This document shows, one piece after another, positions 1 through 64,000 of a stretch of DNA of 64,000 nt. This DNA is from Lophium mytilinum. Lineage: Eukaryota. The stretch's first letter is position 1; each line of letters starts with the position of its first letter. The position numbers and the translations under genes are program-made. The stretch lies in contig MU004194.1 of the NCBI GenBank assembly GCA_010093605.1, positions 1,154,323 to 1,218,322 on the forward strand. The letters are read 5' to 3'. The notes under the pieces were generated by a model that searched no databases, was not told where the DNA came from, and was given only the letters and a program-made list of their open reading frames with translations.

Positions 1-3000
1 ATCATGGACCACAATTTGGCTGATTACATCACCTCGAAGAACAACGTCCAGCTCAACTACAAGGACATGAACCATACAAATAGCTATGGCATGATTCGAG
101 GCTTGCAGTTCTCGGCCTTTGTATTCCAGTACTACGGCTTGGTCATCGATCTACTTCTGCTTGGTCTGCAGCGTGCAAGCGAGATTGCTGGTCCACCACA
201 AAGCCCCAACGACTTCCTTCAGTTCCGTGATCGTCCGACTGAGACTAGGCACCCTATTCGACTCTATACTAGGTATATTGATCGCATCTGGGTCTTCTTC
301 AGGTTCTCCGCAGATGAGTCTCGGGATCTCATCCAGCGATTCCTGACCGAGCAGCCCGATCCCAACTTTGAGAATGTCATCGGATATCGGAACAAGAAGT
401 GCTGGCCCCGAGACTCAAGAATGCGTCTGATGCGTCACGACGTCAACCTCGGTCGTGCTGTTTTCTGGGATATGAAGAATCGCCTCCCCCGGTCCGTCAC
501 CACAATTGATTGGGACGACACTTTTGCCAGTGTCTACAGCCGCGACAATCCAAATCTCTTATTCTCGATGTGTGGATTTGAGGTCCGAATTCTTCCTAAG
601 ATTCGCAATCTCACCGAGGAGTTCCCGGTCAAAGACAGCGTGTGGTCGCTTGTAGACAATACCTCCAAGGAACGAACCGCGCATGCCTTCTTGCAAGTCA
701 CTGAAGAAGACATTCAAAAGTTCAACAACCGCATTCGTCAAATCCTGATGTCCTCTGGCTCGACGACATTCACGAAGATAGCCAACAAGTGGAACACCAG
801 CCTGATCGCGCTCTTTACCTATTATCGTGAAGCAGCTGTCTCAACGATCAATCTGCTTGATACTATTGTTAAGTGCGAAACCAAAATTCAGACTAGGGTG
901 AAGATTGGGTTGAACTCTAAGATGCCTTCTCGTTTCCCTCCTGCTGTTTTCTACACGCCCAAGGAACTCGGTGGTCTCGGCATGATCTCTGGTTCACATA
1001 TCCTCATTCCCACGAGCGACAAGCGTTGGTCCAAGCAAACCGACACTGGCGTCACGCATTACCGTGCTGGTATGAGCCATGACGAAGAGACCCTCATCCC
1101 CAACATCTTCCGATACATCATTCCCTGGGAGTCTGAGTTCATTGACTCACAGCGTGTCTGGATGGAGTACTCACAGAAGCGTCAAGAAGCTAACCAACAG
1201 AACCGCCGATTGACATTGGAAGATCTTGAGGACAGCTGGGATCGAGGTCTTCCTCGTATCAACACTCTCTTCCAGAAGGATCGAAGCACGCTGAGCTTTG
1301 ACAAGGGCTTCAGAGCTCGAACAGAGTTCAAGACGTATCAGCACATGAAGAGCAATCCCTTCTGGTGGACGAGTCAGCGACATGACGGCAAATTGTGGAA
1401 TTTGAATGCCTACCGAACCGATGTCATTCAAGCGCTTGGAGGTGTGGAGACGATTCTTGAGCATACCTTGTTCAAGGCTACCGCGTTCCCATCCTGGGAG
1501 GGTCTCTTCTGGGAGAAGGTGAGTTCCCTTTTCCTCTCTGTCTGATGTGGCAATGTACTAATTTTTCCCAGGCCTCCGGTTTCGAAGAATCGATGAAGTT
1601 CAAGAAACTCACCAACGCTCAGCGGTCTGGTCTTAACCAGATTCCCAATCGTCGCTTCACTCTTTGGTGGTCGCCTACGATCAATCGTGCTAACGTCTAC
1701 GTTGGTTTCCAGGTGCAGCTTGATTTGACAGGCATCTTCCTTCACGGAAAGATTCCAACTCTCAAGATTTCCCTGATCCAGATTTTCCGCGCCCATTTAT
1801 GGCAGAAGATCCACGAGTCTGTCGTTATGGACTTGTGTCAAGTCTTTGATCAAGAGTTGGATGCACTGGGCATCGAAACCGTCCAGAAGGAAACCATTCA
1901 TCCGAGAAAGTCGTACAAGATGAACAGCTCTTGCGCCGATATCCTGCTCTTTGCTAGCCACAAATGGAGTGTCACCAACCCGTCGCTGCTATACGACACT
2001 AAAGATCAGATGAGCTCCACCACTACCAATAAGTTCTGGGTCGATATTCAGCTTCGATATGGTGACTACGATTCTCACGACATCGAACGATATGTGCGTG
2101 CCAAGTACCTCGATTACACCACTGACAGCATGAGTATCTATCCTTCCGCAACAGGTCTGATGATTGGCATCGATCTCGCCTACAACCTCTACTCTGCATA
2201 TGGGCAGTACTTCCCCGGTCTCAAGCAGCTCGTTCAGCAGGCTATGGCCAAGATCATGAAGGCCAACCCGGCTCTTTATGTGCTGAGGGAACGTATCCGG
2301 AAGGGTCTTCAGCTGTATGCTTCCGAGAACAACCAGGAGTTCCTAAATTCGCAGAATTACTCTGAGCTCTTCAGCAACCAGGTGCAGCTCTTTATCGATG
2401 ACACCAACGTCTATCGTGTTACTATCCATAAAACGTTCGAAGGCAACTTGACCACAAAGCCCATCAACGGTGCAATCTTCATCTTCAACCCCAGGACTGG
2501 ACAGCTCTTCCTCAAGATTATTCACACAAGCGTTTGGGCTGGTCAAAAGCGTCTTGGACAATTGGCTAAATGGAAGACTGCCGAAGAAGTAGCAGCTCTC
2601 ATTCGATCCCTGCCTGTTGAAGAACAGCCCAAGCAGCTCATCGTTACGCGTAAGGGTTTGCTGGATCCTCTGGAAGTTCATTTGCTCGACTTCCCCAACA
2701 TTTCCATTCGCGCCTCCGAATTGCAGCTTCCTTTCCAGGCCGCAATGAAGGTTGAAAAGTTGGGTGATATGATCCTTCGAGCAACTGAGCCTCAGATGGT
2801 GCTTTTCAATCTGTACGACGAGTGGCTCAAAACGATCTCGTCTTACACCGCCTTCTCGCGTCTGATCCTGATTCTGCGCGCCCTTCACGTTAACCAAGAC
2901 AAAACGAAACTGCTGCTCCGTCCGGACAAGACTGTCATCACACAGGAGCATCACATTTGGCCCACACTGTCGGACGAGGACTGGATCAAGGTTGAAGTGC

Positions 3001-4067
3001 AGCTTCGCGATTTGATCTTGAACGATTATGGCAAAAAGAACAACGTCAATGTCTCGTCGCTCACGAGCAGCGAAGTCCGAGACATCATTCTCGGAATGGA
3101 AATTTCTGCTCCTTCCATGCAACGTCAACAAGCTGCGGAAATCGAAAAGCAGCAGGAAGAGCAAGCACAGCTCACAGCTGTGACCACCAAGACACAGAAC
3201 GTGCTTGGCGAGGACATCATTGTCACAACAACTTCGGCGTACGAAACAGCCACCTTCGCCTCAAGGACAGAGTGGCGGACACGTGCAATTGCAACGTCCA
3301 ATCTACGAACGCGCGCGAACAATATCTACATTAACTCAGAAGATGTAAAGGAAGAGAGCCACTTCACCTATGTCATGCCGAAGAACATCCTCAAGCGGTT
3401 CATCACCATTTCAGATCTGCGCGTCCAAGTCGCAGGTTACTTGTATGGTTCCTCGCCACCCGACAACGATCAGGTGAAGGAGATACGCACTATCGTCATG
3501 GTCCCCCAGAGCGGTAACACTCGCGACGTTGGGCTACCACGAGAACTACCCCGACACGAGTATCTTGACAAATTGGAACCGCTTGGTATCATCCATACGG
3601 TCAGCGGTAACGAGCCGCCGTACATGCAAGCCACCGATGTCACTCAGCACGCGAAGATGATGGCGGCGCACCCATCCTGGGACAAGAAGACAGTGTCGAT
3701 GACAGTTTCCTTCACGCCGGGCTCTGTGTCTCTTGCAGCATGGGCTTTGACGCCACAGGGCTACAAATGGGGAGCGGACAACAAGGACATAATGTCGGAC
3801 AGCCCAGCCGGGTTCTCAACAGCCTTTGGCGACAAGTGCCAGCTCCTGTTGAGTGACAAGATCCGGGGTTACTTCCTGGTGCCGGAGGCGAACATCTGGA
3901 ACTACTCATTCATTGGTGCCAGCTTTGGCAACGTGGAGAAGAAGCCAGTTTGGGTGAAGTTGGATACGCCAGCGAGGTTCTATGACGCGATTCATCGGCC
4001 GCAGCATTTCCACAACTTCGCGGAGTTGGAGGATTTGTGGGTTGATAGGGAGAATCAGTTTGAGTGA
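1..4067 (+). CDS. PRP8: Pre-mRNA splicing factor Prp8, 5'-truncated by the window; exons <1-1518 and 1572-4067
   Basis: Prp8 motifs [40 protein letters not shown], RNaseH-like [11 protein letters not shown] and a C-terminal Jab1/MPN-like domain. 53-bp phase-0 intron 1519-1571 (GTGAGT...TACTAAT...CCCAG). Confidence 0.99.
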
Positions 4068-5765
4068 GCCGGAGGACTGAGAGTGGATACGAGAGGTATC
4101 TATCTACGGATTGCTAGATACGAGAGGTACCTGTCTGCGGACTGCATTTGCGCGCAACTGGGAGGCGCGGGCGTTTCGGGCCATTTTTTCTCTTCGATGC
4201 CCTGGAGATTGTATTACTGCCATGGCCCGACGGGATAGGGGTTTGAAGGAGGGATGGAATCAGGGTGTACAAAAGTAGTAGTTGTATAATTGCAGGGAGT
4301 CCTTTTGCCTACGACCTATCCCGTGATTGATGCTACAGATGCGGCTGGTGCAGTGGATCTTCCCTCGGAGCGGTGCGGTAATTTACTCACAACGGCGCGT
4401 CTTCATTGATGCGATTGCATCCACGCGGCGCAACTGCTAACCCCTAGGATTATACGCGGCTGGCCATAGTTCAGCAGGGACTGACGAAGTAAGTTCGGCT
4501 AATACAGCACGTGACGACAGCTCTGCCTGATATACCCCGGTCACATTCCCAAGAAGCATCCAAAACTCGGCACGATGTACGTTAGTGCTGTCTCAAGCCA
4601 TCTGTAAGTACTGTGTATCATAGGAGCTCCGTGGAGACCAGGGGTTTGGAGTGTGGTTGGTGCACGGTCCGCATCCAATGTGCCACAAAGTCTGACGCGC
4701 TCCGAGACCCATGCAGATTGCAGCCACTTCACAGGAATGTGTAACGTCGCAGCTGCCTGTGAAATGCACGCAAGTTAACATGGCACGCCTCAATGACGAC
4801 TGAAAGGGAACTGAGCAGACGTAGGAATTTGCCATGAGGAGGCGCGCCATGGAGGAGGGGGAGTTGGAGTGTCGCGTGCCCCTTTATATGTTTGACAATT
4901 TGTTATTGGAGATACAGCCGAGCGGGAGCCGAAAGAGTGTCGAGAGGTGGCTGGCGGCGTGTCCGCGTGGCCTGTCCAGACGAGGGCGAAGGAGAAATCC
5001 CGGCGCTAGGAAAGCTTGGAGAAGCTTGTGTCGGGTCAAGCTTTGCTCCCGGCTTGGAAGTGATCGCTGCTCCGACACAGATCAGATGAAAGCGCAAGAC
5101 TCTTGCTGTACTCTGGAGCGCTCTCTGCCCTTCGGATCCACGGTCTGCACTGCGGGTTTTGTTGTCGCCGCCAGAAAGAAGGCGTCTGGCTTGCAGCGGC
5201 CCCATGGTCCCGAATCGCACGCCGGCACAGATAAGCGGGTGGGACTCACTCTCGCCTTGCGCTCAGCTCTACCACGGTCTGAAATAGTGGTTATAGCCAG
5301 CGCGAACAGTCCAATTCTATCTTTGCAGTGTTACCCCTGGGCCGCGTCACTAGCTGGCCCACGACTCCAGCGCAATTCAAATATGGCGGCAGTCTCGACG
5401 GAATGGACGCGTAACTAGCCCTACCGGGGCACGCAAGGCTCGTCGACGATTGGGTCAGTGCACTCGCCATCCTAGCCCACTGGAGGCCTCCGTCGGTCTT
5501 GCGTTTCCCACCCGGGCAGCGGCCTGCGCCATAGATATCTCCTGGCCGCTGCATATCTCCACAGGAGACCCAATGTCGCCCGCGCTGCTCTCTGCCCTCT
5601 CCGACGACGTGTGAAGGAGCTGAACAAAACACCGCCCTCACGCAACCGCCCACCCGATCCCATTGCTCGACTTTTGCCGCCCGCTCCCGCACTGGACGGT
5701 CTCAGCCTTCTGTCCCAGTGCACACCTGCTGCTCCTCGGATCATGCTTCTAGCAAGCTACCACAC

Positions 5766-6829
5766 ATGCTGATCACCATGATAATTCGGACATCGCTGCT
5801 GCTGTCGCTGCTCGTCGCCCTCGCTGCACTGGTGCATGCCGTCCCAACCCTCCGGAGACGAGACGCCGATATTGAGAGCCTCTATGGCATCACCGCTCTG
5901 AGGCAAGACCACAGCGGCAAGCGTGGTGACAACAAGCAGAAATACTTTCACGAATCCACCGTGAGTTCCTCGTTATACTTATACGTAGCGCTGCCTGACT
6001 GACCTGAGCTGACCGCCGCAGTTCCACCCCCACTATGATGGCCGCTTCGCCGAGAAGGTCCTGTCCTACGACGACCGCCGCGCCAACCTAGTCGTGTTGA
6101 TGAAGACCTACCTGTCCGCGATGCACGAAATCGGGACCGAGACGTGGATAATGCATGGCTCTCTGCTGGGCTGGTGGTGGAACCGCAAGATCATGCCGTG
6201 GGACTCGGACGTCGACGTGCAGGTCTCAGAGGCCGGCATGGACTTCTTGGCCGCCTACCACAACATGACCATTCACCACTACCAGCTCCCTGGCGAGGCC
6301 AAAGGGCGAGACTACATGCTCGAAATCAATCCCCACTATGTCAACGGCTCGACGGCCGACAGGTTGAACGTGATTGATGCGCGGTGGATTGACACGCATA
6401 CCGGCTTGTTCATCGATATCACGGCGCTGAGGCGGGATAAGGAAGCCGAGGCTGAGGGCAAGATGGGCGTCATGATGTGCAAAGACAGGCATCGTTATGA
6501 GGAAGCGCAGATTTTCCCGCTCAGGGATAGCTTTTTCGAGGGCATACCGGTCAAGATTCCGTATGCGTATGCGGAGTTGCTGGAGGAGGAGTATGGGAAG
6601 AAAGCATTGACGAGGATAAATTATCAGAAGCATCACTTCGATGAGGAGAAGATGGAGTGGATACCGCTGAAGTAAGCTCTGCCCACTTTTGACATTTGAT
6701 CGTGGAGATACTGACCAACCTTGCAGAGGCGCCAAAGACGAATCAAAGAAAAAGCCACGGCCTCTGAACCCAAAGCTTAGAATCAGACCCGGAGGTGGGG
6801 GCAGTGGGAGCTCGGTTGGGACTCTGTGA
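5766..6829 (+). CDS. LicD/fukutin-family phosphotransferase (Mnn4-like, putative mannosylphosphorylation protein)
   Basis: Hydrophobic N-terminal signal/anchor; KYFHEST|FHPHYDGRF across intron 5961-6021; HGSLLGWWWN, PWDSDVDVQ, IDARWID and GLFIDIT motifs. Probable second intron 6672-6726; if unspliced the stop is at 6675. Confidence 0.9.
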
Positions 6830-7572
6830 GAGTCACAGTCTCTACAGTACGCGAGTCTTCCGAAAGACGAGCGCATCATACGAGGAGAGGATACTCCATC
6901 ACCCGATTCACCTCATCCCTTCCGAAACGAAGTCACATCGCCACTTCGATCGTCGCCTAACCACTTTTCGCCATCTCCGAATCTACTCATTCCTAATACC
7001 TATTACCTCAAGGCGTTGACGTCGGCGCGCGTCTCATTACCCTAGTAGATCAGCCGATCGACCCAATTCGCCGTCATTCTTATACCCCTACGACGTGACA
7101 CACCTACATAAACATGGACTTTCGACAAAGCGAGGCGCTTACCGGAGTTTTTAGACTTTTCCCTCTTCATTATGCTTACAGGAATTGGGATGATGCTGTT
7201 GATGGAGTCTTAAAATCATGTTGGATAGGGGGTTTCCGAGCATGTTCATATTCTCTCTTCGGTATTGTGGCATGTTTGAGTAATGGTTTGACAGGGACAT
7301 GGGGCTGTCAGAAGCTCAGTAAGAATGAGGCAGTTCTGGAATAGAGAGATAGCACTACCGCGCGGCCCTGTGAAAACTGCAAGCATTCAAGTCGCCTTCT
7401 CTGTCAATGCCAGTGAATGATGGTATCCCAGCAATCGGCCACTGCTTAGGGGGCTTGCCAGACTTTTGGAAATGTGTCAAAACAGAATAGCTAGCAGAGA
7501 GTTGGGTACACAAAAACGCAATTAACCCTTTCACTCCGATATAAATTAAATGTGGGTTGGCTCGGCCAGCCA

Positions 7573-9209
7573 ATGAGCGACACTGCTGCCTACACCCCGC
7601 TCAAACCCTACGCCTTCGACGACACGCCGATCCATGGGCTCTATCAAACCAAATCTCAGATATTCACAAAGATGGAGCAGTGCCGTCTTTTGTCTCTTGC
7701 AGACGAGCTTCTTCTCTCCATTGTTGAAACTCTCGCCGATGACAAGCAGTCGCTTGCCAGGCTCGCCTCGACATGTACCCATTTCAAGGGAATCTCAGAG
7801 CCCTTCCTATACCGCGACATCAAGCTACGGAGCACAGTCGAGGCAGATCACATCGCTACCAGCATCAAGGCCAATGAGGCGAGGGCGCTTGCGGTCCATT
7901 TTATAGACAGTTGTTCGTCAGCCTCGAATCGAACGACAAACTTCAACTTCTTGATGAGAGACTTCAAGAATTTGCGCAGTTGGACAATTGAGTCGCCCTA
8001 CACTAATTATTCCGCATGGGTGGAAGAGCAGGGGTCACAGTGGGTTGAGAACGATTTGGAGCAGATTATTGAAGTCTTTCAGCTTGCGGGACTGGCTTCA
8101 ACTTTGATCGAGCAGCCGAAACCGCTCGTGCTGCTGCAGTCATGTGAGTATTCGTGCTCTATTGTTATAGAACTGTCCTCCTATTCCGTTCCTATCATCT
8201 GCAAGTGAAGGTCTCAGGATTGTGCTGACAGTTAGCAGTCACTTTGCACCCCCACGGGCACAGTTCGCGCTGTTACCGTCTCGACCGTTTAGGTGCTATA
8301 TTCCTTCACCCGTCACTTCGCACCATTCACCTCTCCTGTGTAAATATCGACAAAGACATTGAATACCTCCAACAACACCAGCACACGACTCCACTCACTA
8401 CTCTTATCTTCGATGAATGCGAAATTTCGGCCCCTGGGCTGGCGTCAGTTCTCTGCGCTCCAAAAGGTCTCACTGACCTTACCCTGGGCGAAAACCTGCA
8501 CCACAGCGACTTCCCTAGTATTTGGGCTCGAAGACACCGACGCGATAGTCACGATGGTCTTGTTGAAGCTCTGTTGCAGCAAGCTCACTCGCTCCAATTT
8601 TTCAAGCACCTTCGTGAGACATCAGCCCCCGTAAGGGGTTTCAACCTGCTTCCAAAGCTACGCAAATTGGAGCTATCTAGTGTTGATATCCGTCAACTTT
8701 TCAAATACGAACATTTCCTTCCTTCTGACCTTGAATCGCTGGTCCTAATCGAGTCGAATGAAACTTGGTTTGGCAAGCTCGACCAAGTACGAACTTTGCT
8801 GGCAGCGCACTGGTTGAGGAACCTAAAGTCACTATCCTTCATTGTCACTCTTCACCATCTTGCGGAAACACTCTCCGACAAGCTTTGGGGAGCCACATTG
8901 GCACAACAAGTCCACAAACTCGCCTACGAGCTGCGTAATCGCGGCATCTGCTTTCAAATCTTCGTTCGCAACGACTGCAGCAGAACAATACCTCCATATC
9001 TGGACGGCGAACGGATTCCGCAGCCTGTTGTCGTCTATGATTCGCAAGACTACTCGTTCGAGGCGAGACTGGGTGAGGAAATCCCGTTGGAGGAGAGGCG
9101 GGACAAGGACGAGCTTACAGAAGAGGAGGTGATTGCGTTGAAAAAACAGACTGATTGGCAAGTGCCATACTGTGTAGTCTGCTGGGGAGACTCCTTGGAA
9201 TGGGAATGA
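7573..9209 (+). CDS. F-box protein with LRR-like C-terminus
   Basis: F-box-like LLSLADELLLSIVETL...LARLASTCTHFKGISEPFLYRDI; intron about 8144-8238 joins the two ORFs in frame; LxxLxL repeats. Start could instead be 7672. Confidence 0.75.
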
Positions 9210-9511
9210 TGTAGATATGCACGCTGAATCCTCAACAGTGTTATTAGTGAATTGGGATTTTGGCGTAATATGGGGGAGGAGTTTGTTTTCTCCGAGCATG
9301 AGTAGACAGAGTGCGAGGACTAACTTAGCTAACGTCAATTACTTAAGAACGCGACTGTGTCATGTACTTATTGTACACGAAATCTAATCCCTTCGCGACG
9401 ATAATCCTCACTACAAAGTCCAGCCGAAGTCCTTCACCATCGAAGGCTTACTATCACCATTACGTCTTCCTAGCTCTTACCATCACTACTCGATCTCAAT
9501 CCCACACTTCC

Positions 9512-9546
9512 ACCCTCCCCTTCCCCTTCCCCTTCCCCTTCCCCCT
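9512..9546. repeat. (CCCCTT)n microsatellite
   Basis: CCCTCCCCTTCCCCTTCCCCTTCCCCTTCCCCC seen directly. Confidence 0.85.
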
Positions 9547-10932
9547 CCATGTCTCGAATGGTGGAAGAAGTTTTGATCCCCAACCCTGAGCCCATTCTAG
9601 GTTCCTGAAGAAAGATAGAGAGGGGACCGAAGGGATTTATATACCCCACAGAGAGAGAAGTGGAGATTGGGCACGTGTCTCAAAGAGGGGTGACACGCAT
9701 TGAATCGTAATCAACATCCCCATATCCCCCTCGTATACCACGTGATCAGTAGCAGCAAAGGCCCAAGCGCAACGTAACGTCGTTGATCTCCTCACTCCCT
9801 CAATGTCAGCTTCGCTCTCAAAATTTCCCATCATCACTTTCAGCACAAAGTGGCTTAGCTGAAATGTTGTTAAATGCTGCTTAACAGAACCCCTCACTTC
9901 CAGCCGCATGGGCCTAAATCGGCCCGCCTCATGCAGGCTCTCAGCCGTGGATGCGAGTTCAGACACATTTCTGCAGGCCAAGGCCACCGTACCTAGGCAA
10001 TCATGGTACTACAGCACATTTCCAGCTTCAAAGACTGTGTCCCAAGCCGCAAAACTGATAATCCTTCTCTCTTAAATTATCGCAGTCAGGGAACATAAGA
10101 AGCATGCCGTAGTCCCACTTCAGTCGACAATCTCATATCTTTTTTGCATTAGCAGCTAAAGATTGACGTACTGCATTAGCTACCCAATACACTATTGGAA
10201 AGGTCTCGAATTGTAGACACTCGAAGCCGCATCTTCACCGACAATCACGTATATCGCATAGGGTCTAGCTTCTCAGTTTCTCTTTCAAGCCAGTTCAAAT
10301 GCAGCTTACGCATTTCGTCACGTTTCCATATGTCGCATATCGCTCCAATTACACAACGGGGACTGTTCAGCTAAGCCCCTCTTCGGCTTACACCTTCAGA
10401 TGTGAAGTACTCGGGACCAAGCTCCAAGACATTTTATACGCTCGTAACCTGGACGCTGAGACGACTCTTCGAAGCTCGAAGCGAATCATATTTTCCTCCC
10501 TGCCATAAGCATGCCTCTACCAACATCATTGGCAGCCACTTTCTCACTTGATGCGATATCCGAGCATAGCTGGGCTGGTCTAGACACGTTCTTTCCCCGC
10601 TTCTTTGACTGCATTGCTGCGCGCTTAGATGGTGAAAGCTGAATATCTGCTGAAAGCCACCTCAAACCCACCTCAAGGTGTTTCAGCAGTGCCATATCCG
10701 GACCTTCTAACAGATCATGGCTTTTTCTGGGGTTCAACATTTGCCAGTTCTCCAGCTGAAGCCCACGGGGTTTGTTGTAAAATCAAAAGGCTTTGCGACC
10801 TGGCCAACTTAAATAGACCACGAGGGCGAGCTTTGAGCTTCTAAAATCCCAAATAGCTTTTCAACCCCTCAGCAATACCCTGATATACATTTAGGGAATA
10901 TCTCAAAGTGGACATCAATCAAAATCGCAGCC

Positions 10933-13267
10933 ATGGCGAGCTCGAACATCGCTGCTACTGGTGTACCTACCACTCCCGGTGCCAACGGTAAGGTCTCGCA
11001 GTAGACATCGCCAATGACCAGGCTGAATGAATGATAGGCGCGGTCCCCATCAGACGAGAAATCCGCGATCTCCAAGCAAATTACAAAGACCAATGGAACC
11101 TTTACCTTCTGGGCCTCGTCGCATTTCAAAAGGTGTCCGAGACGGACCTGCTGTCGTATTACCAGATGGCCGGTACGTCTATAGAGTGACTCTGTCAATC
11201 GAAATGTCACTGCTTACCTTTTGAAAAGGTATTCATGGAGAACCATACATTCCTTGGAACGATGTCGCCGGTATACAGGATCCAGGGAGCGGCGGCTATT
11301 GCACTCACAGTTCGATCCTCTTCTTGACTTGGCATCGACCTTATCTCGCTCTATATGAGGTTTGTTGCATCTTTCAATTATATAGATGCTTAGAATACCT
11401 GGAGGGGGGGCAAGACTGATCGTTTTCACAGCAATCCCTCTATGCTATCATCCAAGGAATTGCGCAAGAGTTTCCCTCTGCCGTCCAAGCCCGATATGTC
11501 GCCGCTGCAAAGGATTTCAGGATGCCATATTGGGATTGGGCCGCGAAGGTCGGGTCTGGAAGTGCATTTCCGTCCGCGATTAGCTCCCAGACGGCCACCG
11601 TCGTTGATACCGATGGCGCTACGAAGCAAATCAACAACCCGCTCTTCAGTTTCCAGTTCCCCCCAAGTGCTAGCGAAGGAGATTTGGATCAAAGCGTGAT
11701 AATGCCCTTCACTGTCTCATGTCCAACTTTACTTACTATTACTAGTGGAGCATCTTTCCCAGCACCCTTCGCTACCCAGACAGTAGCGACTCGAATGCGA
11801 AATCTAACAATGCTGCAGTGACCCAAGTCATCAATAATGAGAACCCCTCGCTCCGCAACAACGTTTCCTTGATTCTCCTATCGTACACCCAATTCGATGC
11901 CTTTAGCAACAATCAATGGCTTCGGAACGGCCGACCAGGAACCTATGGCAGTCTCGAAGACTTGCACAACGAGATCCATGACAAAGTGGGTGGAGGGGGA
12001 CACATGGGCGCTTTGGAAGTATCTGCCTTTGACCCTGTCTTCTGGCTGCATCATTCGTAAGTTACTTTATACATATTCGGACCGTATTTATCCTGGAAGC
12101 TGTAATCAACCGCTGATTTTTCCAAGCAATGTCGACCGCCTCTGGGCCATATGGCAAACCCTCAATCCAACCAGTTTCGTGACCCCAAAGGCCAGCGAAG
12201 GTAATTTTACCACGCAACAGGGTGCGCGCGAAGATGCCAACAGCCAGTTGAAGCCTTTCTGGGACACTACTGGAACCAAATTCTGGGTGTCCACTCAAGT
12301 GAAGGATACAAAGACCTTTGGATATGCCTACCCCGAGACCCAGAGCTGGACCTTCCCAAGCACTCAGGCGTACCAGTCAGCACTGCGAAGCACGGTGACG
12401 CGGGAATATGGTGGGAACGTGCTATCAAACTTCTTCGCGAATGCAGGCGCTGCGACAGCGCAAGTACAGACCGCGGCTCTCCCAGGAGCGGCGTCAAAGG
12501 GAGCGGTACAGCATTTCGTTCAGAAGGGCACGCATCCACCAGCCGTCGCAGCACCAAGTCTTGCAGCCCAGGTTGCCATACATCACCCTACTAAAACGGA
12601 CGACAAAACGCCTCAGCCAGCAGCCAAAGTTGCGGAAGCAGCTCCACCACCCGCGACAGCTCCCCCGGAGAAGACGGCTGGACCAGCTGCCACGCCGGCT
12701 GCTACTCCCAAGGCTACGGCCATCGTACCAGAGAAATTTGCACACATCGCCCCAGACAACACGTACACGGAGTGGATCACGAATCTCCGAGCCCTCAAGC
12801 ACGGCCTCTCCCAAACCTTCCGCGTCTTTGTCTTCCTCGGTGATTTCAACGCGGATCCCAAAACCTGGCCACTAGAAGAAAACTTAGTCGGCCGATTCAC
12901 GGTCCTCGGCCGCGCGCCAGACACCGGCTGCGCGAAGTGCAAGACGGATCAGGAAGACGAGCTCGTGGTGACGGGGACCGTGCCATTGACGACAGCGCTG
13001 CTGCGAGAAATTGTAGAAGGTCGTCTGCATAGCTTGCAGACGGAGGAGGTGGAGCCGTATCTTGTGCGGAATTTGCACTGGCGCGTGACGCTGTTTAATG
13101 GGGAGGAGAAGGAGAGGAGCGAGGTGCCTGGGTTGAAGGTGGCGGTTGTGAGCACGGAGGTGAGGATTGCGGAGGATGGGACGCCGGTCTTTGGGAGCGA
13201 GTATGCTCAGCACCCGGCGATTACGGATGGGAGACCTGCCGGGCTGCTGCCGGATGATGATGTTTAG
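10933..13267 (+). CDS. Fungal tyrosinase (type-3 copper protein) with C-terminal shielding domain; multi-exon, no signal peptide
   Basis: CuA motifs [33 protein letters not shown]; CuB motifs [37 protein letters not shown]; Ala/Pro linker; CAKC CxxC motif in the C-terminal domain. Confidence 0.95.
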
Positions 13268-13454
13268 GGGTTTCTTTGTGAACTGTGGCTGCAGGTTAGT
13301 TAGGCTGTCAGTCGAGGTGGTTTCCCTAAGGAAAGGAGCAATTGGTTCAAAATTGATCGTCACGCTCAAAAGGTCTCAGTGTTACCATGTAACTCCATTT
13401 ACGTGCCTATGGTATATATAAGCTGAATCTGACAACATCAGGGGCTCTTCATCC

Positions 13455-15014
13455 TCAATACCCACCCCCGTGCCCCTGGAAACTCATCCTCAGCACCTCA
13501 GGCATCCTGTCCTCCAAATCCAGCAGCGTCTGCCCAAACAACCCATTCGCCCAACTGAACCACTGCCGAGTCCAATCACTCTCATTCCAGCTATTCACGC
13601 TCTCATGCACCAACCCAAACCCATCCGTGCTCCCCAGCACCAGCCCCAACTGCTCCACAACCTCGCCCTCATCCGCACTCGTCAGCATTCGCGCAATCGC
13701 CGCCATCGGCCACGCGTACCTAGGCCCATTGTGCGGCCCGCCAATCGCAGAGAGCACCGGCCCGGCCATGAAGTACGGGTTCTTCTGCGAGAGCAGCAGT
13801 GCGCGCGTGTTCTTATACACCTCCGAATCCGCGGTCGTGTAGCCGAGGAACGGGGCCGCTAGCAGCGACGGGATGTTCGCGTCGTCCATGACTGTCTGCC
13901 CGCCATAGCCGTCGATCTCGTAGGCGTAGATGCGGCCCGCGGTGGGGTGGTCGATGACGCCGTGGGTCTCGATGGCGTCGCGGAGGCTGGCCGAGAGGGA
14001 TGCCATGCGGGTCGCGAGGCCGGCACTGGTGGAGGTGTTGAGCTGGGCCATGATCTTGGACGTCGAAGCGAGGTAGGTCGCGAACATCATGTTGGAGGGG
14101 ATGAAGAGCTGGAAGATGGTGGCGTCGTCCGAGGGCCGGAAGGCGCTGCGGATCAGGCCGGTGCCGTTGGCGGTTGGGTTGCCGAGCCCGTTGTTCTCGA
14201 GAGTCTCCGAGGCGCGCGTCGTGTCGCGCGTGAAGGTATAGGGGGATGTGAGGACGGAGCCGTTGGCGGCGTAGGTGGGCGTCATCATGCCTTCGGCTAC
14301 GTCCAGGACTGCGGAGATGGCTGAGACCCAGGAGTACTTTGAGAAGAATGAGAGGTCGCTAGTGGCATTGTAGTAGTTCGTGGAGACCTCGAGGAAGGCG
14401 GCCAGTGAATCGAGCTCATATTTGCATTCGAAGACGCTCGTGTTGGAGTAGCGAGGAGTTACAACATCGTTGCTCGCGGCCCCGTTGACGGCTGGGGGAA
14501 TCTTGGATTCAACCGGTGGCTGAAAGGAGTTGCAATAGGGTGAGGTGAGGAGATAGCGAGCTTGGAGGTTAATCACGCCTCTATACAGCGAGGCCAGCGA
14601 GTCCGGTGAGGAATCAGGCTTGAGGAATGGGAGGTATGACTGCATCTGGTTCGCCGAGTCTCGAAGCCACATGGCGTTGATGTCTCCCGTGATGACGAAA
14701 GTAAGCTCTTCGTCGCTGCCAGCGGCATACCCCTTCCACTTGATGGCGGTGTCGAGGGTATTGGGATAAGCGTTCTGGAAGAGGCGGTATAAGTCGGGGT
14801 CTTTGATGACCGATTCCATGCTCTTGATCTTGTCTTCGACATCTTGCAAGACAAAGGTGCGGCACTCAGCCGCAGGCCGCATATATGAGAGGTGGTATCT
14901 GCCGGAGGAGTAGGGTTCATGAAGCTGCTTGGCATAGTCTGAGTAGTCTGGACACGCTGCGTATGCTAAAAGAGGGAGAGAGAGCCCCCACAGGAGCATA
15001 GTGAACGGCCACAT
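13455..15014 (-). CDS. Glycoside hydrolase family 125 (exo-alpha-1,6-mannosidase-like, DUF1237), secreted, intronless
   Basis: Signal peptide MWPFTMLLWGLSLPLLAYA; TGDINAMWLRDS, ECKYELDS, SAFRPSDD, MDDANIPSLL and WFSWANGLF motifs. Confidence 0.93.
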   Translation of the reverse strand: MWPFTMLLWGLSLPLLAYAACPDYSDYAKQLHEPYSSGRYHLSYMRPAAECRTFVLQDVEDKIKSMESVIKDPDLYRLFQNAYPNTLDTAIKWKGYAAGSDEELTFVITGDINAMWLRDSANQMQSYLPFLKPDSSPDSLASLYRGVINLQARYLLTSPYCNSFQPPVESKIPPAVNGAASNDVVTPRYSNTSVFECKYELDSLAAFLEVSTNYYNATSDLSFFSKYSWVSAISAVLDVAEGMMTPTYAANGSVLTSPYTFTRDTTRASETLENNGLGNPTANGTGLIRSAFRPSDDATIFQLFIPSNMMFATYLASTSKIMAQLNTSTSAGLATRMASLSASLRDAIETHGVIDHPTAGRIYAYEIDGYGGQTVMDDANIPSLLAAPFLGYTTADSEVYKNTRALLLSQKNPYFMAGPVLSAIGGPHNGPRYAWPMAAIARMLTSADEGEVVEQLGLVLGSTDGFGLVHESVNSWNESDWTRQWFSWANGLFGQTLLDLEDRMPEVLRMSFQGHGGGY

Positions 15015-16086
15015 GTTGGACTTGGACTGTGAGAGTAGACTGAAAGGAGCGGAGTGAAGAAGTGGGTGGCAGAGTTCGGGGTGAGGGTAAAGTTGAGGTC
15101 GGGTTAAGTAGCACCGACTATAACATGGCACCGCAGGGCAGGATGACCATGTGCCTGGATGGATGTGTTACCGGATTCTGCCTACCCCGCTGCTGATCTA
15201 TGGTCCGGCTCTGTGGGCTGCATTGAGGCAACCAGCGGACCGACATGATTCTGGCTTCCCGAGTGAATGTCAGCAAAGCAAAAACGCTATGCCGGCACAC
15301 CAGCAAACAGACATCGGACTCCGCCTCGGCAAAGGAGCTGCACACCTCTGTGCCTCCTAACACAGTTTCTCCTGGCCGCGTGCATAGTCGCAGCCAAAGG
15401 GTCGGCACCGGGTGTGGGGACGGGAAAGGCGTTGTTGATCAGTGCGGGGTTGCTAGCGGCTTAAGAGCCGCATCCTTCGCTTGCTAGTGAATGCGACGGC
15501 AAGATACAACATCACGAGAGACGGGATGAACCCGAAATCGACAACTCCTTGTAACTCGTAGTTAGTTTAATTGCTGCTACGCTCTTCTGCCCTCGCTAAC
15601 AACCCTATGCCCAACTCCACCACAGTCCTGTCCTCCTCTTATCCGCCTTACCCAAAGCTCCACGCTTCATATATCGTATTTCTGCAAACAAACGCTCTGC
15701 ACAGAATCCCACGGAATAGTCCTGCCTTCCAGGACCAGTACAGCCACGTATCGACATTAGGTAGCCTATACCAAGGTAACAGATTCCTCGTGTGTATGAC
15801 TCGCATGCTGCAAAACCAGTGGAAAAATTTGGGCATGCGGTAAATGGATCCCTGAACAACGCCATCGCTAAATTTTTGCAGAGGTAGGAAAGAGTCCGCC
15901 CGTAGACGTGACCATCATTGAGAAAGAAAATGTAGCAAATTCGTACAAGAAGGGTATACAGTGTGAAGACCAAAATCATGCAAGGTGTAAAGACCTACAG
16001 GCGTGGATGGTATCGTGAAAGAAGCTTTCCAAGTCGTTCATTCAAGAGACTTCGAAGAAGCGGTAGAAACCAATCGATGGCAACGT

Positions 16087-18237
16087 TCAAAGCACGGCTC
16101 CGCCGAGATATCCAAAATCGGTCATGAGTTGCTCGAGCTGGGTCATGGCAGCATCTGACCCTAAGTTCTGTTCAACTCCAGGGGCTGACGAGTCCGCATA
16201 CGCCGGTCGAGAAGCCGAAACCTTGGTAAGAGTGGCATCCGATGCAGTCTGATAATCTGGGAGTGAGTAACCTTGAAAGCCATCGCTGAGTCCAAAGCAC
16301 GTCGCATGCCGGCGAGAGGCGCTTTCAGGTCGAGCGATATGGGGATGGAAAGAAGTCTCAGGTGTGGTAGAGTCCAGGAAAGCGGAATTATGGGCAGTAA
16401 CAGTAGCATGACCTGCGGGCGACGAGAACCCAGACTCGAATTTGACTTCGTTTGGCGAAGCTGTGTCGTACAATGCGTTCAAGTCGCCCATATATTGGTC
16501 ACAGAGCCTCTGTGGCGTTTCGATGTCGCTCGAGCTCGTTGTTATTGAGCTCAAGGTCGGAGAGTGGACTCCGTCTCCATCCGAAGATAGCGCCGGGAAT
16601 TCGATGGACCATAGGGAGAAGTGACTAGTCGGTTCCGCGCAAGCCTCTGCATCCACAAAGTCTCGGAAGTCATTGTGGCTGTCAACGTTTCTATCGTGGA
16701 AAAACAGCGGTTCTGGGACGAGATAGGACGGCAAGTTCGGCAATCTTTTCTCAACGAGTGGCATGCTTTGAGGAAAAGGCATTGGTTCTTCACCGCGCCG
16801 TGATGCCGGACGCGAATCATTGCTCGGCGGCGTGGCAAGGAAATTTGTCCACATTGCGTCTGGCGTCTGGTGATCGTTGTCGTCCTCGTTCTTCGCCTCC
16901 TGTATCTGGTCAGGAATCAGAAGAAGCTCGTCATACACAACCGTATTTCGGAGAGGTGACGGCTCTCTAACTTTGCCCACAGACATGGATCGTCGGCGAT
17001 ATGATACGTCGGCTCGTTCCCTCGAATCTGGAACTCGGCGTGGCGACTTTGAACGCCTGTGCTCTACTGACAGCGCCCTTCCTCGTAGCGGAGTTCTCTC
17101 AATTGGTACTAGGAAAGAGTCTTGTGCTTGCGAACGGGCTCTGTCGAGCGACGGTTCCTTTTCTTCCACCACATGCGGGAAGTGGAGATCGTGATTTGGA
17201 TCCACCGGGTGGCTTCTCAATGGAGAGAGATTTGCTGTCATGGCACTAGATGCTGCCGGCAGCGTAGACTGGGCTTTAGAGTCCACAGTAGTCAATGGAA
17301 TAAGATCGCGCTGCTCATCAAGACCGCTAACGAGGAATGGGGATCCAATCCGAAGCTCATGGGCGCCCCGTACGTGCCTGCTGCGACCACGCTGCTCTTC
17401 AAGGAGTGACGATTTGCCAAAGTTGACACTTTCGAAAGTGGCCCTGATCTTGTCACTAGCTTCCTTGAAGTCAAACAGAGTCGTTTTCAAGCTTTCATTT
17501 GGTGAGCCGGTTGCTGACTTGGCAAGTCTACGGAAAGGGGATCGGGAGCGAGCTCGGTTGGGACTGTCGTAACCAGCAGAGCGCGGATAGTCTCTATCGT
17601 TACCCAGGTACTTCATGTCCAATTGTGGGCGCTTTCGGTGCTCTTCAAGGCCATGGGAAGAAGTAATGATCTTTGGCAGCGGAAGTGGCGCGGGTCTTGG
17701 GTTAAGATACTTGTCTTCTGGATTGAGTGTATGAACTCCAGATGATGTTGAACTGGCCGAATTGCTTCTGCTCCTAGAGTCATAGGGTACCTCAAGCACG
17801 TTCAGAGGCTGGCCAGGGAGCAGAGGGCAGAAAGTGGTCGAGGTTTGCGACGGGTCATGGCACTCGTCGTGACCGTCTATCCGGTACTGGGTAAAAGACG
17901 ATAAGTTGGTGATTGAAACCGATGTCATGCGCGGACAAGTGCTTACGTAGTACCAGTATGTTCCACCCATTTTGAGAGCGCCATTCCGCCTCAAGCTAGG
18001 GGAGCTGAGATCGCCATCACAGATGATATCCTCGAAACAATAGCACCCAGACCAGAAGTTTTTGCCTTTTCGGAGATCCAGCTTCATGGCATATGGTTTG
18101 TTGAAGTTGTCCCATGAGCCAAGTAGCTCAATAGTCCTCGCAGCCGGTGCGGACTCGCTGAGTTGACGATTAGTATGGCTTAGCGCAAGAAAGAGAGGGT
18201 CATACAATAGAAAGGTCACAAGAGTAGTAGATGGCAT
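16087..18237 (-). CDS. Protein with N-terminal CBM48/AMPK-beta glycogen-binding-like domain and long Ser/Pro/Arg-rich disordered tail
   Basis: IELLGSWDNF...MGGTYWYY|YRIDG; introns 18205-18158 and 17946-17887. Confidence 0.7.
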   Translation of the reverse strand: MPSTTLVTFLLYDPLFLALSHTNRQLSESAPAARTIELLGSWDNFNKPYAMKLDLRKGKNFWSGCYCFEDIICDGDLSSPSLRRNGALKMGGTYWYYVSTCPRMTSVSITNLSSFTQYRIDGHDECHDPSQTSTTFCPLLPGQPLNVLEVPYDSRSRSNSASSTSSGVHTLNPEDKYLNPRPAPLPLPKIITSSHGLEEHRKRPQLDMKYLGNDRDYPRSAGYDSPNRARSRSPFRRLAKSATGSPNESLKTTLFDFKEASDKIRATFESVNFGKSSLLEEQRGRSRHVRGAHELRIGSPFLVSGLDEQRDLIPLTTVDSKAQSTLPAASSAMTANLSPLRSHPVDPNHDLHFPHVVEEKEPSLDRARSQAQDSFLVPIERTPLRGRALSVEHRRSKSPRRVPDSRERADVSYRRRSMSVGKVREPSPLRNTVVYDELLLIPDQIQEAKNEDDNDHQTPDAMWTNFLATPPSNDSRPASRRGEEPMPFPQSMPLVEKRLPNLPSYLVPEPLFFHDRNVDSHNDFRDFVDAEACAEPTSHFSLWSIEFPALSSDGDGVHSPTLSSITTSSSDIETPQRLCDQYMGDLNALYDTASPNEVKFESGFSSPAGHATVTAHNSAFLDSTTPETSFHPHIARPESASRRHATCFGLSDGFQGYSLPDYQTASDATLTKVSASRPAYADSSAPGVEQNLGSDAAMTQLEQLMTDFGYLGGAVL

Positions 18238-20951
18238 GGTGAGAATCGATGCTGAGCTGAAGCAAATATGGCTAGTGTCGGTATACGACTCTCGAGAACG
18301 AAAACGGCAAATTTCCTGGACTCGCCGGTAGTTGAAGGCGGAGTGCTTAGCGAATGGGACAAGAGAGTGAAAGCATTGATCTGATACTAAGGCTTTCAAT
18401 GAGCGGCGTCGATCAAGCGAGCATGATGGCCACCCACCTGATAATATAAAAAGGAAATAGAGCGAATCCAAGCGTATCTGAGAGACTGGCGGGTGGACGG
18501 CGTGGATTAAAGTCCTTTGTATAGCGCGTGGATCTGGTGATCAATTGGAAGGCCCTGTCAGGGCGCGGTGGAAGCTTGGAACAGTGGATGTTGGTGCTGA
18601 GAAAGTTGGAAACGCTCCTGAAGCCAGTGCGGCGTAGATGCGGACCAAGGGCCAGTGAGACGAGCAGCAGTAAGCGCCGTGCAGACAGACGGTGGATGAA
18701 GCTTCAGTAACAGAGAGGGACCAGTTCAGGCTCGCAATGGGGCAGGGGGACAACGGATGTGAAGGCTGATGAGGCAGTAGAAGTCGGCATCGCAGCCAAG
18801 GCAGGAAGAGAGCAGCAACCAGCGGGACAGCAAGCAGGATGGAGTCGGGCAGGCTTCCACCAAGCAGGAGGAACTGAGGGGCCTCCGGACTTTGAGGCTG
18901 GCGTTGGAGGGCCTGGGCGAGAGGTCAGCCCTGGTTCATCAAACAGTGGCTGTGGAGCTGCAAAGGCAGGCCACTCACAAGCGCGCACGCGAGGATGCTT
19001 TCGATGGCGACTTGCCAGATCCCGGGCGCGTCCAAAGACATGCTGATGCGCGCTGGAGGCGTGTGGAGAGGCGGCTGGTCCCTTCATCTCGGTGCTGCGT
19101 CCGGCACGCCAACCACCATCGATGATGCTTGCGGCCTTCCGCTCAAGCCCGCGAGCAGCACTGGACCGTCGCACAGCCGTGGAACTGTGCAGACGCCGAC
19201 GAGAACCAAGCGGCCATACACACACGGTGGACGAGTCAACGGGATTGAGGCCATGACGGCTGCGCGATACGACGCCAGGGGCCATGCGGGCTCTTCCAGT
19301 GCCATGGACACATCCCTGCCGCCTGTGGCGCTGACCCCTGTGTCTAGCCCGAAGCAGGCGAGCTGGTAAAGCTTCGGCCAGTAGCCGTCCCGGATGAGCG
19401 TCCGTGGCGTCGAGTGAGGCCATTTCGGAACTGGTGCGGTTCTTGAAGCAACGTGCTTCCAAGGCTCCCCTTGGACGATCGGCCAGCCTTATTGCCAGGT
19501 TGCGGATGGGCGTCCGGCACTTCGCTACTCGCTCTGACGTGTCTGCAGCTGTGCCAACCGCATTCTGCCATGGCTTTCCAGTTCCTGGCCAATTCCTGTC
19601 CAATTCGGCGCCACGGCACCCGTGGTCGGGCATCCCGATTCTCCATTCGACGCCTGCCGATAAGCGCTGCTCGGGCTGCCTCCACAGCGGCAAACCGAGA
19701 CGCTGTCTGTGACCGACCCAAACCTCTTGAAGGGTGCTGCGACGCTGGGCCCTCTCGTCCTTCTTTGCATGGCACAGCACAGGAGGCGGCGAGGCTGTCA
19801 GGAATCACCTTTGCCCCCGGCTGCTTCACGATTGATGATCTGCGGCCGTCTTATCAAGATTAATTGGATGGGTACCCAATTGAGCAAGCGTCGGAACGCG
19901 AGCGTCCAACTTTCGACAAACGCAGAGCTTGGCCCTCAAACAAGAATCGCTTCTGTGTGACGTTTAACGTTCACTAGTTCCATTGCGTCCGCGTCAGGAT
20001 GCGCTCAAAGCTCGAGAACGTGCTGGCAAACGAATGAGCCACATGTTCTCTGCACAGGCCTTCTTGCTCGAAATTGATATCGCTGTACGACCCTCCGAAC
20101 CCAAGCTCCAGACAGACGGCAGCATATGTCTCTGGCTTGGGTTGCTACACGGCTGCCATCTATCTCGAAAATCACGTATGGGCCCGGGGTCTCAAGTCCC
20201 ACAGCAGGTCCAACATAGTCACCGCTTGCGGCACCGATCTTCGAATCTCCGGCGCCTCAGCCAGCCTGCTTCCGCTCGCAACGTGTCACGGTCGCCTGCA
20301 GAGGCTATTTCGGAGTCGATGCAGGGACGAGAGTCTTGACCGACAAAACCTTGTTGGGATCTGTTGTGCCCGTGGTTATGTGACTTGCTTGCTTAGCATG
20401 CACGATATTGTGCCAGTTCTCTTTCGGTATGCGTAGGCTTTGCTGCCTTCCGAAGGGTCCTGAGAGATTAGAGCTGTACTCGCACTCCAACTCTCACTGC
20501 TCGGGAAGAAACATGTTCGAAATGAGAAGTATGCCACGCGACCGTATAAGCGTAAAAGAGCAGTGGGAGTTATGTAGTTTGATTACTAGGTTTTCGTGCA
20601 GAGGTATGCATGAGACAGACATGACTAGGAACTCGCCGACGTGTTATGTATGAAAATGATACTTCTACGGTTCGTCTCGTTCATCAAGACAACGCTTGAT
20701 TTCGTGGAATAAGTTAAATGAACGGCCAGGAAAGTTGCTTGGCAATAGGTCGATGAGGGCCCGATGCTAGATTGGTTCTTAGAAACCACTACTGTGAAAC
20801 TAGGCTAAATGTTCCCTCGAAACTGATAAATGAAGTTCGAACAGGTGTGGAGTTCCGAGGTTGGTTTTGAGGTCTTGGCAGCGCATCATCACCTCAACTT
20901 TTGACTTCATGTCACTACAGAGGCACTCCAAATCCTACCTTAGCAACCATC

Positions 20952-21716
20952 ATGAGCGCCAGCCGGTGTTTCTCCACGAGGTCCTTCCAGCGCGCTCTCC
21001 GTGCAGACGCCTTGAACTACTCACCATTTCGACACTGTTCAAGCGCGGCAAGCCAGCATCGCCGAACAGCTCCTCCGCAACACACCCGCACTCTTCACAC
21101 ATCTAGCCCAGTGTTCTCGCGCCCGAAATCCACCGATCGTGGCCCTGCCAGTACCGAAGACACTCAAACCGACTTTGGCAACCTCGACGTGCTTGGAAAC
21201 ACGCCCGCCCCGAGTACGAGCATAGACGCTTGCACCAATGATGGATTTCACTTGAACAGCGGGCTCAAGATGCATGGATGCGGCGCGCTGCTCATAGGAG
21301 GGGAGGCGTTTCGGTGGCAGCCGTGGGTACAACAGAACGGAAGGCTGAAGAACGGAAAAGGGCTGTGGGAGGTGGGAAAGGAGGCCTGGGGAGTGTTGGA
21401 TCTCGTGTGGCCGAAGCCTGGTACGAACAACTGGAGGCGGAGATACTCTCGTGATCTGCTTCTTCCTGCCATTAGTAGACGCATAAACCTTGCATAGACT
21501 AACTAGCGGTCCACAGATTTGCTCATAATTGGCACGGGTCCCCAAGTAATACCAGTATCACCTGCGACCAGGAAACAGATCAACGACCTAGGCATACGGC
21601 TCGAGGTCCAGGACACTAGAAACGCTGCCTCCCAGTTCAACCTGCTCGCGACAGAGAGAGGGGTTCAGCAGGTTGCAGCTGCAATGATACCCATCGGATG
21701 GAAAGAGGCTAAATGA
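20952..21716 (+). CDS. NDUFAF3: Mth938-domain mitochondrial complex I assembly factor (NDUFAF3-like)
   Basis: Arg/Ser-rich mitochondrial presequence; WPKP|DLLIIGTG across intron 21421-21516; DTRNAASQFNLLATER. Confidence 0.85.
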
Positions 21717-22052
21717 TCGTAACATGTGTTGCGTGTATAACGAAATGTAAAAATAGTAAGTACTACATTAGGCATATCATCAAGAACAATGGCTCTTCAA
21801 GACGCGGAGAGCTCTATTGTATGGACCGACATGGACGATAGTGGCAGGAATAAGTACATGTATGGTAAACGCCCAGGTCGCGAGCCGCTGTACTCTATAG
21901 ATCTGAATAATCACCTGAGAATGCTCCACAAACCTTGTAGCTGGCGAACCTCGGAAGTTGTACCAAACAAGAAGTGTTTACATTATCACACTCTCCCAAG
22001 TCTTATTCACCTTCTCTATTATTCCCCTCATTAGTCTCCTCGGGGATACCTT

Positions 22053-23773
22053 TCACAGTCTCTCTGCGACATCGCTTGCCTCCCCATCAGTCGAATCTCT
22101 CCCGGTGGAATACAAAGCGATCGGAACAGCAGAGACTCCACTAATTACGCCAAGAACAAGAGACATCACTGCCCAGCCATATGCATCTTTTAATGCACCC
22201 GCCATCAAAGGACCAATGAGACAACCGAGACCCTGGAATGATACAAAGAGCCCGTATACCTGTCCGTAAACGCTCTTCTTGTCCATGAAGTTCGGGTCAT
22301 TTCGCTCCTTGGTATTTACCACTCGGCTCACTTCCGCCATGAGTGATGACAGCGTCAATGCCCCTGCAGTCCCATTTAAGACAAGCAGAATGCAAAGGAG
22401 GACCACTTGACCATCCGAATCATGGTTGACCAGGCGCAGGCAGAGCAAAGATGGACAGCCAACAATGAAGCCGGCGGCGGCCAACACTCGAGTCCCCATG
22501 CGATCGGAAAGCAAGCCTATTATCGGGCTGAATAGAACGATAGGTCCCAGATACGGCAAAAAAATGAGGCCCGTCCGAGTGGCGGTCCATCCGAATGTGG
22601 CTTTCACGAAGAGTGGAAGGACCTGTGATGTCAGTAAGATTGCTCTTGTAGAGTGTAACCAGTACTGACGCTTTGAAATGAAGTCATGAGCCCTTGCTGG
22701 ACCGTTGTTCCCCATAGAGCGGCTAGTAGCCTTGGAGAGCGGAGGAGAAGCAAGATACGGGGTATTCGCCGGCCCCGCTTTGGTGAACTAACTTTGTCGG
22801 TTTCGGATGCCGACTCTGATGACTTAGTGTCCATTTCCACGGAAGCGGTTCGTGTACACAACTGAACCACCGGCATGGGTTGTTCCTCCAGATCTCTCAT
22901 TGTTGCTGGATCAAATGAGCGTCCACTTTCTGTCGCGTCCTTTTCCACCATGGTCACACGTAGCATTCCATCCACACCAATGACAGAAAACGCCATCGCA
23001 AAGACTGCATAGTAGCCTGCGTGGTCAAACACGAAACCCCCAAGCGCTGGTGCGCATAAAGAGGCAAGGGGACCGGCAACGGACATATACCCCATGGCTT
23101 GTCCAATACGTCCTTGGTCCACACTATCCGAAAGTAGAGCCATACCGACGGTCCATACGATTGCGCCCGTCAAGCCCTCTAACACTCCGGCGATGACGAA
23201 CAATGATAGACGTCTGGAGAGGCATAGAAGGAGTGTAGCCACAAGAAGCGACAGCATCCCGGTAAGGAATGGGATCTTTCTCGAACGGAACTGATCTGCC
23301 AGCCATCCAGCGAACGCTGAACGATGTCAGCCGGGAATAAGTGTAAGACCATAATCCGTCTAGCGGACAGTCCACTTACGAGACCCGACAGTCAGCCCAG
23401 CTCCATAGCCCCCGAGGACAATGGAAATCCAATACTGCACTACAGTCTATCAGAAGAAGCCGGTCGGAGACAGCAAGCGACTCACCTTGGTCCACCGATA
23501 TGCTGACCCGTTCGCTCAAGGCAAATGGCAAGACAGGTGCGGCCTCCAACTATCAGCGATCATGCCATTCACGAGAAGGATGACGACTTACAATTGCGTA
23601 ACTGAAATTGCTCTGGAATCTCGTTAGCCTGGCCTACTTTGATCATGGTCGAATCAACTAACAACGAAGCATGCCGAACAAACAACCAAAATTATGAACC
23701 ATGTCGAGGACCTTTGTGTCTGTAGAAACGGCAGCGAACAACACGAAGCTCTAACCGGGGTTGAACAGTCCAT
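22053..23773 (-). CDS. MFS transporter (DHA1/vesicular amine transporter-like), multi-exon
   Basis: PVLPFAL, GWLADQFRSRK, GLLSDRMGTR and GPLMAGAL motifs; multiple TM helices; canonical introns keep the frame. Confidence 0.9.
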
Positions 23774-25306
23774 AGTCCGGGATATGATGCTGAAATTGTG
23801 GATAAAATAAGCCACAGGATTCCAGTTGCGCAGAGAGCAATACGATTCCCGTCGACTTTTAAACATTCTTCGCCTGCGGTATCCCAGGGAGTGACATCAG
23901 TCCAGGCGTAGCAATGATATGCCTATCTCGAGAGCACCCCTAGCCGGGTTACGTTCTTCCCGTTCGGCTAGCAAAGAGCAATCTGTTTCAGTGTGGTTTG
24001 CTATTCAGAGAAACGAGTCACGGTATTGCGGGTGTGTGACTTCGGCTCCCGCAGCCGCTCTCCTACCAACCCCCCTTTTTGGCATATCCAGAGTTATCAC
24101 GGCAAAGACGCAATTGCGAGGCGTATCAACAGGCTAATTGAGTCGCAAATGTCGAGCGTGACGTAGAACGCATGCGCGTCTAGTGCAACACACGGCTATT
24201 ATAGCCGGCGGTATAGCTCTCTGAGATTGCAAATTCCGGCGCTGTGCAACGAGGTATGTGTAAATACAGAAGGAAAGCGTAGGAATGACGTTTTATTGAG
24301 GAGGAATTGAGCCTTCTTTGTCGTTCCTGCTTGGCCAGAATTGATCCAAGGCTACTTCCACTTGGTGCCTCCATAATGTTCCTCCGAAATAGAGTGAGGT
24401 ACCCATATATTCTAGGGGAAAAGTGGGCTATGATGCCGTGAGAGATACGACGTTACAAGCACATGGCATGCCCCGGTTTCCACACTCAAGCCATGGAAAA
24501 GGTACCATCAGAAGAAGACGAGAGTATGAGTCAACTGGCCTGTGTAGAGCTTCAGCATGTTGGAGCTCTCGCCCAGCTTGTCTTATCAGCGTAGCCGTTC
24601 CTGCTAGCGCTTTCACCACAACAGCAGGCGTTGGCACTTGAGCCTGCACGATGCATCCACAAAATATCTACAGATCAACCTTCCGGACACAACGCCCAAA
24701 CACATTAACTCCTAGAAAGGTTGTACCTAGCTGTGCGAGCATGTCCACGCAGTACTTCTTCGACTGTGTTCATGTTGTTTTAGGTACCCTCGCTAATTTC
24801 GACGAGATAGGTTGGCACCATAGCTACTGCTTGACGTTGATTAGACAGTTTCTACGATTGAAGATTGAAGACACCTCTGCGCGCACGCCGGCTGGAGATA
24901 GCATAACACCGCACACACAGCGGTCAATGATGCGTCAGTCGCGCGCGCTGCTTAGCAGAGTCCGCGATGGCCAGCCCGGTTGAGGGGGCTGAGGACCGAA
25001 AGGACGACGGCGCACAAGCCAGGATATGCAGCCCCAACTCTATAGCCAATCAGAACACTGACTGGCTGCTGCTCCGGCCTGCCCGCTGCAGTTAAATCCG
25101 TCCTGCATACTGACCTCCACCAACAAAATCGTGTATATAAGTCAGTAGCGTTCTTCCTGCTCTCATCCCTTCCCATTCAGTATCTACGTCGTTCTTCTTC
25201 TCTCTGTCTTCTCCCATTCCCATCATCCTCTGTAAAGTCGCTGTATTAGTCGATATAATCCTCCTAGAGCCTACCCATTTCGCTCTCCACATTTCCCACA
25301 TCCATC

Positions 25307-26112
25307 ATGTCTGCACCACTTGCAGGAAAAGTTGCCATTGTCACCGGCGGTTCCAAGGGCATTGGCGCGGCCACCGTTGTGGAGCTCGCCAGGCAAGGCG
25401 CCAAGGTCGTTATCAACTTCTCGTCTGACGCCACACCCGCCGAGGAGCTCGTCAAGCAGATTGGGCCCAATAATGCCCTTGCCGTCAAAGCTGACGCAGC
25501 CAATGTGGCTGGCATTGAAGACTTGGTCAAGCAAACCGTTGCTAAATTCGGCAAAATCGATATCTTGATCCCAAATGCCGGCGTCCTCCCGATGAAAGAC
25601 CTGGAGAGCACCACCGAAGCGGATTTCGACAGGACGTTCGCAATCAACGTCAAGGGCCCCTACTTCTTGGCCCAGGTGAGCGTTCATCCTCTGCGGCTTG
25701 GAAGATCATGGATCACGCTTACTAACATCCATCCCAGAAAGCCGCCCCTCACATGTCAGAAGGCGGCCATATCGTCTTCATCTCTACAAGCCTTTGCGTA
25801 GCGTCAAGCGTCGCGCCTAATTATCTTCTTTACAATAGCACCAAGGGCGCAATTGAACAGATGACGCGAGTTATGGCGAAAGATCTTGGCCGAAGAGGCA
25901 TTTCGGTGAACGCGGTTGCCCCTGGTCCAACAGCTACAGAGCTGTTTATGAGAGGCAAGCCCGAGCAAGTAGTCAAGACCATAGCGGGCCTCAATCCATT
26001 CAATAGGATTGGCACGCCAGAGGAGGTTGCTCAGGTTATCGTAATGCTGAGCTCGGGAGCTAGCTCATGGGTCAATGGTCAGGTGCTTCGAGCCAATGGC
26101 GGGATGGCGTAG
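25307..26112 (+). CDS. Short-chain dehydrogenase/reductase (FabG-like)
   Basis: TGGSKGIG, NAG, catalytic YNSTK, VNAVAPGP; intron 25676-25737. Confidence 0.95.
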
Positions 26113-26660
26113 GTAGACAGCATCCTCGTAACTTGTAATTAGGAAGAGTGGTAAACGGATATCTTTCGAAATCAGAGCGACAGTTTGCAAGCTATTCGAA
26201 AGTCATTTGATGCACATGATTGATGCCAAGGCTACTGCTACAGACACTATCAAATGGACACTATCAGATGATGAGCCTCAAACAATGCGCCTAATGTGTT
26301 TTGGCCAGCGATTCATCGTCGATCTCTACCCCAAGTCCAAATTTAGACTGTGGGTGCAATTCGAGTGAAAGGTAATGGAGGGTGGGACCAGGTATGAGCA
26401 TTGCCCCCTTGCTGCATCCAGTTCTCAGCATTCTTGTAACGTAAATTCATGGGAAATAAAGCCCAAAGTCTAATCATTGGGCGACTCTACAATAATCAGA
26501 TGTCGCACGAAGAAACCCGACAAAAGGGGAATGGAATGGAATAAATCGGCATTGAATAGCTCATTCAACTCACAGTGTACCATATATTTAGAATTCTCGC
26601 CGCCAGTCCGACGGCTCGTCGTGTTCTTGTTCCCCGGTATCTTGACCAACATATCACTCA

Positions 26661-27199
26661 ATGCGGCATTTCGGCTTTCTCCTTTCGTTGGCAACGTTGA
26701 GCCAGCTGTCGTCCACCACGCCAACGCCTCAGGATCTTCAGCAACCGGATCCAACTTTCCATGGCAGTCTAGATGTGCTCTGGAGTTTCACACTCATCGA
26801 TACCCCGAAGGAGCTGTGTGCGCTCGTCAAATGCCTGGACCATTACATCCCAAAGGCCACGATTGCCATCCTCTACGAGTCGACTGATCCGGCCAACCAA
26901 GGTTTGTCCATTTCCCCCTCGAAACAATTCAGACGTTTATGAGATACCTAGGTTGCCATCAGAATCTAGATGTTTCGAATGATCTGCTGAGCGGTGACTT
27001 AAAATCGAAGCCGTATGTTTTTTGCGACAATGCTGTAGCAATTGCCTTCAGCGGACTCGGAGGCGAAGAAAGCATTCCAACGTATGTGGAAGCTCGAGCA
27101 GCACCTTGGTGCAATGGCTGGGCTGATAGTCCTCGAATTGATACGACGCCGGCTGGGGGGATCATAGAGCGGTCGTACAACCATACATGCGTATGGTGA
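26661..27199 (+). CDS. Small secreted Cys-containing protein (about 162 aa, 6 Cys), unknown function
   Basis: Signal-like MRHFGFLLSLATLSQLSST; putative intron 26902-26951 (GTTTGT...CTAG, weak branch point) joins two ORFs in frame. Confidence 0.55.
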
Positions 27200-27952
27200 T
27201 GGCGTATCCATTCGGGAAACCAGCCATTAAGTCCATGACGAATACTTCGTAGATGGGAGCCAGGTAGTTAGTGCGTCTGTCTCTGGCGACGAAATGTGCA
27301 CTTCGCCATAGCTGGGAAGTTAATCTGATCCTGTTGCATACTATTTGTCCCTGGTAAAATGTATCGTGACATGACCCTACTTTGTTACCACCTCTCAAGC
27401 ACAAACCCATCGTAGCTCGACCATAGCGAGAAATTCCATCCTTCTGCGAGGCGTAGGATTGCAATTTGTTCAGAGGGGATTAAAAGGCGTTGGGATGACA
27501 GAGCTTCAGCATCAGAGAAAATACTTGCATGGGCCGGGCATAAGAGTCGTCTAGCCGAATAAGGCTGGCAGCAATTGCGGGTCCGCCGCGTAAACCAAAT
27601 TTCTGCGGCGACCGCAACGACATCACACCACTGCATCAACTGGAGACATCGTTTTCTCAGGGTCGACCATCTTCGCATTCATGCGGACCCTGTCCGTAAT
27701 GTGATGATCGATCTACCCATACAAAGCCAGCTGCCCGTCTCACCCAGGGTAAGCCAGAAATCGTAATGTCTCTCCCGACACGGCCATCCAGCCATCAGCA
27801 GCCGCTCAGCCATGCTTCACCTCGAATGTAGACCAAGCCAAGCGCCCCCGGAGTCTTCGGGCTCCTCGACCGATTTTCATCGTCGACCTTCGAATAGCAA
27901 GCAACAGTTATGATAAGGAGTGTGGACCGGAGGATGTGGGGCGAGTTGTTCA

Positions 27953-28792
27953 TTACTCGTCACCACCCTTCTTCTTCGACTTCTTCGAGGGTTGAGCAGC
28001 GCCCTCCTTCTTCTGGTGCACGACGAAGCGGGTGTAGCACTCTTCTGGGTCCCACTCGAAACCGGCAAGGATGGGGTTCTCGAGTTCGTCGTCCGCCTGG
28101 ATATGAAGTCAGCTCAAGCACGTCAAGATCCACAGCACCACAACGATGGACGGAGGGATGGATTGAAGCAAGGAACAGCTACAGGCTCCAGATCTGTTTC
28201 TCGCGGCCAAGGCTGGGAGAGGTGGCATTGCTTACCTTCTTCTTGAACTGCTTGTGGATGGCATCTAGAGCGTCCTTGATGGTCACGCCCTTGAGGTTCC
28301 GCGCGGTGACCTCAAGCCCCAGAGGAAAGTGTAGGTCGATCTTCTTCAGCTTCGGCTCGCAGAGTGGCTTCTTCAGCACCTCCTTCTCGTCCAGCGTGGC
28401 TGGCGAGGTGTTCAGTTTCCTTTCGCAGCATCATCAGCATCGACTCGGTCCATTGACAAGCACGGCTCACAGACGAGTACAGCAAGAGGAGGTGGGTAGA
28501 GTGACAGCGACGAGGTCTAGAGCACGCAGGGAACGAGGCGCAGTATGCAGTGAGCACTTACCAGTTCAGCTTCTGGGTCTCAGGGGCAATCTTGATCTGC
28601 TTGCCCTCCTTCTCTGTATACGCGTCAGCTTCAGCAACCACGGTGGCCCCAATGGCAGGTGGCCTCACCGAGGTCAGCAATGTTGTAGACATCAGCAGCA
28701 GTGCTGCTCATCCGACGATGGCCTTTCTTGATGGGATGCTCTTCGACGGCCGAGTCGACCTTGGTGAGCGGGGTGTGAGTCTCAGCTGACAT
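27953..28792 (-). CDS. Conserved-looking small fungal hypothetical protein, 4 exons
   Basis: Spliced product MSAETHTPLTKVDSAV...IKIAPETQKLNW|KLNTSP...HFPLGLEVTARNLKGVTIKDALDAIHKQFKKK|ADDELENPILAGFEWDPEE...KKSKKKGGDE*; canonical splice sites. Confidence 0.8.
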
Positions 28793-30173
28793 GATGATGC
28801 TGGAGAGTGAGGGGTTGCAGCTACGGGTGTTTGTGCAATGAAACAGGTAGGCTTGTCAAGGAAGATAGTGAAGCTGGTGAGCTGTGATTGAGTGTGATGG
28901 AGCAAGGTGCAGCAGATTCAGGCACAGCAGCGGGAGTGGTAGAAGAAGAAGGAGAGAGAGTGGACAGGAGATGAGATGAGGGGTCGATGATGGCGTTACA
29001 ATCACGAGACCTGACCTGAGGGCACCTGAGCATCCGCAGAGCCCGGCCGAATCGGTCTTGAAGCATGGACGGCGGCCCGTGCATCATTTGTGGAACAAAG
29101 AATCAGGCATGGAATCACATTAAATGGAACTCTCGCTTAGTAAACCGAGCCCCAACGTTATGAATTTTCCTGTGCTCCAGCATTTATTAAATTTTCTGAA
29201 ATTAAAGGGAGCTATAAGCGGGTGCTAGGAGACCACAGCGTAATTATTTCAAGTTATGCATCCTATATTGCGTGGTTGAAAGGTACCAAAAGTATTTCAC
29301 TGCCCCCAATTTTGGAGAGTTCCATTTAATCTGATTCCATGCCTGGAATGCGGGGGAGGAGCGATCGACCGCTGGCCGCATTAGGGGCCCGCGGGCATAT
29401 AAAACTGCCTAATGTCCAATATCCAGGTGCCACTTTGAGGCGAACTCCTAGCCACCCACGACCCCTTGATCATCAAGTGGCAGTCCATGAAAGCTTGCAA
29501 AGTTCAGTCTCACAGCTTCAGATTCATGGTACACACTGTCCTTGGGCTTGCGCTCATCTGCCTAGCACTACTTTAGTTTTTCTGACACCCCATTGAGAAC
29601 TGCAAAGCGAGAATGTTGGCCGAGTCTCTTAGCACCCCAGACGGTGTTGGACTGCGACCTTGCGTTCAACAGACCCCTTCTCAACTACCAGAAAAGATCT
29701 GCTCAACCATAATATCATATCTTCTTACTATGTAAAAGCGCCACTTTAATCGTTTTGTATCGAGTTCTGCTGTTTGTTTCACTCGCAACAAGTGCTGTGC
29801 CACTCCCAGTGCCATGTTTGCTACCGACCTCCTATTGACGCAAACACCGCCATCTCAAATGTGGCACTTTGCAGCTTCAGAGTATGTCTTTCGTCTTCTG
29901 ATACCAGAGCTCTATTTCCTGTCAGCTGCCGTTCATAAGTAGACGGTTTCTCCGACTATCTCGTCCTTGGCCCCGGAAAGGCCCTTTCTCCGCATCCGAC
30001 CGCCGGCACTCGGGTTTATATCTGCCTTTTCTGTCCAAACGTCGTACACTTGAAACCCCCATCCTTCCCCAAGTCGTTGGATGCTAACGTATATCAGCCA
30101 TGCTTAGACGTCCCTTTTATCGCCTGTCCCAGCCATCCTAAAGTCTTCATAAGCCCACTATCACCAATCCATC

Positions 30174-30999
30174 ATGACGGACTCTTACAGCGGCAAAACA
30201 GTCGTCGTGACAGGTGCTGCAGGTGGCCTTGGCCGCGCTATTGCACAGGCCTTCCTGTCAGCCTCTGCAAACGTGGTCCTCGTCGACGTCAACCCAGCTC
30301 GACTTACAGCGTGTTCTTCCGAGCTCAGTACCTCGTATCCTGGCCATGTACACGCCCTCCAAGTAAACATCACGGACGAAAGTGCCGTAGAAGAGATGAT
30401 CAATACTGTCGTTAGCAAGTACTCAACTCTGGACGTGCTAGTGAACAACGCCGGCATCATGGATCACTACGATCCAGTGGGCAGCCTGGAGAAAGCCATA
30501 TGGGACAGAGTTATAGCCGTGAATCTCACTGCACCAATGCTCACGAGTAAGTATGCGGTGAAGCAGTTCCTGGAACAAGAGCAAGGAGGCGCCATCTTGA
30601 ACGTGTCTAGCACATCTGCGTTGAAGGGTTTCATTGCAGGTGCGTACTTGACCCTCCAAGTCAAAATTGTAATAGCCTTACAAAGCCACAGGTGCGGCAT
30701 ACACAGCAAGTAAGCATGGCATTATAGGTCTCACCAAAAACACCGCAGTGTTTTATGCCAAGAAAAACATCAGGTGTAGCGCCATACTGCCGGGGTATAT
30801 GCAGACAAATGTCGGAGACGCTTTTTCGGACGGGATGTGCGAAGAGGGCTACGACATGATGGACAAGGCAAGAGCGTTTGGAGTAGACGCGTGCGAACTT
30901 AGTAAGGTGGCCGAAACGGTGCTTTACCTATGCTCTCAAGCTGGGAGCATATGCAACGGAGCTTGTGTGACTGTTGATAATGCATGGGGAGCCTGGTAG
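30174..30999 (+). CDS. Short-chain dehydrogenase/reductase
   Basis: TGAAGGLG, NNAGIMD, AYTASKHG after intron 30640-30691. Confidence 0.93.
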
Positions 31000-31099
31000 T
31001 TCCACAATGCCCCTCGTGGGACAACGTAGAAGAGAAAAGATGGAAAGTTAAAACCGGAATAGAGATGAAATACTTATTTGCAGACTAGTGCTACAAGAA

Positions 31100-31395
31100 G
31101 GGCCCCCTTTTACTAAACATCTAATGCCGTACTTCTATATGAACAGCCCCCACTAAACCCCTTTATTGTGTACTAATTGGCCCGCTTTACAGGCAGTTTA
31201 TTGTAAAATATGGTACATTTACCTAAAAGCATGTAATTAAAAACACTGTAGGTAGCCTTTTATAAGAAGGATAGTGCAATTAAGATGCCCTTAGTAGCTT
31301 TATACCCTATAAGCTAATTAGAGCGCTAATGAGGTTCTAAGGGGAGAATATTATATTTAAAAATATAATACTAGATATATAGTAGAAAGGGTTTA
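31100..31395. mobile_element. MITE-like element with about 85-bp degenerate TIRs
   Basis: 31101-31182 (CCCTTTTACTAAACATCTAATGCCG...CTAATTGGCC) aligns with the reverse complement of 31313-31394; mismatches are mostly RIP-type transitions. Confidence 0.55.
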
Positions 31396-31555
31396 AGTAT
31401 ATACTATTAGTGTATTTATATAAATAAAATAGTTTTACATTATTCTAGCATTCTAGAATAAAAGCTTATAAGAACTTATCTATTATATACTAGAGCTCTA
31501 CTAGAGTTATAAGATTAGTAATAACTAGGGTCTATACTTATATAACACTATACTA

Positions 31556-31583
31556 CTATCTATCTATCTATCTATCTATACTA

Positions 31584-31651
<68 letters not shown>
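31556..31651. repeat. (TATC)n microsatellite
   Basis: Seen directly. Confidence 0.95.
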
Positions 31652-32570
31652 TTACTAACTTTTTAATAAAAAAGAGAGGTCCTATATTTTAACTAACTTA
31701 AAGAGGAGTATATTCTAACTTAATAGTAGTCTCTATTATAATAAGGCTATTAATATTCAGTAGAAGAGCTAATTCTAGACACCTAGAGAGGATATCTAAG
31801 AATTAGGTTTTCTTAGATAGTAGTCTTTAGTATAAAAGTAAGTCTACTCTTTAGTAGCTTTACTAAATAGTAGAATATAATTCCTATTAGATAAGTACTA
31901 GTAAAGTATAATTTTTTAGAATAAACTAAGTTTATTAAGCCTATAGAAAGAGTATAGAAATAGCCCTATACTTATAATGCTAGAATCCTTCTCTATAAGG
32001 AAACTTATATATATCTATTTATATAGATAAAAGAATATATTTATATATTCTACTCTATTTTTAAATATCTACTCTTAGATTTCTATATAGAATATCTATA
32101 TACCTATTAGAGTATTAAATCTAGTAGAATCTCCCCTTTTTAAAGCTTCTTACTATTAAGCTTAGTCCCTCTACTATCTTATTTATTATAAACTTATTAA
32201 ATTGCGCTAAAGTATATTCTTATAGAGTATCTTATACTTTTTCTACTACATTATAGTCTACTAGTTATAGTAGTTAGATAGCTATAGTATATATACTATA
32301 GGCTTAGAGGCTAAAGATAAGAATAAGAATATAATTAATTATATAACTCTACTTAGAATTAGTAGAGAAGTTAAGTAAGTAGATTAAAGCTTATATTCTA
32401 TTATATAGGCTATTTAAAAGGTTAGATAAAGGGTAGAAAGAATATATAACTAACCTCTTATATACTATATAGACTCTCTTATCCTTCTATATAAACTTAA
32501 TGCTAGTTTATAAGAGGGTAGTATAAAATTCTAAAAAACGGGGTATATATTCACTATAACTATTTAAACC

Positions 32571-32827
32571 TGTAAGGTTTATAATAGTATAAGCGTTATA
32601 TTCTTACGCATAATAGGCTTAAAAGCCTTTAAACGGGACGAAACTGTAAGCGTTTAAACGTAATATAACGAACGTTAGATAACGTTATAAGAATGTTAGA
32701 GAAATATTTTATAATGCATTAAATGCTATATATATACTCCCTTACTATTAATATAGAATAGAACTCAAGTAATATAATTCCTATCTATCTATTTATCTAT
32801 TCTTACATTGACTCTATACCTTTAAGA
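32571..32827 (+). mobile_element. Solo LTR of the Copia element, TSD AAACC
   Basis: Starts TGTAAGG, ends CTCTATACCTTTAAGA; AAACC at 32566-32570 and 32828-32832; matches the LTR at 62268-62407. Confidence 0.9.
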
Positions 32828-33891
32828 AAACCTTACTAAATATAATAAGTTGAAGTTTTTCCTTTTATATTATCTTATTCTGTATTACACTAGGACTCAT
32901 CCGCTACCGCCCGCGGGTTCATCTAGCTAGGGCTCCCCATCCCACCCTAAGACGATGATAAATCAGCTGTTCCCAATAGCTCTTATCGCCAGTGTATTCT
33001 GGAATGAAACCAACTCCCTTTCCTCCAGCACTAACCAGCAGCTGTGCTCTCAACGCAGTTCGCGATTTGCTCCGCAATGAGGCCTACGGCTCTGTCCACA
33101 GCTGTCATATTTGTTCCTTCAAGTTTTCTGGCAATTATGAAGGTCATGCGACATTAGGTCTACGCAGCTCACGTGATCCCGGGCCGAAAGTCCTTCCGTC
33201 GCCCTCTTCTTTCTTCGCAACCTCGTCCACAACAATACAACCTTTTCCCCCGGCTACAAGCTTGATAGTATCTCAGTCCTCAGTAAGGTCCGCAGCAATC
33301 TGTTTTCGTATCCTATCTATTGTAAAATGCGGTCATCCGCAGGTTGCGGCTCTAAGCCGTGACACTCGGGGCTTTTCTTCCTCTCCAACGTCCGGGCCCT
33401 ATCTCCAGCCTCCTCTTCCAGACCTCTTGACAAAGCCGAATGCCCTTTTAGCCACAGGCGCCTCTCGGTTGCTCCTTGCTTCTATCCTGGCAGCAATGGC
33501 GCCATTATGCAGACGTCTTGTCTCGTGGCCAAAATGCTGCGGGCTTGCCAAGGACGCCTGCAAGGCTGAAAACTATAAACATTAATTGGAGGCTCAAGCC
33601 GGCAAAACTATGCACGGGGTTCTACAAAGGTAAGAAGGCTTGCAGATACGAGGCCTTGACCTATAACAGCTCTTGGACTAAGGGTTGTGGAATCCGAACG
33701 AAAGAGCAATAGAACTGCGGGCACTGCTACGGAATAGAAATACCGTGTATCCTAAAATAAAAGAGCTGTCGTCCGCTGCACGTTTCTGCTTCAACTCCCG
33801 GTTTTTGCTTGGTCCCACGGTTCGTATCTTGAGCCTGTTCGTAACACCCTTTCAACGGGAACTATCAAAATAATTTCTTTTCGTTTGCAAA

Positions 33892-35401
33892 ATGTCGTTT
33901 TCCAAGCTCCTCCCACTCGTTCTCGCAATAGTCTTGCCTGCAGTGTGTCAAATAGCTATCCAAGAAATTCCCGCATTCATTACACCCGCTCTTGTACCCG
34001 CCTTCGATCTCTTCCCACACGCTTTAGTTCGCCGTGACTGTCCGTCTGGATATGTCACTCATCTTGGTAGGTGCATCTGCAGTTACAAACTTGGAAACCT
34101 TCTAATTACATCATTCTGTAGGTGGATGTTGTCTTGCGACAGTGATTCGAGATTGCGGTAATGGCGTAACCGTTTGCACAGCATCATGTCCTGCTTCAAG
34201 CACCATTGCGTCGGCTGCAGGATCTTGTCCCTCCGGATACCTCCCACATCTAGGTGTGTAACTGGCAATCTTAAGCTACATGACATTGATTAATGGGATT
34301 AACAGGTGGCTGCTGCCTTGCAACTGTATTGAAATATTGCGGCAATGGCATTACTGTATGCACAGCTGCATGTCCCGCCTCATCGACTACAGCTGTGGCC
34401 GATGCAGGCTGTCCTTCCGGTTATTTGACCTACCTAAGTTCGTGTCTCTCTATTCTCTACCTGGCCATTAGTTACTGACTTTTTTGTATCTAGACAGTTG
34501 TTGCCTTGCTCATAGCATCCTCGACTGTGGGCCTTTTGGCACTCTTTGTACAGGACAGTGCCCAGCAACCACCACCGCAGCCATCCTCTCAACCCCAAGC
34601 TCCTCTATCGTTACTCCTAGCCACCAGTTCATTCCGACTCCTACTGTAACGTCTGTTTCCCGTTTCACCTCCCAAACCACGGCTTACAGCCCTTCTGGCT
34701 CTGGTATAGATTCGTCGGCAATCCTATCTATTCTCCAAACTGGAGTGCCGTCATCCGTGCAGGGAAACGCGGCAGCTGCGTGTTTTCTCAACAGCGATTA
34801 TACCTCTTTCTATGCTACTCCATCATGGTACACTGTTCTCCCCGTCTCTGCACAGAGCTACTTCGCATCCGTGAACAGCGGCAACATCGCTGCTTGCACA
34901 GCCACAAAGGCTACCGGTTTTAGTGGCGGTAGCTCCTCTGGACTTACTGCAGGGGATAAAGCTGGGATCGCCATAGGGGCAATAGTAGGGGCTTCTATAT
35001 TAGGACTGTTAGTGTGGCTCTTAATTGCCAAAACCAGCATTTTCGGGGCCTCGAATTCCGCAGCGCCAGCACCAGTGCCAGCATCAAGCTGGAATCCTAC
35101 TGGTTGGAACGGCGTTGTTGGCACCAACCCACGGGGTTGGAACGGAGTAATAGGACAAGGCACAGGTGTTCCGCCCACACATCCGACTGGACAACAATAC
35201 TTTGTGCCAGCTGGTGCGGCGTTCCAAGAAAACAACGACCCGAAAATTGCGTATCCACCACCTCAGCATGGCCAATATCAAGGTCATCACCGACCTAGTG
35301 AAGTTGACGGTCGACAGTCGCACCTACCAGAAGAAGCTCATGGAAATCCTATTTACGAGATGTCAAGTGCCCCATACCACCCAGGTCAGCAGGTGCAATA
35401 G
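33892..35401 (+). CDS. Single-pass cell-surface protein (about 448 aa): signal peptide, three 6-Cys repeats, Ser/Thr stalk, Mid2-like TM helix, cytoplasmic tail
   Basis: Exons 33892-34066, 34122-34253, 34306-34437 and 34494-35401 splice in frame; TM GDKAGIAIGAIVGASILGLLVWLLI. Confidence 0.85.
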
Positions 35402-35548
35402 TAATGAGCCTAGAAATAAAACATTATAGAGACTACTCTTGTCCTTCTCGTTAACATCCTTAATACGAGTTGAAGGAGTAATAGGGCAAGGTTTGACATA
35501 TAATAAGGATATGCAGCAAAGGATTATAGTTTGTTCAGCTATATAGTT

Positions 35549-36380
35549 TTAGCCAATGCTAGGTAGCTAAATCTCTATTACTATTCGGCCAATGCCGTAT
35601 TACTATTTGGCCTACCTTACCCCGGCGGCCTTTTACTATGTTCTAGCTAGCTTACTTAAAGGGTCTACTCTTGCAAAATATAGAAAACTTACCTAGAAGC
35701 TTAACACTAGCCGCCTAAAAAGCCTTAAGTAAATAACTTAGATAAGTTTTTAGCCCTTATAGAAAGTATTGTGTAGTATTATCTAAAGACCTATAGTACT
35801 GTTATAAGATATTATAATAATCTTAATAAAAGCAGTTTATAAATATCTCCAAGCTAAATTTTAGGAAGAATAGTAGATATTGAAGGTATCGGCCTGTGCC
35901 TGTCTGCGCGTTTACTAGCCAGCGGACGGATATGCTCCTCCAACATGGAGGCGAGTCGGGCGCCGCTGAATTTAAGGTGGAAGGTTAGTATAAGAATAGA
36001 TATATAAATAGGTAGATAAATAGGAATTACATTACTTAAGTTCTATTTTACATTAAAGGTATAGAGTTAGTATAAGAATAGATAGATAGATAGTTTATAA
36101 TTATGTTACTTAAGTTCTATTCTATACTAACAGCAATAGACTTATATATATACGCTATTAATGCATTATAAAACGCTTCTCTAACGCTTATTATATCACG
36201 TTTTAAACGCCTATAAATTTTATTCTATTTAAAGGCTCTTTAAGCCTATTATATATAAGAATATAACGCTTACACTAATATAAAGCTTATAGTAAATAGA
36301 TTCTAGGGGCGTAGATAGGCTGCATGTAATATTATCTTAGCTAGATAGTAAGAGGGGGTTAATTATCTAGTATTAGCCAG
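35549..36380. mobile_element. Non-autonomous TIR element (about 75-bp TIRs) with LTR sequence nested inside
   Basis: 35549-35625 (GCCAATGCTAGGTAGCTAAATCTCTATTACTATTCGGCCAA...) aligns with the reverse complement of 36303-36380. Confidence 0.6.
36051..36291 (-). mobile_element. Copia LTR copy (RIP-mutated), preceded by a partial LTR copy at about 35971-36050
   Basis: Reverse complement of the LTR consensus (ATTAAAGGTATAGAG...TAACGCTTACACT...TTATA); no clear TSD. Confidence 0.8.
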
Positions 36381-36469
36381 GTCTTAGTAGGAAAGTAATA
36401 TACTGGTACTACTTGCAGGTACCTAAGTTTAAGCCTAGAGTTAGATAGAATTAGTGGTTAAAAGCTTAT

Positions 36470-36979
36470 TATAAGTTTTGTAGTAGTATAAGCGTTATAT
36501 CCTTATATTAAATAGACTTAAAAGCTATTAAAGAGGAATACTAGAATAATGCATCTTAATAGCTTATTCTTAGTAGCTCTTCTAGACCTACTATATCTCC
36601 CCCGCAGTAAAACGTAATAGAGAAGGACGCTTAACGCCGAATACAATAGAGGCCAAAATTTTCACCCAAGCGCTGCCCGGCAGCAAACGGTTTCCCCTTG
36701 TAAATTAACCTAGATAGAACGGCTGCATGAACCCTAACGGGAGCTACACCAGCGTGATATAATTCAATAATAATAATATTAATAAGGAATAAAACTATAA
36801 CCTTATGAAAGTAATACAAGGATTGTTAGATAATATTAGAAGAACTTTAGAGAAGTGTTTTACAATGCATTAAATAATATAGATATTTAGCACTGAATGC
36901 TATTAGTATATAATATAACTTAAGTGTATTTTCTATATATCTATCTATCTATTCTTATACTAACTCTATACCTTTAACC
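36470..36979 (+). mobile_element. Copia LTR interrupted by about 280 bp of foreign sequence
   Basis: LTR 5' part 36470-36540 and 3' part about 36824-36979; CTTAT at 36465-36469 and 36981-36985 (near-TSD, 1 nt offset). Confidence 0.65.
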
Positions 36980-37040
36980 TCTTATTGGAAGTAATCCCTT
37001 ATAAAACCTAATAATATCTATTTTTCTACCTATTTCTCCA

Positions 37041-37188
37041 TCTATCTATATATCTATATCTATATATCTATATATCTATCTATCTATATAGCTATCTATC
37101 TATCTATATATCTATATCTATATATCTATATATCTATCTATCTATATAGCTATCTATCTATCTATATATCTATATCTATCTATCTATA

Positions 37189-37235
<47 letters not shown>
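37041..37235. repeat. Compound (TATC)n/(TA)n microsatellite
   Basis: Seen directly. Confidence 0.95.
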
Positions 37236-37569
37236 ACAAGATAATAGAAATAAGAAAGTAAGAAGTTGGCCTACTAGTTAAGCTGTTAGGCTCTTAGAAT
37301 ATAATATCTATTAGTAGAGAAGGGCTATAGTAAAGTATTTTACTCTTAGAGGTAGATATAGATACTACTAAACTACCTACTATTAGGCTTTTAGTACAAA
37401 ATAGATAGGAAGATAAGGGTTCTATACTATAGGCTTATTTTCTTTATTAAGATAGTATATAAACGCTTTTTAAAGAAGAGTTTTAATATATAAGTAGATA
37501 AATCTTCCCTAAATATACTCTAATTTCTTAGTAATTTAGTATATATAACTCTTTCTATTGGTCTCTATT

Positions 37570-37806
37570 TGTAAATTCTATAACAGTATAAGCGTTATGT
37601 CCTTACGCATAATAGGCTTAAAAGCCTTTAAACGGAACAGAACCGTGAGCGTTTGAACGTGATACAACAAACGTTAGAGAAACGTTTTACAATGCATTAA
37701 ATGCTGTATATATAATTCCGTTGCTGTCAATGTAGAATAGAACTCAAGCAATACAATTCCTATCTATCTATCTATCTATTCTCCCATTGACTCTATACCT
37801 TTAACA
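37570..37806 (+). mobile_element. Solo LTR (least mutated full copy), TSD CTATT
   Basis: TG...CA termini intact (TGTAAATTC...CCTTTAACA); CTATT at 37565-37569 and 37807-37811. Confidence 0.92.
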
Positions 37807-37931
37807 CTATTATCTATTATTTTATATCTAGCTTAAGTTTTGTTACTATACTATAAGCTAGAGCCTTTTTATAAGTATAAGAAAGCGCTATTCTATCCCC
37901 TTAATGTATAGGTAGAGGATACTTAATATCT

Positions 37932-38180
37932 TAAGCGTTATATCCTTACGCATAATAAGCTTAAAAGCCTTTAGACGGAATAAACCTGTAAGCGTTCAAA
38001 CATGATATAATAAATTCTAGATAATATTATAAGAACATTTATTAGAGGAGCGTTTTATAATGTATTGAATAGCGTATATATATAACTCCATTGCTGTTAA
38101 TATAGAATAGAACTTGGGTAATATAAATCCTATCTATCTATCTATCTATCTATTCTTATATTAACTCTATACCTTTAATA
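37932..38180 (+). mobile_element. 5'-truncated Copia LTR copy
   Basis: TAAGCGTTATATCCTTACGCATAA...CTCTATACCTTTAATA. Confidence 0.85.
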
Positions 38181-38640
38181 GTAGTAGTAGTTTTCTTAAA
38201 GAAAGTTTAGTATAGGGGAGGTAAGCTATATATCTCTAGAAAGACTAGTATAGAAGATAAAGGCTATAGAAAAACAGAAAGAGCTATAGAGTTTAAGTAT
38301 ATATATTAGTATAGTTACTGCTATATAATCTAGACTTCTAATAGTTTAGTTTCTACTACTATACTATTACCTCTATAATAGTAAATAGACTAATTCTATA
38401 TAAATCTAGTCTTCTAATCTATTTTTAAAAGTATTAAATATAAGTTTGTTTTCTAAGTAAATAGATAGAAAGATATAATAGAAGAAATAAACTTAGTTTT
38501 CTTCTAGTAGTTAACCTCAATTTTCTAGAGGTAATATAGTAGTTTTAAGAAGGTAATTTTCCATATAGTATAGTAATACTGTAGAGATACTTACTTTATA
38601 ACTACTAGTAATATATATATATCTATCTAATATAATTATA

Positions 38641-39335
38641 TCTTAGTTATATTACCTCTAATTATGTTTTTACTTATTAGGTATAAAGCATCTACACAAC
38701 TATCTTATTTAATTATCTAATTGGCTACAGACTTAATAAAGCTGAATAGGGGCTCTACTTTGCCTGCTTCACTCACTCGCTAATTCGAAATGCTCTCTTT
38801 ACAGCACAACCGCCCCTGTGTACAACAAACAAAAGTGATTATACTTGTCCTTGTCCTCCGCGTCCAAGCACAACACACACTACGGCCACTTACACCTGCG
38901 GCTACTACTACTGCTCTTTCTAGGGGTAAGAACCGTGCCCGGCCGCTAGGCCTATAAAGTAGGCGGCGATGGAAGAGGTCGCGGCTTAATTCAGAAGAGC
39001 CCTAAGAAGGTAAGATTTCAACAGCTTTAGCATGCTTATAGGCATATAGGCCCGGCAGCTAGCAATGTAAAAGCGTAAGGATGGTGGAATTAGATCTAAG
39101 GGATGAGCAATAAAACTAATTAAATACAGAGGCTTTTAAGCCTCACAGATAGATAGCCCCATGTACTGCCTCAAGTACGTACGGCATGGATCATGGATGC
39201 ATGTAAAAATCGAGCTCCGGACGAAGCTCTAAGCCGGTTTTGGCCAATCAGAAGATCAGACAAGAGGGTGAGGGTGCAAATACCGAAAAGAAGGGTGTGA
39301 AAATCCAAAAAGAGGGTGTACACCCAGGTATCCGT
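38641..39335. mobile_element. Non-autonomous TIR element with about 95-bp TIRs
   Basis: The left arm ...TCTTATTTAATTATCTAATTGGCTA is a RIP version of the reverse complement of the right arm TGGCCAATCAGAAGATCAGACAAGA... Confidence 0.5.
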
Positions 39336-39569
39336 GCCCTACTTGTACGTGCTATCTGCTTGCATGTTAAATCCTAGAAGCCGCTGTGCTTCCGCCTATT
39401 GCAATGACGCCGTGTCTCGGTTCTGACCAGATGAACGAGAGAAGATATATTAGAAGATAGGTTCAGAAGCTAGAAGTGACCCAATGCCCCCAAACGCCAT
39501 TCCCGTTCTAACCGTAGTCAGAAAACACCTACACCGCACCGCGTAAGCAAGATACGAGCGTAGTCTTGG

Positions 39570-40663
39570 TCAGTCGGCGAGTCTGTATGATCGTTAGTCG
39601 TGTTTTCCTCCCTTAGTCTCCAGCACATCTTACCTATAGCTGACTAGTGTGTCCACACGATGGTTACTCGTGCTGAAGCTCCGCAGCTGTACCTTTTCGC
39701 CATTCTTGATCTCCTTTGCGTCGCTGTCACCCCATTCCAGTGGCACGTCTGAGTCTGCATCTGCATAGACCAGCACGTTGAATGTGCAATTGCCGTCGAG
39801 CATGGGCAAAAATGTGACTGAAGCAGTAATCTGGCGGAAGATAGACTGTATCTCAGCTTGGATCTCCTGCTCGGTCTTCTCAGGGACTGGCTCTCCCGCA
39901 CTAGGTCGACGTCAGAGTTATCGTACACAACCTAAGCTGGCGGTCAATAACTCACTCCGCACCAACGTTCTCTTTGTCCGCTGTTTTCTTCGAAGATTTG
40001 GCCTTTGATGGCTTTCCAAACAATTGAACCTTGCAAAGTTTAGCATGTGGCGCTGTGAAGAGCGTGAGAACCAACATCGAACTGCCACCGTTCCACGTGC
40101 TCGCCAGTTTCTTTACTAGTGATGACAATGACAAGTTTTGAAATCTTTCCACCGTACATCCAATCTTTCAGCTGGGACATGATTTTCTTGATGTAGGCTT
40201 TGACTTGGTCGTCTGCGGTCACTATTGACGATTTAGAAGAGCATCCCTCATCGCGACGAGCGACTTACCCATCATTGTCAAGCCATACTTCTTGACGCTA
40301 TGAGTCGTTTAGTATATATAACAACTATTTTGCTAAAATATGGAGACATACGCAGTGAAATCTTCTGCAGGATACACACCGCGCTGGAACCTGGGACCGG
40401 TCAGCAGGCACGCATTTGAAGTGCAAGCGTTTGACTCACAGAATAGTGTTTATCGAATATTCAAACTAGACATCGTTAGTCTTAGATATGCAAGGCAATT
40501 GGGTGAGCGTTAGGGCCACCTACAAACTCGGATACAACCTTGGAAGACCCTAGAAAGCGTTAGTCAATCCACTCCGGCTCAGTGCAAGGAACGGGGCACC
40601 TTTGAGCGCAAGTTTGTGCACCTTGGAGGAGTCTTTCTTTGAGGAAACCTTTGGTTGCGACAT
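39570..40663 (-). CDS. MAD2: Spindle assembly checkpoint protein Mad2 (HORMA domain), 9 exons
   Basis: [70 protein letters not shown]. Confidence 0.97.
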
Positions 40664-41044
40664 GGTTCCTGTAGGGCTCCAGTTGCAGTGCTTGCGCGTT
40701 GGTGAGGAGGAAGCTGACGGTGTTCTAAGACGGTGTTGGCGCGGCAACGAGGTTTAGAGGCCGCTCCTCGAACGCGGACTATCTGCGTTGTAGTACGTGT
40801 ACGATATTGTGAGCGTCTGCTCCTAGAGTGTAATTGCACGAAGCTTAGAACCCAGGTCTGGAGCAATGACTTTCACCTCCAACCTTGTGCTGCCAGTTTG
40901 GCGACCTGGGCTTCCTCTCACGTGAACGCCGATTATCGAGATAAGATGTCCCTAGCCTGCAACGACCAGCAAAACTTCGAAGCTCCAGCATACACGTTGT
41001 CCACACGCTGAGACTCGACCGCCTCCCGACCAATTCACCTGGGC

Positions 41045-43090
41045 ATGCGGCCATGCTTCCGCACTGCGAATAGCCTCCTGCAGGCCTGGCAGGCGCCCTC
41101 TCTGCCTCTTCGCGTTTCTCGCACGTCGTGCGCCTCAGTTGGCATCCGGACTTTCATCTCGTCCGCCCCTAGATATGCCCAAGCCCACAAAGCCCAGGCT
41201 CCGTTGGAAGCTAGGATTGCAGCCATTCCGATAGACCGATTTCGAAACTTTTGCATTGTTGCCCATGTTGACCATGGCAAGAGTACACTCAGCGATCGCC
41301 TCTTGGAGCTCACAGGCACGATTGAAGCTGGTGGGAAGAAGCAGTTTCTGGACAAACTTGACGTGGAGCGTGAACGCGGTATAACTGTGAAGGCGCAGAC
41401 ATGTACCATGATCTACAATCACAAAGGGATGGATTATCTGCTGCACCTGGTGGATACGCCTGGGCATGTGGACTTCCGGGCCGAAGTCTCGAGGAGCTAT
41501 GCTAGCTGTGGAGGAGGTACATTATACTACTCTTAGAACGTCCTTTCGAAAGCAAGCTGACAGGACACAGCCTTATTGCTAGTTGATGCCAGCCAGGGCG
41601 TCCAGGCGCAGACCGTCGCAAATTTTTACCTCGCATTCTCCCAAGGCCTTCGACTCGTACCGGTCATCAATAAAGTTGATCTTCCCAGCGCTGATCCCCA
41701 GCGAGCGCTCGAGCAGATGGAAACAGCATTCGAGCTTGATCCCAGTCGTGCGGTGCTGGTCTCTGCGAAGACTGGATTGAACGTAGAAGCTCTCTTGCCC
41801 AACGTCATCAATCAAATACCAGCTCCAGTGGGCGACCATACGAAGCCCCTGCGCTTATTACTGGTCGACTCGTGGTACGATGTCTATAAAGGCGTGATTT
41901 TACTAGTTCGGATATTTGACGGGCAGGTAAAGCCAGGAGATCATATTCGCTCCTTTGCAACTGGTCTCAAATATATAGTGGGTGAAGTCGGGATCATGTA
42001 TCCTGACCAAACCCCACAGACTGTCCTGCGAGCCGGCCAGGTCGGATACATACATTTCAACCCAGGAATGAAGCGATCTCAGGAGGCTAAAGTAGGCGAC
42101 ACATACACAACTATAGGCTCGGAGAAGCTTGTTGAGCCTTATCCAGGCTTCGAGGAACCTAAGTCTATGGTTTTTGTTGCTGCGTATCCTGTCGACCAAG
42201 ACAAGTACGAGCACCTCGAGGAGAGCATTAATCAAATAGTTCTTAACGACCGGAGTGTCACCGTGCAGAAAGAGTCGTCTGACGCTCTTGGTGCCGGCTG
42301 GCGTCTAGGCTTCCTTGGAACCTTGCACTGCTCAGTCTTCGAAGATCGGCTTCGCCAGGAACATGGTGCCAGCATCATTATCACACCTCCCTCCGTGCCA
42401 TTCAAAGTTGTCTGGCGCGACGGCACCGAAACAGTCATCTCAAACCCCGCTGTATTCCCGGACCAAGATACACATCACCAGCGAGTTGCCGAACTACAAG
42501 AGCCTTACGTGTCTGTTACCATCACTCTCCCAGAAGAGTACATAGGCAAAGTGATTGAACTTTGTGAGGCGAATCGCGGTGAACAGAAGGAACTGACGTT
42601 CTTCACTGCTACCCAGGTCATCTTGAAATACGACCTCCCACTCGCTCATCTGGTCGACGACTTCTTTGGCAGGCTGAAGGGAGCAACCAAGGGGTATGCG
42701 ACTCTTGACTACGAAGACGCAGGGTTTCGGCGATCCAACATCGTTAAGCTCCAGCTATTAGTCAACGGCGCTCCTGTTGATGCTGTGGCACGAGTACTGC
42801 ACACTACCCAGGTCGACCGTCTTGGTAGACAATGGGTCGATAAATTCAAGGAACACGTTGACCGCCAAATGTTTGAAGTGGTCATTCAAGCGGCCGTGGG
42901 GAGCAGGATCGTCGCTCGAGGATCGATTAAGCCTTTTAGAAAGGACGTATTAGCGAAGCTTCATGCCAGTGATCTCAGCAGGAGGAGGAAATTGCTCGAA
43001 AAGCAAAAGGACGGCAGGAAGAAATTGAGAGCGGTGGGAAATGTCGCAATCGACCAACAGGCGTTTCAAAAATTCCTAGCTAAGGGATAG
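41045..43090 (+). CDS. GUF1: Mitochondrial translation factor GUF1 (LepA/EF4)
   Basis: [49 protein letters not shown]; presequence; intron 41517-41570. Confidence 0.97.
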
Positions 43091-43646
43091 TATTTTACGC
43101 TACTATGCTACTAAGACGTATGCCTATGTTCACCCAGAGTTTCTCTGGAGTCCAGATTACTCCAAAAGTGAAATGAACGTCAGGTGATTGCTCTGAACGA
43201 CCTGTGACAATCGCCAGACGCCCCTCTTCAACAGCAGTCTACACTTTGAGATGACGTTGCACAGAACAAGCTGAACAACCTATTGTAATTTCGCTTATCG
43301 AATACATGCGTGTGAATGCATGAAAAGAGAGAGGAGCCCTAAAGCACGGTAAAACGCGACGCCTTTCTTGCCGGGGGCCCCATGATAGAGCACGGCCGTT
43401 TCTTTGTTAGTGAACCCCTGGGACGCGTCTCTTGCTCTTCGGTCTTCTTTCGACCACCACACTGAAAGAGAACAGAACCAACCAACCCTGCTAACAAAGA
43501 GCTAACAAAGACGTGCTCTGAAGGTGCGTCTCTGTATCTCGTTCGGGATCACCTAAGAATTTCTCTCACTCCAGCAGCCCATTTCAAGTTTGAAGCTATT
43601 TGTACATTGGAACACCATCCCTCAACCTCGACTATCACTAGACCTG

Positions 43647-44236
43647 ATGGCTGAAGGCATCACCGTTTTATCGAGCGAGCCCCTTCCTAAAGGCTACAGA
43701 TTTCTTCCCAAGGGATCGATATATCGCACCGTCCTTGGCCAGCGGCTGACACGAGAAGCGGGAAGACCGCTGTTTATCGTGCTCCATCCTAAGACGAAAG
43801 CTCGAATCGGCATCCGGATCCCGAGTAATATCTTGCGTGAGGTTCAACGTCAAGATACATTGACCAAAGCGGCAAGACTCGCAGCAACCCACAGGCGTGA
43901 CGAGAACCTCGAACGCCAGGCGCGCGACGTGTTGCGGAAGTTGTATCCCAAAATACCCAGCTCTGCCATGGAGCAGTGCCTCCACCGGGCTTTCAAGAAG
44001 CGAGCAGGGAGAATCGGAAGATGTGTTAGTATATCATGAAGCCTCCATTAATGACCTCGACTAACCACTAACAGTTCACTGTCGATATGACGAAGCGCGT
44101 GCACCTAGCCCTAGCTGCTCACGTGAGGCACACTCTAACAGACTATGACAAGCTCCTGAATGCCGGTTCCACAAAGGAGAAGGCGAGAAAGGCGATCAAT
44201 CCAAAAGTCGGCAAGATTTTAGCTGGCTGGAGATGA
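43647..44236 (+). CDS. DUF2293-domain protein
   Basis: LYPKIP...AFKKRAGRIGR|...VHLALAAHVRHTLTDYDKLL...KILAGWR; intron 44025-44074. Confidence 0.8.
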
Positions 44237-46214
44237 CTTGTTGGCTTTGGGTGCTAGTAGCAGGCTAGGAAGGAGGGTTGCCTGGCCTTTTGACTTGTGA
44301 GTGCGATCTTGATTAACACAGAGCATGAAATGAGACTAGCTTACATTTCGTAGTTCGTTCTTAGCATGAGGCGGTACACCACCGGCTGGCGTGGAACTTC
44401 AGCTACGCTCTCCCTAAAGTGCCGCTGATGTGGTGTTCAAGTCGTTGAATAGGAGGCGTAGGAGACCTAAGCCTCTCACTCAATAATGCTGGCTAACACA
44501 TCTAACCGACGGGGCATTAAGATGGTTGGCTTAAGTTGTTGTATGGGAGTAGCAAAAGTTCAACATCATGGCAGCGTATTTCCAACCGAGGTTTGAATGC
44601 AGGCTAGTGAAGGTATATGGAGGGAACTAACCCGGCGTTGGGACTTGGGAAGCCAGCTCTGGAAGAGAGACAGTAATCCATCACTGGCTGGTGGGTATTT
44701 GAGGGCTGTGCATGTGCCACTGCAAATGACAGCTATCTATGCTGCATAGGTATTTTGGCGGCTTGGCTCAAGGAGCCGATAACGGGTTGAATACAAGCTT
44801 GTATTGGAAAGGATGAAATAGGGTAAGGAGCATGCTTTACTTTGGCGGGCTGGAGCTATAAGAAAAGGTTGTGTTGCGATTGGGCACGTGTTTGGATTTC
44901 ACGTGATGTAATGTTGGACCGGATCGTGCTCTGATATGGCTGCGCCATACAAAGGTAGTTAGCCGCGTCCTACGATTGCAGAGGACATTCGAGTTATTTT
45001 GGGTCGTGTAGTCTAATCGCAATCCATATCGCAACCAAGTTAGGGTTCCAGACTAGTGCCATTTTGGCCGGAGGGGCAAGTCTAGGCTTTCTTCATATAT
45101 TAATCCATATTGTTTGAAGCATTTTCTCTCCAGGTGAGAAAACATCCGCCAGCGGAACAACGAGCAAGTGAGGCTGGGCATGAGTTCGCTGCCACACTGC
45201 TGAGGTCGGTGACAGCTCATCATCCTTAGCGTGAAGGGGCCGCAACCAATGAACGGGTCTCCACTATCATCTCAGCTTGCGGACGCCAGGGTCGTCCCGG
45301 AAACCTGACCAAGGGAAAATCGGGGCTTTAAGCTCCCCCCGGGACGGGAGTGGATGACGACGAGGCATCACTGGAGGGAGTCTGGAGAGGCTGACTGCAA
45401 CCTTGGAACTGTGCTGCGTGCTCTCAGAGCCAGATCCCAGTCCAGCAGTCTGAGCGGAGCGTGGGTCTCCCCAGCCACCGATAGAGACATTTTCGAAGAG
45501 TCAATTGAGTGCCCTCACACCCCCAAGCGGAGGGCTGTCGTGGACCTCAGGCCCCGAACCAGCACACTGTTGGCGCCTGCAGCCACCGTTTGTTCGGAAC
45601 AGTATTGAGGGCAATATTGTGGGAGGCCGAGCGTTTGTTGATGGCCCCGGTGACAGCGAGCGCCGCCAATCACGACGCCGCGTCCACCTGCCCATCTCGC
45701 CCGCGCCTGCCACCAGGTTTCTTTTGCTCAACCTCACTCCAGCGCTCCCTCCAACCTCCCACCGGCCATCATCGCGGCCTCACCTCCCGAGCCGTGCCCC
45801 TTGTGCTCCTCGTGGACCTCCTTGTATGCACCGACGCATCTGCGCCGCACGCCTAATTACTACTACCCTGCCGAGGAAGTGCACCAACCCCCTCAGCCTT
45901 CAGCTCTTACCACTCTCCGCCCTTACACTCTTCGGCCTCCCACGACGGTCAAGACCTCGACCGCCCGCCCTCCACTTTCGACTCTGCTGGCCATGCGCTG
46001 AGTTCGTCTCGACACGACACCCTATCGTCGGGACAGCTGCGACAATCCATTGGCTGGCTCCAGGCCCATTGCAGCGCCTGCACCACCCGGCAGAGACAGT
46101 CCACGCACTCTCGCCTCGACCCACCAGGTCGCTCTGTGAAGACAGACCCTACGCCCTCGACTCCGACCCACGCACGGCAAACCGCTTCCATGAATTCTTG
46201 AGCTGCACCTCATC

Positions 46215-49200
46215 ATGGGTATAGGAAAGCCTCCTCTGCCAGCGCCGACCGAAGCTTCCTCCATCGATAACGACACGACCCTCGGAGACGACTTCGCCAC
46301 AGACGTATCTCGTCGCACAGACAAAACTTCTTACTCCATCCCTGAGGACGGGAGCCCAGTTACCATATCTACATCCAAAAACCAGCCAACCCTGCGAGGT
46401 TCTCATCCCTCACAGACGTCGCTGCTGATCGAGTACTTTGAAGCCGGAAAGGGAGAAGGGAAGGTTCACTCGCGGCCCAGTGTCCGAGTACGTGTGACGC
46501 CGTCCTCCCACCGCAAGAGCAGGTCTGCAAACGACCACATCCAGATCACTCAGACTTCGCGGAGCTCGCGCAAGCCCTCCTACACTCGCCGCATCTCGCT
46601 GGGAGCTAAATCTCGCGACGTACCTGTGATTCAGCCCTCTGAAATTTCCTTATCCGAGGATTCGAACCTCTCTGGGCGACCGCCTGTCGAGGTCGAAGTC
46701 CTGCAGAACGTCAGCGACTTATCAAGGTCTGACCTCTCCCACGGCCGATATATCCCGGCAGCATCTGACATCTCGTCCATGCCGCCGGATAGTCTGCTGG
46801 AGGGTGAATCAGTCAATCGAGCTTCGGAAGTTCGGTCCAGTCGAAGCACTGAGAGAGAGGAACTCATGGACAACCGCAACACATTGAGCGCGCCATCCGG
46901 GGGCCGCGGCCGAAGCCTCAGCAAAGAGCGAATTACGCAAAGAGTCATGGAAAAACTCGCCAGTAAACCAGCCGAAACCCAGCTGGTCTCAAGTCGTGAT
47001 AGAAGAGCCAGCAAGGAAGAGCTTTCCGACAGTGGCAAAGCAGCTCGGAGGCGGAACAGTAAGACTCATCATGACGAAGACGTCGTCAGCGCAACCGACT
47101 CCATGCTTTCATCAAACTTGAATCGACGATCCGGAGATACTCAATCCATGCGCTCGGGGGTTTCTGCGGCCTCTTCGTCCATCAACAACCCTCGCTTGCT
47201 CCAAACCGTCGAGGACGCAATCAAGCGCCTTATTCTTCCGGAACTGAACGCTTTAAAAGAAGAGCAACGGACTCAGCAAAATCGGAGCAAGTTCGACCAC
47301 AACTCACGAGAGAGCGCGTACGAGAGTATTCCGTCTGCGAGCTCCCGTGAAACGTCCCAAAGGCGTGTTTCTAAGTCTTCCAGCGCTCCAAATGTCGCCG
47401 CTTTGAAACCAAAAGTTGTCTTGAACCAGGACGAAGACCATCCTGGAGTGGTTTTGTCCGGCAACTCCATCAGAAAGGAGCGGCGATCAAGTCGCGGATC
47501 GACCTCAAGCCGCAGCCATGATAGACGTGACTCAACCGAATCTATAGGGCGAGGAGAGGAAAAGACCTATAGCCGCAAAAGCAAGGATCGTCATCGTTCA
47601 AGAGACGCTGCTGCTGCAGGGCTAGTAGGTGTAGCGCTAACGGCGAATGCACTTCGGCATCATGACTCTAGGGAGTCAACAGAAGAGAAGAGTGAGAGAA
47701 GGAGGCGTCGCAAAAGCAGCCGGAGCCGGTCCACAAGCATCTCTGAGACGATTGATGGGAAGCGTCACCTCGAGGCGGAGATTCCACCTATGCCCCTATT
47801 GCAGAGTGAGCTACAGGGCTCAGAGCTTACCCGAGAATCCATCATCTCAGCTAGTACTGAACGACCGGTCTCGAGATCTTCGGTCGATGTCAGTACGCCT
47901 GTACAGGAGGTGGCCCGCGGATCTGGTCGTCAGATGTTTTCATCTACTCCAAGCACGCCAACCCGCACCCCTGTGGCCCTACAACGAGGCCTCCATAACT
48001 ACCACAGCAACCTCTCTCAAGGGGATATTAGCATCACTAAAGTAAAGAGCGACCGAAGCCTTGCTTCAACGGGGAGGGTTGCTGCTCCCGCTGCCCTGAG
48101 ACCGGGTGCAAGTGGGACGTCGGTCAAGGAGCGCGCTCTGACACAAGAGCCTGTTTCTCAGTACGAATACGCTGAGCAAACTCCACCCCGTGAATTTAGC
48201 CCAGTGCAGAGCATTGCAAGCTATCAAGACGGCGATGATCGTGAGGTAAGGCATTTGCCATCTACTCATAGTCCCGTATCCCTTTCCTCCACAGGCCGCC
48301 GGGCTCATAGACAACGATCCACTCTGTCTATTGGCTCCATGGAATCTTCTCCTAGTACCAAGATGGCGCATACCCGAAAGCGTCCCCAAGGCGTGAACCT
48401 CGAGAACAGCCACGACACCTACAGTGAGGACTTTCTAAACGATGCCCAGCAGCCGCAGACTCCGAGGGATGTTGACGACTTCTTTGCTGAAAATCACCAG
48501 CAAAATGAGGTCTATAGAAGGGAACTTGAGAATAACAGCCAACAAGGATCACCAGCAATCGATTACAAGCACATGACCAACTACACGGACGATAGCGGAG
48601 AAGGTCAATACCTCGATAAAGTCTCAGTCGGTCAAGACATTCGTGGCGTGGGAGCTAATCCAGAATACGTACATACTCCCCTTGCTGTCGAGTCTGCTGT
48701 AGCGTCACTTCATGAACCATCCACTCTTAGCGTGAGGTCGTCACAGCCCAGTCCTTTGAAAGGCGTTGTGCTGTCTCGTGCGAGCTCTTTCCAGAACGAG
48801 GGTCCCTCGCAAGATCAGCAATCGGATCATGTTCGGAGGGAGTTAGACGCAGCATATCCAGATAACGGGAGTCGGGAACGATGGGGCTCTGTCAAGGACC
48901 AGGCTCATACTTTAGGGCACACCCGGAGCCAAGAACGGAGTGCTAGGAACTCCCCTCAACACAGCATCTCTCGTTCTATTGATGAGCCCGTACAGCTAGG
49001 CGCGAGTGCTTTCCCGGTTCAGGATGACATGCTCCCCGAGTTTGGTTACGGCATGGACGACGAGTCCGTAACTACCAACCCTTCGATTATCAGGGGCCCA
49101 ATTGGTGGCGGGGATTATCAGGATCAGCACTGGCACACCGAGCCAACACCCCCGATGTCATCTGTTGACGTTCGCGGACACGACGACCAAGAGGTGACTG

Positions 49201-51599
49201 CTTCACGGGGAAATGTAGCTACCGCAGGGCTCGGTGCAGGCGCTGTCGCTATTGCTGCTGCGGCTGCAGCTCGCATCCAACGTGAAGAGGGCGATTCGCG
49301 TACTAGGCTTGATCGAGATTACCAGCCTTCCGTGGAAGATGAGTACGAACTGCAGAATGCCTATCAGCCAAGAGGTGTAGTTACACCTGCGAGCCCCACG
49401 CTATGGAAAGACGAAGGCTACATGTCCGCCAATCAACCCGGAGCTATCACGCCTGACTATCAGAACCGATCGAGACAGTTTGAAGACGACGTAGAAGAAG
49501 ACCCGTTCACGACCAACAAAAAACACTTGCGCCATTTTAGCGGTAACTCTCATGGAATGTCATCGCCTCTATACGATGGCGCCACTGGTCGAGGCATCGA
49601 CAAGATTCAATCCAAAGATGTCGTAGCACTTATGGACCATCTCACAGTGCGTGATGCGCAGCGGAATGCTCGAGATACCGAGATCTTGGTTACTCTTGTG
49701 AGGAGTGCTGCAGAAATGCGGAATTCGTTCGAGGAGATGAAGAAATATATTGCTGATCAGGACCGGATGATCATGGCAAATACGGACAAGAGAGTCGATG
49801 TGGCCGAGCAACGAATCCTCCAGGGACCTCGGCCACAGCCTCTAGGATCACCGCGAGTTCCGAGGCAGTCCTCAGAAGGCATGAGCGATATCCAAGCTCA
49901 AAAGAAGAACATCCTCAAGCGAGCTCTGAGGGGTCTGAGCATGAAAGGCAACACCGATCTGTCCAAAATAGAGGACATGCTCACTCATCTGCTTGGCGAA
50001 GTCGAAGTCCTGAAGGATAACCAAGCATTCCAATTACGCCAACCAATGACGCAGTCGAATAGCCTCAACTCGTACGAAAACCTGCGGGCTGGCGGTGACC
50101 CTGGTTACGAGCCGGAAGGCCAGGCTGGCACATCATCTTCGCCAAATCATTCCGGATATCTTTCCAATCCATCGTCGAGGAAAATTGATGGCATGCACTC
50201 CGGCTACGACGGCCGCCGGGGATCCGAGCATCGCATTAGCACAGTTCTGGAAGGAGACGAGGACTTAGATGGCCACGAGCCCCATTTGATGAACAGCCAG
50301 GATGAAAACGACGAACGGCTCCTCACACCAACTCAAGAAGTCCGTCGTAAGGTATCCCTGCCACTAGGAACACCCCCTCAGCCTACACAGCCGCTCCAAG
50401 GGCAGCACAGTCAAGAGAATACACCCAAACGCAAGCACAAGTCAACCAACTCTTCTATTTTTGGTTTCCCTAAAAACCTTTCGCGTTGGTCAAAGACAAC
50501 TGCATCCACCGTACCGGACAGCGCCGGTCGCAATAGCGGCTCACGGGATAAACGCCCTCACTCCGATGCGTCTCGTTCTGGGTCTAACTTGAACGTGAAC
50601 TATTACGACGATAATCAATATGAGCTACGCCATGATGACCGCCTGCCTTCCTCACATTCGCTTGACGGAGCCCTTGCGGCCCGAGATCTTCGGTCCCCAT
50701 CCCCTTTGATTCCTGAGCATGAGCATGAGGATGACCAGCACGGTGGCTTAGTGCCTGAGCTGGACGACCCGAAATACCAAGCTCATCGCAATTCTTTGAA
50801 TCTGCAACACCCCCAACCTAGGCCTGGCCCCACGCATCGACACCAATCCCATCTTGAGTCCCAAGCTCAAGTATTTGAGCCGGTCGCCTCTCCAGATTTT
50901 GATCAATGGGGCTCCAATCCATCTTTGGCGCGGAACAGACTTAGTGGCGGAAATGCCAGTATTGGTGCAGGGAACTTGTCTCCTATTTCGTCAGACGGCG
51001 GATACTCCCAACATAGCGCTGCTGAACAGACAGCACCTCCTCGGCCACCCAAGGTTAGAGACGATGGCCCGCTGGTTCCGCAGCAGCAGCCACTAGCAGG
51101 GCATGGTCAGACCCGGCAAATGTACAGCAGCCCTGGTGGAATGGGTAGTCAAGGCCAGCTTACACCCCTCGCGCCTATACAGGAAGTAAGATACAGCCTA
51201 GAGACGGATACTGGGCACCACGTAAGCTGAATACCGTGACGTCCCCGCTCCCTTACTGATCAATCGCTAGTATTCCCCAACGCCTTCCCCCCGCCCCACA
51301 AACGCTAGTTTGAATGCTTCTAATGCGATGCATAACCCTCAGCGTAAGATCACCGGACCTCGTCCGATGGGAAGCAGAAGTCCAAGCGGTCAACCTCAAC
51401 AAGAAGACGTCCACTTTGACAACACGGGGACGGTGCGGAGGAAGCCTGTTGCGAGGCCCATGGGTACGTAACGACATTCGAATCAACATGCATATCAAAG
51501 AGGAGATTCGAAACGCGAAACGACTAACACTACTCTCGTGTAACAGATACAGAAAGCCTAGAGAGTTACAGAAGCAGCCTCGATAGCGAAACTTTCTAA
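46215..51599 (+). CDS. Large (about 1750 aa) Ser/Arg-rich, mostly disordered fungal protein with a coiled-coil core, function unknown
   Basis: 1671-codon ORF plus two 3' exons (introns 51222-51270 and about 51463-51546); conserved-looking blocks SLLIEYFE, VEDAIKRLILPEL, ALMDHLTVRDAQRNARDTEILVTLVRSAAEMRNSFEEMK. Confidence 0.85.
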
Positions 51600-52190
51600 T
51601 GGTAAAAAGTATGCAACAGTCAGGTAGTAAAAATAGGAAGGCTATTAGTTCGAGCGCCTTTGCTGCAGAAAGCTGCGATTATTTCGCTTTGTTTATGGAA
51701 ATCAGCCATGTTCTTTGCTCTTTCGTCTCTGGTGCGCTCTCCTCGACTTGTTATATTTGCCAAGGGAGCGCGCCATCATGGTTGATGTTACATAATGGTT
51801 GTTTATAGCATGAGTGGCTCTTCATGACCTCCTGATGATCTGCATACTTGGAAAACTGGGTTCAGTCTGGAGTTGGATGATTATCGATTGGTATCCAATC
51901 AACAGTAGATGAGTGTGAGGGGTACTTGCTTCGAGGAGTCCGTACCGATGACGAATAAATGAATGATTGGTGCAGTAAAATCGAGCGGGCATTAGCATAC
52001 ATATTATCTTGTACGTAGTTGATGGAGAAACGGGCGAAGAAACGCAAAGGGAACCTATAGAATCTTTTAGAACAATTAAGCCATGTGACGCTACTAACGC
52101 TTAAGCATCAGAAAGTATACCAAGTATAGCTTCTTACTCTATAAAATAAAAAAGTATTCATTCTAGCTTACTATACTTTATATAGGCAAT

Positions 52191-53006
52191 TGCTACGTGT
52201 ACGGCCCTTTTTTGGCTGCTTGTACGATGTCTTTTTGATACATGTACGAAACCCCTAGGAGACCTTTCACTGCGTTTTAATTGGCTTGCTTAAAGGCCCG
52301 ACTCCTCCAAAGCCATGAAAGATTTACTTAAAAACTCAACGCGCAGGTACGAGGTTTACAGCCTGCCGCAGCCTTGTAAGGCAGCTCGTGAGGCGGCTAA
52401 TAAGGTATGCGGAGGATCTTGTTGATAAGGACTTCACGTAGTGCTTATAGGGGAGCAGCGATAGAGAGAGGGTTGCTATTAGGTGCAAATCAATGGCTTG
52501 GGCATTCTCCTGGGCTTGTGGGCATGTATGTATGGAGCTATACATATATCTATAGGAATAGGAAGACTATAGATGAAATAGAAAGGCTGCACGTGCAAAT
52601 AGTGAAGGCCCGGCGGAAGTCCCAAGCCCTCCAAGCCAATCAAAACGCTGTGAAAGGGTCTACCAGGATAGGGGGTCGTACGTGCAGCAAAAAGACCTCG
52701 TACAAGCAAAAGAAAGGGGTTGTGTATATATATATAAGGTTTACAATAGCATAAGCGTTATATCCTTACGCATAATAGGCTTAAAAGCTTTTAAACGGGA
52801 CAAAACCATAAGCGTTTAAACGTAATACAACGAACATTAGATAACATTACAAGAACGTTAGAGAATTGTTTTATAATGCATTAAATACTATATATATATA
52901 ATTCTATTACTATTAATATAAAATAGAACTTAAGTAATATAATTCCTATCTATCTATCTATCTATCTAATCTTATATTAACTCTATACCTTAAATAATAT
53001 ATAGCA
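52191..53006. mobile_element. MITE-like element with about 100-bp TIRs; the right terminus is interrupted by a solo LTR
   Basis: 52191-52288 (TGCTTGTACGATGTCTTTTTG...CCTTTCACTGCGTTTTAATTGGCTTG) is closely matched by the reverse complement of 52632-52732; the terminal TAGCA resumes at 53002-53006. Confidence 0.8.
52733..52996 (+). mobile_element. Solo LTR, TSD ATATA
   Basis: TATAAGGTTTACAATAGCATAAGCGTTA...CTCTATACCTTAAATA; ATATA on both sides (low-complexity TSD). Confidence 0.85.
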
Positions 53007-53911
53007 CTAGTCTTTATATAATAGGCTAAATATACTATATAGAGACTCTATATCTATATACCTATTAGAAGAATACTATTAGAAAAATAAGCTACATCTT
53101 ATTAAGGTATATCTCTTTAGCTAGATATTACTAGATATCCTATGTCTTAAGTAAGATAGCTATACCACTCCAGCTACTTAAGAGATTAAGTTAGAGGGTA
53201 AATATATATAGAAAGAATAAAAGATCTCTTTAGTATTTGGAAAAAATAACATTAGAAATATTAGAAGCGCTTCTCTTATTTATCTATCTATCTATTAATC
53301 TATCTATCCCCTTTTCTTTTCTATATACTTATCTATTTACCTATTTATATCCTTTTTCTTTCTATCTACTTATCTATATGACTTTCCAGCTACTATCTCT
53401 TTATAATAGATAGCGGCTAGAGGCTTTAGTAAGTATACATACTATAGAAATGTAATCAGGGGCTAAACTATTTATATAACTTTATTTACTAGAGTATTCA
53501 AGATATTAAAGTAAGCTTGCTAACTTTTACACCTTTTATATATAGTCTTTAATAGTTAACGCTATTTATTTCCTTTTAGGTGTGATTAAATCTGTGCTAA
53601 CCTGGAAGATGGCGCTCTAGTAACTACAGCCTTCTGTTAGCTTGGAGAAATAGACTTGGCTCCGCAGAACCCGGCCTCAAAAGTCACCCATGCGTTCGTT
53701 ACGAGTGACTAGCATATAGGCAAATAACTAATTTACAAAACTGCCGTCTTAATAGATAGCGTTTGATCTATTATTTACCCTGCCAATTCTGCTGCAAAAC
53801 ATTTACATTGGTTAAGAGCTAAAAGAAATATGAATAGCAAGATAATTCCTATTCCTACAAAGGTGACCAGCACCGTCGCTCCTTCAGACATATCTCAAAT
53901 TCCATGGAAAT

Positions 53912-54388
53912 TTAGACCCAAATCATCGACATCGCCTGCCTCTGAGTGGACCGCCTCATCATCCCTCTGCACTCCAGCTTAATAGCATCCGCCTCCGCCT
54001 TTTCCTCGGGGCTTTGTGGTGAGATCGGCATTGGGCCGCTAATTGTCAATCGGTTGATCGTTTGGCCTGTTCCTCTCATCGTGACGACCGTAGCTGGGAA
54101 GTCGGAGGCGGGGTGGTCTATGGCAATCGTGTTCCGGCTCGCCAGCTTCACGGTTGCGTCCTTCCAGTTTTGGCTCTTTCGGCGCTCTTCGGGGCCTGGC
54201 GTGCGCATGGCGCGCTTCTTAGGGAAGAAGCGCTGATACTTGCGCCTCCAAAAACCCCGAGCCTTTCCTCCAGGACGGTTGCTGTTCTGGTTTAGGAGAT
54301 AATCTCTATCGGCTAAAGTGCAGACGGATTGGGAACGTTGATAATGGCCGTCGGACCCTGAGGGCTGCGCGGTCCGTTTGGCAACCAT
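53912..54388 (-). CDS. Hypothetical basic protein, 158 aa
   Basis: ATG in ACC-like context (AACATGG); intronless ORF containing LTISGPMPI; no recognisable domain. Confidence 0.4.
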   Translation of the reverse strand: MVAKRTAQPSGSDGHYQRSQSVCTLADRDYLLNQNSNRPGGKARGFWRRKYQRFFPKKRAMRTPGPEERRKSQNWKDATVKLASRNTIAIDHPASDFPATVVTMRGTGQTINRLTISGPMPISPQSPEEKAEADAIKLECRGMMRRSTQRQAMSMIWV

Positions 54389-55169
54389 GTTCGAACGAGT
54401 TGTTTGGTCAAAAAGTGTTTGCAGCGAATTGGACGATCGAACGCCGCCTGCTTAAAGTACTAAAAGAACTCTTAGCTGGGTTGACGTCAATGCCGAGAAA
54501 TAAACTGCATACCTGGAGAAAAGAATGAAAAACGAGTGGCACAAATGACGAATGATTCGATTTTGAATCGAGTTGTGTGTAGACTACAGGCCAATTTTGC
54601 TGGCGGGATTGCTGCAAATTATGTGTTCCATCGCGCTTTGAAGTCCGGTGTCGAATGCTGACGTCCGGACTTCTAGCATCATCACGGATGTGCTCGAACC
54701 ACATACGTCCTGTTCGCAACATGAGAATTGCGTCAGATGTTCGTTGTCCGTATCGGTGCCTTACGATCCTAGAATACCGAATCCACTCTAGTCAAACTAC
54801 GAAGAGTGGGGATGATCGACAACAAGTTCATGAGTGGTTGCTGTGTCCGAACTAGAGAAGGGTCTCTTGTTATCGTTCTCGAACTCCGTCGCGGATAACC
54901 AATCGTGCTCCGAGTTAGCATTTTGCAAGCGAATGATTCTCAACGGTAAAGTTACCACATAGTTGCGGGTTGGTGAGGACGCAAATTTTGCATGCGGAAG
55001 AGACTCTCGTGCCTGCTAATCACAACACAATTCATCTCTGCTTCATTGAAGAGCAGTAACCATCTTGCGATCTCGATTGCTTTGCTGTTGCACTTGCAGC
55101 GATTATCAACGAAGCGAACCGGTGTCGTGTTGAGAAGGAGTTGCTGATTCGGCTTGCCACTTAGACCAA

Positions 55170-56335
55170 CTATTTCGACGCTCCCACCAGCAAATCAGTC
55201 CCTATGTTCTCCCAGAAGGTGGATGCTTTTGCTTCATATCCAAACAGCTTTTTGGCCCTGTCAGCCGTGGATCTTGAATTGGAAGCGAACATATACGTAG
55301 CGATTCCTGGATAGTCAAACTGTTTCATCATTGTGTTGACCTGTTCAGAAGTCACTTTTCGGGGTTCCTCGGTCTTGAGAATCCCACGCTCGTGGAGAAT
55401 GCTCCCAGCAGCCTTGGCGATGTCCAATTGTGCAGCTTCATGAGTAGCCGCAAAGTAATAGCCCTAAACAGTCAGCTTCGGGTCCTACTCGCGATCCGGA
55501 TTATATCACCTGGAGTCCCCATTCGGCTTTGCCTCCCCCAGTAACCGCAGCTTCTACCAATTCCAAGTAGATGATCATGAGATCCTCGATGTGCACCCAG
55601 CTCCTCGTATTCGTCCCGTTACCGGCATAGAATGTCGCGCCCAGCTTTACGGATTCCTCCAAGAAAACGGGCATATAAACACTGCGTGTCCGGACCAGTC
55701 CTCTCCCGGTGCCATAGATATCAGGCGGACAGACGATTGCGGTTTTCAGGATATCCTCATGAGCGACAGCTGCACTTTGTATGATTTTGTCCACATTGCG
55801 GTGCAGAGCACTGTCAGGGAGAGATGTGATCGCGTCTATGTCAAAGATATCGGACCAGACCTTGGGGTTCAATTTGCCCATATACGTGGGATCCTGCCAG
55901 TCTGCTATAATGCCAGTGCCACTTAGATGAACCAAGAAAGATTTTGAGGAGCGGCGGACGAGTCCAGCGATGATTGCCTTGATACTTCCTTCGTGATCTG
56001 AGTCTCCGCTATCTTTTGATAGAGTTACTATTCATATCAAAGCCATGCCAGCAATGCAGACCTACGAACAACAACATTGTTTTGAGAGGCAGCACTCGCA
56101 ATCGTCTCGAAATCGTCATAGGTGCCTTTCACAATCTTGACGTCTGGATACCGCTCATGGAATTCGTTCGGCACAGTGCGAAGCAAGACCGTGAGGCTGT
56201 ACTCGGGGTGTGTCGTGACCAAAGTGTCCAGGACGGTGCCTCCAATATAGCCTGTAACGCCAGTACTATTGGAATGGTAAGCCTATATGATCTCCGAATC
56301 AAGGGGCTCACATACAGGAATATGTTTGAACCCAT
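55170..56335 (-). CDS. NAD(P)-binding epimerase/dehydratase-like (atypical SDR) protein
   Basis: IFL|TGVTGYIGGTVL, HLSGTG, CPPDIYG, WVHIEDL, SNSRSTADRA; 3 introns. Confidence 0.88.
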
Positions 56336-56903
56336 CTTAGTTTTGTACTAGTGGAAGTATACGCAAAACAAGAAGCGATAGTTCGACAGCTTCATTGCGG
56401 AAGCCTTATGAAGGATTGAAGTACTTTAAGCGGTTGCAAAGAGGTTGATTTATCAGCACCTACGCCAGATACGACCCAAGTGGGTATCGGGATAGGGAGA
56501 GCAAAAGCCGACCCTATACTGCCCTATTTATCAGCACGTAGCATTGCCTACGACGCAATCTCCCGCTAATTCTAACGACAAGAGCTGTGTTGGCTTTCAG
56601 ATCGGCAACATAGACCGCAAAACCCACACTGTACTTAAGCGGTAAAAGGGGTAACTGTCGTGTGGGTATTCAGGTTGACAAGTCAGCCTCGTGATGTATG
56701 AAGTAGTGACGGCAAGGAGATGTACCAAGTACCAGTTCCGGCCTACCAGGATTGTCAAATTTGGAAAGCCTTGGCGATGTGGCTGATGCTGTGGCTGAGA
56801 ATCACATGACATCTGATCCCCGCCAAAATTTATTTTCTTCGCGACGGAACTTCGTGCTGCAACAACCAGAAGCGGCCGCAACGACCACGACACAACTCTC
56901 ACA

Positions 56904-59217
56904 ATGGCAGCTTCCGAGATAGACACGAAGAAACGGAAGCGCAAGCACCGAGGTAGCAAGCATGACGCCATGGAGAACTCGACCCCGGACGAAGCAGTTC
57001 CTGATTCTACACCAGCCAATACCACCGCACCAGCAAGAGAGAAGCCGCGCAAGAAGGCGAAGAAGCAGGCCACGCCGCCATTAAAGCCAGATCAGGATGA
57101 TCAGATCCGTAATAAGCTGGAAGATACTGAAACGGATGGTGCCCATGCAGGCAACGATTCGGACGACGAAGCTGCGCAGACCAAAACGTCCCAGGCACTC
57201 TCGAGCCCTTTGGAACAAGGCGAGCTCGGAACTGCCCCGGCCGTCGACTCCCTAGATGAAGAGCAAGGTGCCCTGCCTACTCTTGCAGTAGACCCTCAGC
57301 ACTTCTCGGAGCTTCATCTCAACGAGAAAACAATGCAGGCGATCAAGGACATGGGCTTCGAGACTATGACAGAGGTATGGAAGCCGAGGCAAGGGAAAGA
57401 TTACAAGCTAATATATAGCAGATACAAAGGCGTGGAATACCCCCGTTGATGGCTGGCAAAGACGTCCTGGGCGCTGCGAAAACGGGTTCCGGGAAAACGC
57501 TCGCTTTTCTCATCGTGAGCCTCCCTTGCGTGTAGTAAAGCTCAAAATAATGGCTAACATGACGCCCCATTTCTAGCCTGCTGTGGAGATGCTAAGCGCA
57601 CTGAGATTCAAGCCAAGAAATGGCACAGGAGTCATTATCGTTTCGCCGACAAGAGAGCTAGCCCTTCAGATATTTGGTGTTGCTAGAGAACTACTTGCAC
57701 ACCACTCTCAAACGTACGGCATCGTGATTGGAGGAGCTAACAGACGTGCCGAAGCCGAGAAGCTAGCGAAAGGTACCCATTTCTTGAAATTCATGAACGA
57801 TATCGTTGTCTAACAGAATACAGGTGTGAATCTTCTTGTTGCTACTCCTGGGGTAATGCTCCCCTAGCATCTATTTGAATCTTCGTGCTAACTAGAGTTA
57901 GCGCCTGCTCGATCATCTTCTAAACACCCCTGGGTTTGTCTACAAGAATCTTAAATCTCTAGTGTACGTGTTACTTCCTGACCTTTCTGACGCCCTCTCA
58001 CTGACTTTGGAAGAATTGATGAAGCCGACCGGATCTTGGAAGTGGGCTTTGAGGACGAAATGAGGTAGGTTTGGGTCGCTCTGCTGGCTTCTGGGCAACG
58101 AAGATTTCTAATTCAGACCAGACAGATCGTAAAGATCCTACCGAAAGATGAACGCCAGACGATGCTATTCTCCGCCACACAGACAACGAAGGTTGAGGAT
58201 CTAGCAAGGATCTCGCTTCGACCAGGTCCAATATTGATTGACGTAGGATCTCACAAATGGGAGAAGCGACATGTAATTTCGATGCTAATTGGAGACAGGT
58301 CGATTACCGAAAAGAGCACAGTACTGTCGAGGGCCTTGAACAAGGCTACGTTATCTGCGACTCCGATATCAGATTCCGCCTCCTATTCTCGTTCCTCAAG
58401 AAGCACCAGAAGAAGAAGGTCATTGTGTTTTTCAGCTCCTGCAACAGTGTTAAATTCTACGCAGAGTTGCTGAACTACATAGACCTACCTGTTTTGGAAC
58501 TACACGGCAATATGAAGCAGCAGGCAAGAACAAACCGGTTTTTTGAGTTCTGCAACGCGTCATCAGGGATTCTTATCTGCACTGACGTCGCGGCTCGGGG
58601 ACTCGATATTCCAGAGGTCCATTGGATTCTTCAGTTCGACCCTCCAGATGACCCTCGAGATTATATTCACCGAGTTCGTGCCGTTCTTCCCATTTCAAAT
58701 TTGACTTACTGACATGATCAAGGTCGGCCGCACCGCGCGGGGTGCCAATGGGAAAGGGCGGTCCCTTATGTTTCTGTTACCATCCGAGGTGGGTTTCTTG
58801 AAGCTGTTGAAAGAAGCAAGGGTGCCGCTGGTCGAGTTTGAGCTTCCAGCAAGCAAGATTCTCAACATCCAATCGCAGCTTGAGACACTGATCGGAAAGA
58901 ACTACTATCTCAATAAGGTATGAAAGATCATGATGGTCTAGAAGACAAGTACTGATTTGGTATTCTAGTCGGCTAAGGATGCCTTTCGTTCATACCTGAA
59001 TGCGTATGCCTCACACAGCCTCCGGTCCGTGTTCGACGTGAGCAAACTCGATCTTGTGAAGCTTGCGAAGTCGTTTGGATTCCAGACACCGCCCAGGGTG
59101 GATATTACTTTGGGTGCAAGCTTAGGCAGGGACAAGAAGACGGAGAGCAGACGCGCTTATGGGAGTCAACCGAAACAGGGCAAACGACCAATGTACCAGA
59201 GGAAGATAGAGAGGTGA
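56904..59217 (+). CDS. HAS1: ATP-dependent DEAD-box RNA helicase Has1 (DDX18), about 10 exons
   Basis: [32 protein letters not shown] and HRVGRTAR motifs; Has1-typical FKPRNGTG and YASHSLR. Confidence 0.96.
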
Positions 59218-59363
59218 AACAAGTGCTAGTGCACTGGCAGCAAGCAAGTATGGAATCGTAGGCCAGAACGAGAAAATCCGTATGCGACGATAAAGCAGGG
59301 TTTTGCGACTCAAATGTTTATAGCTATAGATAATGACAAGAACTTGTTATTATGTTTCAGATA

Positions 59364-60339
59364 GGCGTTAGGACCTATACATCTCCTTCTTGGTAGATAC
59401 ACACCACCTTCTTGGTAGTTAGTTACACACCCCCTTTCTTGTCCGATATATTACTTGGCTCCGAGCCCCGGCCTAGGACTCTGGTTCGCTCGCTCGACTT
59501 GTTTACCTAACTAATTCTAAATGCTTTCTCTGAACGCGGCCGTGCATAACACAAGTGTTCTCATTGAATAGCCTCCATTCTTATCCTAAGCCTCAGCCTC
59601 ATCCTTGTCCTGGAGGAAATGAATGGGCGTATTGATCAGGATGGCCAGGGGGGGAAGGGGAGGGGGCGGAGGCAGTGTAGAGGGGAGCCAGGCTCAATGC
59701 GGAGACCCTGTGATAGGGGAAGGTTTTAATTGTGTTAGCATGCTCTTAGGCACTTAGGTATTGTGGTAGTGGAGGGCGGCACAGTCACGGGAGTGAGGAT
59801 CACGATCACTAAAGGGAAGCGAGAATGGGAGAGGATAACCTCACTTGTATTATCAAAGATAAGGCCGTAGCTGGGGTGCTGCCTAGGGCAGACTTTGCAA
59901 GAAGAAGAGATGACAGATGATGAAACGCTGCCCTCCGCGATCAAAAAAGGGCCCAAACGTTCATCATGTGCCGCTTGCATACCTGCGCCAATATATCTCA
60001 CCACAGTATGTAAGAAGCAGATCAATAGCCTATACTTATATATAGTAGGAAATAAGAGCTATATATTATTAAACAGGTAGGCTGCTTAGCCTTATAGATA
60101 CATATAACCTTCTATATATTCTTATATATAGCCTTATATATAAGTATATATAGACTGCAGTAAAAAGAAAGAATATATAATGTAGAGAGGCTAGACAACC
60201 TATAGATGCGCATAAAATAAGTGCTCTAGAGTATCCTCTAAGCCCTCCAAGCGATTAAGAGACTAGATAGAAGGGGAAATATATTTATTATAAAAGGGAT
60301 ATATAACTATTAAAGATAGGGTATATAGGTACTAATGTT
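59364..60339. mobile_element. Non-autonomous TIR element (about 975 bp, about 95-bp TIRs with internal ACACC-CTTCTTGG sub-repeats)
   Basis: Left GGCGTTAGGACCTATACATC...TTACTTGG versus right CCAAG...GTATATAGGTACTAATGTT (RIP-mutated reverse complement). Confidence 0.6.
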
Positions 60340-60616
60340 CTTTTAAGTTACTCTCTTAGAAAACTTTAAGTGCAGTATAGATAGCACTTAGATTATCTAT
60401 AGCCAGTGCTTAGATATACAACTTCTTTTTACTTAATAATAAGTAACTTGTACTGCTTAAGTAGAAATACTAGTATTTAGAGAAGTAGGCTAAATACAAG
60501 TATAGGTCTTTTTAGAAGTATTATATAATAATCATATTGCAAAAAGGGGTAGCACCTTTTTCTATAATTAATAAATAATAAAGGCTATAGTAGTATATAG
60601 ATTAATAGATAAATAA

Positions 60617-60697
<81 letters not shown>
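60617..60697. repeat. (GATA)n microsatellite within the RIP island
   Basis: Seen directly. Confidence 0.95.
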
Positions 60698-62361
60698 CAG
60701 ATTAATAGATGAATAGATATATTAATGCTAGGTATTTCAATATGTTAGTATTCTTTTTGAAAAGAAGAGTAGTAACTACTGAAGCTATGGCTTTAATATT
60801 TCTAGTATATTTTCTAAGTATTCACAAATTTACATATTTCTATCTTAGAATCAAAATAGATTCAAGCTACCTCTAGTAAAAGGGTAAGAGTACCTACTAG
60901 TAATAAGAGGTATAACTTTTATAGCTATAGAGTTACTAGCTCCTATATATAGTAGAGATTATCATATCTTCTAAGATTATAGAAATAGAGCTTTTACTTA
61001 CACCTATTATTTTAAAGTTAAGCCTAAAGGTAGATCCTTATGTACTAACTAGCCTACCTCTTAGCCTAGTAGTAAACTAGTACGCAAGATTATATATACT
61101 TAAGATGGGATATTAATAGCCCTATATTTATAATCTTAGTAAAGTAGTATTAATAGATATTAAAGATGTTAGCTAGATAGCTTTTTATCTATTTGAAATA
61201 TATTTCCTTTAAAGAATACCCACTTAGCTCCCTCTTATAAATTAATTAGTATAGTAATAATAGTAGAAAAGAGTTCTCTTTCCAGCCTTCCTACTCTCAA
61301 TACGCCTTTAGTACGCAGATGCTTTATATCTATTAGACTACTATAGAAGCTAATATAGGGTAAAGTATTTTAAAGTAAGCTATAGGCTATTTTTCTTTCA
61401 AAAAAGAAGAATAAAGAGCTGCTTTATAGATATATATAGCAGCTAGTATAGTATTATATTTCCTATATTAATTATCTATAATCTAATAGTACCCTGTAAT
61501 TTCGCTAGACATAACAAATTAGGGTTATAATTACTCCGAGGATAGTAGAAGAAGGAGTTAGTTAGGTGCCTGGAAATGGGAAACGTCAGACTTGCGTGCA
61601 GCCCAGCACTTTGTCACAGGATGGCACTGTGGGACTTGATTCGTAATTTCGGAGTCTTCCCGGATCAAAGCCGGCATGTTGAGCGAGGTTTAAGCTTGTG
61701 GCACGTCTAGTGTGGCGCTGTGTATGTATTTCAACGGTCGCCGTCTTCTCCAGCATATGCCTCAGGCTCAACCTCATGTAGCGGACTTTCCCGGGGAGAA
61801 GCTCACGGTCCACCATCCGTTGAGCTGCTTTTGGAATTTACCTCTGTCTAGGGCAGCCCTAGCACCGTTGCATCGCTCACCGGACGCCGCCTTGGGCACG
61901 TCGCCGTCCGTATCCACGAATCCCCATCCGTCTGGCGTTTCAATCCAGGCATCATGGCATGCGAGCCCCTCCAACACTGTGGGCTTTGTAGCGGGTTCTT
62001 CGTCTTCTGCCCCTTCTCTGTTAAAAGATGCCCGCAAGGGGGGTCCTCGCAACCTTTGTTTTGGACTTCCCCTTCATCTCACCTTCCGTGGCCGTCAGGC
62101 CACATTTAGGGCTAATTCAGCTCATGCTCATACACAACATTATGTGGAGCCGACCGTTTTTCTGTATGCTGGCGCTAAGCTGGCAAAGTGGGTGTCCGGC
62201 ACGAGCAATCATCGAGGCCCCCCTTGTCGTTAGCATAAACCCACACGTGCATATATACATACCACACTGTCAAAGGTATAGAGTCGATGGGAGAATAGAT
62301 GGATAGATAGATAGGAATTGTATTGCTTTTTTTCTATTCTACATCGACAGCAACGGAGTAT

Positions 62362-62396
62362 NNNNNNNNNNNNNNNNNNNNNNNNNNNNNNNNNNN
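62362..62396. other. Assembly gap (35 N) inside the Copia 3' LTR
   Basis: Run of N. Confidence 1.
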
Positions 62397-62492
62397 TAAT
62401 CCTTACACACTCCCTTAAGCGTTATATGCTTATTTTGTATATTCTTTTTCGAATAGATAGAGAGATAGATAGATAGATAGATAGAGAGATAT

Positions 62493-62530
<38 letters not shown>

Positions 62531-62620
62531 TTTCTTCTTTGCATAGATAGATAGATAGAATCTATGTATCTATGTATTTGCGCAATAGAGTTATATCTAT
62601 GTATCTATGTATCTATATAT

Positions 62621-64000
62621 CTATTTAGTGTCTAATCTCATATAGTCTACTATTTTAGTAAAACTACTTCCCACTAATGGTTTAGTGAATATATCAGCTA
62701 TTTGCTCCTTAGTATTAAGGTAGGCTAGCTTTATTAATCCATTTTGAACGTTTTCTCTTACAAAATAATATTGTATATCTATATGTTTAGTTTTTGAGTG
62801 GTGTTCAGGATTATTAGCTAATTCTATAGCTGATTGACTATCCGTAAATAGATAGAAGTCTTCTGTATTTTTAATATTAAGTTGTTTTAATATACTTATT
62901 AAGTATATATATTCTTTTATAGTTTCTTTTAAAGCCATATATTCAGCTTCGCAACTAGATAGTGCTACAGATTTCTGTAGTTTACTATTCCAGCTAATAG
63001 GGGTTTTTCCATAGGAGAAGTAGTAGCCAGTTGTTGATTTTCTTCCTATTATATCACCCCCGTGATCTGCATCGGAATATCCTAATAAATAGGGTGCTGG
63101 ATCACTAGGAGAAAATTTAACGCTAATTCCGTGCGTAGGCTTATATAATAAGTATTTCCAGATCCTTTCTAAGGCTTTAAAGTGAATAGGACTAGGATTA
63201 GACATAAAACAAGCGCATAGATTTACGCTATAGGCTATATCTGGTCTTATTTTTGTAGATAGATAAATAAGACTTCCAACTTATTGCTAGTATAGTTTTA
63301 TATCTTCTTTTAATGCCTGTTTATCGTTTTTCTCTAGTTTTATACCTATTTCTCCTAGTATAGAAACGGGGTTTAGTTTCTCTTTATTAAATCTTTTTAA
63401 TAGACTTTTTGTATACTTTTTCTAGCTTAGTAATAAGGTTCTTTCCTTTCTATTACGTATTATTTCCATGCCTAGAAAATAGGATATAGGGCCTAAGTTT
63501 GTTAATTCTAAGTCTTTACTTAGTTTTAATTGTAGATTTTCTATATCTTTTATATTTGGCCCAAATACTAATAAATTATCTACGTAGCAGACTATTATTA
63601 TATTTAGTTGCGTATTTTTAAATACTGCTTGCTCTGCAATAGTACTTTTAAAACCGTACTTTTCTAGATAGGTAGCTAGATGTATATACCACTGTCTAGG
63701 TGATTGTTTTAAACCGTATAAGGCTTTATTTAGTTTACAGACTTTATTACTATTGTTTTTATTAAAACCATGTGGTTGTTCCACGTAAAGTTCTTTATCT
63801 AATTCTGCATGCGTAAATGCATTTTTAAAGTCCCATTATATTATTTCCCAGTTATAATAGGTAGCTATTATAAGCAATAGCCTATATACTTCTGGGCGGC
63901 AGATATTAGCAAAGGTTTCTTCATAATCTACACCGTAGATTTAGCTAAAACCTTTTACTACCTATCTTGCCTTATATTTAGATATATTATTATCTATATC
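62621..64000 (-). pseudogene. Copia pol (RT-RNase H) with in-frame stops
   Basis: In-frame TAG/TAA stops break the frame into the 120-aa and 194-aa ORFs; the catalytic YVDD is changed to YVDN. Confidence 0.9.

Follow-up and report, generated by a model that had tools for sequence, protein, structure and literature searches.

Why should the only intron of a gene lie 3 nt from the insertion site of an intein that the gene does not carry? The question is raised by PRP8 of Lophium mytilinum, which occupies the start of a 64,000-nt stretch of DNA (the window) and for which a preliminary description had suggested that the intron may confer immunity to intein invasion. It touches on a broader matter, as the origin of new spliceosomal introns is a long-open question. 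Here we ask whether the intron is genuine, whether its position is linked to the intein site (PRP8-a, or site a), and whether intron and intein exclude one another. Intron positions are given in nt from the site a junction, with negative values upstream.

A single spliced intron beside an empty intein site

The preliminary description had placed a phase-0 intron between a Lys and an Ala codon, and this proved right (Table 1). Seven GT–AG pairs near the site keep the reading frame, but the pair at 1519–1571 alone restores FWEKASGFEE; each of the six others damages the conserved motif and was rejected. Removal of the 53 nt joins Lys1530 to Ala1531 (FWEK/ASGF) and yields a product of 2361 aa that is identical, letter for letter, to the stored protein P0172. 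The exact 53-nt GT..AG skip is present in contigs from three of four sequencing runs (X3, X4 and X12; the runs are presumed to be of RNA), while the fourth, X7, gave no cover. The X3 contig is mRNA-sized, at 7412 nt, and shows no other letter difference from spliced PRP8. These observations confirm a genuine spliced GT–AG intron, which has the GT donor, branch motif, YAG acceptor and restoration of frame on removal of a U2-type spliceosomal intron. From the start codon, 3071 nt before the window begins, the frame stays open to position 1518; the intron is therefore the sole one in the whole ~7.1-kb coding sequence, so that its earlier description as the only intron in 4 kb was correct but understated. 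A search of the Lophium genome (G000) for near-identical copies of the intron, such as an introner-like element would have, returned the self match alone, by a type of search that cannot establish rarity.

Table 1. Features of the PRP8 locus around the intron (positions in the window)
Feature	Position	Strand	Basis or remark
PRP8 exon 1, 3' part (codons 1025–1530)	1..1518	+	exon 1 begins 3071 nt upstream of the window; no further intron
Phase-0 spliceosomal intron, 53 nt, 3 nt upstream of PRP8-a	1519..1571	+	
5' splice site GTGAGT after exon end AAG (proto-splice context AAG/G)	1519..1524	+	
In-frame stop codon (TGA) upon intron retention	1543..1545	+	
TACTAAT, which we take to be a branch-point-like motif	1556..1562	+	sequence
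3' splice site CAG; AG directly before the Ala codon preserved	1569..1571	+	
Empty PRP8-a insertion site, Ala/Ser codons, junction 1574/1575	1572..1577	+	intein-bearing homologues
Seven downstream codons of the putative endonuclease target, undisturbed by the intron	1575..1595	+	bound of seven codons per side, as given in PMC3159444
PRP8 exon 2 through the stop codon	1572..4067	+	

Intein-bearing homologues place site a between the Ala and Ser codons, and the Lophium intron consequently lies 3 nt upstream of an empty site, there being no in-frame Cys...His-Asn insert between these two codons. The earlier reading of an intein-free site between EKA and SGF is thus borne out. A search of G000 for an intein or endonuclease, with P0330 as query, gave no intein-like match. 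A pattern scan of viral contigs gave 0 matches. For one randomly placed intron, the probability of landing within 3 nt of site a is 0.001; for a distance of 20 nt it is 0.006.

The intron falls inside the putative endonuclease target, for which Barzel et al. give a bound of seven codons per side (PMC3159444). Only 5 of the 18 nt now upstream of the junction match the displaced exon, while the downstream half-site and the AG-GCN junction are intact; from sequence comparison, reduced cutting is plausible. A stronger reading would have the −3 intron abolish cleavage, exclude the intein and owe its fixation to the blocking of homing. Replacement of the upstream half-site favours such complete protection, and the entire downstream half and AG-GCN junction, untouched by the intron, argue against it.

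The preliminary description had also allowed that the intron might be a scar of intein loss. This fits poorly, because the first codon of exon 2 is the Ala codon that stands before the intein, and on the same geometry decay of an intein into this intron (scenario iii of Monier et al.) was rejected.

Introns cluster at PRP8-a

A pattern scan of metagenome contigs found at least 119 PRP8-like loci, in which introns were mapped by exact splice-site fitting, with a further check of the junctions close to other sites. From these and the window, nine loci that were non-PRP8, pseudogene-like or chimeric were set aside, together with four duplicates, leaving among the matches listed 20 Pezizomycotina-like loci (the window included) and 87 others. 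The scan motif had to be intact, and introns at −26 to −4 were thereby invisible. Among the Pezizomycotina-like loci listed, 13 of 20 carry an intron at −3 to +21, two carry an intein and five have neither at site a; the 13 introns comprise six at −3, three at +4 and one each at −1, +12, +13 and, probably, +15. For the same 20 listed loci, six of the 16 distinct intron positions within 300 nt fall at −3 to +21, as against 0.77 expected (P = 6.5e-5), and 13 of 26 when introns are counted, as against 1.25 expected, for an interval whose bounds were partly chosen after the data had been seen, +21 agreeing with the published bound. The excess is weaker in other eukaryotes, with four of 23 positions in the 87 loci among the matches listed (P = 0.02).

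Stored proteins supplied further positions, on the principle that unspliced gene calls run into introns and so expose where these lie. Of 455 proteins examined, 147 end early, and many of the early-ending frames are unbroken for more than 1400 codons before stopping at site a, in searches that favoured long frames. Those that have a tail and do not end before codon 1528 form 63 groups, 36 of which end within −9 to +21 (bounds fixed after the data had been seen), at 11 offsets; 30 tail-less proteins were put aside as possible contig ends. Some of the groups that end later are not genuine read-throughs, which biases the count against the hotspot, and one +15 group joins unlike tails. To these offsets, read-throughs at the 5' side add −14 and perhaps −2, and a single call lacking a tail adds +11. 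Taking loci and protein read-throughs together, introns occupy 14 of 43 possible positions no more than 21 nt from site a, and the Lophium intron proves to be one member of an intron hotspot at this site.

Could splicing context alone have produced such a cluster? An account with no link to the intein would hold that the intron, whether old or gained independently, sits at a strong proto-splice site, AAG/G, and was retained while others were lost. The K/A position (−3) indeed has the highest proto-splice weight of the positions weighted, 7.7 times the mean, with +4 and +12 next, and the same −3 position is used in L050, a non-fungal, intron-rich locus. Nevertheless, proto-splice weighting lifts the expectation only to 1.0 and the near-site excess persists (P = 3e-4), while −1, +11 and +14 are also used despite their poor context. 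As the enrichment outlasts the weighting, context explains which positions are used, but not their clustering.

Introns beside other PRP8 intein sites

If the link with the intein is real, it might extend beyond site a. Inteins were found at two further PRP8 sites in L074 and L079, and two more sites were taken from PMC10710043; six of 89 non-Pezizomycotina intron positions, among the matches listed, lie within 5 nt of these four sites, as compared with 0.9 expected. One locus, L025 (match 2981–3004, + strand), belongs to a non-fungal PRP8 whose site a holds an intein of 586 aa. Each of the five introns seen in this locus is no more than 11 nt from one of five other intein sites, and five further covered sites have no intron; an intein at one site with introns at five others is what complete protection by introns would lead one to expect. 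Since three of these five introns were at known intein sites, further sites were predicted near codons 1334–1343 and 1820, and a search made after the prediction found inteins after codons 1342 and 1824, as well as at seven more sites.

The 12 non-a sites at which PRP8 inteins were seen follow codons 571, 629, 642, 743, 901, 1342, 1482, 1496, 1569, 1618, 1650 and 1824 (Lophium numbering), the carriers being P0469, P0470, P0476, P0489, P0515, P0534, P0550, P0578, L074 and L079, of which P0515 has four. They outnumber the seven PRP8 intein sites listed in PMC6805012, a comparison of totals and not a one-to-one match with its site letters.

At 13 non-a intein sites in eukaryotic PRP8, 12 of 96 intron positions among the matches listed are within 5 nt (2.8 expected) and 24 of 96 within 21 nt (11 expected). 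With positions permuted 10000 times among candidates of like conservation and coverage, neither count was reached, the pools for three sites holding two or three candidates. The seven unpredicted sites on their own are enriched at ±5 nt (5 against 1.4, P = 0.012), with no enrichment at ±12 nt (P = 0.2) or ±21 nt (P = 0.28), and at two of the 13 sites no nearby intron was seen, at low coverage. Some near-site positions are common to several of the loci listed (−1 at site d in five, +113 in three) and may be old. The recurrence of the pattern against conservation-matched controls is hard to reconcile with splicing context alone. Together with the enrichment at site a, it supports, well beyond chance, the link between intron position and homing site that the preliminary description had suggested.

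A second intron cluster, at +90 to +114 in fungal alleles, adjoins the intein site after R1569. The intein there was seen in non-fungal proteins only, and the introns beside it in fungi. We had taken this cluster for the edge of a co-conversion tract, an explanation that was dropped once the intein site after R1569 turned up.

History of the −3 intron

In a tree of 89 rows, Lophium PRP8 groups among Dothideomycetes, adjoining Pleosporales. The −3 carriers in the tree tested are Lophium itself, P0161 (beside Alternaria), L071 and L080, and a single clade of carriers is rejected (AU test, P = 3.8e-58, 29 rows). Both −3 and +4 occur in Pleosporales and again in a clade with Acrodontium and Cryoendolithus, so that the two are interleaved in two orders, and close relatives within Pleosporales vary between −3, +4, +12, +13, +15 and no intron. 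Only 7 nt separate −3 from +4, and no allele was seen with both, from which we infer that at least one was gained repeatedly.

The patchy distribution of −3 would fit repeated gain. Its history may alternatively be that of an old intron with many losses, and mapping on a tree, which the preliminary description had proposed as a check, establishes patchiness outside any single clade while leaving an ancestral intron with many losses compatible with the tree. That compatibility also lends something to the account without an intein link; the repeated origin of −3 or +4 counts against it, as do the enrichment beyond proto-splice weighting and the recurrence at other intein sites, and we regard it as improbable. 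Repeated gain at a site exposed to the endonuclease is the history that we carry forward.

Introns and inteins in the same alleles

Immunity of the kind first suggested predicts that near-site introns and inteins should be mutually exclusive. Three proteins, P0330, P0336 and P0339, have full-length inteins at site a with both LAGLIDADG-type motifs present, and their frames open in non-extein residues that end Q-A-C directly before the intein. These residues, read from the protein alone, point to a −3 intron, with a CAG acceptor and then the Ala codon. P0330 and P0336, which are 60% alike, also end in intron read-through. Full-length inteins would thus stand behind −3 introns in two intein lineages, P0330/P0336 and P0339. 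Among the 17 intein groups in which the 5' junction is visible, a biased sample, four have an intron within 14 nt upstream. Downstream, one +14 read-through is common to the empty P0399 and the occupied P0253, P0390 and P0393. Consistent with this, 11 of the 25 intein rows in Butler et al. (2006) list an intron on the 3' side, that of B. cinerea B05.10 among them; the intein allele of B. cinerea has a 62-bp 3' intron (PMC1508164).

As far as these sequences go, strict intron–intein exclusion at PRP8-a fails, and co-occurrence was one of the outcomes that the preliminary description had named as refuting immunity. The idea survives only in a weaker form, and the best reading is that any protection by the intron would be partial or transient. 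Complete protection retains some points in its favour beyond those given above: the width of the cluster is about that of the endonuclease target, and introns at +4 to +12 occur in 12 empty groups and one intein group, as against eight and 15 for +13 to +21, although lineages were unequally sampled in this comparison. Set against the −3 introns predicted before full-length inteins, the upstream introns of other intein groups, the +14 intron shared by empty and occupied alleles and the undisturbed downstream half-site, these leave it unlikely.

The frequency of co-occurrence suits another account, in which introns arising at a normal rate beside a donor intein are co-converted in homing and outlast the intein with no effect on cleavage. 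S. sclerotiorum, in which an intron lies near the site and from which the intein was reportedly lost with precision (PMC1508164, PMC3158057), could be read in the same way. Such hitchhiking does not account for the narrow peak, within ±5 nt, at several sites, and the +90 to +114 cluster that might have been its conversion tract adjoins an intein site of its own; we consider it very improbable.

Some alleles have features of their own. The frame of P0324 opens with non-intein residues and joins the intein a few codons after its start, which suggests an intron within the first codons of the intein itself. The public gene model of P0169 keeps only the first residues of a mini-intein that P0168, from the same species, shows whole; the model probably treats the intein as an intron. 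The Ser codon after the empty site is AGC in L080, L084, L099, L107 and L113 and TCN in the other empty Pezizomycotina-like loci listed. AGC also follows the intein of L025, and this codon may relate to a reported footprint of past intein occupation.

Discussion

We think it probable that the Lophium intron is an ordinary GT–AG intron that owes its position to conflict with the PRP8 homing endonuclease, and that such protection as it gives is partial or temporary. All of the support for endonuclease-driven intron gain is correlation. In Pezizomycotina, the endonuclease would repeatedly cut empty PRP8-a alleles, homing having been established in Botrytis. As the protein is near-invariant, an intron would be among the few harmless changes that alter the target. 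Introns would then arise and turn over at many positions of the ~40-bp target, preferably at proto-splice sites, K/A being the best. They might do so by insertion during break repair, or because less readily cut alleles have the better chance of transmission, two routes that are inseparable here. Inteins later found beside such introns, −3 included, would reflect either re-invasion or intron gain and co-conversion in occupied alleles.

More tentatively, and with somewhat more doubt than confidence, we propose that PRP8 homing-intein targets may be the main sites of recent spliceosomal intron gain across eukaryotes. Introns would serve there as protein-neutral resistance alleles or arise as repair products, would be overcome and replaced in cycles, and would mark present and past intein sites so closely that these can be predicted, as happened here with two intron clusters.

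We know of no case of intron gain via double-strand-break repair in which the break site is known. PRP8-a would supply one: the nuclease is defined, the protein is near-invariant, and introns occupy 14 positions out of 43 nt. Crosses of B. cinerea gave 100% homing of the PRP8 intein (PMC3158057). Since the PRP8 endonuclease of B. cinerea can be assayed in yeast by a published method (PMC3159444), the effect of an intron at each position on cleavage is directly measurable. Such measurements would also reveal by what means a natural homing drive meets resistance when the protein has no freedom to vary.

The introns of Eupenicillium reportedly lie 13 and 15 nt downstream of PRP8-a, whereas that of Lophium lies 3 nt upstream, and introns at +13 and +15 were here found beside inteins too. 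The two cases have the gene, the intein site and the hypothesis in common, blocking of homing by introns having been proposed for PRP8-a in Eupenicillium (Elleuche et al., 2009, PMID 19253333, as cited in PMC10710043). Butler et al. (2006) scored a near-site intron as present or absent, with neither positions nor an explanation in the accessible text (PMC1508164), whereas here many positions on both sides are resolved. In Bathycoccus, an intron lies at the intein codon of PRP8 site d, and intein-primed intron gain was proposed (Monier et al., 2013, PMC3749507); as presented there, that is one site in one alga with exclusive states, unlike the recurrent positions and co-occurrence at PRP8-a. 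Intron gain as a homing barrier was also put forward for Anaeramoeba paralogues, one intron being 3 nt from its target (Gallot-Lavallee et al., 2023, PMC10710043). These are several instances in other genes and organisms, with no enrichment test in the accessible text; here enrichment was computed. RPA2 of P. nodorum provides another intron adjoining an occupied intein site, with the intron at alignment column 1192 and the intein at 1195 (Goodwin et al., PMC1635734).

Both the immunity idea and a lone near-site intron have precedents in print. In the searchable literature, outside which lie subscription fungal-intein papers and several supplements, we found no description of a hotspot with several positions or of the −3 position, and no test for enrichment. 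Within that scope, three things are new here: the hotspot, its recurrence at further intein sites of PRP8, and the finding that strict exclusion fails.

Neighbouring DNA

Downstream of PRP8, a LicD-family gene (Pfam PF04991) occupies 6013–6675 of the window (+ strand), with an upstream exon near 5780–5960. AT-rich blocks at 30001–40000, 52001–54000 and 60001–64000 have a GC content of 0.29–0.47, in keeping with repeats that repeat-induced point mutation has degraded.

Follow-up and report, generated by a model that had tools for sequence, protein, structure and literature searches.

A spliced gene of Lophium mytilinum encodes a putative surface sensor or receptor with three six-cysteine modules that share an internal intron position

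The window analysed here, a stretch of 64,000 nucleotides from the Dothideomycete Lophium mytilinum, contains a spliced gene whose protein carries three copies of a 32-aa module with six cysteines, and each copy is interrupted by a phase-1 intron at the same internal position. Judged by its layout, the protein is on balance probably a type I plasma-membrane sensor or receptor of the cell wall, similar to Wsc and Mid2 and equipped with a new head domain, and the repeat very probably arose by tandem duplication of an exon-plus-intron unit. The coordinates of the gene, its protein features and its neighbours are collected in Table 1.

Table 1. Positions, in the window, of the module gene, the parts of its product and the surrounding features
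Feature	Position	Strand	Remarks
DUF6699 gene	28179-28430	-	
Short-chain dehydrogenase gene	30153-30999	+	adh_short, E 1.8e-37
AT-rich blocks	31000-32900 and 35500-38900		RIP-type indices, (CTAT)n arrays; isolate the gene
Transcribed 5' leader	33232..33891	+	at least 660 nt, from transcript contig coverage
Exon 1, CDS	33892..34066	+	175 nt; signal peptide, pro-segment ending in RR, Cys1 segment of module 1
Module 1	34039..34189	+	aa 50-81, interrupted by intron 1
Intron 1	34067..34121	+	55 nt, GT-AG, phase 1, within module 1
Exon 2	34122..34253	+	132 nt, phase 1-1; module 1 Cys2-Cys6, linker, module 2 Cys1
Module 2	34226..34373	+	aa 94-125, interrupted by intron 2
Intron 2	34254..34305	+	52 nt, GT-AG, phase 1, within module 2
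Exon 3	34306..34437	+	132 nt, phase 1-1; module 2 Cys2-Cys6, linker, module 3 Cys1
Module 3	34410..34561	+	aa 138-169, interrupted by intron 3; most diverged copy
Intron 3	34438..34493	+	56 nt, GT-AG, phase 1, within module 3
Ser/Thr-rich stalk	34562..34714	+	aa 170-220, 51 aa, 45% S+T
2-Cys domain adjoining the membrane	34715..34897	+	about aa 221-281; conserved Cys 243 and 281, TPxWY motif
Transmembrane helix, single	34967..35029	+	about aa 305-325; hydropathy peak 2.52 at aa 307-325
Cytoplasmic tail	35030..35401	+	aa 326-448 (123 aa), then stop codon
HORMA-domain gene	39630-40264	-	probably Mad2

Counted from the ATG at 33892, the four coding exons measure 175, 132, 132 and 908 nt and meet at junctions that are all in phase 1, and the joined reading frame gives 448 aa without an internal stop. 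A branch-like site is present close to the 3' end of each of the three introns. A preliminary description, made from the DNA letters, had proposed these three introns and two internal exons of exactly 132 bp, and had named RNA data at odds with its splice junctions as grounds for abandoning the model. A transcript contig of 2267 nt, which covers 33232-35661, omits 55, 52 and 56 nt exactly at the three GT-AG introns and agrees with all three junctions, and the computed exon lengths were borne out in the same way. The contigs came from a single run whose RNA status is presumed, and two of them fall on the region, one of which spans the gene; this contig is spliced and is therefore derived from a transcript. 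The gene is real and is spliced as predicted. In addition, a database protein of 448 aa (P0001), named at its source as a hypothetical protein of Lophium mytilinum, matches the spliced product, but the record is probably an annotation of the same locus and its support is hence non-independent. Exons 2 and 3 are identical at 86 of 132 nt. Computed skipping of exon 2, of exon 3 or of both keeps the frame and leaves two, two and one whole modules, respectively; the in-frame skipping suggested earlier therefore held as a computation, but the single gene-covering contig showed no skipped form, and contigs lose rare variants.

The length of the 5' leader is a lower bound, because contigs do not define the start of a transcript. 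The leader holds six upstream ATGs, two of which stand in a good start context, and a scan of these ATGs gave uORFs of 3-29 codons; given these upstream ATGs, translation of the gene may be under uORF control. A stop-to-stop frame of 201 codons (32980-33585, + strand) overlaps the leader, has no Pfam match and is probably not a gene. A contig of low depth, 181 nt long, lies at 32879-33059.

In all three modules the cysteines follow the identical spacing C-x10-CC-x7-C-x6-C-x3-C (10-0-7-6-3), and the two linkers between the modules of P0001 are 12 aa each. An RR pair at aa 47-48 (34030-34035) stands directly ahead of module 1, so that the earlier account of three copies directly after a dibasic site was upheld. 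When all six frames of the window were scanned for the core CC-x7-C-x6-C-x3-C, only three sites emerged, and these are the three modules. Measured from the first base of Cys1, every one of the three introns lies at 28 nt, and each precedes the CC codons by 5 nt; for introns placed at random, the probability of such a shared position is about 6e-5. The claim that the introns fall at one position of the repeat was thus sustained and at the same time refined, in that this position is inside the module and not at its edge. An even number of cysteines in a secreted domain means disulfides as a rule, and each module would be expected to form a compact three-disulfide beta unit.

In searches of Pfam, the exons, P0001 and seven aligned module rows all stayed below cutoff. 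For P0001, there was no match to WSC (PF01822) at E<=10 and no match to Mid2 (PF04478) or to the CFEM and hydrophobin families of Pfam, and neither granulin nor CFEM was matched by P0001 or by the seven module rows. Three weak scores, each obtained with one of the seven rows, were rejected: CPL1-like (PF21671; E 0.063, 13.8 bits against a cutoff of 27.4), beta-defensin (E 0.059, from one exon of L002, a metagenomic relative described below) and CxC7. Class II hydrophobins have eight cysteines with two CC pairs; this class was ruled out by the six cysteines and one CC pair per unit and by the lack of a Pfam match. A sequence search of the PDB with the module profile returned nothing at E<=10, and PDB searches with P0001 and with a 40-row family profile returned either nothing or chance-level matches only. 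The Atlas gave no usable feature match for the modules, and every structure row there had a TM below 0.4. These results support the proposal that the module is an uncharacterised domain, apparently of no named family, and agree with the earlier statement that its cysteine spacing is unlike that of WSC and CFEM. Many small cysteine domains of fungi have no Pfam name. Word-match searches, which reach mainly the open literature, found no description of the module or the protein. AlphaFold gave a pLDDT of 38 for the full chain of P0001 alone, with a helix at 299-331 as the best-supported part. For exon 2, which is a circular permutant of the module, the pLDDT was 54 when the seven rows were supplied, and the model had four short strands. 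Foldseek and VIA returned no match for the exon 2 model, which is too weak to bear on novelty.

To find relatives, 1.84 billion representatives were searched with phmmer at a cutoff of E<=0.001, and the majority of the 54 hits match the juxtamembrane segment rather than the module. With a local module HMM, eight proteins from a fetched set of 59 scored below E 0.001, and five of these eight had been used in building that HMM. The eight proteins form five clusters (P0001; P0002; P0003, P0055 and P0056; P0016; P0043 and P0058), and a profile search restricted to lengths of 99-2000 aa brought back four of them and nothing further. All of the module proteins other than P0001 are unspliced gene calls. 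Four of these calls break at points that fit a phase-1 donor or acceptor, and in P0016 the reading continues through 54 nt flanked by a candidate GTAAGT donor and an AG acceptor, both observations being compatible with introns. Residues 1-29 of P0056 are a shifted-frame reading of another module exon, and its gene must therefore have two modules or more; in P0056 the last module is joined 2 nt out of frame. Metagenomes were scanned twice. The first scan confirmed none of 413 candidates, and the second, a DNA pattern scan, yielded two genuine hits among five matches, L002 and L005, which are identical over 1218 nt and were therefore counted as one gene, while the remaining three matches (L001, L003 and L004) had no tblastn match. 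The contig of P0016 itself was not among the matches of the second scan, so the scanned collection is incomplete. None of 32 candidates on viral contigs carries the module, and phage records gave no match. Including the window gene, there are at least six module-bearing genes in total, and the module is rare and patchily distributed.

L002 is modelled as a protein of 431 aa that has three modules, and its gene contains three GT-AG phase-1 introns, all of which lie 5 nt ahead of the CC codons as in the window gene, whereas its internal exons measure 123 and 207 nt against 132 and 132. The three modules and the intron site of the preliminary description therefore recur in this relative and its exon length does not: the intron position is conserved, and the length of 132 bp is not. 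Exon 3 of L002 (3209-3415, - strand) contains an expanded linker rich in Thr, Pro and Ala, and the CPSGY motif is gone from the third module, whose cysteines are retained with the spacing 11-0-7-5-3. Near its transmembrane helix L002 scores weakly on Mid2 (E 0.023, 14.9 bits against a cutoff of 23.2), and it has neither the 2-Cys domain nor the W-N-G tail motifs of the window protein. Erosion of the 2-Cys domain and recombination may account equally well for this different C-terminal part. Given L002, the module head and the 2-Cys, transmembrane and tail chassis are not obligate partners.

The rest of the window protein has the order of a membrane-anchored surface protein. The N-terminus is hydrophobic (hydropathy 2.0 for aa 1-19), and a signal peptide is predicted at about aa 1-20. 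Kex2-type proteases cut after dibasic sites, and such a cleavage is predicted after the RR pair. The stalk is probably O-mannosylated, whereas no N-x-S/T sequon for N-glycosylation is present in P0001. A GLxxGxKxGI motif lies directly ahead of the transmembrane helix, and the tail carries two WNGVxG motifs (aa 351 and 362) and GNPIYE (aa 430). Signal peptide, cysteine-rich head, Ser/Thr-rich stalk, transmembrane helix and tail thus bear out the surface-sensor layout that had been proposed. The CF-x-TPxW core of the 2-Cys domain was found in 43 of the 54 phmmer homologues, with the second cysteine nearly always at a near-fixed distance, and no Pfam family covers this domain in P0001 or in the homologues scanned. 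Many homologue tails carry at least two W[NSD]G copies, and that of P0013 carries 11. Other heads stand on the same chassis: among 52 phmmer hits scanned, WSC was above the Pfam cutoff in three and ricin-B in one, one chassis relative is named at its source as CFEM-containing, and several homologues bear CC-rich repeats that fail the module HMM. The named members come from Lophiotrema, Clohesyomyces, Microthyrium, Cudoniella, Clonostachys, one Phaeosphaeriaceae and one Helotiales isolate, and all named relatives among the 30 proteins looked up are annotated as hypothetical. A tree built from 39 rows of the chassis segment, from which rows that were too short or had no core were omitted, placed four module-headed rows and P0004 on one side of a branch (94/79). 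This group adjoins the WSC-headed group (99/97), with support of 80/89 for the joint branch, below the star threshold of the tool. Atlas leads for the chassis point to ascomycete membrane proteins, including one cluster that is 25% Mid2; all scores were <=0.80, and we treat them as leads only. Taken by sequence, the 2-Cys domain and the W-N-G repeats of the tail, as found in the window protein and in P0002-P0052, appear to mark a wider family that extends across several ascomycete classes.

Comparison with known systems places the window protein close to several families and apparently within none of them. Like the Wsc sensors (ScWsc1-3) described in PMC9024836, it has the order of cysteine-rich head, Ser/Thr-rich stalk, transmembrane helix and tail; in P0001 the stalk is short, the helix is single and a tail of 123 aa follows. 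In addition, WSC-headed proteins share its juxtamembrane chassis. However, its head consists of three 32-aa six-Cys modules instead of one eight-Cys WSC domain and has no aromatic clusters, whereas Wsc1 has 12 exposed aromatics (PMC9024836), and the window protein has an additional 2-Cys domain by the membrane and a patchy distribution. With the Mid2/Mtl1 sensors (PF04478) it has the Ser/Thr-rich stalk, transmembrane helix and tail in common, but Mid-type sensors are described in bioRxiv 2025.11.24.690177 with an N-glycosylated residue in place of a cysteine head, and P0001 offers no such site. In progranulin, each CN exon joins the C-terminal half of one module to the N-terminal half of the next by way of a Cys-free linker (PMC4527844), a layout like that of the window gene. 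The likeness is one of gene structure alone, as granulin has 12 cysteines, is secreted and, in the same source, is reported absent from fungi. Hevein-like or type 1 chitin-binding domains share with the module the CC pair, a later C-G-x5-C loop and the small size. The loose hevein likeness noted earlier nevertheless failed on two counts, since the cysteine order is C-C-CC-C-C in hevein and C-CC-C-C-C in the module, and the chitin motif S-x-aromatic-x-aromatic-C-G-x4-Y (both from PMC5478723) is absent from all ten aligned module cores. The window protein belongs to none of the Wsc, Mid2, CFEM, granulin and hevein families.

Under the reading that we consider on balance probable, the signal peptide and the pro-segment would be removed, the latter by a Kex2-type cut after RR, the three modules would fold as disulfide units, and the glycosylated stalk would project them into the wall. 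There the modules might bind a wall polymer or a protein, or cluster, with the repeat providing avidity, in the role that WSC has in Wsc sensors; load or binding would be transmitted through the stalk and the transmembrane helix to the tail, where the conserved W-N-G motifs may dock a cytoplasmic partner. Against this sensor reading stand the absence of a WSC domain, of aromatic clusters and of a Mid2-type N-glycosylation site and the shortness of the pure Ser/Thr-rich stalk, only 51 aa. The layout of cysteines, transmembrane helix and tail is generic among fungal surface proteins, and the rarity of the module is unlike core wall-integrity sensors, both of which also count against it. More tentatively, and only as a possible extension, the chassis may define an undescribed receptor family of filamentous ascomycetes with interchangeable heads (WSC, ricin-B, CFEM-like, CC-rich and six-Cys), in which the module would be a new disulfide fold that replaces WSC and whose copy number would be tuned by duplication or skipping of half-module exons.

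Three other functions were weighed against the sensor reading. It is unlikely, though worth considering, that the protein is a non-signalling adhesin or wall anchor, in which the modules would bind a surface or a glycan and the transmembrane helix and tail would serve only for anchoring and traffic. Small tandem cysteine modules on a Ser/Thr-rich stalk suit avidity binding, a ricin-B lectin head occurs on the same chassis elsewhere, and the tail of L002 differs; however, W-N-G is kept in the tails of distant and differently headed homologues, which suggests a cytoplasmic partner. The adhesin account is also disfavoured by the conservation of a single aromatic residue, a Tyr, among the one to three that each module has. 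Aromatic stacking on glycans is therefore poorly supported, and glycan binding by the modules is at most faintly suggested. A precursor of released antimicrobial or signalling peptides, comparable to progranulin, is improbable. The exon layout resembles the CN exons of progranulin, whose repeat grew by exon duplication and whose granulin modules are released by proteolysis (PMC4527844). The dibasic site ahead of module 1, present in three of the four genes where the region is visible (L002 has a single Arg), and the weak beta-defensin score of one L002 exon point the same way. Nevertheless, the inter-module linkers have no basic residues and contain 33-42% S/T, their length varies (9, 12 and 36 aa), and a transmembrane anchor was present in every full-length member seen. 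Slightly more improbable is a CFEM-like surface protein that captures metal or haem through Cys and His, an idea that draws on the six cysteines per module, on a His that most copies have in their first loop and on the chassis relative named as CFEM-containing. It is at odds with the absence of a CFEM match in P0001 and with the lack of this His in module 3 of both fully seen genes, P0001 and L002, and the even cysteine count points to disulfides.

The origin of the repeat can be read from the arrangement of its exons. First exons contain one module cysteine and last exons five, the internal exons connect the rear part of one module through a linker to the leading part of the module after it, and length variation is confined to the linker from Cys6 to the next Cys1. 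We consider it very probable that the ancestor was a gene with a single module, itself split by a phase-1 intron, and that it grew by tandem duplication of the exon-plus-intron unit. Modules 1 and 2 of the window gene differ at 7 of 33 aa, and 15 of their 26 shared residues use different codons; module 1 of the window gene and module 1 of L002 are identical at 26 of 33 aa (79%), and 15 of these 26 codons are silently different. Similarity among the three introns did not exceed that of shuffles (fractions 0.49, 0.20 and 0.06). Because protein identity reaches 79% while the silent sites are heavily diverged, the duplication of the module is old, and purifying selection holds its protein sequence beyond the cysteines alone. 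The preliminary description had instead invoked exon shuffling, in which a 1-1 exon would be mobile, entering genes by intronic recombination and passing from one to another. The exons are indeed symmetric and of phase 1, and L002 combines the same module head with a different C-terminal part. However, in a class 1-1 shuffling module the introns lie at the domain borders, which is not the case here. With its five Cys, linker and next Cys1, the exon is a circularly permuted module and therefore cannot move a whole domain between genes, and exon 4 encodes five of the last module's six cysteines together with the stalk, the transmembrane helix and the tail. Furthermore, the phmmer, profile and DNA scans returned only stalked transmembrane proteins or fragments and no module beside an unrelated globular domain, and exon 4 of L002 aligns collinearly with that of the window gene (27%, composition correction off), so that erosion explains L002 equally. 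Shuffling is thus the least probable of the readings weighed, and tandem duplication explains the pattern. Unequal crossing over drives the turnover of repeats (PMC5100051).

The molecular job of the cysteine-rich head in fungal wall sensors remains open (PMC9024836), and swaps of the WSC head between species are reported to alter clustering little (bioRxiv 2025.11.24.690177). Natural proteins with a constant chassis and tail and varied heads lend themselves to a domain-swap test of what is required of the head. The gene adds two unnamed domains, the 32-aa candidate three-disulfide module and the 2-Cys juxtamembrane domain, the first of which is small enough for NMR and possibly has a new fold, and it provides a clean fungal example of module multiplication through half-module exons.

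The gene forms an island of normal GC content between AT-rich blocks with RIP-type dinucleotide indices, and the RIP signature is absent from its own coding region. An inverted-repeat pair specific to the gene was considered and rejected, because the flanking element of about 260 bp has eight hits across the window, one of them in inverted orientation at 36046-36289 and another at 52735-52991. The HORMA-domain gene beyond the downstream block presumably encodes Mad2. As in the window, AT-rich DNA with a RIP-like index lies upstream of the homologous gene in L005 (2001-4000).
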